A stretch of DNA of 47,869 bases from a virus (taxonomy: Duplodnaviria; Caudoviricetes): positions 1 to 47,869 of the IMG/VR virus record IMGVR_UViG_3300020045_008030, one strand, 5' to 3'. The notes below the pieces were generated by a model. It had not been told where the DNA came from. It ran no database searches and worked only from the letters and a program-made list of their open reading frames with translations. Each line of letters starts with the position of its first letter. Position 1 is the first letter of the stretch. Of this stretch, positions 1 to 47,869 are shown in pieces. The position numbers and the translations under genes are program-made.

Positions 1-483
1 GAAACTGAGTATAGACATAATCAAACGGAACTCCAAAGAATGTTTATTTTGGCAGATTTAGAGCCATTTAGGCACATGACAAGGGAAGAAGACCGTTACC
101 ATGTCAAAATCGAAGTTAGAAAGTTCGATTCAGAAACAGGTAAAAGATTGAGCCGCCCAAGAATCCAATGCTTTGGTAAAAAGGCATACGAACAATCATT
201 AAAAGAGAATCTTGTTAGACAAGGTTATACTTTAGTTGAATTGCATAATCCTAAAAATTGGATTGAAAATCAAGAAAAAATCAAAGCTGAAAGTGTTCAT
301 AAAAGCCAAGAAAGCAAAGCCAAAGAGCTTGAAAATAAAAAGGCTATTGAAGAACAAGAAAAGCAAAAAGCAATTGACGATGCCGTTGCAAAAGCTTTAG
401 CCGTTCATAGTGCAAACAATGAAAAGGCAATTGCTGAAGCAGTCGCAAAAGCTTTAGCAAGTCAAAAGCAATCAGAAAAATAA
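1..483 (+). pseudogene. Chimeric fragment: portal C-terminal piece fused in frame to the downstream 155-aa head-module gene
   Basis: ETEYRHNQTELQRMFILADLEPFRHMTREE (portal) joins EEDRYHVKIEVRKFD (paralog of 5086..5553) at GAAGA 85-89; about 250 bp missing relative to the intact copies. Confidence 0.8.
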
Positions 484-513
484 TCAATAAACACAATTCA
501 AAGGGTTAGAATT

Positions 514-616
514 ATGGCACTTAAAGCAGAAATAATCAAGGCAAATGCAGTATTGGCAACATTGACAGCCGAACAAATCACAACAATTGAAAATCTTTCT
601 AAAAATGATGAAGATT
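514..616 (+). pseudogene. Truncated 5' end of scaffold gene (extra copy)
   Basis: MALKAEIIKANAVLATLTAEQITTIENLSKNDED matches the 5589 N-terminus, then breaks into inverted sequence. Confidence 0.8.
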
Positions 617-649
617 GTTCTTGTGTTTGTGGCTTTTTATGTTAATAAC

Positions 650-686
650 AAAAAATGGCATGACAATTAAGCCATACCATTTTTTT
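650..686 (-). terminator. Intrinsic terminator of inverted cassette
   Basis: Minus strand ATGGTATGGC-TTAATT-GTCATGCCAT followed by a T run; homologous to 44601-44631. Confidence 0.65.
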
Positions 687-694
687 AATTTTAC

Positions 695-1027
695 TTATTT
701 AAAGCCATGTTGCCTATAATCACCATAATCTTTATCATTTAATATAGATAAATCCAGTGGTGTCATTACATAATTACTCTTTTTTCTTTGTTCTTCTTCT
801 AATTCATATTGAATCATGCGATTTTTTACATCTTCTGCTAATTTCTTGCGGTTTTTTTCTATTTCTTTTTCACGCAATACTTTTATGAGCTCAAAAGCAT
901 CTTTCCAGAATTTTGATTCTGGTTGTTTACTTAATGCCTTTTCAGTAAATAAGTAAAATATGTATTTGCTCTTGGCATTCACCATTACAACTTGCAATGG
1001 TGAATTATTAAATTCTATTTCTTCCAT
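695..1027 (-). CDS. Hypothetical protein (cassette allele A, gene 2)
   Basis: 110-aa ORF in a promoter-terminator-bounded two-gene unit. Confidence 0.7.
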   Translation of the reverse strand: MEEIEFNNSPLQVVMVNAKSKYIFYLFTEKALSKQPESKFWKDAFELIKVLREKEIEKNRKKLAEDVKNRMIQYELEEEQRKKSNYVMTPLDLSILNDKDYGDYRQHGFK

Positions 1028-1034
1028 AGATATT

Positions 1035-1301
1035 TTATAAGTCTGAATCTAAAACAATTTTAAATGTTTCATTAAAAATGCCTGCGTCAACAATTCTGTC
1101 AACAGGTGATTGATGAGAATTTATAAATCCTGTTTTTTTTACATCAGACTCCTTGATATTTGGGTCTGTTTTTTGCAATGAAGCAATTGCATTTTCCTTT
1201 AGATATGCCTTTACTTGTACGTATGCACGACAATATTCAGAATATGCACTATAGATTGAAGGTCTTAATAAATCAGCTTGTTTTTTTGTGTAAATTGCCA
1301 T
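1035..1301 (-). CDS. Hypothetical protein (cassette allele A, gene 1)
   Basis: 88-aa ORF directly after the conserved promoter/leader. Confidence 0.7.
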   Translation of the reverse strand: MAIYTKKQADLLRPSIYSAYSEYCRAYVQVKAYLKENAIASLQKTDPNIKESDVKKTGFINSHQSPVDRIVDAGIFNETFKIVLDSDL

Positions 1302-1407
1302 TGTGGTAGTTTTTTTAATGGAACATCGTTGTTCTCATTTCTTATGTCAAAGATAAGAGGTTTTTTCATAAGTTGCAAATGTTTTTGTTATTTATTTTTA
1401 GTTTTTT
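1302..1407 (-). promoter_or_regulatory. Bacteroidota sigma-A-type promoter plus leader hairpin (early promoter module, copy A)
   Basis: TTTG (1379-1376), N20, TATCTTTG (1355-1348); A-rich upstream tract and GAGAACAAC..TGTTC leader shared with 23657-23760 and 43954-44057. Confidence 0.75.
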
Positions 1408-2294
1408 TTAATTTCTAACCTTCACACCTCTATTTTCATAAGAATAAGGCTTCAAATTACATTCAGCAATTTCTTTCTCATAAATTCCCGTCAATCCATC
1501 TTCGGCATCATCATGTTTATTTGCTGAAAAATTCCTCAAAAATCCCGTAATATGTTCGTATATATCTTTGTAACGATTTTCCCAACCGATTGGCATGATG
1601 ATATGTTGGTTTACCATCGCTGAAGATGTAATAATACGACTTTCTTTATTTCCACCTTGATGAAAAGGAAAAGTTTGAGCTTTTACTTTTTTCTTGATGT
1701 TTTTTTCAAACTGAGAACCACCGCCATTTGATTCAATCCAAGCTCTTTGAACACCATTCCTATTAATCATTTGTGGGATTGTTACCGTTGTAATCTCTGT
1801 ATTCTCGCTCGTCATTACCATATCGGTAATGAGTGCAAAAATTAGAGGTTCAAATCTTTTTGTATTTTCATTAAATACTTGATTTTCTGATTTGTAAATT
1901 TCGTAGCAAGCAGAAAACAATAAATCGTCACCATCGTCGGCAACATCTGTATAATTTCCTGAACGAATGTATGTTCCCCATTCTGATTTTTCTGCCCAAG
2001 TTTTGAATGGTTGATAAAGTTTTCCTTCGGCACTTCCGGGATTACCTTGATACAAACATTGAAATTGAATTGGGTCAAGTAATTTTTGCCTTTCTAATTT
2101 TTGTTTTGAATGCCTTTTTTCCCACAACGATTGACCTTTTTCTCTTGGGTCAAGTTCAGTTGATTCGCTTTCTTTAATGGCTTCAAAATTAATCCTTACC
2201 CATGCACCATAAGGGATATTTTCTAAATCTTCCAAACGCTTGATGTCTATTATTAATTCTCCACTCTTTTCAAGCCTTCCAATCAAATCATCAT
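1408..2294 (-). pseudogene. Inverted, 5'-truncated divergent copy of large terminase (C-terminal ~295 aa, nuclease domain)
   Basis: DDLIGRLEKSG...HDDAED...ENRGVKVRN aligns with 42388..43953; Walker A/B region absent. Confidence 0.85.
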
Positions 2295-2481
2295 GCCACT
2301 TGGATGGGAAAACCGTTACAAAAAAATTTACGACCATATTACTGGATTTTTAAGGAACTTTTCAGCAAATACACATGATGACCCAGAAGACGGATTAACA
2401 GGAATTTATGAAAAAGAAATTGCTGAAGGTAATTTAAAGCCTTATTCTTATGAAAATAGAGGTGTGAAGGTTATAAACTAA
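2290..2481 (+). pseudogene. Third copy of terminase extreme C-terminus (62 aa)
   Basis: MPLGWENRYKKIYDH...HDDPEDGLTG matches the TerL end; joined head-to-head with the inverted copy at ATCAT. Confidence 0.85.
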
Positions 2482-2612
2482 TAATGTTTTCTTATTAACA
2501 TAAAAAGCCACAAACACAAGAACAATCGAATAATTTATTTACATTTGTATATCGAAAATGGGCAAAGGGTAAGCCCTATTAAATAAATTTTAAAGTTAAA
2601 ACAAAAATAATT

Positions 2613-3245
2613 ATGGTTTGTTCATGCCCACTTTCGGCAGCTTTGCCAACTTTGCCAGCAATCACTTGTATAGAAGATTTCGGGCAAATTCAAAAAGTAG
2701 CATTTCAGCGTATTTTTAAGGCGGATGGTTCAAAAAACAGTTTTTTGGCAACTGCTGATATGAAATTAAAAGCGAATTGGACTCCGCTTTTAGTTGCTGC
2801 TGATGATACTAAAGTTGTTATTAGTCCATATATTCAAGCACCAACAACAGAGCCAGGTGCTGCACGTGAGTTCGGCGGAGGAAATGAAACGCTTGGAGGG
2901 GTGAGTATTATTGTTGGTCGTGAACCAAGTCCTTTTACGGGCGTGCTTCGTTCAGCTCCGCAAAGTGTCATTAAGATTTTAAAGACTTTACAATGTGAAA
3001 ATATTGGAGTGTATCTTTTTGATGAAAATGGTGCAATTGGTGCAATTGAAGACACTGTTACTGCAGGCAAGTATTATCCAATTCCAATTCGTTCTTTTTT
3101 CGTTTCAGATAAGGGATTTGGTGGGTTAGAGAACCCAGACTCAAACAACATTCAATGGATGTACTTGCCAAATTATTCAGACGATTTGAAAAAAGTTAAA
3201 CCGACTGATTTCAATCCTTTGACTGATTTAGTCGCAAGCGTTTAA
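2613..3245 (+). CDS. Structural protein, probable major tail (tube) protein, copy 1
   Basis: 210 aa, beta-rich; no other tube candidate of this size near the tape measure; shares a leader motif with the capsid gene. Function is inference. Confidence 0.5.
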   Translation: MVCSCPLSAALPTLPAITCIEDFGQIQKVAFQRIFKADGSKNSFLATADMKLKANWTPLLVAADDTKVVISPYIQAPTTEPGAAREFGGGNETLGGVSIIVGREPSPFTGVLRSAPQSVIKILKTLQCENIGVYLFDENGAIGAIEDTVTAGKYYPIPIRSFFVSDKGFGGLENPDSNNIQWMYLPNYSDDLKKVKPTDFNPLTDLVASV

Positions 3246-3256
3246 AATTTAACAAA

Positions 3257-3490
3257 ATGGCAAAATTCACAGAAGTAGAACTTGAAACATTAGATTCATC
3301 GAAGCGACAAACATTTGAAATCAATCACGCTGAAAGAATTTTAAGGATGCCTCAAAGTGGTTGGCAATTACCAAGTGATTCAAATTATTATTTAGACGAC
3401 AATGGGATTGGATATAAAGCAAGCAAAAGAGGAGGTAAAGGCTCAAAAGAAGCGTCAAACGATTCAGAAGGCAATACTTCACCAGAATAG
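3257..3490 (+). CDS. Hypothetical protein overlapping portal start, copy 1
   Basis: 77 aa; same length and stop retained in copy 2 (45399..45632). Confidence 0.7.
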   Translation: MAKFTEVELETLDSSKRQTFEINHAERILRMPQSGWQLPSDSNYYLDDNGIGYKASKRGGKGSKEASNDSEGNTSPE

Positions 3491-5105
3491 AATCAAATTT
3501 CATTCTGAAACTAAAATTTTGCCATATATTTCACAGCCAATTTCTGACTTTCTAAGTTTTGTTGATTCACTTATTCCGCACGATAAGGCTAAGATTTTCA
3601 AGTTATTATTCAGATACCCCGTTGCTACAAATGAAGTGACGGGGATTTGCTTTGATAAGCTTTCAAGAATTTTTGATGGAAGAAACCCAGCATTTAATTA
3701 TCAGTTTATGAATGCTGAACAAAGAGACGATTGGGAATATTACCGTCAAGAAATATTGAAAGAACCAGAAGTTTGGCATCAAAAAGGATGGGAAATGTTT
3801 AAGTATGAACACAATTGCGTTTTGATTGTCGATTTACCAAATGTTCAAGACTTATCAGATAATTACCCACAGCCTTATTTCTACTTTTTACCAATTTCGC
3901 AAGTAATTGGCTATGAAGTAGCAAAAAATGGAGTGATGGAATGGATAGCTTTTAGGCAACCAAAAAAGCAAATTGCGGTTTTCGACGATGAATATTTCAG
4001 AGTATTCAAAGAAGAAAACAACAATGAACTTGGTGATTTAATAAGTGAAGAACCTCACGATTTAGGATATTGCCCAGCAAAATTCTTTTGGAATGAATCA
4101 TTAAACTTACAAGAACCTGATATTAAAAATCATATTCTTTCAAAAGTTCTAAGTGCTTTGGATTGGTATTTGTTTTTTTTCACTTCAAAAAAGCATCTTG
4201 ACTTATACGGTTCATATCCGATTTATTCAGGTTATGAACAAGATTGTAATTATTCAAATGATGAAACTGGCGATGAGTGCGACGGTGGTTTTTTGAAAAA
4301 TAGAGGAACTTATAAGATTGACTCAAGCGGCAAATTACTTGGTTGTCCTAAGTGTAGCAATAAACGTATTGCTGGAGCTGGTTCATTTGTTGAAGTACCA
4401 ATTCCTCAAGAGAATCAAGCAGATTTAAGAAACCCTGTACAAATTCTTACTATTGATAAAGATTCTTTAGATTTTAATGTTTCTGAACAAGCAAGATTAA
4501 AAAATGAAGTAATTACAAGTGTTTGCGGTGTAGATTCTGAATTAGTGTCAAATCAAGCAATAAATGAATCTCAAGTAACAGCTAATTTTGAATCTCAAAC
4601 AACAATTCTTAATAGAGTAAAAAAAGGATTTGAAGAGGCTCAAAACTTCGTAGATTCTACAATTTGTAAATTGCGTTATGGCAAACTTTTTATTTCTTCT
4701 AAAGTAAATTACGGAACAGATTTTTATGTTGTTTCGGTGGCTAAACTAAGGGAGCAATACAAAATTGCCAAAGAATCAGGTGCAAGTGAAGCAGAGCTTG
4801 ACGCTATGCAGAATCAAATCATTGAAACAGAATATAGACACAATCAGACAGAACTTCAAAGGATGTTTATTTTGGCTGAATTAGAACCATTTCGCCACAT
4901 GACAAGAGATGAAGTTCTTAGCTATTACGAAAAATCTTTGATTTCAAAAGAACAATTGATTGTAAAGCTAAACTTTTCTAACTTTGTTAAAAGATTTGAA
5001 AGGGAAAATACAAATTTATTAGAGTTTGGTATCAATGTTCCTTATTCAAAAAAAATTGAAATCATTAATCAAAAATTCTTAGAATATGCTAAACAACAAG
5101 GGTAA
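3402..5105 (+). CDS. Portal protein, copy 1
   Basis: 567 aa, between terminase and scaffold/capsid; helical C-terminal region; assigned by size and synteny. Confidence 0.7.
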   Translation: MGLDIKQAKEEVKAQKKRQTIQKAILHQNRIKFHSETKILPYISQPISDFLSFVDSLIPHDKAKIFKLLFRYPVATNEVTGICFDKLSRIFDGRNPAFNYQFMNAEQRDDWEYYRQEILKEPEVWHQKGWEMFKYEHNCVLIVDLPNVQDLSDNYPQPYFYFLPISQVIGYEVAKNGVMEWIAFRQPKKQIAVFDDEYFRVFKEENNNELGDLISEEPHDLGYCPAKFFWNESLNLQEPDIKNHILSKVLSALDWYLFFFTSKKHLDLYGSYPIYSGYEQDCNYSNDETGDECDGGFLKNRGTYKIDSSGKLLGCPKCSNKRIAGAGSFVEVPIPQENQADLRNPVQILTIDKDSLDFNVSEQARLKNEVITSVCGVDSELVSNQAINESQVTANFESQTTILNRVKKGFEEAQNFVDSTICKLRYGKLFISSKVNYGTDFYVVSVAKLREQYKIAKESGASEAELDAMQNQIIETEYRHNQTELQRMFILAELEPFRHMTRDEVLSYYEKSLISKEQLIVKLNFSNFVKRFERENTNLLEFGINVPYSKKIEIINQKFLEYAKQQG

Positions 5106-5553
5106 GGATGTTAGTATTTTAGATATTACTCCAGAGAATTACGTAGTGCCAACTGGCGAAGAAGACCGCTATCATGTTAAGATTGAAGTCAGAAAGTTTG
5201 ACTCGGAAAGCGGAGAGCGTTTGAGCCGTCCACGTATTCAAGTTTTTGGAAAAAAAGCTTATGAGCAAAACTTGAAAGAAAATCTTGTTAGACAAGGTTA
5301 TACTTTAGTTGAATTGCACAATCCAAATAAGTGGATTGAATCTCAATCTAAAATCAAAGCTGAAAATCTTCAAAAGGCTCAAGAAGCAAAGTCCAAATCT
5401 ATTGAAGACAAAAAAGCTTTGGAAGATGAGGAAAAGCAAAAAGCTATTAATGAAGCCGTAGCAAAAGCTTTAGCTGATAATGAAGCTAAAAATCAAAAGA
5501 CAATTGAAGAAGCCGTTGCAAAAGCTTTAGCCAGTCAACAAAAAAGTAAGTAA
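5086..5553 (+). CDS. Hypothetical head-module protein with AIxEAVAKALA repeats
   Basis: 155 aa ORF; paralogous copies at 85-483 and 47237-47743. Confidence 0.75.
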   Translation: MLNNKGKDVSILDITPENYVVPTGEEDRYHVKIEVRKFDSESGERLSRPRIQVFGKKAYEQNLKENLVRQGYTLVELHNPNKWIESQSKIKAENLQKAQEAKSKSIEDKKALEDEEKQKAINEAVAKALADNEAKNQKTIEEAVAKALASQQKSK

Positions 5554-5588
5554 TCATCATTAAAACATAAATTCAAAGGGTTAGAATT

Positions 5589-6533
5589 ATGGCACTCAAA
5601 AAAGAAGTATTAAAAGCAAATGCAGTTTTAGCAGGATTAACCGACGAGCAAATTACCGCAATTGAGAATCTTTCAAAAAATGATGAGGATTCAGTGTTAG
5701 GTACAAAAATTGGAGAAATTTACCGTGGAATGGATTCTTCAATTGCAACAATCACAGGTGTTCAGAGAGAGGGAGACGAAAAGACTTACAAGTATCTTGA
5801 GCGTGCAACCAAAACGCTAAAAGAATCCGCTGAAAAGGTCAATACTCTTCAAACGCAAATCACTGAATTGTCGAACGAAAAAACAAGACTTGAAAAGACA
5901 ATCAGTGAAGGAACATCCGATAAAGAAGCTGCAAAACAATTAGTTCAAGTAAAAGCAGAACTTGAGCAAACAAAAACCCAGTATCTTAGCTTAAAATCAG
6001 ACTACGACAAGGCAACTGAGACTCATAAAGCTGAATTGTTCGACAGTAAAATTTCAAGCGAATTAAACCTTGCTTCATCAGGATTGAAATTTAAGGCAGA
6101 CTTACCGAAAGAGGTAACGGGTGTAATGTTGAATACGGCTTTGTCAAAACTAAAAACTGAATATAAGCCTGATTATATTGACGATGGTCAAGGTGGCAAA
6201 AGATTAGTTTTCAGAAACAAAGACGGAGCGGTTTTAAACAATCCAGAAAATCAACTAAATCCATTTACCGCCCAAGAGCTTCTATCGAAGGAATTAACGC
6301 CAATTCTTGATACAGGAAGGCAACAAAGAGGTGGAGGAACTGGTGGAACTGGTGGAGCTGGTGGAGGCGGCCAAGTGATTGATATTAGTGGAGCAAAAAC
6401 AAGAGTTGAGGCAAACGAAATTGCAACTAAAACATTGCTTCAAAACGGATTAACAAAAGGTTCAAATGAGTTTGATGCTCAGATGAGCCAAATTTGGAAG
6501 GATAATAATATTGCATCGCTTCCAGAAAGATAA
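5589..6533 (+). CDS. Capsid scaffolding protein
   Basis: Coiled-coil-rich 314 aa with Gly-rich linker before a short C-terminal domain; immediately upstream of the capsid gene. Confidence 0.65.
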   Translation: MALKKEVLKANAVLAGLTDEQITAIENLSKNDEDSVLGTKIGEIYRGMDSSIATITGVQREGDEKTYKYLERATKTLKESAEKVNTLQTQITELSNEKTRLEKTISEGTSDKEAAKQLVQVKAELEQTKTQYLSLKSDYDKATETHKAELFDSKISSELNLASSGLKFKADLPKEVTGVMLNTALSKLKTEYKPDYIDDGQGGKRLVFRNKDGAVLNNPENQLNPFTAQELLSKELTPILDTGRQQRGGGTGGTGGAGGGGQVIDISGAKTRVEANEIATKTLLQNGLTKGSNEFDAQMSQIWKDNNIASLPER

Positions 6534-6630
6534 ATTATCATCTTCCTAATGTCAAGAAAATGATAATTTTGTGAAAGTAAATTCAAGGGCAATGGGTCAG
6601 CCTAATTTATAACAATTAAACTAAAATAAT

Positions 6631-7743
6631 ATGTCATTATTAGCGACAAGAATGCAGAATTGGAGAATCAAAAACCCTGCATTTGACAAAAACATGACCC
6701 GTCCACTTGAGTACGGAGCTTTAGATTTTTTTATTCAACAAACGCAATCGCCAAATGCAATGTTGAATTCAGAACTTCAACAAAAAGCAATGGCAAGTAT
6801 TGGTAATACTATCCAAATTCCAGTTATCAATTATGATTCTGGTGTTAGTGTTTCAAATACTCGTTCTTGTGTTATTGCTGACTCGGACAATACGTCTGCT
6901 TTGTACACTGTTACATTTGCGACTTATGCCATTGGCTTTACAATGGTCCCAGCCTCGCACATGAACAATGATATTTCTTACGAACAAGATTTCAACAGAA
7001 AACTTGAAAAAAATGTAAGAGCTTTATCAATCGCATTGGACACGGCGGCAATCGCAGCACTCGAAGCACAAAAAACGCAAGTTTTCAAAGATTTGTTGAT
7101 TTATACGCAAACAGGCAACGAAGTACAAGTACCTTGGGTTGCTCGTGAGGAAATCTTAGGTGACTTGAATTCATTGATGCGTGCAAATGCTTATCCCGGA
7201 CAAATTCACGTAATCGGGAATGCCGGTATTGATTCGATGGTTCGCAAGATGGAGCAAAAGGCTGTTTATAACGAAGTAAATAAGACCTTAGAATTTTCTG
7301 ACAAAATCATGCACTATTCGCATCAGTTAGTGAATGAAACAGGCAAGTTTGCGACTGCAATCGCAGTTGAAGACGGAAATGTAGGAATCCTTACACGTGT
7401 GGACCGTGAAGCAATGAGAGGAGCAAAATCAAATGACCACGAATGGGATATTATCCGTTTACCGTTCATTGATTTGCCAGTTGGTTCCCATTATTATACT
7501 GCTGTTGGTGACCAGTCGGCTGTAAATGGTGCGGCAACGGCTGATTTGACTTGTGCTGTAAAAGAGTATTTTGGTTTTAGCGTTGATGTTGCCTTTGTTG
7601 TTGCTTACAACAGTGACCCAACAACAATTGCGAATCCAATCATTAAGTCTGAGATTGTGAAATTTGTTGATAATCCTTTGGCTCAACCAGTTACGGTAGT
7701 TTCAAGTTCAACAAATCCAGTTTATACTCAAGAAGTGGTTTAG
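6631..7743 (+). CDS. Major capsid protein
   Basis: 370 aa; GNTIQIP-type motif typical of HK97-fold capsids; follows scaffold and ends in a strong terminator. Confidence 0.8.
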   Translation: MSLLATRMQNWRIKNPAFDKNMTRPLEYGALDFFIQQTQSPNAMLNSELQQKAMASIGNTIQIPVINYDSGVSVSNTRSCVIADSDNTSALYTVTFATYAIGFTMVPASHMNNDISYEQDFNRKLEKNVRALSIALDTAAIAALEAQKTQVFKDLLIYTQTGNEVQVPWVAREEILGDLNSLMRANAYPGQIHVIGNAGIDSMVRKMEQKAVYNEVNKTLEFSDKIMHYSHQLVNETGKFATAIAVEDGNVGILTRVDREAMRGAKSNDHEWDIIRLPFIDLPVGSHYYTAVGDQSAVNGAATADLTCAVKEYFGFSVDVAFVVAYNSDPTTIANPIIKSEIVKFVDNPLAQPVTVVSSSTNPVYTQEVV

Positions 7744-7759
7744 GTTTTATTTGATTAAC

Positions 7760-7791
7760 AAAAAGGGGAGGATTAAATCCTTCCCTTTTTT
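7760..7791 (+). terminator. Intrinsic terminator after capsid gene
   Basis: AAAAAGGGGAGGAT-TAA-ATCCTTCCCTTTTTT. Confidence 0.8.
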
Positions 7792-7804
7792 AATTTATAA
7801 TAAG

Positions 7805-9109
7805 ATGTACAGATTAGCCGAAATTCAAAACTCCCTTAAAAATGTTGTAGGATGGAAACAAGCTTATGACCCAGCAAAATATATTGAGGCTTCTTTGACA
7901 AACTCAGAAAGCGGATTATTTTTTCAAGGTTGCCATCCTCTTTTAACTTTAGATAATATCAAATCAATCATGCCAGATGATTTTGATTTTAAGTACCCAA
8001 ATTGGCATAATAGTGCAAATTATTTAGTTGGTGAAAAAGTAAAACACACCAATAAAATTTACATTGCTTTATCAAACAATGTAAACAAAGAGCCAGACCA
8101 GAATTTTACAATTTGGAAAGAGTATAATTTTCTAAGTGACTTCTTAGAACAATTAGAACTTGATGGTATTGCGTCAGTTGTTCAAAACTTTATTCAATTA
8201 AAGCAACTGGACAATGAAACAAAAAATCTAATGGAGCGTAGAACCTTTTTTGATGGTTCTGGAAGAATAAAAGCTACTATTCCGAACCGTGGCAAAATTT
8301 GCGGTTACGAGATTGTTCCAGTTCGTTCTATGGGAGTAACTACAAAAATTGAAAGAATTGGTTTGCAAATGACTGGTGCAATTGGTATGATTACTATGTA
8401 CCTTTTCCATAGTTCACAAATTGACCCAGTAAGAACTTTTGAGCTTGATTTTACGCAAACCAATGGAGGCTTTCAGTGGTTTGTAATGGATGATTTATAC
8501 TTGCCTTATATTTCAGATGATACAAATAGTGGAGGTTCTTGGTTTTTGTGCTATAATCAAAATGATTTGCCTTATGGAGTGGAAGCTATTAATATTTCAA
8601 AGGATTGGAGTAGAGAACCTTGCGGAACTTGCAATCAAGGAGACATTGAAACATGGAGACAATTGACTAAATATTTACAGATTTCACCATTCACTTATCA
8701 AGCACCATTGACATTTGAGGAATATCCAGAATTTTGGGATATTGCAAGCACTATTTATACAAACACTTGCAACTATGGTATCAATGTTGAAGTAACAGTC
8801 GGATGTGATTTGACCGATTTTATTATTTCTCAACGCCATATTTTTAGCACCGTCATTCAAAAGCAAGTGGCGGCAAATTCTTTACGAACCTTAGCAATGA
8901 ATCCTAATGTAAATGTTGATAGAAGACAAGTGAATGCCTCAAGATTAGATATTCTTTATGAACTTGATGGTAATACACAGAGTGAAATTCCAAGCGGATT
9001 AGGGTTTGAATTAAAGCAAGCTTACAAAGCATTAAAAATTGATACTCAAGGCTTAGACAGGATTTGTCTAAAGTGTAATAATGGAGGTGTAAGATATAGA
9101 ACAGTATAA
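7805..9109 (+). CDS. Virion structural protein (head-tail region) with CBM5/12-like insertion
   Basis: ATG at 7805 preferred because the TTG at 7751 runs through the terminator; W-x5-Y-x2-G-x2-V...Y-x-A...P...W motif. Confidence 0.6.
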   Translation: MYRLAEIQNSLKNVVGWKQAYDPAKYIEASLTNSESGLFFQGCHPLLTLDNIKSIMPDDFDFKYPNWHNSANYLVGEKVKHTNKIYIALSNNVNKEPDQNFTIWKEYNFLSDFLEQLELDGIASVVQNFIQLKQLDNETKNLMERRTFFDGSGRIKATIPNRGKICGYEIVPVRSMGVTTKIERIGLQMTGAIGMITMYLFHSSQIDPVRTFELDFTQTNGGFQWFVMDDLYLPYISDDTNSGGSWFLCYNQNDLPYGVEAINISKDWSREPCGTCNQGDIETWRQLTKYLQISPFTYQAPLTFEEYPEFWDIASTIYTNTCNYGINVEVTVGCDLTDFIISQRHIFSTVIQKQVAANSLRTLAMNPNVNVDRRQVNASRLDILYELDGNTQSEIPSGLGFELKQAYKALKIDTQGLDRICLKCNNGGVRYRTV

Positions 9110-9119
9110 AATTTTTAAA

Positions 9120-9446
9120 ATGGCTTTATTAGACGAAGTTGAAAATGGAACTTTTATTTTTTGGTGCGAAGGATGCCAGAAAAAACATGCAGTTTGGACA
9201 AATAAAAATTCAAATCCAAGATGGAATTTTAATCAAAACTTAGATTGTCCAACATTTACGCCTTCTTTACTTGTTAAAGGCATAAAATATGAAAAAGATA
9301 TTGAAGGAAAACCAATACAAGGTACTGAAAGAGATGCTATTTGTCATTTATTTATTACCGATGGTAAAATACAATATTTAGGTGATTCTCATCATCATTT
9401 GGCGGGTAAAACAATTGAAATGCAACATTTAAAAGATGTATTGTAG
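9120..9446 (+). CDS. DUF6527-like Cys/His protein
   Basis: FWCEGC..H, WNFN, PTFTPSL, CHLFITDGKIQYLGD..H.LAG pattern. Confidence 0.6.
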   Translation: MALLDEVENGTFIFWCEGCQKKHAVWTNKNSNPRWNFNQNLDCPTFTPSLLVKGIKYEKDIEGKPIQGTERDAICHLFITDGKIQYLGDSHHHLAGKTIEMQHLKDVL

Positions 9447-9908
9447 ATGGGATTAATTGACAAACTTTTAAGCAGAACAATCAAGTTCAATGAACAATTA
9501 GTAAATGGTATTTTTATTCAAAATATCATTTACGAAAACGAAGCATTCATAATTGACATGAATGCTGAAGAACAACTATTTGAACAAGGAATAAACCGCT
9601 TAGGAGTTAATATATCAGATTATGCACCATATTCACCATACACGATTGAAATCAAACAACAAAAAGGGCAACCTACCGATAGGGTAACTTTGAGAGATGA
9701 AGGAGACTTTGAAAGTTCCTTCTTTCTCCAAGTAAGTGACAAGAAATTTGAAATAAAGGCAGGCGACTTTAAGACCGAAGATTTGATAAAAAAATATGGC
9801 AGGCAAATTCTTGGTTTGACAAATGAAAATATTTCGCAATTGATTTGGGACTATATTTACCCTGATTTAATCAACATCACAAAAAAGGAACTATATGGCA
9901 AAGATTGA
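9447..9908 (+). CDS. Neck / virion morphogenesis protein
   Basis: PYSPYT..K..KGQP...VTL.D.G motif; position in the neck module. Confidence 0.55.
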   Translation: MGLIDKLLSRTIKFNEQLVNGIFIQNIIYENEAFIIDMNAEEQLFEQGINRLGVNISDYAPYSPYTIEIKQQKGQPTDRVTLRDEGDFESSFFLQVSDKKFEIKAGDFKTEDLIKKYGRQILGLTNENISQLIWDYIYPDLINITKKELYGKD

Positions 9909-10464
9909 AGACATTCCAGTACTGACAAATCCACAATTGATTGATAAGGTAATTAGAGATATTCAAGTTGGATTGAAAGCAAATCTTAGTTGGCTAACTT
10001 ATGCCTTTGGCAAGGCTCAAAGGCTCGTCAAAATCATTAATGGTAAAAAATATTTTACTCCCAATGTTTACGCTGGCAAAGAAAGTTATATTGAAGTTTC
10101 GCCAACGTCAGATTATGGTAATTTTTCTTTCTTTTTCATTGATGACCCACAAGAAATTGAATGGCAACCAAAAATTCAAGGAAGATTAAATGCTAATTTT
10201 TCCTTGATTTTCTGGTTTAATATTGATAGGATTGAAGGGGCGGAGGGGCGAAACATTGAGTTTGTCAAATCTGAAATCTTAAAAACTCTAAACAGTAAGG
10301 TTTGGGTAAAAAATGGTAGATTTGAAATATCAAAAATTTACGAATTAAGCGAGAATGTTTACAAGGGCTTTTCTTTAGATGAAATTGAAAATCAATTTTT
10401 AATGCACCCTTTTTGCGGACTAAGATTTACAGGAAATTTAACTATAAACGAGAGTTGTTACTAA
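9895..10464 (+). CDS. Putative tail completion/terminator protein
   Basis: 189 aa; synteny only. Confidence 0.4.
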   Translation: MAKIEDIPVLTNPQLIDKVIRDIQVGLKANLSWLTYAFGKAQRLVKIINGKKYFTPNVYAGKESYIEVSPTSDYGNFSFFFIDDPQEIEWQPKIQGRLNANFSLIFWFNIDRIEGAEGRNIEFVKSEILKTLNSKVWVKNGRFEISKIYELSENVYKGFSLDEIENQFLMHPFCGLRFTGNLTINESCY

Positions 10465-10465
10465 G

Positions 10466-10720
10466 ATGGAACTATTAATCATCATAATTTACATTGCTTT
10501 GTTTTCGGCTTTTACAATTCAATTACTTAGAAAAATTGGGTTATTTGAATATGTGCAAGTTCATGGCAATGATTTTTTTTATCAATTATCCAAGTGCGAT
10601 TTTTGTTTGTCTTTTTGGCATTGCCTTATGTTATCAATAGCACTGGTAATTTATAAACAAGATTTCATTTATTTTATCATTCCTTTTTTTGCAACGCCAA
10701 TAACTAAAAAGTTTTTATGA
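10466..10720 (+). CDS. Small membrane protein with CxxC (DUF1360-like)
   Basis: Hydrophobic segments flanking CDFCLSFW. Confidence 0.55.
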   Translation: MELLIIIIYIALFSAFTIQLLRKIGLFEYVQVHGNDFFYQLSKCDFCLSFWHCLMLSIALVIYKQDFIYFIIPFFATPITKKFL

Positions 10721-11469
10721 GAAAACTACAAATAGGTAAATATGTTGTTGAGATGTATGATTCTATTGAAGATTTGCCAATTGCAAGATTTCATAAATTC
10801 AACAAAATGATAATGATTGACGCTGGTTTAGGTTCTGACATGGCTTCTTTTGACGCTCACATACAAAAGGCAATTACATTTTGTAGAGTTAATCCAGAAT
10901 ACACGGCACAAGAGCTTGATAACTTGCGTCAAAACGTCTATATGGTTCAATCTGAACTGTCTCCTAAGATGTTGGCATTTTGCACGCTTGTAAGGTCAAT
11001 TGATGGCAAAGAATACCTTGATATTTCTGATGATTCACTAAAGGAAATGCAAAAAATGTTTTCAGACCTCACAGTAAAAGAAATGACCGCTCAAATTGAG
11101 TCGGTCAAAAAAAAAATAGATGAAGAATTAAAGTTGTATTATCCAAGCCAATTTGATGACGATGCAAGTGTAAAAGAATACTTTGACAAAATCAGAAAAA
11201 GAACATTGTTAATGCTTGATTCTATTATTGAAGGGAAAGATAATGAAAGCGAAATTGAAGAGATTACTACGGCTTTGATGATTCATTCAAAGCCTTTAGT
11301 TTTTCAAGGGGCGAAATCAGTTGAAATTCAACACGACAAACAATTTGAAGAAATGTGTCTTTTATTATCTCATCAATTACACATCAACCCAAAACAATAC
11401 ACTACATTAGAATTTTACTCCGCATTTGAGTACGTAAAAAAAATTTTAAAGGCTAAAAATAAAAAGTGA
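10717..11469 (+). CDS. Putative tail assembly chaperone
   Basis: 250 aa helical protein upstream of the tape measure; central A10 run at 11107-11116. Confidence 0.45.
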   Translation: MRKLQIGKYVVEMYDSIEDLPIARFHKFNKMIMIDAGLGSDMASFDAHIQKAITFCRVNPEYTAQELDNLRQNVYMVQSELSPKMLAFCTLVRSIDGKEYLDISDDSLKEMQKMFSDLTVKEMTAQIESVKKKIDEELKLYYPSQFDDDASVKEYFDKIRKRTLLMLDSIIEGKDNESEIEEITTALMIHSKPLVFQGAKSVEIQHDKQFEEMCLLLSHQLHINPKQYTTLEFYSAFEYVKKILKAKNKK

Positions 11470-11726
11470 TGCTACTAAATGTAATGACAAGGCTGTTTTA
11501 CCATGAAGTAAATGGAGTTCAACCGCCATCAAAAGACGTTAGATGTTCAATAGAATTTTCTGAAATAGTTGGTTTTTATGAATTGCCTCCTGATGAACAA
11601 TACGAAATAGAAACAATAAGATTGATTCTAAGAAATAATCAAGAAATGCGAGTTTTAATATCTTTTGATGAGTTTACAGCAATTCAAAATGAATATAAAT
11701 CAAAAATTAAATTGTTTTTAAACTAA
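11466..11726 (+). CDS. Hypothetical protein
   Basis: 86 aa, translationally coupled between chaperone and tape measure. Confidence 0.65.
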   Translation: MMLLNVMTRLFYHEVNGVQPPSKDVRCSIEFSEIVGFYELPPDEQYEIETIRLILRNNQEMRVLISFDEFTAIQNEYKSKIKLFLN

Positions 11727-11730
11727 TACT

Positions 11731-14700
11731 ATGACAAATGACAATCCAATTTTATATTCCGACTTAGTTAAGCCAGACAATTCTATTGTTGATTTGATTA
11801 AGCAACTTAAAGAACTCCAAAACGAGTATTCAAAAACACTTGAATCTGTAAAGTCAGAGGCAATTACAGTAAAAGCGGCTTTGTCTGGTTTGTCTGGTGC
11901 GACTGCTGAAAATCGTGAGCAAATAAAAAAGTCAGTTGGTGAAGTTGATAGACTTTCAAAAGCTCAAAAAGAACTTGCTTTTGCTGAAAGTGAAACAGCA
12001 AAAGAAATTGCAAAATTAAAATTGGCACAAAATGAAGCCAATACCCTCAATAAGCTTCAAGTAAGGTTGAATCAATCCGCCGAGGGAAGTTATAACAGGC
12101 TTTCAGCTCAATACTCAATCAATAAAATTCGATTGAATAATATGAGTAAAGCCGAAAGAGAAGCAACAAAAGAAGGCAAGCAACTTGAGCAACAAACTGC
12201 AAATATTTTTGAAGAAATGAAAAAAATGCAAGTTGTTGTAAATGATTATAAAAATGACATTTTAGGGGCATCAAAAGAACAAAATCGTCTTAAAGATGAA
12301 TTACTTAAAACTCAATTAAATTTTAAAAATCAACCTTTAATTATCAAAAATAACATAGATGCTTTATCGCAATATGAAAACAAAATAAATAATATTATTA
12401 AAGATATTAATGCTTTGGGACAAGTTACTGGAAAAACTTACCACAATATTCAAGATGTTGAATTTGAAAAAGATTTATTATTATCAAAAAAAAACAAAGA
12501 TAAAATACAAGAAACAGATAATAATAGATTATCAAAACTTCAAATTAAATTAAATTCTTCTTTAGAAGGAAGTTATGATAAATTGTCTGCACAATATTCT
12601 ATTAACAAAATACTTTTAAACAAAATGAGTTCAGAGGAAAGAAATAGTACAGAATCTGGACAACTATTAGAACAGCAAACAAGAGAGATTTACGAAGAAA
12701 TGAAGCGTTTGCAAGAAGCAACTGGTAAATATTCTCTTAACGTTGGTAACTATAAAAATGATATTCTTGGAGCATTTAAGGAACAAGAACGCTTAAAAAA
12801 TGAACTAATTAAAACAAAAAGAGAGTTTGAAAGCCAACCTTCTGTTATCAAGAAAAATAAAGATGCCATATCTCAATATGATACGAAGGTTGAGGAATTA
12901 AAAAAGGATATTAATGCCTTGGGGCAAGTGACTGGAAAAACCTATGATAATATTCAAGATGTTGAATTTGAAGAGGTTTTGACTAGTTATAATGAGAATT
13001 TAAAAGAAGCTTTAGGCTTAAACAACCAATTCGGCAATTCTCTTTTGAATTTAGCTCAATCGGGACAAGGCATGAACGGGTTATTTACTTCTTTGGGCAA
13101 TGGTGCAAAGGCTTTAGGGCAAACCTTATTTGTATTATTGGCTAACCCTGTATTTCTTGCAATTGCTGGTATTGCTGGTGTGGGTGCAGCTTTTAAATTT
13201 TGGTATGATTACAATCAAGGCTTAACCGAAGCGACAAGACTTACTCAACAGTTCTCAAATAAATCTGGTGACGATTTAAAGCAATTTAGAAACGAAGTTC
13301 AATCGGTTGCCGATACTTTCAATAAAGATTTCAAGGAAACTTTGATTTCAGCCAATGCCGTTGCAAAGCAATTTGGCATATCTCAAGATGAATCTTTGAA
13401 ATTGATTGAAAAGGGCTTCATTGCTGGAGCGGATGCCAACGGGGAATTTTTGCAAAATCTAAAAGAATATCCTGCTTATTTTAAAGAAGCTGGAATTTCT
13501 GCGAGTGAATTTATTGCAATTACTACGCAAACAAATAAACTTGGAATCTACTCAGATAAAGGCATTGATACGATAAAAGAAGGGAATATCCGTATTCGTG
13601 AAATGACGAAAGCCACATCCGACGCACTGAAAGGCATTGGAATAAATGCTACTCAAGTTCAAAAGGATTTGCAAAATGGAAGCAAAACAACTTTTGATGT
13701 GATGCAAGAAGTTTCAACAAAGCTTAATGAATTACCAGAAAGTTCGGCAGCGGTTGGAACAGCAATTGCCGACATATTTGGAGGACCAGGAGAAGACGCA
13801 GGCTTGCAATATTTGAAAACACTAAAAGACATTGATACCAATTTAGATAATGTCAAAAAGAATGCTGGTGAACTTGGTGCATTGCAAGAAGAACAATTAA
13901 GAAGTCAAGCAGAATTAAACAATGTTATTGCTGGTTTATTTGATGCCACTGGAGGAAGCTTTGAATCTTTAACAACAAATGCAAGAATTTTCCTCAATGA
14001 CATTTTAATAAAATTGATAACTGGTGTCATTGATTTGACAAACTATTTCATAAAGCTTTACAATGATTCAATTTTGTTTCGTTCGCTTATCGGTGGATTA
14101 GCAATTGCGTGGGATACTCTATACAGTGTTGTTAAGTCAGTTTTTACATTTATCATTGAACAAGGAAAAGTTGCGGGCGATATTGTCCACGGAATATTTA
14201 CTTTAGATTTCGCTGAAATTAAAAATGCTTATGCACAATGGGGCAAAAATACCGTAAATATCTTTAGGAACATTGGGAAGGGAACGGCTAAAGCTTTTAA
14301 CGATGGGTTCAAAGGAATGTTGGATAAAGTAAAACCAATACAGATACCAACAACCGTATTGGGTAGTAGCACAACCACAAAAACTGGCGGAAGTGGTGGA
14401 AAAACTCATCCAAAAATAACTACTCCATTAACTCGAAAGGAAATTGAAGATATTAGAAAAAAGAATCTTGATTTGCAAAGAAAATATGAAGATGCTCAAA
14501 CTGAATTAATTGCAGACGAATTTGATAAAAGGCGTAAAAAGGTACTTATTGAGTATGATAGACAGAAAACTGATTTAGAATATCAACTTAAAACAGATAA
14601 GCAATTAAATGAAGAGGGTAGAAATGCAATCAATGGCTCAATCTTATTACTCGAAGAAAAAAAGACCAAAGATTTAAGCGACATTGAAAATGAAAGAGAA

Positions 14701-16029
14701 TTGCAATTACTCAACATTCAAAAGCAAGGCTTAGAACTTAGATTATCAACAGCAAAAAAGGGTTCTGAACAGGAATTGAACTTGAGAAATGAATTAATTG
14801 AGAAAGAAAGACAAATTGCTTTAGCTGAAAATAATAAAAAGCCAATTACTCAGAAGCAAGACCCTTCTTCAATTAATGCAAGGTTTGACTTATTGGTAAA
14901 AAATAGTAAAGATGAATATGCACAATTGTCATTATTGCAGTTCGACAATCAACAAAAACTTGCACAATCGGAGTTCGATTTGTTGAAAAAAACAGAAGCC
15001 GAAAAGACAAGATTTAAGCTTGAACAAGAAAAAGCTCGTTTGCAAAAAATCCTTGAAGTTAATTCAAAACTTAACAATCAATTAAGTAAAAATGAAATAG
15101 ATACTATCAAGAATACAATCAAGCAGATTGATTCTGAAATATCGCTATTAGCTCAACAGCCAAAAGATATTTACGAAATGTTAGGCATAAAATTGAATGA
15201 ACCCCAAAAGCAAGCCATTTCGGAATCTACCAACTTTGCTTTGTCTAATTTAAAATCAATCCTTGATGCAAATGTTCAATTAGCTGATGTTGCAATACAA
15301 AAGTCTCAATCAGAAGTAGAAGCAACAAAAAGTAGATTAGACCAAGAGATTGAAGCCCGTAATAATGGATATGCCAACAATGTGATGTTGGCACAAAAAG
15401 AAAACGAACTTGCAAAAAAACAACTTGAACAGGCAAATAAAGACAAAGAAAAAGCCGTAAAAAAACAACAATTGCTTGATACTATTACTCAGACTTCAAG
15501 TCTAATAACAGCATCCGCAAACATTTGGGCTTCACTTTCAGCAATTCCGATTGTTGGCGTTGGTTTGGCGGTGGCGGCACTTGCTACGATGTGGGGAAGT
15601 TTTGCAGCAGCTAAAATTAAAGCTGGTGAAGTGACGAAGGAAAGTTATGGAGACGGTACTGTTGAGTTGTTGCAAGGTGGTTCGCACCAATCTGGAAGTG
15701 ACATTGATTTAGGCACAAAGCCCGACGGCACAAAAAGGCGTGCGGAGGGTGGTGAGTTTTTTGCAGTGATAAATAAGCGAAATTCAAAACGTTATCGTCA
15801 TGTTATTCCCGATGTCATAAATTCTTTAAATAGCGGTTCTTTTGCAGAGAAATATTTGAAATCATATAGAACAGACTCAGTAAACTTGAATCTTAAAAAT
15901 GAATCTATTGATATGAAAGATATTAGCGACGACGTAAAAGAGATTAAAAATCAGAATCGCAAAAAGATTTATTCGTCAAACGGAAAAACAGTAGAGAGGT
16001 ATAAGAATTTAACACGAACTTATAAATAA
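11731..16029 (+). CDS. Tail tape measure protein
   Basis: 1432 aa coiled-coil; GSYNRLSAQ and NVGNY motifs; minor-tail-like core (DTIKE, IFGGPGED); hydrophobic Ala/Gly stretches. Confidence 0.9.
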   Translation: MTNDNPILYSDLVKPDNSIVDLIKQLKELQNEYSKTLESVKSEAITVKAALSGLSGATAENREQIKKSVGEVDRLSKAQKELAFAESETAKEIAKLKLAQNEANTLNKLQVRLNQSAEGSYNRLSAQYSINKIRLNNMSKAEREATKEGKQLEQQTANIFEEMKKMQVVVNDYKNDILGASKEQNRLKDELLKTQLNFKNQPLIIKNNIDALSQYENKINNIIKDINALGQVTGKTYHNIQDVEFEKDLLLSKKNKDKIQETDNNRLSKLQIKLNSSLEGSYDKLSAQYSINKILLNKMSSEERNSTESGQLLEQQTREIYEEMKRLQEATGKYSLNVGNYKNDILGAFKEQERLKNELIKTKREFESQPSVIKKNKDAISQYDTKVEELKKDINALGQVTGKTYDNIQDVEFEEVLTSYNENLKEALGLNNQFGNSLLNLAQSGQGMNGLFTSLGNGAKALGQTLFVLLANPVFLAIAGIAGVGAAFKFWYDYNQGLTEATRLTQQFSNKSGDDLKQFRNEVQSVADTFNKDFKETLISANAVAKQFGISQDESLKLIEKGFIAGADANGEFLQNLKEYPAYFKEAGISASEFIAITTQTNKLGIYSDKGIDTIKEGNIRIREMTKATSDALKGIGINATQVQKDLQNGSKTTFDVMQEVSTKLNELPESSAAVGTAIADIFGGPGEDAGLQYLKTLKDIDTNLDNVKKNAGELGALQEEQLRSQAELNNVIAGLFDATGGSFESLTTNARIFLNDILIKLITGVIDLTNYFIKLYNDSILFRSLIGGLAIAWDTLYSVVKSVFTFIIEQGKVAGDIVHGIFTLDFAEIKNAYAQWGKNTVNIFRNIGKGTAKAFNDGFKGMLDKVKPIQIPTTVLGSSTTTKTGGSGGKTHPKITTPLTRKEIEDIRKKNLDLQRKYEDAQTELIADEFDKRRKKVLIEYDRQKTDLEYQLKTDKQLNEEGRNAINGSILLLEEKKTKDLSDIENERELQLLNIQKQGLELRLSTAKKGSEQELNLRNELIEKERQIALAENNKKPITQKQDPSSINARFDLLVKNSKDEYAQLSLLQFDNQQKLAQSEFDLLKKTEAEKTRFKLEQEKARLQKILEVNSKLNNQLSKNEIDTIKNTIKQIDSEISLLAQQPKDIYEMLGIKLNEPQKQAISESTNFALSNLKSILDANVQLADVAIQKSQSEVEATKSRLDQEIEARNNGYANNVMLAQKENELAKKQLEQANKDKEKAVKKQQLLDTITQTSSLITASANIWASLSAIPIVGVGLAVAALATMWGSFAAAKIKAGEVTKESYGDGTVELLQGGSHQSGSDIDLGTKPDGTKRRAEGGEFFAVINKRNSKRYRHVIPDVINSLNSGSFAEKYLKSYRTDSVNLNLKNESIDMKDISDDVKEIKNQNRKKIYSSNGKTVERYKNLTRTYK

Positions 16030-16030
16030 T

Positions 16031-18526
16031 ATGAATCCAATTTATAAATTCTCAATATTGATAGGGGCTACGGAAACAACCGTAACCCCTAATTACAATA
16101 CGGATGTTACTAAAAATTATGATTTAGAAGGTGAAGAAAAGTTTTTTCGTGCTAAAATTTTGGGGACTTTTAATTTCATTAGAGAAGATTTTGACTTTGT
16201 TTATTCTCAAGATTTTGAGACTGAATTTATCTTTATTGTTTATAAGTCAAATAATGGTGGTCAAAGTTGGTCGGAATATTGGCGAGGAATCTTCACAAAA
16301 ACGGATTGCAAATTTGATTTGGATGACAAATCATGTTTGGTTGAACCTTCAATTTTAGACCAATATAATTCTGTTCTTCAAGGAATAGAAAAGGAATATG
16401 ATTTGATTAAATTGTTTCCTGAGATAAAAAACATATTGATTGAGAAAAGACCACTTTTACAAGTTTATATACCGGGCGAAAGTGCCGTTTCGTGTTTTTT
16501 AGGCGGGAATTATTGGCAACAAGAATCAAATCAAATATCTGACGAAAACGAACTTGTAAATACCTACTATTTTTCTTTAGGGAATTTGTTAAAAGAAATT
16601 AGAGTAACAGTAACAGGCACTCCGACAAATGCTTCTGGCTTGTATATTGGTCGAATGACTACTATTGACGAAACGGAATATCAAGGAAACTTTTATCCTA
16701 CGCATACAAACGATTATTATATTCATGCTACACAAGATAAAGCAAGCCCAAATCATTACTCAAATAGATTCTATCAATTAAGGCGAACTTCTGACGATTT
16801 AACAATTTTTAATTTTGCTGAATTTTTCACTGCTGAATTTGACAATGTAGATTTTAGCCTTTCGCCAATGAACGGTGCAACGGGGGCGGCGTTGGCTGAA
16901 ATGAAAACATATAATATTTTTGCAAGGTATCTCTTAGACAAAGAAGAGCTTTTCGGGCTAAACACATACACTTTGCCAATTGACGATATTGTGCCAGACA
17001 ATCGTAATTACAAAAGAGCAATTGGCTACGCACTCGAAGTGTTTTATATTTCTGGTAGATATTCAGATACGCCAAACGAATGGGGATTAGCACCCAACGA
17101 CAAATATTATTTGCCTCCTTATTCAATTACAGGTGATACTTTCTACCCAATTTCACGGGCAAATTGGGGTTTTGCATCTATTTGGTTTGCGTATTATCTC
17201 TTAGATGAAAGCATAGAAAAGCAAGGAAGGCAAACATATAATTTAAAAGATTCTTATCCTTTGTATTCAGCTATTTCAAAACTGCTTACTCAGATAGCAC
17301 CAAGCATAAGCCATGAGCCAACGGAAGAATATTCAAAATTCCTTTATGGAACATTGAACCCAATCACAAATGGCAAATTCTGGTTATTCATAACACAAAA
17401 ATCCAATATTCTTAGTGGGAACTATGATAATCCAGCCCAAAAAGCACCAATAACATTGAAGGACTTAACAAATATGTTAAGGGATTGCTTTAGATGTTTT
17501 TGGTATGTTGAAGACAATAAATTTAAAATTGAGCATATTACCTTTTTTATGAACGGGGGTTCATATACTGAAAGTCCAGAAGTTCAATTTGATTTGACAA
17601 ATTATGTCAATAGACCCAATCAAAAACCATGGGCCTTTGCAACGAATAAATTTGATTACGAAAAACTTGATTTGCCAGAAAGATTTCAATTCAATTGGAT
17701 GGATGATGTTACATTAGGTTTTGAGGGGTTTCCAATTGAGGTTCTTAGTAGATATGTTCAATTAGGCAAAATTGAGGAGGTTTCTTTGTCGAAGTTTACT
17801 TCTGACATAGATTATTTATTGCTCAATCCTTCTAATGTTTCAAAAGATGGTTTTGCATTGATGGCAGGCATTTACGCCAACGGGCTTACATTCCCAGACA
17901 CGGGGTCGTTTGATGGTAGTGAGGGAACTGATTCTTACACTTCACCAAAATATAAAATCAAAACTTTTGTTCAAGGCAAGCAAGCCATTGCCAAATTTTT
18001 AGGGAGGTCAGATTTTTCAGGTGCAACGGGTCAAGTGATATTTTATAAAGAAAATACTGTTATTTCGGCACAAGGTTCATTTACGCTTACTTCGACCCAA
18101 CAACAGTACAATATCAATGTTGATATTCCAATAGGAGCGGATGAAATAGGCTTTGAGGTTTCTGGTTACGGATTTTTTGTGTTTTATGACTTAGAAGCTC
18201 AATCCATGTTTGAGCTACCTTTTGTAAGTCGAACAGCAAACGGTGTAGATTACATCTTGCAAAATGGCTTAATGAGTTTCTTGTATTTAATTCCTAATTT
18301 CTATCCTTTTGATTTGCCAGCAACAAGCGTAAAAATTAATAATCAAGTAGTTTCTGCTTTAGGCATTACAAAGAAAAAGAAACAAATCGTTTCCTTTCCT
18401 TCGATGAATGACCCAGAAACAATAAAATTAATTACTACGGGCTTAGGTGACGGTGAAATTCACAATATTAGCGTAAATTTACATTCAAGGATGAATACTA
18501 TTGAGCTCAGATATGACACAGAATAA
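16031..18526 (+). CDS. Tail tip/hub structural protein
   Basis: 831 aa, beta-rich, directly after the tape measure. Confidence 0.55.
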   Translation: MNPIYKFSILIGATETTVTPNYNTDVTKNYDLEGEEKFFRAKILGTFNFIREDFDFVYSQDFETEFIFIVYKSNNGGQSWSEYWRGIFTKTDCKFDLDDKSCLVEPSILDQYNSVLQGIEKEYDLIKLFPEIKNILIEKRPLLQVYIPGESAVSCFLGGNYWQQESNQISDENELVNTYYFSLGNLLKEIRVTVTGTPTNASGLYIGRMTTIDETEYQGNFYPTHTNDYYIHATQDKASPNHYSNRFYQLRRTSDDLTIFNFAEFFTAEFDNVDFSLSPMNGATGAALAEMKTYNIFARYLLDKEELFGLNTYTLPIDDIVPDNRNYKRAIGYALEVFYISGRYSDTPNEWGLAPNDKYYLPPYSITGDTFYPISRANWGFASIWFAYYLLDESIEKQGRQTYNLKDSYPLYSAISKLLTQIAPSISHEPTEEYSKFLYGTLNPITNGKFWLFITQKSNILSGNYDNPAQKAPITLKDLTNMLRDCFRCFWYVEDNKFKIEHITFFMNGGSYTESPEVQFDLTNYVNRPNQKPWAFATNKFDYEKLDLPERFQFNWMDDVTLGFEGFPIEVLSRYVQLGKIEEVSLSKFTSDIDYLLLNPSNVSKDGFALMAGIYANGLTFPDTGSFDGSEGTDSYTSPKYKIKTFVQGKQAIAKFLGRSDFSGATGQVIFYKENTVISAQGSFTLTSTQQQYNINVDIPIGADEIGFEVSGYGFFVFYDLEAQSMFELPFVSRTANGVDYILQNGLMSFLYLIPNFYPFDLPATSVKINNQVVSALGITKKKKQIVSFPSMNDPETIKLITTGLGDGEIHNISVNLHSRMNTIELRYDTE

Positions 18527-19364
18527 CAATTTATCGGTATTACCATTTTATGATGATTTTAAATATCAACATGACCAGAAATCTTATGCTTATGGCAAGA
18601 TTTACCCTTTGTATGTACCAGTCAATATCTTGTTACCATTTCAGATTATTCGTCAAACTCGTTCAAATGCCATTACTCAAGTAAGGCTTTTCAATAATGA
18701 CGGAAGCTTGTTTTTGGACATAACAAGTCAAATTGTTGAAGTTGGCTTACAGATTAAAAGATTTGAATCTTTAGGCTATGATGTAATTGTAAATTTTGGG
18801 TTATTACCAATGTCAATTTCAATGCCAGAAGGTGTATTTTATTTGTCGCTTACAGATGGAATAGAAACATGGTATTCTGAAAAATTCACCGCCGTAAACA
18901 ACTTATCTAAACATATCAAAATTGAATGGTACGACTTAGAAGATATATTTTTTGAGAATGGTGCAATTGTTTACAGTCCTTCGTTTAAAAATGTGATTTA
19001 CATTGACTCCGAAATAGGAAAGCCAGATTATGTTTTTGAAGAAGAAGGCGAAAAAAGGGATGGATATTTCTTTCCAGAAAAGCAGATTTCTCAAAAAACT
19101 TTTAAATTCACATTTCTTGCACCTGAATATGTTTGTGATGCAATGAGAATTATCAGAATGAGCGATTTTGTAAAAATCACAAGCAACGGAATAACTTATA
19201 ACTGTGATACCTTTTTGATGACTCCCAAATGGGAAATACAAGGGGATTTGGCAAGCGTCGAAGTGGAATTTGAAACAGGAACAGTAATTAAAAAGATTGG
19301 CAGGGGTTTCATTCCACAAACAGGAGACTTTAATAATGATTTCAATAACGATTTTAATAACTAA
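18513..19364 (+). CDS. Tail structural protein
   Basis: ATG at 18513; ends in a GDFNNDFNNDFNN repeat; tail module. Confidence 0.55.
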   Translation: MTQNNNLSVLPFYDDFKYQHDQKSYAYGKIYPLYVPVNILLPFQIIRQTRSNAITQVRLFNNDGSLFLDITSQIVEVGLQIKRFESLGYDVIVNFGLLPMSISMPEGVFYLSLTDGIETWYSEKFTAVNNLSKHIKIEWYDLEDIFFENGAIVYSPSFKNVIYIDSEIGKPDYVFEEEGEKRDGYFFPEKQISQKTFKFTFLAPEYVCDAMRIIRMSDFVKITSNGITYNCDTFLMTPKWEIQGDLASVEVEFETGTVIKKIGRGFIPQTGDFNNDFNNDFNN

Positions 19365-19375
19365 AACATAAATAT

Positions 19376-21958
19376 ATGGCTTGGGAATCCCTAAAAAATG
19401 CTGTTTTGGATGTAATAAAAGCAAATGGCAGCAACCAAATAACAGGACCAGTATTACAAGAAACGCTTGTTTCAATTATCAACAATTTAGGCAATGATTG
19501 TTCTTTTGTTGGAGTAGCAACCACTACAACAGTTCCGAGCAATCCAGACGGAAAAGTGTTCTATTTAGCATCCACAGTTGGAACATATTCAAACTTTGCT
19601 TCATTGACAGTAGCAAATGGCGAAATTGCAATTCTAACAAATAGAACAGGTTCTTGGACAAAACAAGTACTTAGCATTACCTTGTCAGATGGATTTGTTA
19701 CAACTGATAAATTGGCGGACAATTCTGTAAGCACATCAAAAATCATTGATGGTGCAATTACTACTAATAAAATTGCAATTAATGCTATAACAGAAAGCAA
19801 AATTGCGGATAATCAAATAACTAATAAAAAAATACAAACATGGGTTTTAAATAACTTTGTATTTAATAAAGGTTTGGATTTCCGTACTGGCGAAATTGAG
19901 GCATTAAAGGTGTTGAAAAACATTCGGATAGAATGTGCAACGGCTAATTTGAGCGATGTATGGGTAGTGAAAGCTTTCACGAAAAATTTTACTACGGGAT
20001 TTGAGAACTATATCGAACTCCGAAATACTCGTACTAATACGGGTGTTTCTCGCAATTTTTCTGTAGCAGAACTTACAGCAGGTTACGCAGATATTTCGCT
20101 TAATAGTATATCGGGCTATGCGAATATGTTTGCTCGCATCTGGTTCGATTATTCGCAAACAACACAAACGGGATTGCTTATAAGCAGTAGCGATACAAGT
20201 AATATTGCTATTGTTCCCGTTACGGTTGCAGACCTTACAGCTAATACGGCGAACATTGCTACTAATACTGCGAACATTGCGTCTAATACTGCTAACATTA
20301 CGGCAAATGCTCTTCGTATTAATACCCTTAATCCTTATGTTCTTAATAGAGATGCAACATTTCGCACAGGCGAAATAGAAGCACTCAAAGTGCTGAAAAA
20401 CATCCGTATTGAATGTGCAACGGCTAATCTATCTGACGTTTGGGTTGTACGTGCGTTCACAAAAAATTGGACAACTACGGGATCAGAAAATCTAATTGAC
20501 CTTAGAAATACTCGTACAGGAACGGGTGTTTCTCGCAATTTTTCTGTAGCAGAACTTACAGCAGGTTACGCAGATATTTCGCTTAATAGTATATCGGGCT
20601 ATGCGAATATGTTCGCACGAATTTGGTTCGATTATTCGCAAACAACTCAGACGGGCTTATTAATTAGTAGTAGCGATACAAGTAATATCGCTATTGTTCC
20701 CGTTACGGTTGCAGACCTTACAGCTAATACGGCGAACATTGCTACATTACAGACAGCTACTACACAAAATACAGCAGACCTAAGCACTATGAAAAAAACA
20801 ACTTATGCAGTAGTTACAGGTACAGCAGCATCAGAACCAGGGTTCTATTTTCAGTCAACAGGTGTTTGGACTCCTTACGCAGGCTACCTGACGATTCTGT
20901 ACGATGTAAGTACTATTACAGCTAATATATATGCAACTGCAAGCAAAATAAATGGGACAGGGACTGCATTAGCGGTATATTTCGATGCCTCTATGAACCG
21001 ATTAGGAATGCAGTTTCAGGGTACTACAAGTAATGTAGCATATACAAGACAATTGCTTACAAGACCTACTAATACGAAGTATGTTGCATTGTGTAATTTT
21101 TCTTCGACAGAATATCCTTATCTCGAACAAGCAGTACAAACGCTTGTAGATGTTGTTACACTTGAAGCGAAAGTACTTACAGCAGAATCTAATATTGCTA
21201 CGATTTCTTCTCGAAATCAACACGGAGGGAAGAAAATTGTTTGGTTAGGGACATCTGTTCCGTTCGGGCAAAATTCTACAAAATCGTATGCTCAAGAAGC
21301 AGCAACAAAATTAGGATTTACGCTCGTGAATGCAAGTGTACCTGGACAAGCGATTCACGCTGACAATATTTCGGGGGTAATTACACCAAAAACCTACGGC
21401 TCTACAGTTTGTTCTAAGGCAGAATATGCCGCAGCAGACTGGACGATACAATCTGCACCAGTTACGCCTTATGTGCCGGGTGGAAGCTACAACAATTATT
21501 ACCGAACTTGGGAAAACATTTTCACTCCCGAAAATGCAGATGCAAGCTTGTGGGTTTTTGATGTTGCTCCCAACAATGCAGACTTTAGCCTAACAGACTG
21601 GAACGCATTCAATAAGTCGGCATGGGCTTATACAGACGGTAGTAGCTTTGCATCTCATCGTACCACATTTTATGGTGCAATTTTATTCTTAATGGACAAA
21701 ATGTATGCACTTAATCCGAATGCCCGTATGGTATTTGTGTTAGGTTCAGATTTTGCTTACGTAAATGGAAAGGCAGCTTTTGAAACCATAGCGGCACAAT
21801 GGAGCATACCCATTATCGACGTTTGGAAAAAAATTAATAAGACTTCAAAATCCCTTGAAGTAATAAAAAGCTTGGGTGGAACAGACTGGCATCCGAGTAC
21901 TTTTGCACATCAGAAATTAGGAGAGATTATTACGAATGAATTATTATTAATATCATAA
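19376..21958 (+). CDS. Tail fibre/spike with C-terminal SGNH/GDSL esterase domain
   Basis: N-terminal anchor, VTTDKLAD repeats, TANIA coiled-coil heptads; WLGTS block I, N-S-PG block II, DWHPS..H block V. Confidence 0.75.
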   Translation: MAWESLKNAVLDVIKANGSNQITGPVLQETLVSIINNLGNDCSFVGVATTTTVPSNPDGKVFYLASTVGTYSNFASLTVANGEIAILTNRTGSWTKQVLSITLSDGFVTTDKLADNSVSTSKIIDGAITTNKIAINAITESKIADNQITNKKIQTWVLNNFVFNKGLDFRTGEIEALKVLKNIRIECATANLSDVWVVKAFTKNFTTGFENYIELRNTRTNTGVSRNFSVAELTAGYADISLNSISGYANMFARIWFDYSQTTQTGLLISSSDTSNIAIVPVTVADLTANTANIATNTANIASNTANITANALRINTLNPYVLNRDATFRTGEIEALKVLKNIRIECATANLSDVWVVRAFTKNWTTTGSENLIDLRNTRTGTGVSRNFSVAELTAGYADISLNSISGYANMFARIWFDYSQTTQTGLLISSSDTSNIAIVPVTVADLTANTANIATLQTATTQNTADLSTMKKTTYAVVTGTAASEPGFYFQSTGVWTPYAGYLTILYDVSTITANIYATASKINGTGTALAVYFDASMNRLGMQFQGTTSNVAYTRQLLTRPTNTKYVALCNFSSTEYPYLEQAVQTLVDVVTLEAKVLTAESNIATISSRNQHGGKKIVWLGTSVPFGQNSTKSYAQEAATKLGFTLVNASVPGQAIHADNISGVITPKTYGSTVCSKAEYAAADWTIQSAPVTPYVPGGSYNNYYRTWENIFTPENADASLWVFDVAPNNADFSLTDWNAFNKSAWAYTDGSSFASHRTTFYGAILFLMDKMYALNPNARMVFVLGSDFAYVNGKAAFETIAAQWSIPIIDVWKKINKTSKSLEVIKSLGGTDWHPSTFAHQKLGEIITNELLLIS
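19880..20745 (+). repeat. Tandem duplication of a ~128-aa tail spike domain (~19880-20263 and ~20360-20745)
   Basis: FRTGEIEALKVLKNIRIECATAN...DLTANTANIA occurs twice. Confidence 0.9.
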
Positions 21959-22455
21959 TGGAAAAAATAAACATTGAAAATTTACGCATAGTATTTGCCA
22001 CATTGGCAAGTACTATGCTTGCTTATGTGATACCTACAAAAGGCTTTATTTTAGCTCTTTGTGTAATGTTTGCATTTAATATTTGGGCAGGAATGCGAGC
22101 CGACGGTGTCATTATTGTAAGATGCCAAAACTATTCACATTCTAAGTTTAGGAATGCTCTAATTGAGCTGTTTTTATACATTGCCATAGTCCAAATTGTT
22201 CATCTTGTAATGATTTCAATAGGCGATAAGGACGAAGCATTCATCGTGATAAAAACCCTTACTTATGTTTTTATTTACGTTTACTTCCAGAATAGTTTTA
22301 AAAATTTAATTATTGCCTATCCGACCAATAAGGCTTATAGGATAGTCTATCATATTATCAGAATGGAAATAGCAAGGGCAATGCCTTCACATATTCAAGA
22401 AATTATTAACCGAGTAGAAAACAATCAAAAGGATGAAAGTAGTAATATTAGATAA
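21958..22455 (+). CDS. Holin
   Basis: Several transmembrane segments; overlaps the endolysin start. Confidence 0.7.
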   Translation: MEKINIENLRIVFATLASTMLAYVIPTKGFILALCVMFAFNIWAGMRADGVIIVRCQNYSHSKFRNALIELFLYIAIVQIVHLVMISIGDKDEAFIVIKTLTYVFIYVYFQNSFKNLIIAYPTNKAYRIVYHIIRMEIARAMPSHIQEIINRVENNQKDESSNIR

Positions 22456-23014
22456 TGGACACGGCAAAAACACGCCAGGGAAGCGTTCGCCAATTTGGTC
22501 AGACAAAACTCAATTATTTGAATATGAGTTTAATCGTGACATTTGTTCAAGGATAGCAAAGCTTTGCGAAAAAGAAGGTATCATTTCAATTTTCCTCGTT
22601 CCAGAATTGTTTGATATTCCATTATCAGAGCGTTGCCACCGAGCAAATGAAATCAATAAAAAGTTTAGAAATGAATGTTTTTTGATTTCTGTTCACGCAA
22701 ACGCTGGTGGAGGTTCTGGATGGGAATGTTTCACAACGATAGGAAAAACAAAATCAGATGAGTTAGCGAGCCTATTTTGTGATGCGGCTATTGAAATATT
22801 CCCTAATGAAAAGATGCGTTTTGACTATACAGATAAAGACCCAGACAAGGAGGAACAATTTTATATTTTGAAAAACACAGATTGCCCAGCTATTTTGACA
22901 GAAAATTTCTTCATGGACAATGAAAAAGATTGCCGTTTGATTATGTCAGAAGAAGGAAGGCAAAAAGTTGCAGAACTTCACTTCAAGGCAATTCAAAAAA
23001 TCATAAAAAAATGA
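22433..23014 (+). CDS. Endolysin, N-acetylmuramoyl-L-alanine amidase (Amidase_3)
   Basis: ILDNGHG, E, ISVHAN and PAILTENFFMDN zinc-amidase motifs. Confidence 0.93.
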   Translation: MKVVILDNGHGKNTPGKRSPIWSDKTQLFEYEFNRDICSRIAKLCEKEGIISIFLVPELFDIPLSERCHRANEINKKFRNECFLISVHANAGGGSGWECFTTIGKTKSDELASLFCDAAIEIFPNEKMRFDYTDKDPDKEEQFYILKNTDCPAILTENFFMDNEKDCRLIMSEEGRQKVAELHFKAIQKIIKK

Positions 23015-23604
23015 AAAACACATTTTTTTCAATAGGAATCATCTTATTTTTACTTGCAATTTGCTTTTTTACTTATCGTGAATTTGAAAAACTCAAGGAA
23101 GAACGAGACTTGTACAAATCAAATACAAGCGTTCTGATGCAAGATAATTATAAATATAAAGTATCTGATAGCTTAAACGCTTCGAGTGTCTCAGCGTTAA
23201 GACTTTCAATGTCAGAACTGATAAAATACAAGAAGTCTGAGTACGATTTGATTAAAAATCTAAATATCAAAGGTAGAAATGTTGAATCAGTAGTTTCTGC
23301 GAGTTCGGCAACTGAAAGTAAAATAAATGCCATTGCCAAAGATTCAGTAAATAAAAGTGATACGCTCCGATGTTTTGATGTAAAAACCAAGTGGTATGAT
23401 TTTTCTGGATGCTATAAAGAAGATAAGTTTTCGGGCTTAATTGTTAATAGGGATTCTTTAGTTGTTGTTGAATCCGTAAAACTAAAGCGGTTCTTAGGAT
23501 TTCTTTGGAAAACAAAAAAAGTAAAAGCCCGAAAGATTGACATTGTAAGCAAAAACCCCAACACAAAAATATTAGGGCTTGAGTTTATAAAGATAATTGA
23601 TTAG
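23011..23604 (+). CDS. Lysis-associated membrane protein (spanin-like)
   Basis: ATGA overlap with the amidase stop; N-terminal TM followed by coiled coil; KRFLGFLW near the C-terminus. Confidence 0.5.
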   Translation: MKNTFFSIGIILFLLAICFFTYREFEKLKEERDLYKSNTSVLMQDNYKYKVSDSLNASSVSALRLSMSELIKYKKSEYDLIKNLNIKGRNVESVVSASSATESKINAIAKDSVNKSDTLRCFDVKTKWYDFSGCYKEDKFSGLIVNRDSLVVVESVKLKRFLGFLWKTKKVKARKIDIVSKNPNTKILGLEFIKIID

Positions 23605-23623
23605 TACGTTGCCATTATATTTT

Positions 23624-23653
23624 AAAGGGTATCGTTTTGCGATGCCTTTTTTT
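23624..23653 (+). terminator. Terminator of late operon
   Basis: AAAGGGTATCG-TTTTG-CGATGCCTTTTTTT. Confidence 0.8.
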
Positions 23654-23656
23654 ATT

Positions 23657-23760
23657 AAAAAACTAAAAATAAAAACAATATCCTTTGTAATTAAATAAAT
23701 TACTTTTATGTTTGCATAGGAAATGAGAACAACCGTGTTCTCAGTAAAACAAGTAGAGCG
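23657..23760 (+). promoter_or_regulatory. Early promoter module plus leader hairpin
   Basis: TTTG 23684-87, N19, TATGTTTG 23707-14; GAGAAC-AACCGT-GTTCTC hairpin; AGTAGAGCG before the ATG. Confidence 0.8.
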
Positions 23761-24054
23761 ATGAAAAAAACAATTATTGAATCATGTCAAATATCATTTT
23801 CAAAAATAAATTTAGGTATTGAAAAAGAAGAATATACCAATGAGTATTTAGGTGTAAAACTTGGATATAGGGCTTTAAAATGGGAATATCTCATAAATGG
23901 TAAAACTTACCATGTAAAAAGCCATACAACTTTTAAAAAATCACTTAAAAACTCAAATTGTCACATATCAAGAATTACAAAACTTATTTACGATGGCATT
24001 GAGTTTGAAGACAATGACAAAAAATTAATTTCTTTTATTCTAAAAAACAAGTAG
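23761..24054 (+). CDS. Hypothetical early protein
   Basis: 97 aa, first gene after the promoter. Confidence 0.7.
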   Translation: MKKTIIESCQISFSKINLGIEKEEYTNEYLGVKLGYRALKWEYLINGKTYHVKSHTTFKKSLKNSNCHISRITKLIYDGIEFEDNDKKLISFILKNK

Positions 24055-24058
24055 AGCG

Positions 24059-24256
24059 ATGGAAAATACAATAAAGCAAAACGGAATGAACATTTTTATA
24101 GGAGAGCAAAGGAAAGCTTTTGCTCCTTATTATAGAGATGTTACAATAAGAAAGCAAATTGGAAACTTTGTAATAGTTTCCATAGGATTTGATTCTAAAG
24201 GAAATGATATTACAACTATGATTGATATTTGTGATGTATTGCCAAGGCAATTATAA
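24059..24256 (+). CDS. Hypothetical early protein
   Basis: 65 aa; same 18-nt start context as 23761. Confidence 0.7.
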   Translation: MENTIKQNGMNIFIGEQRKAFAPYYRDVTIRKQIGNFVIVSIGFDSKGNDITTMIDICDVLPRQL

Positions 24257-24288
24257 AAAGATAAATTCCCTTACTCTAAAAACAAATA

Positions 24289-24666
24289 ATGCAAAATCAA
24301 CTCAAACAAATATTCGTGCCAATTGAAATAGCGAAATTGGCACGACAAAAAGGTTTTGACCAATGGTGTGTTTGTAAGTTTGGAGACCATTTATGTTCTG
24401 GTCATGCTGAATTTTACGGGAATACTGATGGTGAAGGAACGTTTCTTTATGAGTATGACAATGGAATTGATGATAATCAAGATTTGTCAATTCCTACACA
24501 TACTCAATTAATCATGTGGCTTGTAGAACGTCACAGCATCGAAGTACAATTGCAAATGAACGGTTTATTTACCGTTTGTGATGCTATTGGTGGAACACTA
24601 TGGCTTGATGATGAAAATCATTTTGAAATTAATGACGCAATTTTTCACGCTTTAAATTTATTATGA
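24289..24666 (+). CDS. Hypothetical protein, paralog of 25297..25656
   Basis: VP..IAKLA..KGF...C and PTH.QLI.WL...H.I.V motifs. Confidence 0.75.
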   Translation: MQNQLKQIFVPIEIAKLARQKGFDQWCVCKFGDHLCSGHAEFYGNTDGEGTFLYEYDNGIDDNQDLSIPTHTQLIMWLVERHSIEVQLQMNGLFTVCDAIGGTLWLDDENHFEINDAIFHALNLL

Positions 24667-25139
24667 TAGTAACAATTAATACAGATGCCTCATTTTCAAA
24701 CAAATATAAAATAGGGTCATTTGCCTTTTGGATTGTTTCTGACAGGTTCAAGATTTTAAAGTCTGGAAAATTGAAAAACGAAATAAATCATTGTAGGATA
24801 GCTGAATATTTATGTATTTTAAATGCACTTTATTTACTGTCTAAAGAAGATTTGTCAGACGTTAAAAAGGTTATAGTAAATACTGATAATATGGATTGTG
24901 TTGATTGTATAAATAATAGGAATCAACGTTATTTTAAGAAATATTATTCAGATTTCAGAATGATAGTCAAGGGATTCCCAATCATTGAAGCACGTCACGT
25001 AAAAGCACATACGATGAAAAGCGATTCAAGAAGCTATGTCAATGAATGGTGTGATACTGAAGCTAAAAAATGGATTCACAAGATGATAAAAGAGATTAAT
25101 CCGCACGATGAATTTAATAACAATTATAAAAAAATATAA
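24663..25139 (+). CDS. Ribonuclease HI-like protein
   Basis: TDAS, AE, NTD, HVKAH and NEWCD catalytic pattern. Confidence 0.85.
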   Translation: MIVTINTDASFSNKYKIGSFAFWIVSDRFKILKSGKLKNEINHCRIAEYLCILNALYLLSKEDLSDVKKVIVNTDNMDCVDCINNRNQRYFKKYYSDFRMIVKGFPIIEARHVKAHTMKSDSRSYVNEWCDTEAKKWIHKMIKEINPHDEFNNNYKKI

Positions 25140-25141
25140 TT

Positions 25142-25300
25142 ATGGCAATCTTTTTAATTATTTGGGCAATGTTTTGCCTTTTTATTTTTTTGTTTATCGG
25201 AGGGGCCAATATGAAACCCAAAGAGAATATTCCTCCGCTCAAAATGCAAGAAACTGATTTACCACCAATCCCATACGAATTTTACTTAGAAGAATTATGA
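25142..25300 (+). CDS. Small membrane protein (52 aa, not in ORF track)
   Basis: MAIFLIIWAMFCLFIFLFIGG...; ATGA overlap with the next gene. Confidence 0.6.
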   Translation: MAIFLIIWAMFCLFIFLFIGGANMKPKENIPPLKMQETDLPPIPYEFYLEEL

Positions 25301-25656
25301 GAAAAGAACTTTTAAAAATATGTGTGCCTTTTGTTATTGCAAAATTAGCATACGAAAAAGGCTTTAAGGAACTATGTGTTTTCGGAGTGAATGAAGAAGA
25401 GCATTTTCCAATTGTAGATTCAGACGAAGAGTTTTTGTTTGAATATTTTGAGAAGCAAGATGATATTGAGGTTTATTATTGCCCAACTCATTTGCAGTTA
25501 ATTGATTGGCTTAATAAAACCCATGACATTCAAGTTTCATTAAAAGTAAATGGCTTATGGAGAGTTATTGCACCTTCTGGATATACTCTTTTCAAGGAGC
25601 ATATAACTGAATTTGAGGTTAATGATGCTATTTTTCTTGCCTTAAATTCAATTTAA
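25297..25656 (+). CDS. Hypothetical protein, paralog of 24289..24666
   Basis: Shared motifs, including the C-terminal FE.NDAIF.ALN. Confidence 0.75.
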   Translation: MRKELLKICVPFVIAKLAYEKGFKELCVFGVNEEEHFPIVDSDEEFLFEYFEKQDDIEVYYCPTHLQLIDWLNKTHDIQVSLKVNGLWRVIAPSGYTLFKEHITEFEVNDAIFLALNSI

Positions 25657-25694
25657 AAGGAAACCCCAACGGTGTGCAGTCCGTTGGGGTTTTT
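25655..25694. terminator. Bidirectional intrinsic terminator
   Basis: 12-bp perfect stem AAACCCCAACGG/CCGTTGGGGTTT with T tracts on both strands. Confidence 0.85.
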
Positions 25695-25726
25695 CGCAAT
25701 AACCGAGAGCGATGGACATTTGCGAT
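25655..25726 (-). ncRNA. Candidate ~70-nt regulatory small RNA (seed hairpin plus terminator)
   Basis: Own minus-strand promoter; UCGCAA/UUGCGA stem exposing AUCGCUCUC, complementary to the start-codon motif of several genes. Confidence 0.65.
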
Positions 25727-25729
25727 GCA

Positions 25730-25760
25730 CAAAATTACAGCAATTCAATTATTCTCCAAA
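25730..25760 (-). promoter_or_regulatory. Leftward promoter for the small RNA
   Basis: Minus strand TTTG (25760-57), N19, TAATTTTG (25737-30). Confidence 0.7.
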
Positions 25761-25800
25761 TTAAATTTCAAATATTTATCCTTATTTAAAAGCAAAATTC

Positions 25801-25831
25801 TTTGGTTTTTAAATAAAGTTTTATAATTTTG
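25801..25831 (+). promoter_or_regulatory. Rightward promoter of middle operon
   Basis: TTTG 25801-04, N19, TAATTTTG 25824-31. Confidence 0.75.
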
Positions 25832-25853
25832 TAAAAATAAATCAGCGAAAAAA

Positions 25854-26027
25854 ATGTCGGATACTTGCAAAGAGTGTGGAAATCCTATGGAGGTTACAGA
25901 TGGAGAATACAAAGAAACTGGAATCTATGGAGAAGAACCAGAAGTAATAACCCTTTGGGAGGAACGTACTTGCACGGTATGCGGACATTTTGAAAGCACA
26001 GAACCAGAATACAATGGGAAACTTTAG
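25854..26027 (+). CDS. Small zinc-ribbon protein (57 aa, not in ORF track)
   Basis: MSDTCKECGNPM...CTVCGHFES, two CxxC pairs. Confidence 0.65.
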   Translation: MSDTCKECGNPMEVTDGEYKETGIYGEEPEVITLWEERTCTVCGHFESTEPEYNGKL

Positions 26028-26250
26028 ATTAAAAGAAGCGATTGCCCGTTCGGAAATGAAGGGCAAAAAAGTCTTGAAGCAAGATATTTCTTCAAGACTA
26101 TGGAAGGATTCTTCCAAAGCTGCACAACAAGTAAATATGTCAAGCTTATTGAATGGCAGCCAAAAAAAGATTTCGCCTGAGTGGGTACCAATCATTTGCG
26201 AAATGCTAAATTGTTCGGCGGACTTCTTATTTGGTTTAAAAGATGAGTAA
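26014..26250 (+). CDS. Cro/XRE-like helix-turn-helix regulator
   Basis: 78 aa; ends ICEMLNCSADFLFG, a typical XRE C-terminus; no peptidase domain. Confidence 0.7.
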   Translation: MGNFRLKEAIARSEMKGKKVLKQDISSRLWKDSSKAAQQVNMSSLLNGSQKKISPEWVPIICEMLNCSADFLFGLKDE

Positions 26251-26428
26251 GAAAAATTTATTTTCTGAAATAATGGAAGTGTTTTTTTCAGACTCCTTTA
26301 CTCAAAAATTTACAATTGGTTTTTTTGGAGTATTAGGAATTTTTTCTTTAGTAGGTTCTTTTTGGAATCCGTGGCAATTAGTAATTGCAATTTTGTCTTC
26401 ATTAATAATTTATTCATTTAAAAAGTAA
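26243..26428 (+). CDS. Small membrane protein
   Basis: 61 aa, two hydrophobic segments. Confidence 0.65.
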   Translation: MSKKNLFSEIMEVFFSDSFTQKFTIGFFGVLGIFSLVGSFWNPWQLVIAILSSLIIYSFKK

Positions 26429-26437
26429 AAAAGAGCG

Positions 26438-27688
26438 ATGGAAAAGTATTCATTTCAACAAGTAGAAGGAGCATTAAATAAAATTGACATTGAAGGTCAA
26501 AGTCCAGAAAAGATAAAAGACAAGCTATTTGAAGAGCTTGGTAAGTTGCCAAACTTCAATACATTTGAACAAAATCTTTTCAATGAACAAGTAGAGCAAG
26601 CCTCATTTGAGATTGTGCCAGGCATGACAGTTGAGGAAATGAAAAACCTCTTCTTTGATAGAGATGCCTTAATTGAACCTCCTTATAAGGTATTCCAACT
26701 CAATTCAAAAGGTCACAGATATTACTACAAATTCAACGAATTTGGAGAGCCTGAATTTTATCCTTCTACTACTACAATCATAAGCCAAACAGTCAGGCAG
26801 TCTCCGCACTTGGTTGAGTGGATTGCCAATAAAGGAGTTGAAGAGGCTGAAAGGTATAAGCAAGAACGTGCCAATTACGGTACATTCATGCACGCACAAT
26901 TTCAAGAGCTGCTTATCAATAAGTCTTACGACCTTGACAGCCTAAAAGGAAAGCTAAAATTATATATTGATGCTCAAAAATTGCCTTCTGATTTTATTAA
27001 TTATGCTGATGAGTTGAAAAAAGACGTTTTGGCATTTGCTCAATTTGTAATGGATTACGATGTCAAGCCATTGGCAATTGAAATTGCGTTAGTTCATCCT
27101 ACTTGGAAATATGCGGGAATGCTTGATTTGCCTTGCACAATGAAAGAAAAAATAGGTAGCAAGAATAGAATTAATGCTATCATAGATTTCAAGTCTGGAC
27201 GCAAGGGGTTTTATGAAGACCACGAAATTCAATTGCATCTTTACAAGGAGCTTTGGAACGTAAATTTCAATCATTTAAAGATTGATAGAGTTTTTAATTT
27301 TTCGCCAAAAGACTGGAGAAAAACGCCAACTTACAACCTTAAAGACCAAACTGAAAGCAAGAACGCTAAAAAAATACCTTTCTTACTGGAGCTTGCTACA
27401 ATTGAAAACGATAAAAAGGAAAACATTTTTGTCGCTACAAACGGGAAAATATCACTCGAAGGGAAAAGTGATTTATCTCAGAATATTATTTCTCTTACTC
27501 TTTCGGAGTTGATTAAGACAAAAGCCCCAAAAGACAAGTTTGAAACAAAGCCAAAAATTGATTTTTCTGTTATTCCAGGCATTCAACTGACTGAAACGCA
27601 AAAACTTACGCCAGAAATGCCAGAACCGAAAATTGATGTAAAAAAAGATGACAAAAGAAATCTTCTAAAAGACGACCCAGAAGTATGA
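26438..27688 (+). CDS. PD-(D/E)XK exonuclease (recombination)
   Basis: PSTTTII, GTFMH, YAGMLD, IIDFKSG and QLHLY motifs. Confidence 0.8.
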   Translation: MEKYSFQQVEGALNKIDIEGQSPEKIKDKLFEELGKLPNFNTFEQNLFNEQVEQASFEIVPGMTVEEMKNLFFDRDALIEPPYKVFQLNSKGHRYYYKFNEFGEPEFYPSTTTIISQTVRQSPHLVEWIANKGVEEAERYKQERANYGTFMHAQFQELLINKSYDLDSLKGKLKLYIDAQKLPSDFINYADELKKDVLAFAQFVMDYDVKPLAIEIALVHPTWKYAGMLDLPCTMKEKIGSKNRINAIIDFKSGRKGFYEDHEIQLHLYKELWNVNFNHLKIDRVFNFSPKDWRKTPTYNLKDQTESKNAKKIPFLLELATIENDKKENIFVATNGKISLEGKSDLSQNIISLTLSELIKTKAPKDKFETKPKIDFSVIPGIQLTETQKLTPEMPEPKIDVKKDDKRNLLKDDPEV

Positions 27689-27945
27689 TAGAGAAAGAGA
27701 AGTTTTATTGTCGCTATAATGACAGAACTAAAATGCTTGACATTAAATATGAAAATCAAGAATACTCTTTTTTAGTAGACGATAATTTAAGCGGGTGTTG
27801 TGAAGTGATAAATATAATGAATGAAAAATTAACAATAATTTTTGTCTATTATAGAGATGAGCATCATGGATTGATTAATCATAAATATTTGAACTTAATA
27901 GACAGCAAAGGCAACTCGCTTTCTATAAACGTAGATTTAATATGA
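27685..27945 (+). CDS. Hypothetical protein
   Basis: 86 aa with ATGA overlaps on both sides. Confidence 0.65.
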   Translation: MIEKEKFYCRYNDRTKMLDIKYENQEYSFLVDDNLSGCCEVINIMNEKLTIIFVYYRDEHHGLINHKYLNLIDSKGNSLSINVDLI

Positions 27946-28640
27946 ATGGCAGAATTAAAAGACCCAATGCAGACTTAGAAAAGTCTGCATTGCCAATCAT
28001 CGGGAAAATAAAGATTGGCTTAAAAAACGAAAGAGGTTTTCCGCAAAGCGTCGATTATTTTATTGCTTCTGGTAGATACGTAGGATTGTTTGAAAAAGTT
28101 TATGATAAGCCTCAAACTATTCAAATAGTGTTTCTCGAAGATGACCCAAGCAAAGTTTGTCGTGAAGAGTATGAGTATAGGGATAATGAAGGTAGATTGT
28201 TAGCCGCTGGTGACGGTGAAACCTTCAAGATTTGGAACGGAAAAGCTTATGAGACGGTAAATACTATTGATTACCCTAATTTAATGCAAGGAGTGTCAAA
28301 TAAATACCCAAATAAGCTACAAAAAAATGGAAGTAACGGATGGACAATCTCTTTGACATTGAATTTTGCTATTCCTTGCATTCGTGGAGTGGCTGGATTA
28401 TGGCAATTTGTGACGAAAGGCAGTGCTTCAACTATTCCTTCTATTCGTAATGCTTTTGATGCTATGTTGAAAGAGAAAGGATTTTGCAAAGGGATTATTT
28501 TTGATTTGAATGTTAAGTTTGCAACAACTCAAAAGCCAAACGACAAATCAAAATTTCCAGTTGTGACATTAGTTGCAAACGAAAGTGACGAAAATATACT
28601 AAAACTTAAACAGGCTATGCAGCCGAAAATTGAGCAATGA
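27942..28640 (+). CDS. Recombination-associated protein (Gp3-like/RDF-like family)
   Basis: LP.IGKIKIG.K...G.P...DYF N-terminus; lies next to the exonuclease. Confidence 0.5.
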   Translation: MNGRIKRPNADLEKSALPIIGKIKIGLKNERGFPQSVDYFIASGRYVGLFEKVYDKPQTIQIVFLEDDPSKVCREEYEYRDNEGRLLAAGDGETFKIWNGKAYETVNTIDYPNLMQGVSNKYPNKLQKNGSNGWTISLTLNFAIPCIRGVAGLWQFVTKGSASTIPSIRNAFDAMLKEKGFCKGIIFDLNVKFATTQKPNDKSKFPVVTLVANESDENILKLKQAMQPKIEQ

Positions 28641-28969
28641 GAGCAATAGATGAACTAAAGAAATTGCATGAGATTAGTTGTGATATTGTTGCAATTGCTA
28701 GAGATAAAAATGGATTAGTATTTTTTTACTATAACTCAATTCCTGATAAGTGCTTAACAAATGGAACTTGGAATAATGCAGATTCTGAATATGTTGAAGA
28801 ATTTGAAAAAATTGAGTTTGATAGCGATAATTGGGAAGAGTGCATTATCACTATTCATGATTTTGAAGATTATGAAATCAAAATGATGTCAATTTCAATT
28901 TCGGAATACAATCGTTTATTGGAGTGCGAAAAGAAGTTAAAGCAAATAGAGTCTTTTTTTAATCAATAG
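28637..28969 (+). CDS. Hypothetical protein
   Basis: 110 aa, IARDKNG motif, coupled start. Confidence 0.65.
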   Translation: MRAIDELKKLHEISCDIVAIARDKNGLVFFYYNSIPDKCLTNGTWNNADSEYVEEFEKIEFDSDNWEECIITIHDFEDYEIKMMSISISEYNRLLECEKKLKQIESFFNQ

Positions 28970-28997
28970 AGTAAATAATATTTAAAACAAAAACAAA

Positions 28998-29474
28998 ATG
29001 ATTATAAAATTGTATGTAAATGGTGAAGGATACAAACCATTTGAATATTCATCATTAGATGAACTAAAAGAAGAATTTGCGAAAAGAAACATTTCAATCG
29101 GGAATGGCAGTTCAATCGGGAATCGCAGTTCAATCGGGGATGGCAGTTCAATCGGGGATGGCAGTTCAATCGGGGATGGCAGTTCAATCGGGGATGGCAG
29201 TTCAATCGGGAATCGCAGTTCAATCGGGGATGGCAGTTCAATCGGGGATGGCAGTTCAATACAAAAGACAATCGTTATTAATGGTAGTCGTCACGCCTTG
29301 TTTTACTATGGCGATAATATTTCTATTGGTTGTCAATCATATTCAGTATCAGAATGGAAAGAAAATTTTGTCGAAATAGGTAATGATTATGGATATTCTG
29401 AAAGTGAAATTGAAGAGTACAAAGCATACATTGATATTTGTGAGAATATTGACTTTTCTTCTAATAAATTTTAA
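28998..29474 (+). CDS. Hexapeptide-repeat (beta-helix) protein
   Basis: Nine SIG(D/N)(G/R)S repeats followed by an IGCQ...W domain. Confidence 0.75.
29094..29260 (+). repeat. 18-bp tandem repeat x9
   Basis: TCAATCGGG(G/A)AT(G/C)GCAGT with no spacers. Confidence 0.95.
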
Positions 29475-29478
29475 TACT

Positions 29479-29509
29479 TTTGGTATTGCAAGAATTATCT
29501 TTATTTTTG
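29479..29509 (+). promoter_or_regulatory. Promoter of replication operon
   Basis: TTTG 29479-82, N19, TATTTTTG 29502-09. Confidence 0.7.
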
Positions 29510-29513
29510 TAAA

Positions 29514-29605
29514 AATTATTCGACTACCACCGAATAACAAGACATTGCTAACTCATTAGCATAAAGCCCGTTCAAGTGTGTGGTAGCCTTGTTTCGGGCT
29601 TTTTT
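29514..29605 (+). ncRNA. Structured 5' leader/attenuator (three hairpins, kissing loops)
   Basis: TTATTCG-ACTACCAC-CGAATAA; TGCTAA-CTCA-TTAGCA; AAAGCCCG..CAAG-TGTGTGGTAGC-CTTG..CGGGCTTT followed by a T run. Confidence 0.65.
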
Positions 29606-29609
29606 CATT

Positions 29610-30431
29610 ATGAAATACACAATTTTAATTAACCAGTATGCAGGTGTAAGCAACAACATGAGTTTAGACCTCATAGATTTAGCCATTTTTGATTTTATCA
29701 AGGATTTTGCTAATAGTCAATCATGCGTAAAAATGCACACGCCAGAAGGTGTATATTTTTGGATTTCGCATCAATTAATCATTGACGAAATGCCACTTTT
29801 AGGAATCAAAACTAAGCAAGGAATCATCAAAAGGATTGACAATTTGATTCAAAATGAAGTCCTAAAAAAGCACCCAAATTGCGAAATGTATTCAAAAACT
29901 TTATACAGTTTTGGCAAAGGATACGACCTTTTATTGTTTAATAATAATGCACTTTTCGTTGATACCCGTAAACTTTCGTTTACCCCCCCCCTAAACGAAA
30001 GTTTACGGGGCCCCCTAAACGAAAGTTTAGGGGATAATAATAATAACAATAACTATACTATAATTGATAATAGCGTTCAAAATGAATTTTTCACGCAAAC
30101 ACATGAAAAAGAAGATTTGTCTAAAAAGACTTTATTTAGAAATTCTGAAATTTTTCAATTGTTTGATTCAAAAAAAAATGACTACTCAAAATTTGAAAAA
30201 TTATTTGATGGCGAAGAGTTTCAAAGTATTGATTTAGTTTATTATTTTAATTGCGTTTCAGACTGGTCAGACCAGAAAAATATGAAACGAACAGGCAGGG
30301 GATGGATAGCCACTGTAAGACAATTCATCAGAACTGATTCAGAAAAAAATAAAGTTAAACTTAAACCTCATTTTCAAAAATCTAAAATAGATGTTGATTC
30401 GGCGGTTGATTATCTGAAAGGCTATGAATAG
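29610..30431 (+). CDS. Replication initiator (lambda O-like architecture)
   Basis: N-terminal winged-helix-like region, iteron-containing linker followed by an Asn run, C-terminal W.A.VR helix; ATG at 29610 follows the leader. Confidence 0.7.
   Translation: MKYTILINQYAGVSNNMSLDLIDLAIFDFIKDFANSQSCVKMHTPEGVYFWISHQLIIDEMPLLGIKTKQGIIKRIDNLIQNEVLKKHPNCEMYSKTLYSFGKGYDLLLFNNNALFVDTRKLSFTPPLNESLRGPLNESLGDNNNNNNYTIIDNSVQNEFFTQTHEKEDLSKKTLFRNSEIFQLFDSKKNDYSKFEKLFDGEEFQSIDLVYYFNCVSDWSDQKNMKRTGRGWIATVRQFIRTDSEKNKVKLKPHFQKSKIDVDSAVDYLKGYE
29965..30060. other. Putative replication origin (iterons plus AT-rich tract)
   Basis: Three copies of TAAACGAAAGTTTA (one inverted) followed by an (AAT)n tract. Confidence 0.7.
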
Positions 30432-31338
30432 TATTCAAAAACAAAACACTGAAATTGCAATTTTTCAACCAAGCTCTAAAGCTGTTGAAGTTCGCAGACA
30501 AATGCTTGATTCTCCTCATTTAGAATCATTGACCAGAATTGATAAGAGTGTCTTTCTTGCATCGACAAAAACAAGCATTTCAGACATTGACGATGCAACA
30601 TTAGTGAACAGGACTTCCCAACTCTTTCGATTTATTGCAAAAGATGTTGGCTATCGAATACCGACGGACTCAAATGATTGGGCTTACAATTGTACAAGAA
30701 TTTTAGATTTCATCAAGAAGTACTATTCAAACCTAAGCTTAGACGAAATCAAATTAGCCTTTGAATTGTCTGTTTTCGGTGAACTTGATGAGTTCTTGCC
30801 AAAAGACGCAAAGGGACAGCCAGATAATAAGCATTATCAAGAATTTAACATTGACTATTTTTCTAAGATTTTAAGGGCCTATAAATCCAAGCAGTCAATA
30901 TCTATATCAAAAGCCTATAAAGCCTTACCAGAGCCAAAAAAAGAGCCTCCACGTGAATATTTGACTGCACTTGAGAATAATACAAAGTATGATTTAGTAA
31001 TGTCATACCTTTTTTACAAGTATCATCGAAAATATCCAGAAGTTTCATTTTTAGCTGAAATGCTTTTTTCTGAAATTTTGATTAAAGTCGGATTGATTGA
31101 TTCTATTCAAATCATAGACTCAGACTTAAACGAAGCTAAAAAGATAGTTATGAGTAGAATCTCAGCAGGATTTATTAATAAGTTTCTTGGAAATATGATT
31201 CTAAAGCAAGGAATTGAGCATGATGAAATTAAAAATTGTGCTTATGTAGTGGCAAGAAAAAGAGAAATCATATCTTGTTTTGATGAAATAATTAGTGAGG
31301 AAATAAATATTTTCAACTTTATAAAATTTGAGCGATGA
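30424..31338 (+). CDS. Hypothetical replication-associated protein
   Basis: 304 aa following the initiator; LSLDEIKLAFE motif. Confidence 0.55.
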   Translation: MNSIQKQNTEIAIFQPSSKAVEVRRQMLDSPHLESLTRIDKSVFLASTKTSISDIDDATLVNRTSQLFRFIAKDVGYRIPTDSNDWAYNCTRILDFIKKYYSNLSLDEIKLAFELSVFGELDEFLPKDAKGQPDNKHYQEFNIDYFSKILRAYKSKQSISISKAYKALPEPKKEPPREYLTALENNTKYDLVMSYLFYKYHRKYPEVSFLAEMLFSEILIKVGLIDSIQIIDSDLNEAKKIVMSRISAGFINKFLGNMILKQGIEHDEIKNCAYVVARKREIISCFDEIISEEINIFNFIKFER

Positions 31339-31838
31339 AAGTAGATTGTGTAATAGGTATTGACCCGGGCAAATCGGGCGGAGTTGCAATTTATAAACCC
31401 AATCAACCACTAAAAACTATTAAAATGCCTTCTGATTTGATGGATTTCAAAGGTTTTTTTGAGCAAATGAAAGAATTGAACCCGATTGTTTTCTTAGAAA
31501 AAGTTCAATTGCAGCATGGGGACTTAGGCGAAGGGAAGGCTTTTAGGATTCAAGTAATGCTCAAAGATTTTGAGCGGCTAAAGACAATTCTTGAAATGTG
31601 TCAAGTGCCTTTTATTTTGGTCCATCCAATGACTTGGCAGTCTGGTTTAAAGCTCAGACAGAAAGGAGAAGAAAAGCCAGCCAGAAAAAAACGCTATCAA
31701 GCCATAAGCCAAAAGCTATACCCCGAACAAAAATCAACGCTTTGGAACGCAGACGCAATTATGATAATGCACTTTGGAAGATATGCTTTACAAAATCGTG
31801 TCAAATGGATTTTTGAAAACCTTCCTTCTTTGAAATAA
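31335..31838 (+). CDS. RuvC-like Holliday junction resolvase
   Basis: VIGIDPGKSGG, FLE, P..WQ and ADA motifs. Confidence 0.8.
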   Translation: MKVDCVIGIDPGKSGGVAIYKPNQPLKTIKMPSDLMDFKGFFEQMKELNPIVFLEKVQLQHGDLGEGKAFRIQVMLKDFERLKTILEMCQVPFILVHPMTWQSGLKLRQKGEEKPARKKRYQAISQKLYPEQKSTLWNADAIMIMHFGRYALQNRVKWIFENLPSLK

Positions 31839-31842
31839 TATT

Positions 31843-32274
31843 ATGCCAATAGATTATAAAAAATATCCGTCAAACTGGAAAACTGAAATACGCCCTATCA
31901 TAATGAAACGGGCTAATAATCGCTGTGAGTTTTGCGGTGTAAAACATTATTCAGTTGGCAATTGGAATTCTGATGGAAATTTTATTCCTACTGCAGGAAA
32001 TATTACACATGATGCGGCAGGCAATGGCGAACTAACTTACAAAGAGGCCCGTGAAATAGTCAATTATTTTAAGGACTTCAGTGAAAATAAGTTAATTGTA
32101 ATTGTATTAACGATTGCACACTTAGACCACGATATAAAAAATAATGATTTTTCAAACTTAAAAGCACTTTGTCAGCGGTGTCATAACCGTTACGATATTT
32201 CTTATAGAAGTGCTAATAGAAGAAAAAATAAACAAATGAAAATATATGATGAACAAAGAAATAATTTCATTTGA
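31843..32274 (+). CDS. HNH endonuclease
   Basis: CEFC, LTIAHLDH and NL.ALCQRCH motifs. Confidence 0.85.
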   Translation: MPIDYKKYPSNWKTEIRPIIMKRANNRCEFCGVKHYSVGNWNSDGNFIPTAGNITHDAAGNGELTYKEAREIVNYFKDFSENKLIVIVLTIAHLDHDIKNNDFSNLKALCQRCHNRYDISYRSANRRKNKQMKIYDEQRNNFI

Positions 32275-32431
32275 AGATTTAGTTTTATTGGTCAAAAGGA
32301 TGCGACATAATCAAAGACGCTACGAAAACCTAAGAAAGCCAGAAATTAATGAGACTCGAAAAAAGGATGAAGAAAAAATCGATTACATTTTAAATAAATT
32401 AGATAAGTCCCAGTTAAAAATTTGGGATTAA
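32246..32431 (+). CDS. Hypothetical protein
   Basis: 61 aa, VKRMR..Q..Y motif. Confidence 0.6.
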   Translation: MMNKEIISFEDLVLLVKRMRHNQRRYENLRKPEINETRKKDEEKIDYILNKLDKSQLKIWD

Positions 32432-32445
32432 TTTATAATAAATGT

Positions 32446-32476
32446 TTTGGTTTTTAAATATTATGTTATAGATTTG
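32446..32476 (+). promoter_or_regulatory. Promoter upstream of ATPase operon
   Basis: TTTG 32446-49, N19, TAGATTTG 32469-76; first 15 nt identical to the 25801 promoter. Confidence 0.75.
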
Positions 32477-32529
32477 CAGAAACAAAAAATATCCAGCGTG
32501 AGGGGTTTCACGCAAAAACTGAGAGCAAA

Positions 32530-34014
32530 ATGTTTATTAAAAAACTGGAATTACTTAATTTTCAAGTAATCAAAGAACTCAATGCCGATTTTGAAGGCAA
32601 TGTTTATTTCGTTACAGGCGATAACGAATTAGGCAAATCAACAATCTTGAAAGCCATTGGCATCATGCTAACAGGCGAGCGTGATGACGTATTGAAAATT
32701 GGCGAAGATAAGGGCTTTGCCAAAATGGTAGTCGGTGGAGATGGTCAAGAGTATGAGATTGACTTGAAGTTCACTAAAGCGAACCCACGGGGAACACTAT
32801 CCATTAAGTCTGAAAATGGCATGAAGTCAGACAATGTAACCATGTTACAGAAAATTTTGGGTTATCAAGACTTCGACGCTGTTGAGTTTTCTCGTTGGTC
32901 AGAGACGGCAGAGGGTCGAAGAAAGCAGGTAAATGTTGTGAAATCGCTTTTACCTGAAAGCGTCCAAAAAAGAATCCAAGAAATTGACTCAGAGATTGAG
33001 GCAACTAAATTGGCAAGAAAAGAAGTAAATGCGGAGCTAAAGACTTATTCAACCATTTGTGCAAACGCACAAAAAGAATTAAAGTCTGGTGACGTTGAGA
33101 AATACGCACAACCAATTAAAATTGATGACTTGATTGAGGAACAAAACCTTAACGCTCAATTAATCGAAAAGGCAAAGACAGTAAGAGCCTCATTAGCTCA
33201 AAGAGTTCAACAACTCGAAGAGATTCCAACAAGATTGTCTCAGGCTCAAACAGACTACCAGAATCAAATCAACGCTTTGGTTGATTCCGATAAAGAAGCC
33301 GAAAGTGAATACAATCGCATTGTTTCAGAGGCAAAAGAGCGATTCAATAAAGTCATTCAAGCAAACAACCAGAAAAGAGATGAGGCGTTGAAGCTCAAAG
33401 AAGAGATACTTGATAAAATTCAGAATGAAAAGGCTGACTTTTACCAAAGAAAGCTAAATGCTCAAAACTGGTTAAATGATTACGAAGAAAAGAATATTGA
33501 GACAGCAGACACGGCAACAAGACTTAAAGAATCAGAGGAACACAATCGCATTCATGCCAAAGTCGTTGATTTTCTTGATAAATCTGAAAAGAAAAAACAA
33601 GTAGAAAAGAAAGTTCAAGTCCACGAAAACAATCTTGTGAAATTGGCTTCTGAGCGTGAAAAGTTGATTAACGATAGTAAGTTGCCAATCGACGGACTAA
33701 CATTTACCGACGAAGGGCTTGAGTTAAACGGAGTTCCTTTTTTCGCTGGAAAAGTTTCTGATTCTCAAATTATGGAAATTGCTGCTAAATTGATTATTGC
33801 TTCTAATCCAACAGTGAAAGTATTTAGGATTGCCAGAGGGGAATCGCTTGGACAAAAAAGACTTGAATCAATTATTGAAATTGCTCAAAAGAATGGGTTT
33901 CAAGGATTCATTGAACAGGTTCAAAGAGGTCAAGGGTATATTGAAATTGAAGAATATTCTGAGTATCAAGAATCACAAGTAAAACTTTTGAAAAAATCTA
34001 AAAGGGGGAATTAG
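32530..34014 (+). CDS. SMC/Rad50-like ATPase with long coiled coil
   Basis: IKKLELLNF, Walker A GDNELGKST, central coiled coil, degenerate signature region. Confidence 0.8.
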   Translation: MFIKKLELLNFQVIKELNADFEGNVYFVTGDNELGKSTILKAIGIMLTGERDDVLKIGEDKGFAKMVVGGDGQEYEIDLKFTKANPRGTLSIKSENGMKSDNVTMLQKILGYQDFDAVEFSRWSETAEGRRKQVNVVKSLLPESVQKRIQEIDSEIEATKLARKEVNAELKTYSTICANAQKELKSGDVEKYAQPIKIDDLIEEQNLNAQLIEKAKTVRASLAQRVQQLEEIPTRLSQAQTDYQNQINALVDSDKEAESEYNRIVSEAKERFNKVIQANNQKRDEALKLKEEILDKIQNEKADFYQRKLNAQNWLNDYEEKNIETADTATRLKESEEHNRIHAKVVDFLDKSEKKKQVEKKVQVHENNLVKLASEREKLINDSKLPIDGLTFTDEGLELNGVPFFAGKVSDSQIMEIAAKLIIASNPTVKVFRIARGESLGQKRLESIIEIAQKNGFQGFIEQVQRGQGYIEIEEYSEYQESQVKLLKKSKRGN

Positions 34015-34028
34015 TCCCCCTAATTTTT

Positions 34029-34385
34029 ATGGAAAAGAAAATTTCAGAAATGACTATTGAAGAAGTTCTTAAATTGCCTTTGTTCTTCAAAAATGTTGAA
34101 ATTGAATTAAATGGCATTTGGCAAGAAAGGGAAAAGGCAAGTTTAAGTCTAAAACCGCATGAAAGGCTAAAATCTCATCCAATAGACTTCTTAAAACAAA
34201 ATGGGTATTGGGAAGCAGACCAATTTATTTTGTCTTATGCCAAAATCCTAAGCAGAGAAGAAACAAGGCTATCAAGTAACAAAAGAAACTTTATGCTTTC
34301 AGTAGGGAATAACATTTTCACCAAAACTGTACAATCACTAATTGATGAAGAAAAGAGAGATAACAGCGACGGGAACAGTAAATAA
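34029..34385 (+). CDS. Hypothetical protein
   Basis: 118 aa ORF in operon. Confidence 0.65.
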   Translation: MEKKISEMTIEEVLKLPLFFKNVEIELNGIWQEREKASLSLKPHERLKSHPIDFLKQNGYWEADQFILSYAKILSREETRLSSNKRNFMLSVGNNIFTKTVQSLIDEEKRDNSDGNSK

Positions 34386-34776
34386 TCAAGGTGGTTTAAT
34401 GCTGTTCATGGGTGAAGTCAATGAGTTTTTGAAAAATTGGAAAGGCTCAAAAGTTATTGTTAAGTTTTCAATTTATCAAGCTGGAAGTTCAGAAGCACTA
34501 AAAGGATATTATTACAACTATGTTGTGCCAACACTTAGGCAAGCAATTTGGGATAATGGCGAACGAATGACAGAAGAACAAACTGAAATGTTTATTAGGG
34601 AATTGTCTCCAATAATGTGGGAAGAGATTCCAGATATTGAGACTGGTAGATATTGGAAAAATTTGCGTTCAATTCAATCTTTAAGCAATTCTGAACTGAT
34701 AGAACATATTGAAACTTTGAAACAATTGGCAGCCGAAAACTTTAATGTTTACATTGATGACCCGAAAAGTATATGA
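34345..34776 (+). CDS. NinB-like protein
   Basis: YY..VV motif; S...LS..E....IE.....AAE....I.DP C-terminus. Confidence 0.5.
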   Translation: MKKREITATGTVNNQGGLMLFMGEVNEFLKNWKGSKVIVKFSIYQAGSSEALKGYYYNYVVPTLRQAIWDNGERMTEEQTEMFIRELSPIMWEEIPDIETGRYWKNLRSIQSLSNSELIEHIETLKQLAAENFNVYIDDPKSI

Positions 34777-35543
34777 AGCATGGCAGTTTTTTTTCTGGAA
34801 TAGGTGGTTTTGACTTAGCTACTGAAATGATGGGTTGGGAAAATGTTTTTCATTGCGAAATTGAAGAGTACAAAAGAAACGTTTTAAAAAGAAATTTTAA
34901 AGATTCAATAAGTTATGAAGACATTACAAACTTCGACGGAACAAAATACAGGAATACAATTGACATTGTTTCAGGAGGATTTCCGTGTCAAGATGTTTCA
35001 ATCAGTCAAACGTCAAAGAAGGTTAAGGAAAAAGGAATCAGAGGGCAAAGAACAGGGCTTTGGAGTGAATACGCCCGTGTTATTGGGGAAATTAGACCTT
35101 CCTTCATTATCTTTGAAAACAGCCCAATGTTGCTTAGTAGAGGATTTGAAGTCATCTTATGCGACCTTTCCAAGCTCGGGTATAATGTTGAATGGAGATT
35201 GTTTTATGCTTCCCAATTCGGATTTCCGCACCTGAGAGAAAGACTTTTTGGAATTGCCTACGCCAGCGGCATCGGATGCGAAAATATTGTTAAAAAGGGT
35301 GGAATCTTACAAAAAGTACTACCAAAACAAGCACCAAGACAAAGCCCTTTACCAATTCCAACTACACGGTTTCACGGCAAATCAAGCTATGAAAATGTAC
35401 GAATGGATGATGGGTTTTCCAAAGAACTGGATAAAAGACTTATACACGGATTCGGAAACGCAATAATACCAAGTATTGCTTATTCAATTTTTTACGAGTT
35501 AGAACAAGAGTTAATTAAAATAAATTATTCATATAAACAATAA
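34773..35543 (+). CDS. DNA cytosine-5 methyltransferase (alpha chain)
   Basis: Motifs I FSGIGG, IV GFPCQ, VI EN, VIII RERLF and X GNAI; motif IX absent in this frame. Confidence 0.9.
   Translation: MKHGSFFSGIGGFDLATEMMGWENVFHCEIEEYKRNVLKRNFKDSISYEDITNFDGTKYRNTIDIVSGGFPCQDVSISQTSKKVKEKGIRGQRTGLWSEYARVIGEIRPSFIIFENSPMLLSRGFEVILCDLSKLGYNVEWRLFYASQFGFPHLRERLFGIAYASGIGCENIVKKGGILQKVLPKQAPRQSPLPIPTTRFHGKSSYENVRMDDGFSKELDKRLIHGFGNAIIPSIAYSIFYELEQELIKINYSYKQ
34915..35466 (+). CDS. Overprinted +1-frame methyltransferase beta chain, interrupted by TGA at 35233
   Basis: Two same-frame ORFs; LPTPAASD and motif IX-like YEWMMGFPKNW. Confidence 0.6.
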
Positions 35544-35547
35544 AGCG

Positions 35548-36363
35548 ATGGACGCAACAAAAGGAGTGTTATTCTTCGACACTGAAACAACAGGTTTGCC
35601 CGCTAAGGGTGCAAAGTATGATGCCGACTTTATGGAATTTCCGCACATGGTATCATTAGCTTGGTCATTAAATGGTCAAGAATACGAGTATATTATTAAG
35701 CCAAACGGCTATGTTATTCCTCAGGAAGTCACTGAAATTCATGGGATTTCACACGACTATGCAATGGAACATGGCATAAATGTTGAATTAGTTTTAAGAG
35801 CTTTCTTCCAAGATGCGATAGAAGCAGATTTTGTGTGTGCTCACAACATTTATTTTGATGTTTCAATCATCAAAGCAAGCGTTTTAAGAAGCTTAGGTAA
35901 GGAGTATTATGATTTGTATGCTGAAATAGCACTTGATAAAGCGAAAAGAATTGATACAATGATGAAGACGATTAAATTCGTTGGTGCATTGTATGCCAAT
36001 GGTAAGCCTGGCAAATTCCCCAAACTTGAGGAGCTTTATCAAAAGCTTTTCCCAAATGAAACGTTCAACGCTCACAATGCTTTAGAAGATGTTAGGGCTT
36101 TAGTTCGTTGCCTTCCAGAACTTGTAAGATTAGGCATCATTGAATTAAAGCTTAAAGAGTACCCAATTGAGCCTAAAATTGAGTTTCCTGGTGCAAATGT
36201 TAAAGCAAATACACTTGAAGATATTCCAGTTGAGAATGTTTCAAAAATAGAGTTTTCAGATACAAAAGTTGAAATGGTTTTAGATGTTAAGCCATCACAA
36301 CTTGAAAACCTCAATAAAACGCTTGAAAAATCTAACAAGCTTCTTGACGAAGACAATTTTTAA
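35548..36363 (+). CDS. DnaQ-like DEDDh 3'-5' exonuclease
   Basis: FDTETTG, HNIYFD and HNALED motifs. Confidence 0.9.
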   Translation: MDATKGVLFFDTETTGLPAKGAKYDADFMEFPHMVSLAWSLNGQEYEYIIKPNGYVIPQEVTEIHGISHDYAMEHGINVELVLRAFFQDAIEADFVCAHNIYFDVSIIKASVLRSLGKEYYDLYAEIALDKAKRIDTMMKTIKFVGALYANGKPGKFPKLEELYQKLFPNETFNAHNALEDVRALVRCLPELVRLGIIELKLKEYPIEPKIEFPGANVKANTLEDIPVENVSKIEFSDTKVEMVLDVKPSQLENLNKTLEKSNKLLDEDNF

Positions 36364-36371
36364 CCCAAAAA

Positions 36372-37025
36372 ATGATAGTAGTCTATCAAAATATTATGGA
36401 ACAAGAAGAAGTTTTAAAAATTCCCAGTGAAAAAAACTTTACACTCAGTAAAGTGAAAATCGTCAAAGATGGAGGCTTGGACGTTCATTTTGAAGTCACC
36501 GAGGTTATCAATGAGGAATCCTACATTAATAAATATCATGTAGAATCCGCTAAGGATATTCACCCAGACTTGAGAGGGTGCTTCAAAGAGTTAATTCCGA
36601 TTGTTGGACGGATATTCAATGTCACTTCGTTCCTCACAATGATTGAAGCAGACGAGTTCAAGGCAACAACAAATCAAGAAAAAGCCTCAAGAAACTTTGC
36701 TAAAGAATTGCTTGATAAAATTGAAGTTCGTGGAATTTCTCTTTCTGGAAACGATGATAATGTAGCCGTAATTATCACATCGGTCCTGGAAGTATTGAAA
36801 GGTCAAAAAGTTGCCATCAATTCGCCACGAATCAAGTTTAGTAACGATAATTACGGATTTGAAGAAGAGCTTGAAGATATTATTTTGAGAATTGAACAAG
36901 AAACTTATCAATTTCTTTTTAAAGGTAAAAAGGCTCAATTGGAATTGTTTGGAAGTTCTCCAGTGATCAAAAAAGGCGAAAAAGAAGATGACGAATCGCC
37001 TTTTGATGATAATGTAGTATTCTGA
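36372..37025 (+). CDS. Hypothetical protein
   Basis: 217 aa; start may be 36396. Confidence 0.7.
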   Translation: MIVVYQNIMEQEEVLKIPSEKNFTLSKVKIVKDGGLDVHFEVTEVINEESYINKYHVESAKDIHPDLRGCFKELIPIVGRIFNVTSFLTMIEADEFKATTNQEKASRNFAKELLDKIEVRGISLSGNDDNVAVIITSVLEVLKGQKVAINSPRIKFSNDNYGFEEELEDIILRIEQETYQFLFKGKKAQLELFGSSPVIKKGEKEDDESPFDDNVVF

Positions 37026-37471
37026 TGAATCAGATTTATATTTCCTCAATTGAAGAATACGAATATTGTACTAATAGGGGTTACAATCCCCTATTAGACA
37101 ATCGTTTTAGTCTTGAGATTTCACTTAGAATTGAAATTCAAAGAGAATTGTTTGGGCAATGTGTTTTTGGTCGTGGAGATGTTGAAAAGGCAAATGAAAG
37201 GTTTTATAGATGGATTTGGAAACACAAACCTCATCAATGCGAGGAGACAATGAAGCCTTTACATTCTTATTCGTCAATATACATTTCACACATATTGACC
37301 CGTGGAGCTTTTCCAGAAATGGCACACGACCCGAGAAATGTGAATATTCTTTGTGGAGAAATGCACAATCTCTGGGAAAATGGAAATCGTTCATCAATGA
37401 GAATTTACCAGAAAAACGTTAGTACAATCGAACTTTTAACCTCAGAATATGCGAGTCAAAAAAAATCGTGA
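37025..37471 (+). CDS. HNH-like nuclease
   Basis: CEE..., SHIL..G, N..ILC...H..W pattern. Confidence 0.55.
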   Translation: MNQIYISSIEEYEYCTNRGYNPLLDNRFSLEISLRIEIQRELFGQCVFGRGDVEKANERFYRWIWKHKPHQCEETMKPLHSYSSIYISHILTRGAFPEMAHDPRNVNILCGEMHNLWENGNRSSMRIYQKNVSTIELLTSEYASQKKS

Positions 37472-37787
37472 TTTCTCAAGCGTATCAAGGGAATCAATGA
37501 AAAAGGATTTTGTTAATCCTATCATAGTTCAAGAGAAAAAACCTCAACCAAAAGAGGAAAAGAAAAAAGAAGGTCAAAGAATTATAGAAATCAATACTAA
37601 TTGCAGCTATGCAAAATTGGCAAGATTTCTCGTTGGTAAGCTTGTTAAGTGCATCGAAAAAAAAGAAGATTCTACCAGTGGTTGGTACGAGTTTATTTTT
37701 GATGATGATAGAAAGGCCCTTAATCGGGCTGGATATTGGTCAGATAATAAAAATAGGTATTTTTTAGAACGTCCTAAATTCAAATGA
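37449..37787 (+). CDS. Hypothetical protein
   Basis: 112 aa, overlapping its neighbours. Confidence 0.6.
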   Translation: MRVKKNRDFSSVSRESMKKDFVNPIIVQEKKPQPKEEKKKEGQRIIEINTNCSYAKLARFLVGKLVKCIEKKEDSTSGWYEFIFDDDRKALNRAGYWSDNKNRYFLERPKFK

Positions 37788-38218
37788 GTGTAAACAAAGT
37801 TATTTTATTGGGTTTCACTTGTAGAAATCCAGAAATCAAAAATTTTGATAGTGGTCAAAAGGTTGCTACTTTTTCATTAGCCACTAACAAGCGAGCGTAT
37901 AAACTTGCAAACGGAACAGAAGTCCCAGAACAAACTGAATTTCACAATTTAGTAATTTGGGGTAAATTGGCAGAGGTTGCAGAAAAGTATGTCAAAAAAG
38001 GCGATAAGCTTTATATTGAAGGGGAATTAAGAACCAGAAGTTATGAGGACAAATTAGGTGGTTCAAAGAGATACTTAACTGAAATTTATGTTTCAACCCT
38101 TGAAATGCTTTCGCAAAAAAATGACAATTCAAGTGTGCCGCCTCCGCCTCCATCACAATCACACAATCAAACATCTAACTTGCCAAGCAAAGGCGATGAC
38201 GATGACTTACCATTCTAA
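37784..38218 (+). CDS. ssb: Single-stranded DNA-binding protein
   Basis: SVNKVILLG, KKGDKLYIEG.L.TR and C-terminal DDDLPF. Confidence 0.97.
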   Translation: MSVNKVILLGFTCRNPEIKNFDSGQKVATFSLATNKRAYKLANGTEVPEQTEFHNLVIWGKLAEVAEKYVKKGDKLYIEGELRTRSYEDKLGGSKRYLTEIYVSTLEMLSQKNDNSSVPPPPPSQSHNQTSNLPSKGDDDDLPF

Positions 38219-38222
38219 AGAT

Positions 38223-38390
38223 ATGAGCAAAAAAGATTTTACCAAAAAATTAGAACAGCAACTCAGTAAGTTTGTTGATTTGCTTGCAGAGGGAATGATT
38301 AATTTATTTAAGACTTTAGTTTTAGTCTTTGTTTTAGCACTTTTTTGTTTATTTGCTTATAGAATCTATGAATTGCTAACTTTGCTTTAA
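38223..38390 (+). CDS. Small membrane protein
   Basis: ATG at 38223 after the ssb stop; C-terminal hydrophobic helix. Confidence 0.55.
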   Translation: MSKKDFTKKLEQQLSKFVDLLAEGMINLFKTLVLVFVLALFCLFAYRIYELLTLL

Positions 38391-38400
38391 CTGAAAAAAT

Positions 38401-38661
38401 ATGCGTTCAATACTGCTTTTTTTGTTGTTCTTTATTGTAGAAGAACAGATTCATATTTCTGGAAGGCTTTCTGAGTGGGTGGAGGTTGAGGATTTACCCT
38501 TTGCTGATTACCCATATTACAGCCGATATAGCACTGATTCACTGAGCAAATATTATTGCATTCGTCAAAGTGGAAAACTTTACATGGTAGGTTGTAAAAC
38601 CCTTACTGAAGACAATTTTCTTTGGAATCCAAAATATTTAAAAAGAGACGTTTTACCGTAA
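38401..38661 (+). CDS. Hypothetical protein with N-terminal hydrophobic segment
   Basis: 86 aa ORF. Confidence 0.55.
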   Translation: MRSILLFLLFFIVEEQIHISGRLSEWVEVEDLPFADYPYYSRYSTDSLSKYYCIRQSGKLYMVGCKTLTEDNFLWNPKYLKRDVLP

Positions 38662-39002
38662 TGGATGAAAGTTGTAGATTAAGAATTAATGTTCGTTCAT
38701 ACAATGCACAAATGAGCAAAGGAAACAAATCTTTAGCCTTAACTTATGTGCCAGAAATCAAGAAATCTTGTGAAATATTGGAACTTGACTGGAAGGTACT
38801 TTTAGGAATTGAGAGCGGATATATCATAAATGACTTATCCGTTCCACTAAAAGACAAAATAGGCGATTTAAGCGATTCAAGCCATATTTTTCAAAAACAT
38901 TGTATGAATTGCGGTAATGAGATAAAAGGGAAGAGAGCCGACGCTAAATTTTGTTCAGATAGATGCAAACGAATAAAAAATAAGTTGAAAAATGCAAATT
39001 GA
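38661..39002 (+). CDS. Protein with C-terminal zinc finger
   Basis: CMNCG...RADAKFCSDRCK; TAATG coupling at 38659-63. Confidence 0.65.
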   Translation: MDESCRLRINVRSYNAQMSKGNKSLALTYVPEIKKSCEILELDWKVLLGIESGYIINDLSVPLKDKIGDLSDSSHIFQKHCMNCGNEIKGKRADAKFCSDRCKRIKNKLKNAN

Positions 39003-39492
39003 CTATAAAAATTACAATCCAGAATTACACGACTGTTATTCTGCTTTGACCGTCAAGCAACCTTATGCCAGCGATTTGCTTACTTTTGAATGTAGCCAAA
39101 ACGGCTTTGATTATGCCGTTAAAAGCATTGAAGTAAGAACAAAGAAAACCAACTACCGAGGCGAACTTTTGATTACTTCGTCAAAAATGCCCGAAATATA
39201 CGGGATTGAATCAGGTGTAGTATTGGGATTTGTCGAAATCTATGATTGCAAATTAGTTAGCACATTTACAAAAGATGATTGGAACAATACCAGAATACCA
39301 ACAGACAAAAGAAAGTGGTATAAAAATGGTTATGGGTGGTTTATGAGGAATCCTCAAAGAGTTATAGAGTTGCCTGTTAGTGGTCAAGTAGGCATTTGGA
39401 ATGCCATATTTGACAAAGGGGAAATAATCAGATACCCGAAAAGCGTATTGTTAGACAAAAAAGGTTTTCTTCTTTTAAACGAAAAAAAATGA
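38992..39492 (+). CDS. ASCH-domain protein
   Basis: ALTVKQPYA, KSIEVR, T.YRGELLI and G.VGIW motifs. Confidence 0.8.
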   Translation: MQIDYKNYNPELHDCYSALTVKQPYASDLLTFECSQNGFDYAVKSIEVRTKKTNYRGELLITSSKMPEIYGIESGVVLGFVEIYDCKLVSTFTKDDWNNTRIPTDKRKWYKNGYGWFMRNPQRVIELPVSGQVGIWNAIFDKGEIIRYPKSVLLDKKGFLLLNEKK

Positions 39493-39725
39493 AAAGAATA
39501 GGCTTCAATTTATTTAATCTTGGTATTTACCTATATGTAGTTAATTATGTTTCAACAACATTTTTTATCACTCCAGCTTTTGCAATTGATTACATCAATG
39601 GAACAAATATCTACATTGATTTAGAAATTAGATTTTTGTGCATTGGCTTTGGCATTCACTTAATGATACGAAAGGACTACTATTTTAAGTATCCTTTCTG
39701 GAAGCTGTTTAAAAAGCCTCAATAA
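39489..39725 (+). CDS. Hypothetical hydrophobic protein
   Basis: 78 aa, ATGA overlap. Confidence 0.55.
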   Translation: MKRIGFNLFNLGIYLYVVNYVSTTFFITPAFAIDYINGTNIYIDLEIRFLCIGFGIHLMIRKDYYFKYPFWKLFKKPQ

Positions 39726-39777
39726 AATATTAAAAGCAAAAAGTATTTACTATATTTACAACTCAAATCAATTAAAA

Positions 39778-40020
39778 ATGAGTCCAATAGAATTTAAAGA
39801 GCAAAATGTTGTCTTCGGAAAAGACCAGCCAGCATACAATCCATTGCCAGCCTTTTTAAGCAACGATAATTTGGGAATGGTGGTTACAAAATGGGAATTA
39901 TCTGACGAAGAAATTGAGATATTGAAAACTCAAAAATGCGTTTGGCTCAAAGTTTTCACATTCAATGAACCTCTTCAACCTCAACTTTTGCAAGTTGAAA
40001 AGCCAGAAGAGTTAAACTAA
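39778..40020 (+). CDS. Conserved-looking phage hypothetical protein
   Basis: PIEF.EQN, QP.Y.PLPA, W.L..EE and TF..PLQP. Confidence 0.7.
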   Translation: MSPIEFKEQNVVFGKDQPAYNPLPAFLSNDNLGMVVTKWELSDEEIEILKTQKCVWLKVFTFNEPLQPQLLQVEKPEELN

Positions 40021-40027
40021 AAAAGCG

Positions 40028-40585
40028 ATGGATAAACTAACCCCGAATGATGGCGATTTAATCGCCATGATTAAAAGTCTAATTGGCGAAATGCCTACAA
40101 TCTACGATAGAGTAGATAGATTAGAATTTAATCTAAATGCTTCATCAGTAGAGCAAATGACTAAAATTGCTATCACAGAAGCAATAAAAGGCAAATTAGG
40201 CAAAAGGCTAATTTCATGTAATTTGGTTGATGATAACAAAAAAATCATCTTCTTTGCCAAAATTGATAATTACAAAGATTATCCGATTGAAGTGCGAGAA
40301 ATGCTTGTAGAACCAGAAGAGTTAGCAGGAACAAAGTATATTAGCAGAAACTTACACGTTCACGCTTTGAAGATTGAAAGAGAAAACCTTGAAAATCTCT
40401 TGAAGTTTACTGGTGGCGGGACAATGGAAATTCCAAGAACATCACAAGGAATAGCAAAATACAGTTTCATTGATTCGTTTGGTACAATGGTAACGGCACT
40501 CGAAGGACTTTATATTGTGAAATTAGAGTCTGGTAAGTTCAAGATAATGTCAGAGCCTGAATTTAAAGAAAATTACTATATATAG
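40028..40585 (+). CDS. Hypothetical protein with C-terminal G.YIVK...G.F......F...Y domain
   Basis: 185 aa; AGCGATG start context. Confidence 0.7.
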   Translation: MDKLTPNDGDLIAMIKSLIGEMPTIYDRVDRLEFNLNASSVEQMTKIAITEAIKGKLGKRLISCNLVDDNKKIIFFAKIDNYKDYPIEVREMLVEPEELAGTKYISRNLHVHALKIERENLENLLKFTGGGTMEIPRTSQGIAKYSFIDSFGTMVTALEGLYIVKLESGKFKIMSEPEFKENYYI

Positions 40586-40587
40586 CT

Positions 40588-40833
40588 ATGATTTTTGAAG
40601 TAAACACAAACCAAACTGATTATGTTTTTGCTAATAATCTTTCAGAATTATTGAAAGGATACGCAGAACTTTCAGAGCAAAATGGATTTACTGAAATTGA
40701 TATTATTGAAATTTCAGATGAACACGCATCAGCAATAAGCCTTCAATTTGAAAGTGATAATCGTATTTGTACTTTAGCAGAATTAGCCAATGATTGTAAA
40801 GAATTTACCATATTAGTAGAAGTTGAATATTAA
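40588..40833 (+). CDS. Hypothetical acidic protein
   Basis: 81 aa ORF. Confidence 0.6.
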   Translation: MIFEVNTNQTDYVFANNLSELLKGYAELSEQNGFTEIDIIEISDEHASAISLQFESDNRICTLAELANDCKEFTILVEVEY

Positions 40834-40919
40834 ACCAATAAAACTATGCAGCTTACAAGAGGTCCAACACAATAGTATCTTTATAGAATTCAAGAAGAAT
40901 AATAGTTTTAGGTTTAGGT

Positions 40920-40950
40920 AAAAGCCACTTTCATTTGATTGTGGCTTTTT
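40920..40950 (+). terminator. Intrinsic terminator
   Basis: AAAAGCCAC-N12-GTGGCTTTTT. Confidence 0.65.
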
Positions 40951-40966
40951 ATCATTTATTTGTAAC

Positions 40967-41200
40967 ATGAAGTCAAATAAACGCATTTTTTATTGTCAGA
41001 ACTTATGTGGTCAAGAAGATTTTGACATTGAAGAATGGAATAAAGCCTTAAAATATTGCAATGATGCTAATATTAAAGGCATTGAAAGAGATAAGATTTT
41101 GCATCCAGAAAAATTTCCATGCGAAAGACAATGCTTTAGTTGTATTGCAATAGTAGGCGATAGAAGATTAAAAACTAAAAAACTTTTAGAAAATGGATAA
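40967..41200 (+). CDS. Cys-rich hypothetical protein
   Basis: 77 aa, CxxxC and CxxxCxxC. Confidence 0.6.
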   Translation: MKSNKRIFYCQNLCGQEDFDIEEWNKALKYCNDANIKGIERDKILHPEKFPCERQCFSCIAIVGDRRLKTKKLLENG

Positions 41201-41360
41201 TAATTTATTAAATGACAAAGAATCAGAAGAATCAGAAGCCAAAGAGGTAAATGAAAGAGAATGGCAAGAATATATTTGGTCATTAAAGCGTGTTGAAAGC
41301 GTTATTGATGTTGATGGCAAGGAATATTCATTGAATTTTTTGCCATTTCTTCTTGAATAA
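41193..41360 (+). CDS. Small acidic protein (55 aa, not in ORF track)
   Basis: MDNNLLNDKESEESEAKE...; overlaps the preceding stop. Confidence 0.5.
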   Translation: MDNNLLNDKESEESEAKEVNEREWQEYIWSLKRVESVIDVDGKEYSLNFLPFLLE

Positions 41361-41453
41361 AGTAGATTAATGTATTGTTTTTAAATAAGTTTAAAAGTAT
41401 TTTGTTTTGATATTCGATGAACATAAAGAAAGGTTGAACTTAAATTTTATAAA

Positions 41454-42113
41454 ATGAGACGGAAAAAACCACTTGGCTATAATAAAAGGTCAGAAGAACA
41501 AAGGGATTATGATTTGTCTTTTTGTTCAAAATTGTTCCTAAAAGGTTATTCTTATAGAGATATAGTAGCAAAGCTGAATGAGGACCTAAAAAGGCGTGAA
41601 ATGCCTTACACAATAGGTTTGAGTATGGTTTTCTATGACTTGCAACAAATTTTAATCGAATGGAAAAGGGAAAGGCTTGACAATATTGATGATTATGTTA
41701 CTCAGGAACTTAAAAAGCTTGATAAAATTGAAATTGAGCTATGGGAGGCTTGGGAAGCTTCAAAAAATGGCAAAGTAAGGGAGAAGAATAGAACCTCCGC
41801 AAAACCAAAAAAGGTTTTAAGTGAAGATGAAAAGACAGGCGACTATTACGGATATGATGAAAAATCAATTGAAACCTCATCGGGCAACCCACGTTATTTA
41901 GATTTACTTTTAAATGTACAACAAAGAAGAGCAAAATTGCTTGGATTTGATGCACCTATTAAGATTGACGTGCCAAGTTATCAAACAGTTGCCAATGATA
42001 CGCCAAACTATGATATTAAAGGCATTCCAGAAGATTTATTATTTGCTGTTGTTGATAAGATTCAAGACTTGAAATTTGATAAGATTCAAAAAGAGAAAGG
42101 CAAAGAAGATTAA
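41454..42113 (+). CDS. Probable terminase small subunit
   Basis: N-terminal HTH (L..GYSYR.I), GNPRYL and RAKLLG.DAP; upstream of TerL. Confidence 0.6.
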   Translation: MRRKKPLGYNKRSEEQRDYDLSFCSKLFLKGYSYRDIVAKLNEDLKRREMPYTIGLSMVFYDLQQILIEWKRERLDNIDDYVTQELKKLDKIEIELWEAWEASKNGKVREKNRTSAKPKKVLSEDEKTGDYYGYDEKSIETSSGNPRYLDLLLNVQQRRAKLLGFDAPIKIDVPSYQTVANDTPNYDIKGIPEDLLFAVVDKIQDLKFDKIQKEKGKED

Positions 42114-42187
42114 TAATTGCATTTTTACAATTTATGATACCTTGATTTACGGGGTTTTTATTAAAAAGCCTATAACTATTTTAAGAT

Positions 42188-42391
42188 ATGGCGAAAAAGA
42201 AGCTTACAAGACAAAGAAATGATACAAATAATAGTCTATTTGTCGAACAAGTTGATTGTTTAAAGTGTATTTACTCTTCAATTGTTAAGTTTGATTTGAT
42301 AGAATGTAATAGAACTAAGTTCAAACCAACAACGCCAGCCACAAACTGTAAAGAACGAAAAGTTAATTGTGTATTTTTTGAAAAAAAATGA
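42188..42391 (+). CDS. Small Cys-rich protein
   Basis: 67 aa, ATGA-coupled to TerL. Confidence 0.55.
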   Translation: MAKKKLTRQRNDTNNSLFVEQVDCLKCIYSSIVKFDLIECNRTKFKPTTPATNCKERKVNCVFFEKK

Positions 42392-43953
42392 TGGATAATG
42401 TAGAAAATAATGAGAAACTTGAAGCCTATAAAGCTTTAATTGCTAACCCAGAAGCTTTAGTTTTGCACGCTTCACGGAAAAGACTATTAAACTTTTCCCG
42501 TTTTGTTTATCCAGAAATGATAGTAGAAAACTTTCACCAGGTGTATTATACTATTTTGGATATGTTCGCACATAAAAAAATTAAAAAACTTATTGTGCAA
42601 CAGCCTCCACAACATGGTAAGTCACAGGGTTCAAGTAGATTTTTGCCCGCTTATATGTTAGGGCTTAATCCTGATGAAAAAATATTCATTGGTTCTTATG
42701 CTGCAACAGTCGCAAGAGATTTTAACCGAGATGTTCAAAGGATTATAGATTCTCCTTTTTATCGTTCACTATTCCCAACAACTCGCCTAAACGGTTCAAA
42801 TGCCGTAACAATGTCAAATACTTTTTTAAGGAATTCAGACGTATTTGAGATTGTAGGTAAAAAAGGAAGTTTAAGGGTTGTTGGTCGTGGAGGTTCATTG
42901 ACAGGAAAAACAGTTGATGTAAGTATTTTAGATGACGTTTACAAAGACTATGCAGAGGGAAATAGTCCAATTGTAAGAGAAGCGGCTTGGAAATGGTACA
43001 CAACAGTTGTAAGGACCAGGCTTCATAACGATTCACAAGAGTTAATTGTATTCACTCGCTGGAATGATGATGATGTGATTGGTAGATTAGAAAAGTCTGG
43101 TGAATTAATTATTGAAATTACATCATGGAAAGACTTAGAAAACATTCCAGAAGGTGCATGGGTGCGATTAAACTTTGAAGCACTTAAAACAGGATTGCCA
43201 ACCGAGTTAGACCCAAGGCAACAGTCAGAAGCTTTGTGGGATAATCGTCACTCAAGAACAAAGCTCGAAGCACAAAAAAGGCTCGACCCAGTGCAATTTG
43301 AATGTTTATATCAGGGAAATGCAGGAAACTCAGAAGGGAAACTTTATCAACCCTTCAAAGTTTGGGCAGAAAAATCAGAATGGGGAAGTTTTATCCGTTC
43401 GGGGAATTATACAGACGTTGCAGACGATGGCAACGATATGTTATTTTCTGCTTGTTACGATATTTACAAATCAGAAAATCAAATCTTCAACGAAAGGACC
43501 AAAAGGTTTGAACCTTTACTTTTCGCACTCATTACCGACATGGAAATGACAAGCGAAAATACAGATATTACAACTGTTACAATTCCTCAAATGATTAATC
43601 GAAACGGCACGCAACGGGCTTGGATTGAAAGTAATGGAGGAGGCTCACAGTTTGAAAAAGTGATTAAGAAAAAAATAAAGGCTCAAACTTTTCCTTTTCA
43701 TCAGAAAGGGAACAAAGAAAGCCGTATTATCACATCGTCCGCAATGGTCAATCAACATATAATTATGCCACTTGGTTGGGAGACACGATACAAAAAGATT
43801 TATGACCATATCACTGGATTTTTAAGGAACTTTTCAGCTAATACGCACGATGACCCAGAAGACGGATTAACTGGTATTTACGAAAAAGAAATAGCAGAGG
43901 GAAATATTAGACCTTATTCGCATGAAAATAGAGGTGTTAAGGTTAGAAATTAA
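42388..43953 (+). CDS. terL: Terminase large subunit
   Basis: Walker A PPQHGKS, Walker B ILDD, TRW..DD, LYQG.., nuclease DVAD / IESN / HDD..D. Confidence 0.95.
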   Translation: MMDNVENNEKLEAYKALIANPEALVLHASRKRLLNFSRFVYPEMIVENFHQVYYTILDMFAHKKIKKLIVQQPPQHGKSQGSSRFLPAYMLGLNPDEKIFIGSYAATVARDFNRDVQRIIDSPFYRSLFPTTRLNGSNAVTMSNTFLRNSDVFEIVGKKGSLRVVGRGGSLTGKTVDVSILDDVYKDYAEGNSPIVREAAWKWYTTVVRTRLHNDSQELIVFTRWNDDDVIGRLEKSGELIIEITSWKDLENIPEGAWVRLNFEALKTGLPTELDPRQQSEALWDNRHSRTKLEAQKRLDPVQFECLYQGNAGNSEGKLYQPFKVWAEKSEWGSFIRSGNYTDVADDGNDMLFSACYDIYKSENQIFNERTKRFEPLLFALITDMEMTSENTDITTVTIPQMINRNGTQRAWIESNGGGSQFEKVIKKKIKAQTFPFHQKGNKESRIITSSAMVNQHIIMPLGWETRYKKIYDHITGFLRNFSANTHDDPEDGLTGIYEKEIAEGNIRPYSHENRGVKVRN

Positions 43954-44057
43954 AAAAATCTAAAAATAAAAACAAAATCCTTTGATATTAAAGAAATTCC
44001 TGTTATCTTCGATGTAAGAAATGAGAACAACGGTGTTCCATTAAAACAAGTAGAGCG
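43954..44057 (+). promoter_or_regulatory. Early promoter module plus leader (copy C)
   Basis: TTTG 43981-84, N19, TATCTTCG 44004-11; near-identical flanks to 23657-23760. Confidence 0.7.
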
Positions 44058-44216
44058 ATGAAAACGTCAAAAAACTTTCAAAAAACAATGAATGCTTACT
44101 TAGCAAAAAAACAGTTCAGATTGGCTTATGCGTCATTTGTAAAAATGAATGAAGCAAGATTAATTGAAGGGTTGCAGGCTTTAACAATGCCAAACTTACA
44201 AGCAAGATTTCAATAA
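44058..44216 (+). CDS. Small basic protein (52 aa, not in ORF track; cassette allele C, gene 1)
   Basis: MKTSKNFQKTMNAYLAKKQFRLAY...; follows the AGTAGAGCG leader. Confidence 0.65.
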   Translation: MKTSKNFQKTMNAYLAKKQFRLAYASFVKMNEARLIEGLQALTMPNLQARFQ

Positions 44217-44272
44217 AGGAGATTGATTCTCCTTTACTACTTTTTTTAACTTTAATAATTAAAACTATCACA

Positions 44273-44593
44273 ATGAAAAAATTATTATTAGCCTTTTTAC
44301 TACTTTTTAGTATTACTGTTTTTTCTCAAACGGTTAATCCAGAAACTAAAAGTCTTCCAGTATTCAAAGAAGACATCAATAGTCTTAATTATGTTGAAAA
44401 TTCTGATACTCATCATGCAGGATTTAAGTCGGCAAAGTTTCTATTCCTTGAAAAATATGTTTTTATAGATGAAACAGTTTACTATGTTTGTTATGATAAG
44501 AATAGTAAAAAGTGGATTGTGTTTGCCGTATTCCTCAGGAAGTATAATTTATGGCATATAAACAGAAAGTTTCTTTATCTTTTAACATTTTAA
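44273..44593 (+). CDS. Secreted protein with signal peptide (cassette allele C, gene 2)
   Basis: MKKLLLAFLLLFSITVFS-Q, a Bacteroidota-type signal peptide followed by Gln. Confidence 0.7.
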   Translation: MKKLLLAFLLLFSITVFSQTVNPETKSLPVFKEDINSLNYVENSDTHHAGFKSAKFLFLEKYVFIDETVYYVCYDKNSKKWIVFAVFLRKYNLWHINRKFLYLLTF

Positions 44594-44600
44594 TTTTCTC

Positions 44601-44631
44601 AATGGATGGCTTAAATAGTCATCCATTTTTT
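44601..44631 (+). terminator. Terminator of cassette C
   Basis: AATGGATGGCT-TAAAT-AGTCATCCATTTTTT. Confidence 0.8.
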
Positions 44632-44635
44632 GTTG

Positions 44636-44860
44636 TTAACATAAAAAGCCACAAACACAAGAACAATCGAATAATTTATTTACATTTGTATATCGAAAAT
44701 GGGCAAAGGGTAAGCCCTATTAAATAAATTTTAAAGTTAAAACAAAAATAATTATGGTTTGTTCATGCCCACTTTCGGCAGCTTTGCCAACTTTGCCAGC
44801 AATCACTTGTATAGAAGATTTCGGGCAAATTCAAAAAGTAGCATTTCAGCGTATTTTTAA
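44636..44860 (+). repeat. 225-bp exact direct repeat of 2495-2719
   Basis: Base-by-base identity; sequences diverge on both sides. Confidence 0.9.
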
Positions 44861-45386
44861 AGCAGATGGTTCAAAGAATAGTTTTTTGGCAACTGCAGAT
44901 ATGAAACTAAAGGCATCATGGACACCGCTTTTAGTTGCCGCTGATGATACTAAAGTAGTAATTAGTCCATACATTCAAGCCCCAACAACTGAACCGGGTG
45001 CCGCTCGTGAGTTCGGTGGAGGCAATGAAACTCTTGGTGGTGTAAGTATTATTGTTGGGCGTGAGCCAAGTCCTTTTACTGGAGTTTTTAGAGGTGCGCC
45101 ACAAAGTGTTATTAAAATTCTTAAAACTTTACAATGTGAAAACATTGGTGTTTATTTGTTTGATGAAAATGGTGCAATTGGTGCGATTGAAGACACGACT
45201 ACAGCGGGTAAATATTATCCGATTCCAATTCGTTCTTTGTTTGTTTCCGATAAAGGTTTTGGCGGTTTAGAAGCTCCAGACACAAACAACATTCAATGGA
45301 TGTATCTTCCCAATTATTCTGACGACTTGAAAAAAGTAAAACCAACAGATTTCAATCCTTTGACTGATTTAGTCGCAAGTTTATAA
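44754..45386 (+). CDS. Probable major tail protein, divergent copy 2
   Basis: 210 aa, few amino-acid changes but many synonymous changes versus 2613..3245. Confidence 0.5.
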   Translation: MVCSCPLSAALPTLPAITCIEDFGQIQKVAFQRIFKADGSKNSFLATADMKLKASWTPLLVAADDTKVVISPYIQAPTTEPGAAREFGGGNETLGGVSIIVGREPSPFTGVFRGAPQSVIKILKTLQCENIGVYLFDENGAIGAIEDTTTAGKYYPIPIRSLFVSDKGFGGLEAPDTNNIQWMYLPNYSDDLKKVKPTDFNPLTDLVASL

Positions 45387-45398
45387 CATCAAACGACT

Positions 45399-45632
45399 AT
45401 GGCAAAATTCACCAATGTAGAGCTTGAGACTTTAGATTCAAGTATAAGGCAAACATTTGAAATCAATCACGCTGAAAGAATTCTTCGAATTAGGGAAAGT
45501 GGTTGGCGTTTACCAAGTGATTCAAATTATTATTTAGACGACAATGGGATTGGATATAAAGAAAGCAAAAGAGGAGGTAAAGGCTCAAAAGAAACGCCAA
45601 ACGATTCAGAAGGCAGTAGCTCACCAGAATAG
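45399..45632 (+). CDS. Hypothetical protein, copy 2
   Basis: Paralog of 3257..3490. Confidence 0.7.
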   Translation: MAKFTNVELETLDSSIRQTFEINHAERILRIRESGWRLPSDSNYYLDDNGIGYKESKRGGKGSKETPNDSEGSSSPE

Positions 45633-47256
45633 AATTAAATTTCATTCTGAAACAAGAATTTTGCCATACATTTCACAGCCAATCACGGAATTTCTAAGTT
45701 TTGTTGAATCGCTTATTCCACATGACAAAGCAAAGATTTTCAAATTGTTATTCAGATACCCCGTTGCTACAAATGAAGTAACGGGGATTTGCTTTGATAA
45801 GCTATCAAGAATTTTTGATGGTAGAAACCCAGCGTTCAATTATCAGTTCATGAATGCCGAACAACGTGACGATTGGGAATATTACCGCCAAGAGTTTTTA
45901 AAAGAACCAGAAGTTTGGAGTCAAAAAGGTTGGGAAATGTTCAAAACGGAACACAATTGTGTTTTAATTGTAGATTTGCCAACAGAACAAAGTTTAGATG
46001 ACAATTACCCTCAACCTTATTTTTATTTTCTTCCAATAAATCAAGTAATTGGCTATGAAGTAAATAAAAAGACTGGTATAATGGATTGGATTGCATTTAG
46101 ACAGCCAGACAAAAAGATTGCGGTATTCGATGATGAATATTATAGATTGTTTAATGAAGAAAATTTAAATGAACTTGGTGAGCTAATAAGTGAAGAACCT
46201 CATGATTTAGGTTATTGTCCCGCAAAGTTTTTTTGGAATGAATCTTTGAATTTACAAGAACCAGACATCAAAAATCATGTGATTTCAAAAATGTTAAGTT
46301 CTCTTGATTGGTTTTTATTCTTCCATACATCAAAAAAACATCTTGATATTTATGGTTCATATCCAATATATTCAGGTTACGAACAAGATTGTAATTTCAC
46401 AAATGAAGAATCTGGTGACGAATGTGATGGCGGTTTTTTAAAAGACAGAAAAGGAAGTTACAAAATTGATAGTACTGGTAAATTATTATCATGTCCTAAA
46501 TGTGGGAGTAAAAGAATTGCTGGTGCTGGAACATTTGTAGAAGTGCCAATTCCTAGAGATAAAGAACAGGCTGACTTGAGAAACCCGGTTCAATTATTAG
46601 GAATTGATAAAGAATCATTAGATTTTAATGTTTCGGAACAAGCAAGATTAAAGAACGAAGTTATTACAAGCGTTTGCGGTGTTGATTCTGATTTAGTAGC
46701 AAGTCAGGCAATTAATGAATCGCAAGTTACGGCAAATTTTGAATCGCAAACAACAATCCTAAATCGGGTTAAAAAAGGATTTGAAGAAGCTCAAAATTTT
46801 GTTGATTCAACTGTTTGTAAACTTAGATACGGCAGTCTTTTTATTTCATCAAGGGTAAATTACGGTACAGATTTTTATACTGTTTCAGTAGCTAAACTAA
46901 GGGAACAGTACAAAATGGCTAAAGAGTCTGGTGCTAGTGAAGCTGAACTTGACGCCATGCAGAATCAAATTATCGAAACAGAGTATAGACATAATCAGAC
47001 AGAACTCCAAAGGATGTTTATCTTGGCAGATTTAGAGCCATTTCGACACATGACAAGGGAAGAGGTTTTAAATTATTATGAAAAAGCTTTGATTTCAAAA
47101 GAACAATTGATTGTAAAGCTAAACTTTTCTAACTTTGTTAAAAGATTTGAACGAGAAAATACAAATTTGTTAGAGTTCGGGATAAATATTCCTTATTCAA
47201 AGAAAATCGAAATCATTAATCAAAAATTTATACAATATGCTAAACAACAAGGGTAA
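45544..47256 (+). CDS. Portal protein, divergent full-length copy 2
   Basis: 570 aa, colinear with 3402..5105 with three extra residues. Confidence 0.7.
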   Translation: MGLDIKKAKEEVKAQKKRQTIQKAVAHQNRIKFHSETRILPYISQPITEFLSFVESLIPHDKAKIFKLLFRYPVATNEVTGICFDKLSRIFDGRNPAFNYQFMNAEQRDDWEYYRQEFLKEPEVWSQKGWEMFKTEHNCVLIVDLPTEQSLDDNYPQPYFYFLPINQVIGYEVNKKTGIMDWIAFRQPDKKIAVFDDEYYRLFNEENLNELGELISEEPHDLGYCPAKFFWNESLNLQEPDIKNHVISKMLSSLDWFLFFHTSKKHLDIYGSYPIYSGYEQDCNFTNEESGDECDGGFLKDRKGSYKIDSTGKLLSCPKCGSKRIAGAGTFVEVPIPRDKEQADLRNPVQLLGIDKESLDFNVSEQARLKNEVITSVCGVDSDLVASQAINESQVTANFESQTTILNRVKKGFEEAQNFVDSTVCKLRYGSLFISSRVNYGTDFYTVSVAKLREQYKMAKESGASEAELDAMQNQIIETEYRHNQTELQRMFILADLEPFRHMTREEVLNYYEKALISKEQLIVKLNFSNFVKRFERENTNLLEFGINIPYSKKIEIINQKFIQYAKQQG

Positions 47257-47743
47257 GGATGTTGATATTTTAGATATTACTCCAGAAAATTACGTTTTGC
47301 CAAATGGCGAAGAGGATCGTTACCATGTTAAGATTGAAGTTCCAAAGTTTGATTCTGAAACTGGTAAGCGTTTAAGCCAACCACGAATTCAAAAATTCGG
47401 AAAAAAGGCTTACGAATTGAACTTAAAAAACGACTTGGTAAGACAAGGTTATAAGTTGATTGTATTGCATAATCCAAACAAATGGATTGAGGAACAAGCA
47501 GAAAATTCTAAAAATTTGCAAGAGTCAAAAGCTCAATTAGCTCAAGCCAAAAAAGAAAATGAATAGGAATTAAAGTAAAATGCAATCAACGAAGCAGTTG
47601 CAAAAGATTTAGCTGAACATAGTGCAAACAATGAAAAGAAAATTGCTGATGCGGTTGCAAAAGCTTTAGATGCCCAAAGTGCAAACAGTGAAAAGTCAAT
47701 TGCTGAAAAGGCTTTAGTAAATCAAAAATTTTCAGAAAAATAG
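47237..47743 (+). pseudogene. Copy of 5086..5553 with two in-frame stops
   Basis: TAG 47564 and TAA 47576; homology continues in frame (AINEAVAK..) to TAG 47741. Confidence 0.75.
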
Positions 47744-47782
47744 TATCAAATCAATCAAAAATTAATTCAAAGGGTTAGAATT

Positions 47783-47869
47783 ATGGCACTTAAATCAGAA
47801 ATATTAAAGGCAAATGCAGTATTGTCAACATTGACAGCCGAACAAATAACTGCAATTGAAACATTGTCT
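47783..47869 (+). CDS. Scaffold gene 5' end (cut by window edge)
   Basis: MALKSEILKANAVLSTLTAEQITAIETLS. Confidence 0.7.
   Translation, partial: MALKSEILKANAVLSTLTAEQITAIETLS

What the first reader, a model, noticed from the sequence alone, without database searches (positions are those of the whole stretch)
25655..25760. Candidate multi-target antisense sRNA in the repressor position, with a loop that reads the start codons of a phage regulon
Seen: a minus-strand promoter (TTTG-N19-TAATTTTG, 25760-25730) points into a 12-bp terminator hairpin, defining a ~70-nt RNA: AUCGCAAAUGUCCAUCGCUCUCGGUUAUUGCGA-AAAACCCCAACGG..CCGUUGGGG-UUUCCUUUU. Its 5' stem (UCGCAA/UUGCGA) exposes AUCGCUCUC. The complement overlaps the ATG of 23761 and 44058 (AGAGCGATG), 24059 and 26438 (AGAGCGATGGA), 31335 (GAGCGATG), 35548 (AGCGATGGAC) and 40028 (AGCGATGGA). 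It also lies just upstream of 32530 (AACTGAGAGC, one G-U pair). All of these are non-structural genes, including the first gene behind each of the two + strand early promoter modules. The unit is back-to-back with the promoter for a Cro-like HTH, where lambdoid phages place CI. Known: P4 CI RNA and P1 C4 RNA are RNA immunity factors with few targets; Bacteroidota mostly initiate translation without Shine-Dalgarno pairing. Inference: a trans-acting RNA that silences many early/middle genes by occluding the AUG, acting as an early-to-late switch or carrier-state/immunity factor.
Basis: partly seen in the sequence, partly recalled or inferred. Interest (0 to 1): 0.92.

Follow-up and report, generated by a model that had tools for sequence, protein, structure and literature searches.

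The report
Phage small RNA mirrors early-gene starts
A family of lytic phages of Bacteroidota bacteria keeps a predicted 70-base RNA gene whose exposed loop is the exact mirror of a short tag at the start codons of several of the phage's own early genes; loop and tag change together between relatives, so the RNA likely turns those genes down by base pairing, although no transcript has yet been observed.

Summary
Observation confirmed and extended. Window 25726-25655 (minus) is a Bacteroidota promoter, a stem-loop exposing AUCGCUCUC, and a terminator. AGCG precedes 7 of 59 ATG starts but 2 of 945 other ATGs (p 6e-8). The unit is present in 148 of 160 exonuclease-anchored relatives (9 too short, 3 deleted). 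It is also in cultured TCUEAP2, PDS1 and, inverted, P2559S. Its ATG is not conserved, so the 25-aa ORF rival fails. The decisive result is covariation. Other lineages carry different loops, and the start of their orthologous exonuclease gene matches their own loop: at least 8 nt in 31 of 36 loci against 3.8% for shuffles; own 9.3 vs foreign 5.7 nt across 13 seed classes, p 1e-5. B40-8-type phages use yet another loop and tag. Best reading: a trans-acting antisense RNA that damps translation of early DNA-metabolism genes. Transcript, pairing, sign and timing are untested, and immunity is less likely. There is no Rfam match, and I found no description in the papers searched. It works like P1/P7 c4 RNA but is not a member. 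This scan noted similar loop-tag systems earlier in other phages (unchecked notes).

The parts
25757..25760 (-). -33 box (TTTG) of the RNA's predicted promoter
   Evidence: consensus as stated in PMC7366714 introduction
25730..25737 (-). -7 box TAATTTTG (TAnnTTTG)
   Evidence: TAnnTTTG in 37 of 39 distinct homologous cores with six different nn fillings (the pattern used required most of the box, but the promoter-blind search finds the same loci)
25655..25726 (-). Predicted ~72-nt small RNA (start inferred 4-5 nt after the -7 box)
   Evidence: transcript not observed
25720..25725 (-). 5' arm of first stem (UCGCAA)
25705..25713 (-). Exposed seed loop AUCGCUCUC (pairing can extend over 25701-25717)
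   Evidence: CGCUCUCGGU invariant in 23 aligned homologs, most of which were found through the seed; exact 18-mer core in 135 of 148 exonuclease-anchored loci
25694..25699 (-). 3' arm of first stem (UUGCGA)
25655..25692 (-). Intrinsic terminator hairpin and U tail; in this window it could also end the upstream + strand operon
   Evidence: in 66 of 67 distinct homologous 3' domains the U tail is longer on the RNA strand (mean 6.9 vs 2.6 U in 10 nt)
23755..23763 (+). Target tag AGAGCGATG over start of 97-aa unknown gene, first behind an early promoter module
24053..24063 (+). Target tag AGAGCGATGGA (11 nt) over start of 65-aa unknown gene
26432..26442 (+). Target tag AGAGCGATGGA (11 nt) over start of the exonuclease gene, the most constant target in the family
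   Evidence: (phrog_298)
28639..28644 (+).
   Evidence: rank 7 of 62 in cofolding
31330..31337 (+). Target tag GAGCGATG over start of Holliday junction resolvase
   Evidence: (phrog_1770)
32517..32526 (+). Target tag AACTGAGAGC (one G-U) just upstream of the AAA/SMC-like ATPase
   Evidence: the ortholog is tagged in most relatives examined
35544..35553 (+). Target tag AGCGATGGAC over start of DEDDh exonuclease
   Evidence: PF00929
40024..40032 (+). Target tag AGCGATGGA over start of nucleotide pyrophosphohydrolase
   Evidence: (phrog_4159)
44052..44060 (+). Target tag AGAGCGATG over start of 52-aa gene behind the second early promoter module
25801..25831 (+). Divergent + strand promoter-like site (TTTG-N19-TAATTTTG)
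26014..26250 (+). 78-aa probable HTH protein conserved across the family; context only
   Evidence: all top Foldseek rows Cro/CI-type HTH, none significant

Best explanation
The locus is a conserved phage gene predicted to make a ~70-nt stand-alone RNA from a host sigma-A-type promoter, and its exposed loop likely base-pairs in trans with a complementary tag at the start of several of the phage's own early mRNAs and would thereby block their translation. Shown: the promoter-stem-loop-terminator anatomy, its conservation, the tags, and paired change of loop and tag on orthologous genes. Inferred: transcription; RNA-RNA pairing; repression (in this phage the duplex covers the AUG and the A-rich upstream positions that Bacteroidota ribosomes use instead of a Shine-Dalgarno site); and the purpose. 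The most likely purpose is a built-in brake or timer. A stable RNA accumulates with time and genome copy number and turns down the exonuclease, SMC-like ATPase, resolvase and other early genes while leaving virion genes free.
For: Enrichment. A blind scan with no seed given ranks this RNA first in the window and ranks the equivalent unit first in P2559S and BK649P1 and joint first in PDS1. Conservation: 148 of 160 protein-anchored loci, which are redundant gut phages. The whole unit is inverted in P2559S, L234, L240 and L254 while remaining antisense to the tags. Terminator polarity fits the RNA strand in 66 of 67. Seed swap: seed-A tags at early starts in window 7/41, TCUEAP2 3/43, PDS1 6/40, P2559S 8/45, and 0 in B40-8, BK649P1, P2559Y, PD691P3, BF486P2; seed-B tags in BK649P1 8/45. 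Orthologous-gene covariation: own RNA vs own exonuclease start at least 8 nt in 31 of 36 loci, shuffled RNAs 3.8%; 13 seed-class representatives including 4 misses 9.3 vs 5.7 nt, permutation p 1e-5; ATPase start 8.6 vs 5.6 nt, p 6e-5. Nested variants changed on both sides: L239 14 nt, L224 16 nt, L240 10 nt, L234 9 nt. The tag moves relative to the AUG (about -30 to +15) between orthologs. GibS shows that start-codon pairing represses targets in Bacteroides (PMC7366714, passages).
Against: No transcript seen: only strandless contigs were available, and none showed the RNA's ends. Five of 36 loci had under 8 nt of match, including TCUEAP2's exonuclease, and the 8-mer in L230/L231 is off-seed. 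Breadth varies: genome-wide 9-nt matches were 6 of 67 starts in L239, 3 of 55 in L224 (one a virion gene), 3 of 64 in L234 (one off-seed), 2 of 62 in L240 (p 0.053) and 0 of 42 in L245, and L224's AU-rich RNA also matched 4 starts of an unrelated record. B40-8 seed-B enrichment alone is not significant (2 of 26, p 0.07). Three of 151 loci with enough flank lack the RNA and both promoters yet keep tags, and a similar deletion stands in two runs of one study, so the RNA is not always needed. Within seed class A the 5' stem is invariant and RNAalifold found 0 compensatory pairs in 12. Units were picked by eye from the promoter-terminator list, and L254's was chosen after seeing its tags. No matching unit or tag was found in P2559Y or BF486P2, and only a weak one in PD691P3.
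Confidence: 0.7

Rival explanations
1. Same RNA and same pairing, but its main job is exclusion or persistence: it silences early genes of a superinfecting relative with the same tag, or holds the phage quiet in a carrier state, with seed classes acting as immunity groups as for P1/P7 c4 RNA.
For: Targets include the first genes behind early promoters. Several distinct seed classes exist. PDS1 coexists with its host for days (PMC10773633, passages). c4 underlies P1/P7 heteroimmunity (PMC12197685 section 9).
Against: No tyrosine integrase in the window or in 5 relatives. PDS1 formed no stable lysogens, and its persistence is ascribed to host capsule phase variation (bioRxiv 2024.11.17.624012, abstract and passages). 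One seed is shared by phages of Parabacteroides, Elizabethkingia and Croceibacter, unlike fast-diversifying immunity determinants (inference). The three genuine hits in species genomes lay on 45-47 kb phage-like contigs, with no sign of integration in the stretches read.
Confidence: 0.15
2. The RNA pairs with the tags but activates or guides: it recruits ribosomes or a processing protein to tagged mRNAs in a host that does not read Shine-Dalgarno sites.
For: Bacteroidota ribosomes ignore SD sites (abstracts). In the B40-8 clade the tag lies 18-30 nt upstream of the AUG and does not cover it. Phage sRNAs can activate (PreS, bioRxiv 2024.10.31.621285, passages).
Against: In the window and most relatives the duplex covers the AUG or the first codons, which should block initiation. 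Leaders are A-rich and weakly structured, so there is little to unfold (sequence). Deletion variants keep tagged genes.
Confidence: 0.08
3. The tag is a binding site for a phage protein (on DNA or RNA), and the complementary copy is an operator or decoy site with no RNA-RNA pairing.
For: A conserved HTH gene lies nearby. In the B40-8 clade most tags sit in repeated promoter modules.
Against: The extra copy is always in antisense orientation inside a promoter-terminator unit, on whichever strand the unit lies, so an RNA decoy would carry the wrong strand. Single-lineage changes are mirrored base for base up to 14-16 nt. Tags also sit at internal genes with no promoter nearby. G-U-compatible variants occur (32517; L255/L256).
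Confidence: 0.05
4. The site is merely the start of a 25-aa + strand ORF using a generic host initiation motif, or the match is chance.
For: An ORF at 25712-25789 exists.
Against: The ATG is absent in 24 of 39 distinct cores, and 11 of the other 15 open only 1-3 codons. Phages of the same host differ: P2559S 8/45 vs P2559Y 0/28, PDS1 6/40 vs PD691P3 0/33. In P2559S the unit is inverted.
Confidence: 0.02

Closest known systems
c4 antisense RNA of phages P1 and P7 (PMC12197685 section 9 read)
   Same: Phage-encoded structured RNA with complementary sequences in loops that bind around the translation start and block translation; sequence differences between phages set specificity.
   Different: c4 controls the antirepressor mRNA of temperate phages for immunity. 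This RNA has tags on several dispersed early genes of phages with no integrase found. No Rfam match.
Start Associated Sequences (SAS) of cluster K mycobacteriophages (PMC3203893, passages)
   Same: Asymmetric repeated tag beside ATG starts, restricted to non-structural genes, with a single copy in the opposite orientation in four genomes. The authors left open whether an RNA or protein binds it.
   Different: SAS is a 13-bp motif containing an SD core in Actinobacteria, 3-7 bp upstream, with no RNA partner shown. Here the tag has no SD, often covers the AUG, and co-varies with a promoter-terminator-bounded antisense loop. No sequence relationship.
GibS sRNA of Bacteroides thetaiotaomicron (PMC7366714, passages)
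   Same: Trans-acting sRNA that pairs across start codons and represses, in the same phylum and without SD sites.
   Different: Host-encoded, with a long unstructured seed and metabolic targets. Not homologous by Rfam search.
SviR of the Vibrio satellite PLE, and lambda PreS / VP882 VpdS (bioRxiv 2022.04.08.487710 and 2024.10.31.621285, passages)
   Same: Multi-target trans-acting sRNAs encoded by phages or satellites.
   Different: Those act largely on host or helper-phage mRNAs in Proteobacteria. Here the phage's own genes carry a dedicated tag that co-evolves with the RNA.
P4 CI RNA (recalled, not read; search gave one unrelated paper)
   Same: Small structured RNA immunity factor pairing through loops with targets in its own transcripts.
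   Different: Processed from the transcript it controls and causes premature termination. Here the RNA has its own promoter and terminator, and its targets are translation starts.

Membership tests
c4 antisense RNA (P1/P7) | Match to the Rfam C4-type covariance models | tested here: not met
   0 Rfam matches at E<=1 in the window; only tRNAs at gathering score in 5 relatives
c4 antisense RNA (P1/P7) | Complementary sequence exposed in a loop and matching the translation start region of a phage mRNA | tested here: met
   (predicted structure)
c4 antisense RNA (P1/P7) | Target is the antirepressor mRNA of a temperate phage | tested here: not met
   Targets are exonuclease, resolvase, ATPase, DEDDh nuclease, pyrophosphohydrolase and unknown genes; no tyrosine integrase
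c4 antisense RNA (P1/P7) | Confers immunity or heteroimmunity | not testable with these tools
   Needs infection assays
Trans-acting base-pairing sRNA (class) | Own promoter and intrinsic terminator, no conserved ORF | tested here: met
   (sequence level)
Trans-acting base-pairing sRNA (class) | Short accessible seed complementary to several distant mRNAs, with covariation | tested here: met
   breadth is small in some relatives
Trans-acting base-pairing sRNA (class) | Transcript detected with defined strand and ends | tested here: inconclusive
   Only strandless contigs were available
Trans-acting base-pairing sRNA (class) | Pairing-dependent change in target expression | not testable with these tools
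   Needs reporters with compensatory mutations
Start Associated Sequences (cluster K mycobacteriophages) | 13-bp consensus with SD core, 3-7 bp before the start | tested here: not met
   The tag here is AGAGCG-type, overlaps the AUG and has no SD core
Start Associated Sequences (cluster K mycobacteriophages) | Asymmetric, one orientation, restricted to non-structural genes | tested here: met
   34 of 240 early vs 1 of 120 late starts pooled over six phages
B40-8/PDS1-like Bacteroidota siphophages (the phage itself) | Homologous portal and conserved gene order | tested here: met
   Portal 63-65% identical to TCUEAP2, PDS1 and AS73P1 and 51% to B40-8; shared early-gene order. Formal placement in candidate Paboviridae was not tested

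The most novel reading that the evidence does not exclude
A whole family of lytic Bacteroidota phages, from gut to sea, runs its early-gene shut-off with a single reprogrammable guide-like RNA in place of a protein repressor. Genes join the regulon by acquiring a 7-14-nt tag at their start, and loop and tags have been re-coded together several times, giving orthogonal regulons that may also exclude kin. This would supply the missing partner for orphan start-associated tags such as mycobacteriophage SAS.
Probability: 0.4. Interest if true: 0.9.

Novelty: new variant of a known kind. Interest (0 to 1): 0.76.

Why it matters
How lytic phages without a repressor or their own polymerase turn early genes down is poorly known, and reviewed phage sRNAs are mostly from temperate phages of Proteobacteria (PMC12197685, passages and section 9). 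This RNA is predicted in cultured phages with culturable hosts (PDS1, P2559S, TCUEAP2, B40-8, BK649P1), so it can be tested at once. Strand-specific RNA-seq of PDS1-infected cells already exists. The natural orthogonal loop/tag pairs bear on the open question of what binds start-associated sequences, and they suggest compact translational switches for Bacteroidota, which do not use Shine-Dalgarno sites. [quoted passage not shown]

Tried and rejected
Single-protein locus search with the window's exonuclease found nothing; an alignment query worked. The exact 14-mer scan mixes true units with chance hits and fixes the seed by construction, so counts rest on the protein-anchored sets. Transcript evidence: 23 runs were listed, all as contigs; 8 were laid. 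One short contig in a wastewater RNA run crossed the locus but ran into the promoter, so it shows nothing about an RNA. RNAalifold on a MAFFT alignment gave no compensatory pairs. A covariance model built from seed class A finds the window (trained on it) and L234 (E 3e-5) but P2559S's unit only at E 0.88, and none of the seed-D or seed-B units, so homology between seed classes is not shown by profile. The sigma-70 scan is uninformative for Bacteroidota promoters. The single-sequence HTH model (pLDDT 68) gave no significant structure match. A pattern scan of species genomes gave 10 hits: 7 chance, 3 on phage-like contigs. Some 'starts' counted for seed D (L246 9167, L256 7595) are the RNA locus itself read on the other strand, and they were not used as targets. 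BF486P2 has a promoter-stem-terminator unit (9980-10086, minus) with no matching tag; P2559Y gave nothing. A host search for one side-class RNA's complement was at control level. Literature: searches listed no paper on this RNA. The two PDS1 papers have 0 occurrences of 'small RNA' / 'sRNA' respectively. Seed strings were absent from the searchable supplements of two structured-RNA catalogues, but their alignment archives could not be searched, so prior listing there as an anonymous candidate is not excluded.

Full report
CONTEXT. The window is a whole IMG/VR virus record of a Bacteroidota siphophage. Its portal is 63-65% identical to Elizabethkingia phage TCUEAP2, Parabacteroides phage PDS1 and Alistipes phage AS73P1, 51% to B40-8 and 44.5% to Croceibacter phage P2559S. 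Virion and lysis genes occupy about 2.6-23.6 kb, and early/DNA-metabolism genes about 23.7-42 kb. The contig ends are duplicated at 78-82% identity, so they probably mix two strains; the RNA locus is outside these stretches. No tyrosine integrase was found in it or in five relatives.

THE OBSERVATION. All stated features are present. The minus-strand TTTG-N19-TAATTTTG matches the Bacteroidota sigma-A consensus quoted in PMC7366714. It points into a stem-loop and a 12-bp terminator. The loop AUCGCUCUC is predicted unpaired with probability 0.8-1.0. AGCGATG occurs 9 times on the coding strand, 7 at ORF starts. AGCG precedes 7 of 59 ATG starts and 2 of 945 other ATGs (p 5.6e-8), and AGCGATG is the top motif in a blind k-mer scan. 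By cofolding, six of the eight listed sites rank 1-6 of 62 starts and the other two rank 11 and 15. The top score for 32530 may be inflated by extra pairing with the terminator arm (my reading of the sequence). The tagged genes with family matches are an exonuclease, a Holliday junction resolvase, an AAA/SMC-like ATPase, a DEDDh exonuclease and a nucleotide pyrophosphohydrolase.

CONSERVATION. I collected relatives through the exonuclease protein, so the seed was not used to find them (best 80 of 342 and best 80 of 132 confirmed stretches). The unit is present in 148 of 160 loci; 9 had under 2 kb of flank and 3 lack it. These loci are heavily redundant gut phages, so the count shows prevalence, not independent events. 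Among 39 distinct cores the -7 box is TAnnTTTG in 37, with six nn fillings. The ATG inside the loop's complement is absent in 24, and it opens only 1-3 codons in 11 of the remaining 15. The 3' hairpins differ widely in sequence, yet all 67 distinct ones fold at -13.8 kcal/mol or better, and 66 of 67 have the longer U tail on the RNA strand. TCUEAP2 and PDS1 carry the unit at the equivalent place. The marine phage P2559S carries it inverted, on the coding strand, with the same CGCUCUCGGU core. All 9 genomic copies of CGAGAGC on its coding strand lie at gene starts.

COVARIATION. B40-8, BK649P1 and BF698P1 have a promoter-terminator unit at the same place upstream of the same HTH gene, but with UUGUUACUAC, and their early leaders carry GUAGUAAC. 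Each tag is enriched only in phages that have the matching RNA. Seed A: 7/41, 3/43, 6/40 and 8/45 early starts in the window, TCUEAP2, PDS1 and P2559S, and 0 in five others. Seed B: 8/45 in BK649P1 and 2/26 in B40-8, the latter not significant. Phages of one host differ (P2559S vs P2559Y; PDS1 vs PD691P3), which rules out a generic host initiation motif. A blind procedure that looks for the complement of start-enriched 8-mers inside promoter-terminator units ranks the RNA first in the window, P2559S and BK649P1 and joint first in PDS1. It does not do so in TCUEAP2 or B40-8. An HTH-anchored search (36 of its 80 loci examined, chosen as the more diverse ones) showed further units with other loops. 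I wrote down the predicted tags before looking (note) and then read the starts of the orthologous exonuclease and ATPase genes. A large clade with CGUAUCGCC has GCGAUACG directly before the AUG. L239, nested in that clade, has an altered loop and a 14-nt mirror at its exonuclease start. L224 has an unrelated AU-rich loop and a 16-nt mirror; L240 has 10 nt and L234 9 nt. Over 36 loci with both parts, 31 have at least 8 nt of perfect complement, against 3.8% for shuffled RNAs. For 13 seed-class representatives, including four misses, own pairs average 9.3 nt and foreign pairs 5.7 (permutation p 1e-5). For the ATPase start the figures are 8.6 vs 5.6 (p 6e-5). The exonuclease tree places these changes on several separate branches, though many forks are weakly supported and L224 is a long branch. 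Caveats: units were picked by eye from the list, L254's after seeing its tags; relatedness is only partly removed by taking representatives; and homology between seed classes is not shown by a covariance model.

RESULTS AGAINST. No transcript could be shown. Regulon size varies, from 6 starts with 9-nt matches in L239 down to 0 in L245. Five of 36 loci have no good exonuclease match. P2559Y and BF486P2 show no loop/tag pair, and PD691P3 only a weak one. Three loci lack the RNA together with both promoters but keep tags, and a similar deletion stands in two runs of one study, so the RNA is dispensable in at least one lineage or was lost recently. Within seed class A the first stem is invariant, which gives no covariation evidence for it.

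MECHANISM. Shown: anatomy, conservation, tags and paired change. Inferred: host RNA polymerase makes the RNA from the start of infection; the open loop nucleates a 7-16-bp duplex on tagged mRNAs; and, since the duplex covers the AUG, the first codons or the A-rich positions that favour initiation in Bacteroidota (PMC7366714), initiation is blocked, as reported for GibS. Tags are almost confined to non-virion genes (34 of 240 vs 1 of 120 pooled), and the most constant targets are a nuclease and an SMC-like ATPase. I therefore favour a brake or timer on early DNA-processing functions (0.7) over exclusion or persistence (0.15), activation or guiding (0.08), a protein-binding site (0.05) and ORF or chance (0.02).

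COMPARISON AND NOVELTY. It works like P1/P7 c4 RNA (loop pairing at a translation start, specificity set by sequence; PMC12197685 section 9) but fails membership: no Rfam match and different targets and lifestyle. The tags resemble in behaviour the Start Associated Sequences of cluster K mycobacteriophages, whose partner was left open and which have a single reversed copy in four genomes (PMC3203893, passages). I found no paper describing this RNA; the alignment archives of two structured-RNA catalogues could not be searched. Earlier notes of this scan describe similar loop-tag systems in unrelated phages. They are unchecked and are not used as support, but two gave literature leads. Verdict: a new variant of a known kind, unusually well supported for a sequence-only case and directly testable in cultured phages. 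Interest 0.76.

Noticed in passing
L236 ~5500-5850 and ~8750-9000; also L232, L250, L244, L242, L230, L224, L239; similar hairpins in B40-8 (L206 ~16660), BK649P1, PD691P3: A second class of short coding-strand units, often in tandem arrays of 2-4: TAnnTTTG promoter, a 30-60-nt variable AU-rich part, and a terminator-like hairpin with a conserved UUGYGAAA loop. 25 of 27 distinct units contain CAU (anti-AUG) against a shuffle mean of 10.9, maximum 19; 0 of 33 CAU-centred 12-mers match their own locus. These may be arrays of anti-start-codon sRNAs aimed at host or other-phage mRNAs. Not in the window; no Rfam hit; one host search was at control level.
   Followed up: partly
window 29483-29606: The leader of the probable replication-initiator gene (29610) has a promoter, GACUACCAC and a hairpin containing GUGUGGUAG. 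The same complementary pair appears in PD691P3 (35676), L230, L238 and L251, suggesting a conserved attenuator-like switch.
   Followed up: no
window 1-5700 and 43067-47869: Duplicated ends at 78-82% identity, partly inverted: probably a chimeric assembly of two related strains. The inverted copy of the second promoter module (gene at 1301, minus strand) lacks the AGAGCG tag.
   Followed up: partly
L352, L353, L369; runs X6 and X7: Variants in which the RNA's 5' domain and both divergent promoters are deleted while tags remain on target genes: natural null alleles to compare.
   Followed up: partly
L005 (PDS1) 4430-5050 and ~3197: Annotated gp11 starts at a TTG that runs through the RNA locus; the likely start is an ATG near 4616, with the tag in codons 5-7. 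An unannotated ORF with a tagged start begins near 3197.
   Followed up: partly
L210 (PD691P3) 1718-1827, + strand: Promoter-terminator unit between terminase and tail genes with a 12-nt complement to two early leaders, including the ATPase gene: a weak candidate for another seed class.
   Followed up: partly
L211 (BF486P2) 9980-10086, minus strand: Promoter, 8-bp closing stem and terminator back-to-back with the gene at 10126; no matching start tag found.
   Followed up: partly
window 19880-20745 and 29090-29260: Internal repeats in the tail-fibre-like gene (85% identity) and in the 158-aa gene at 28998.
   Followed up: no
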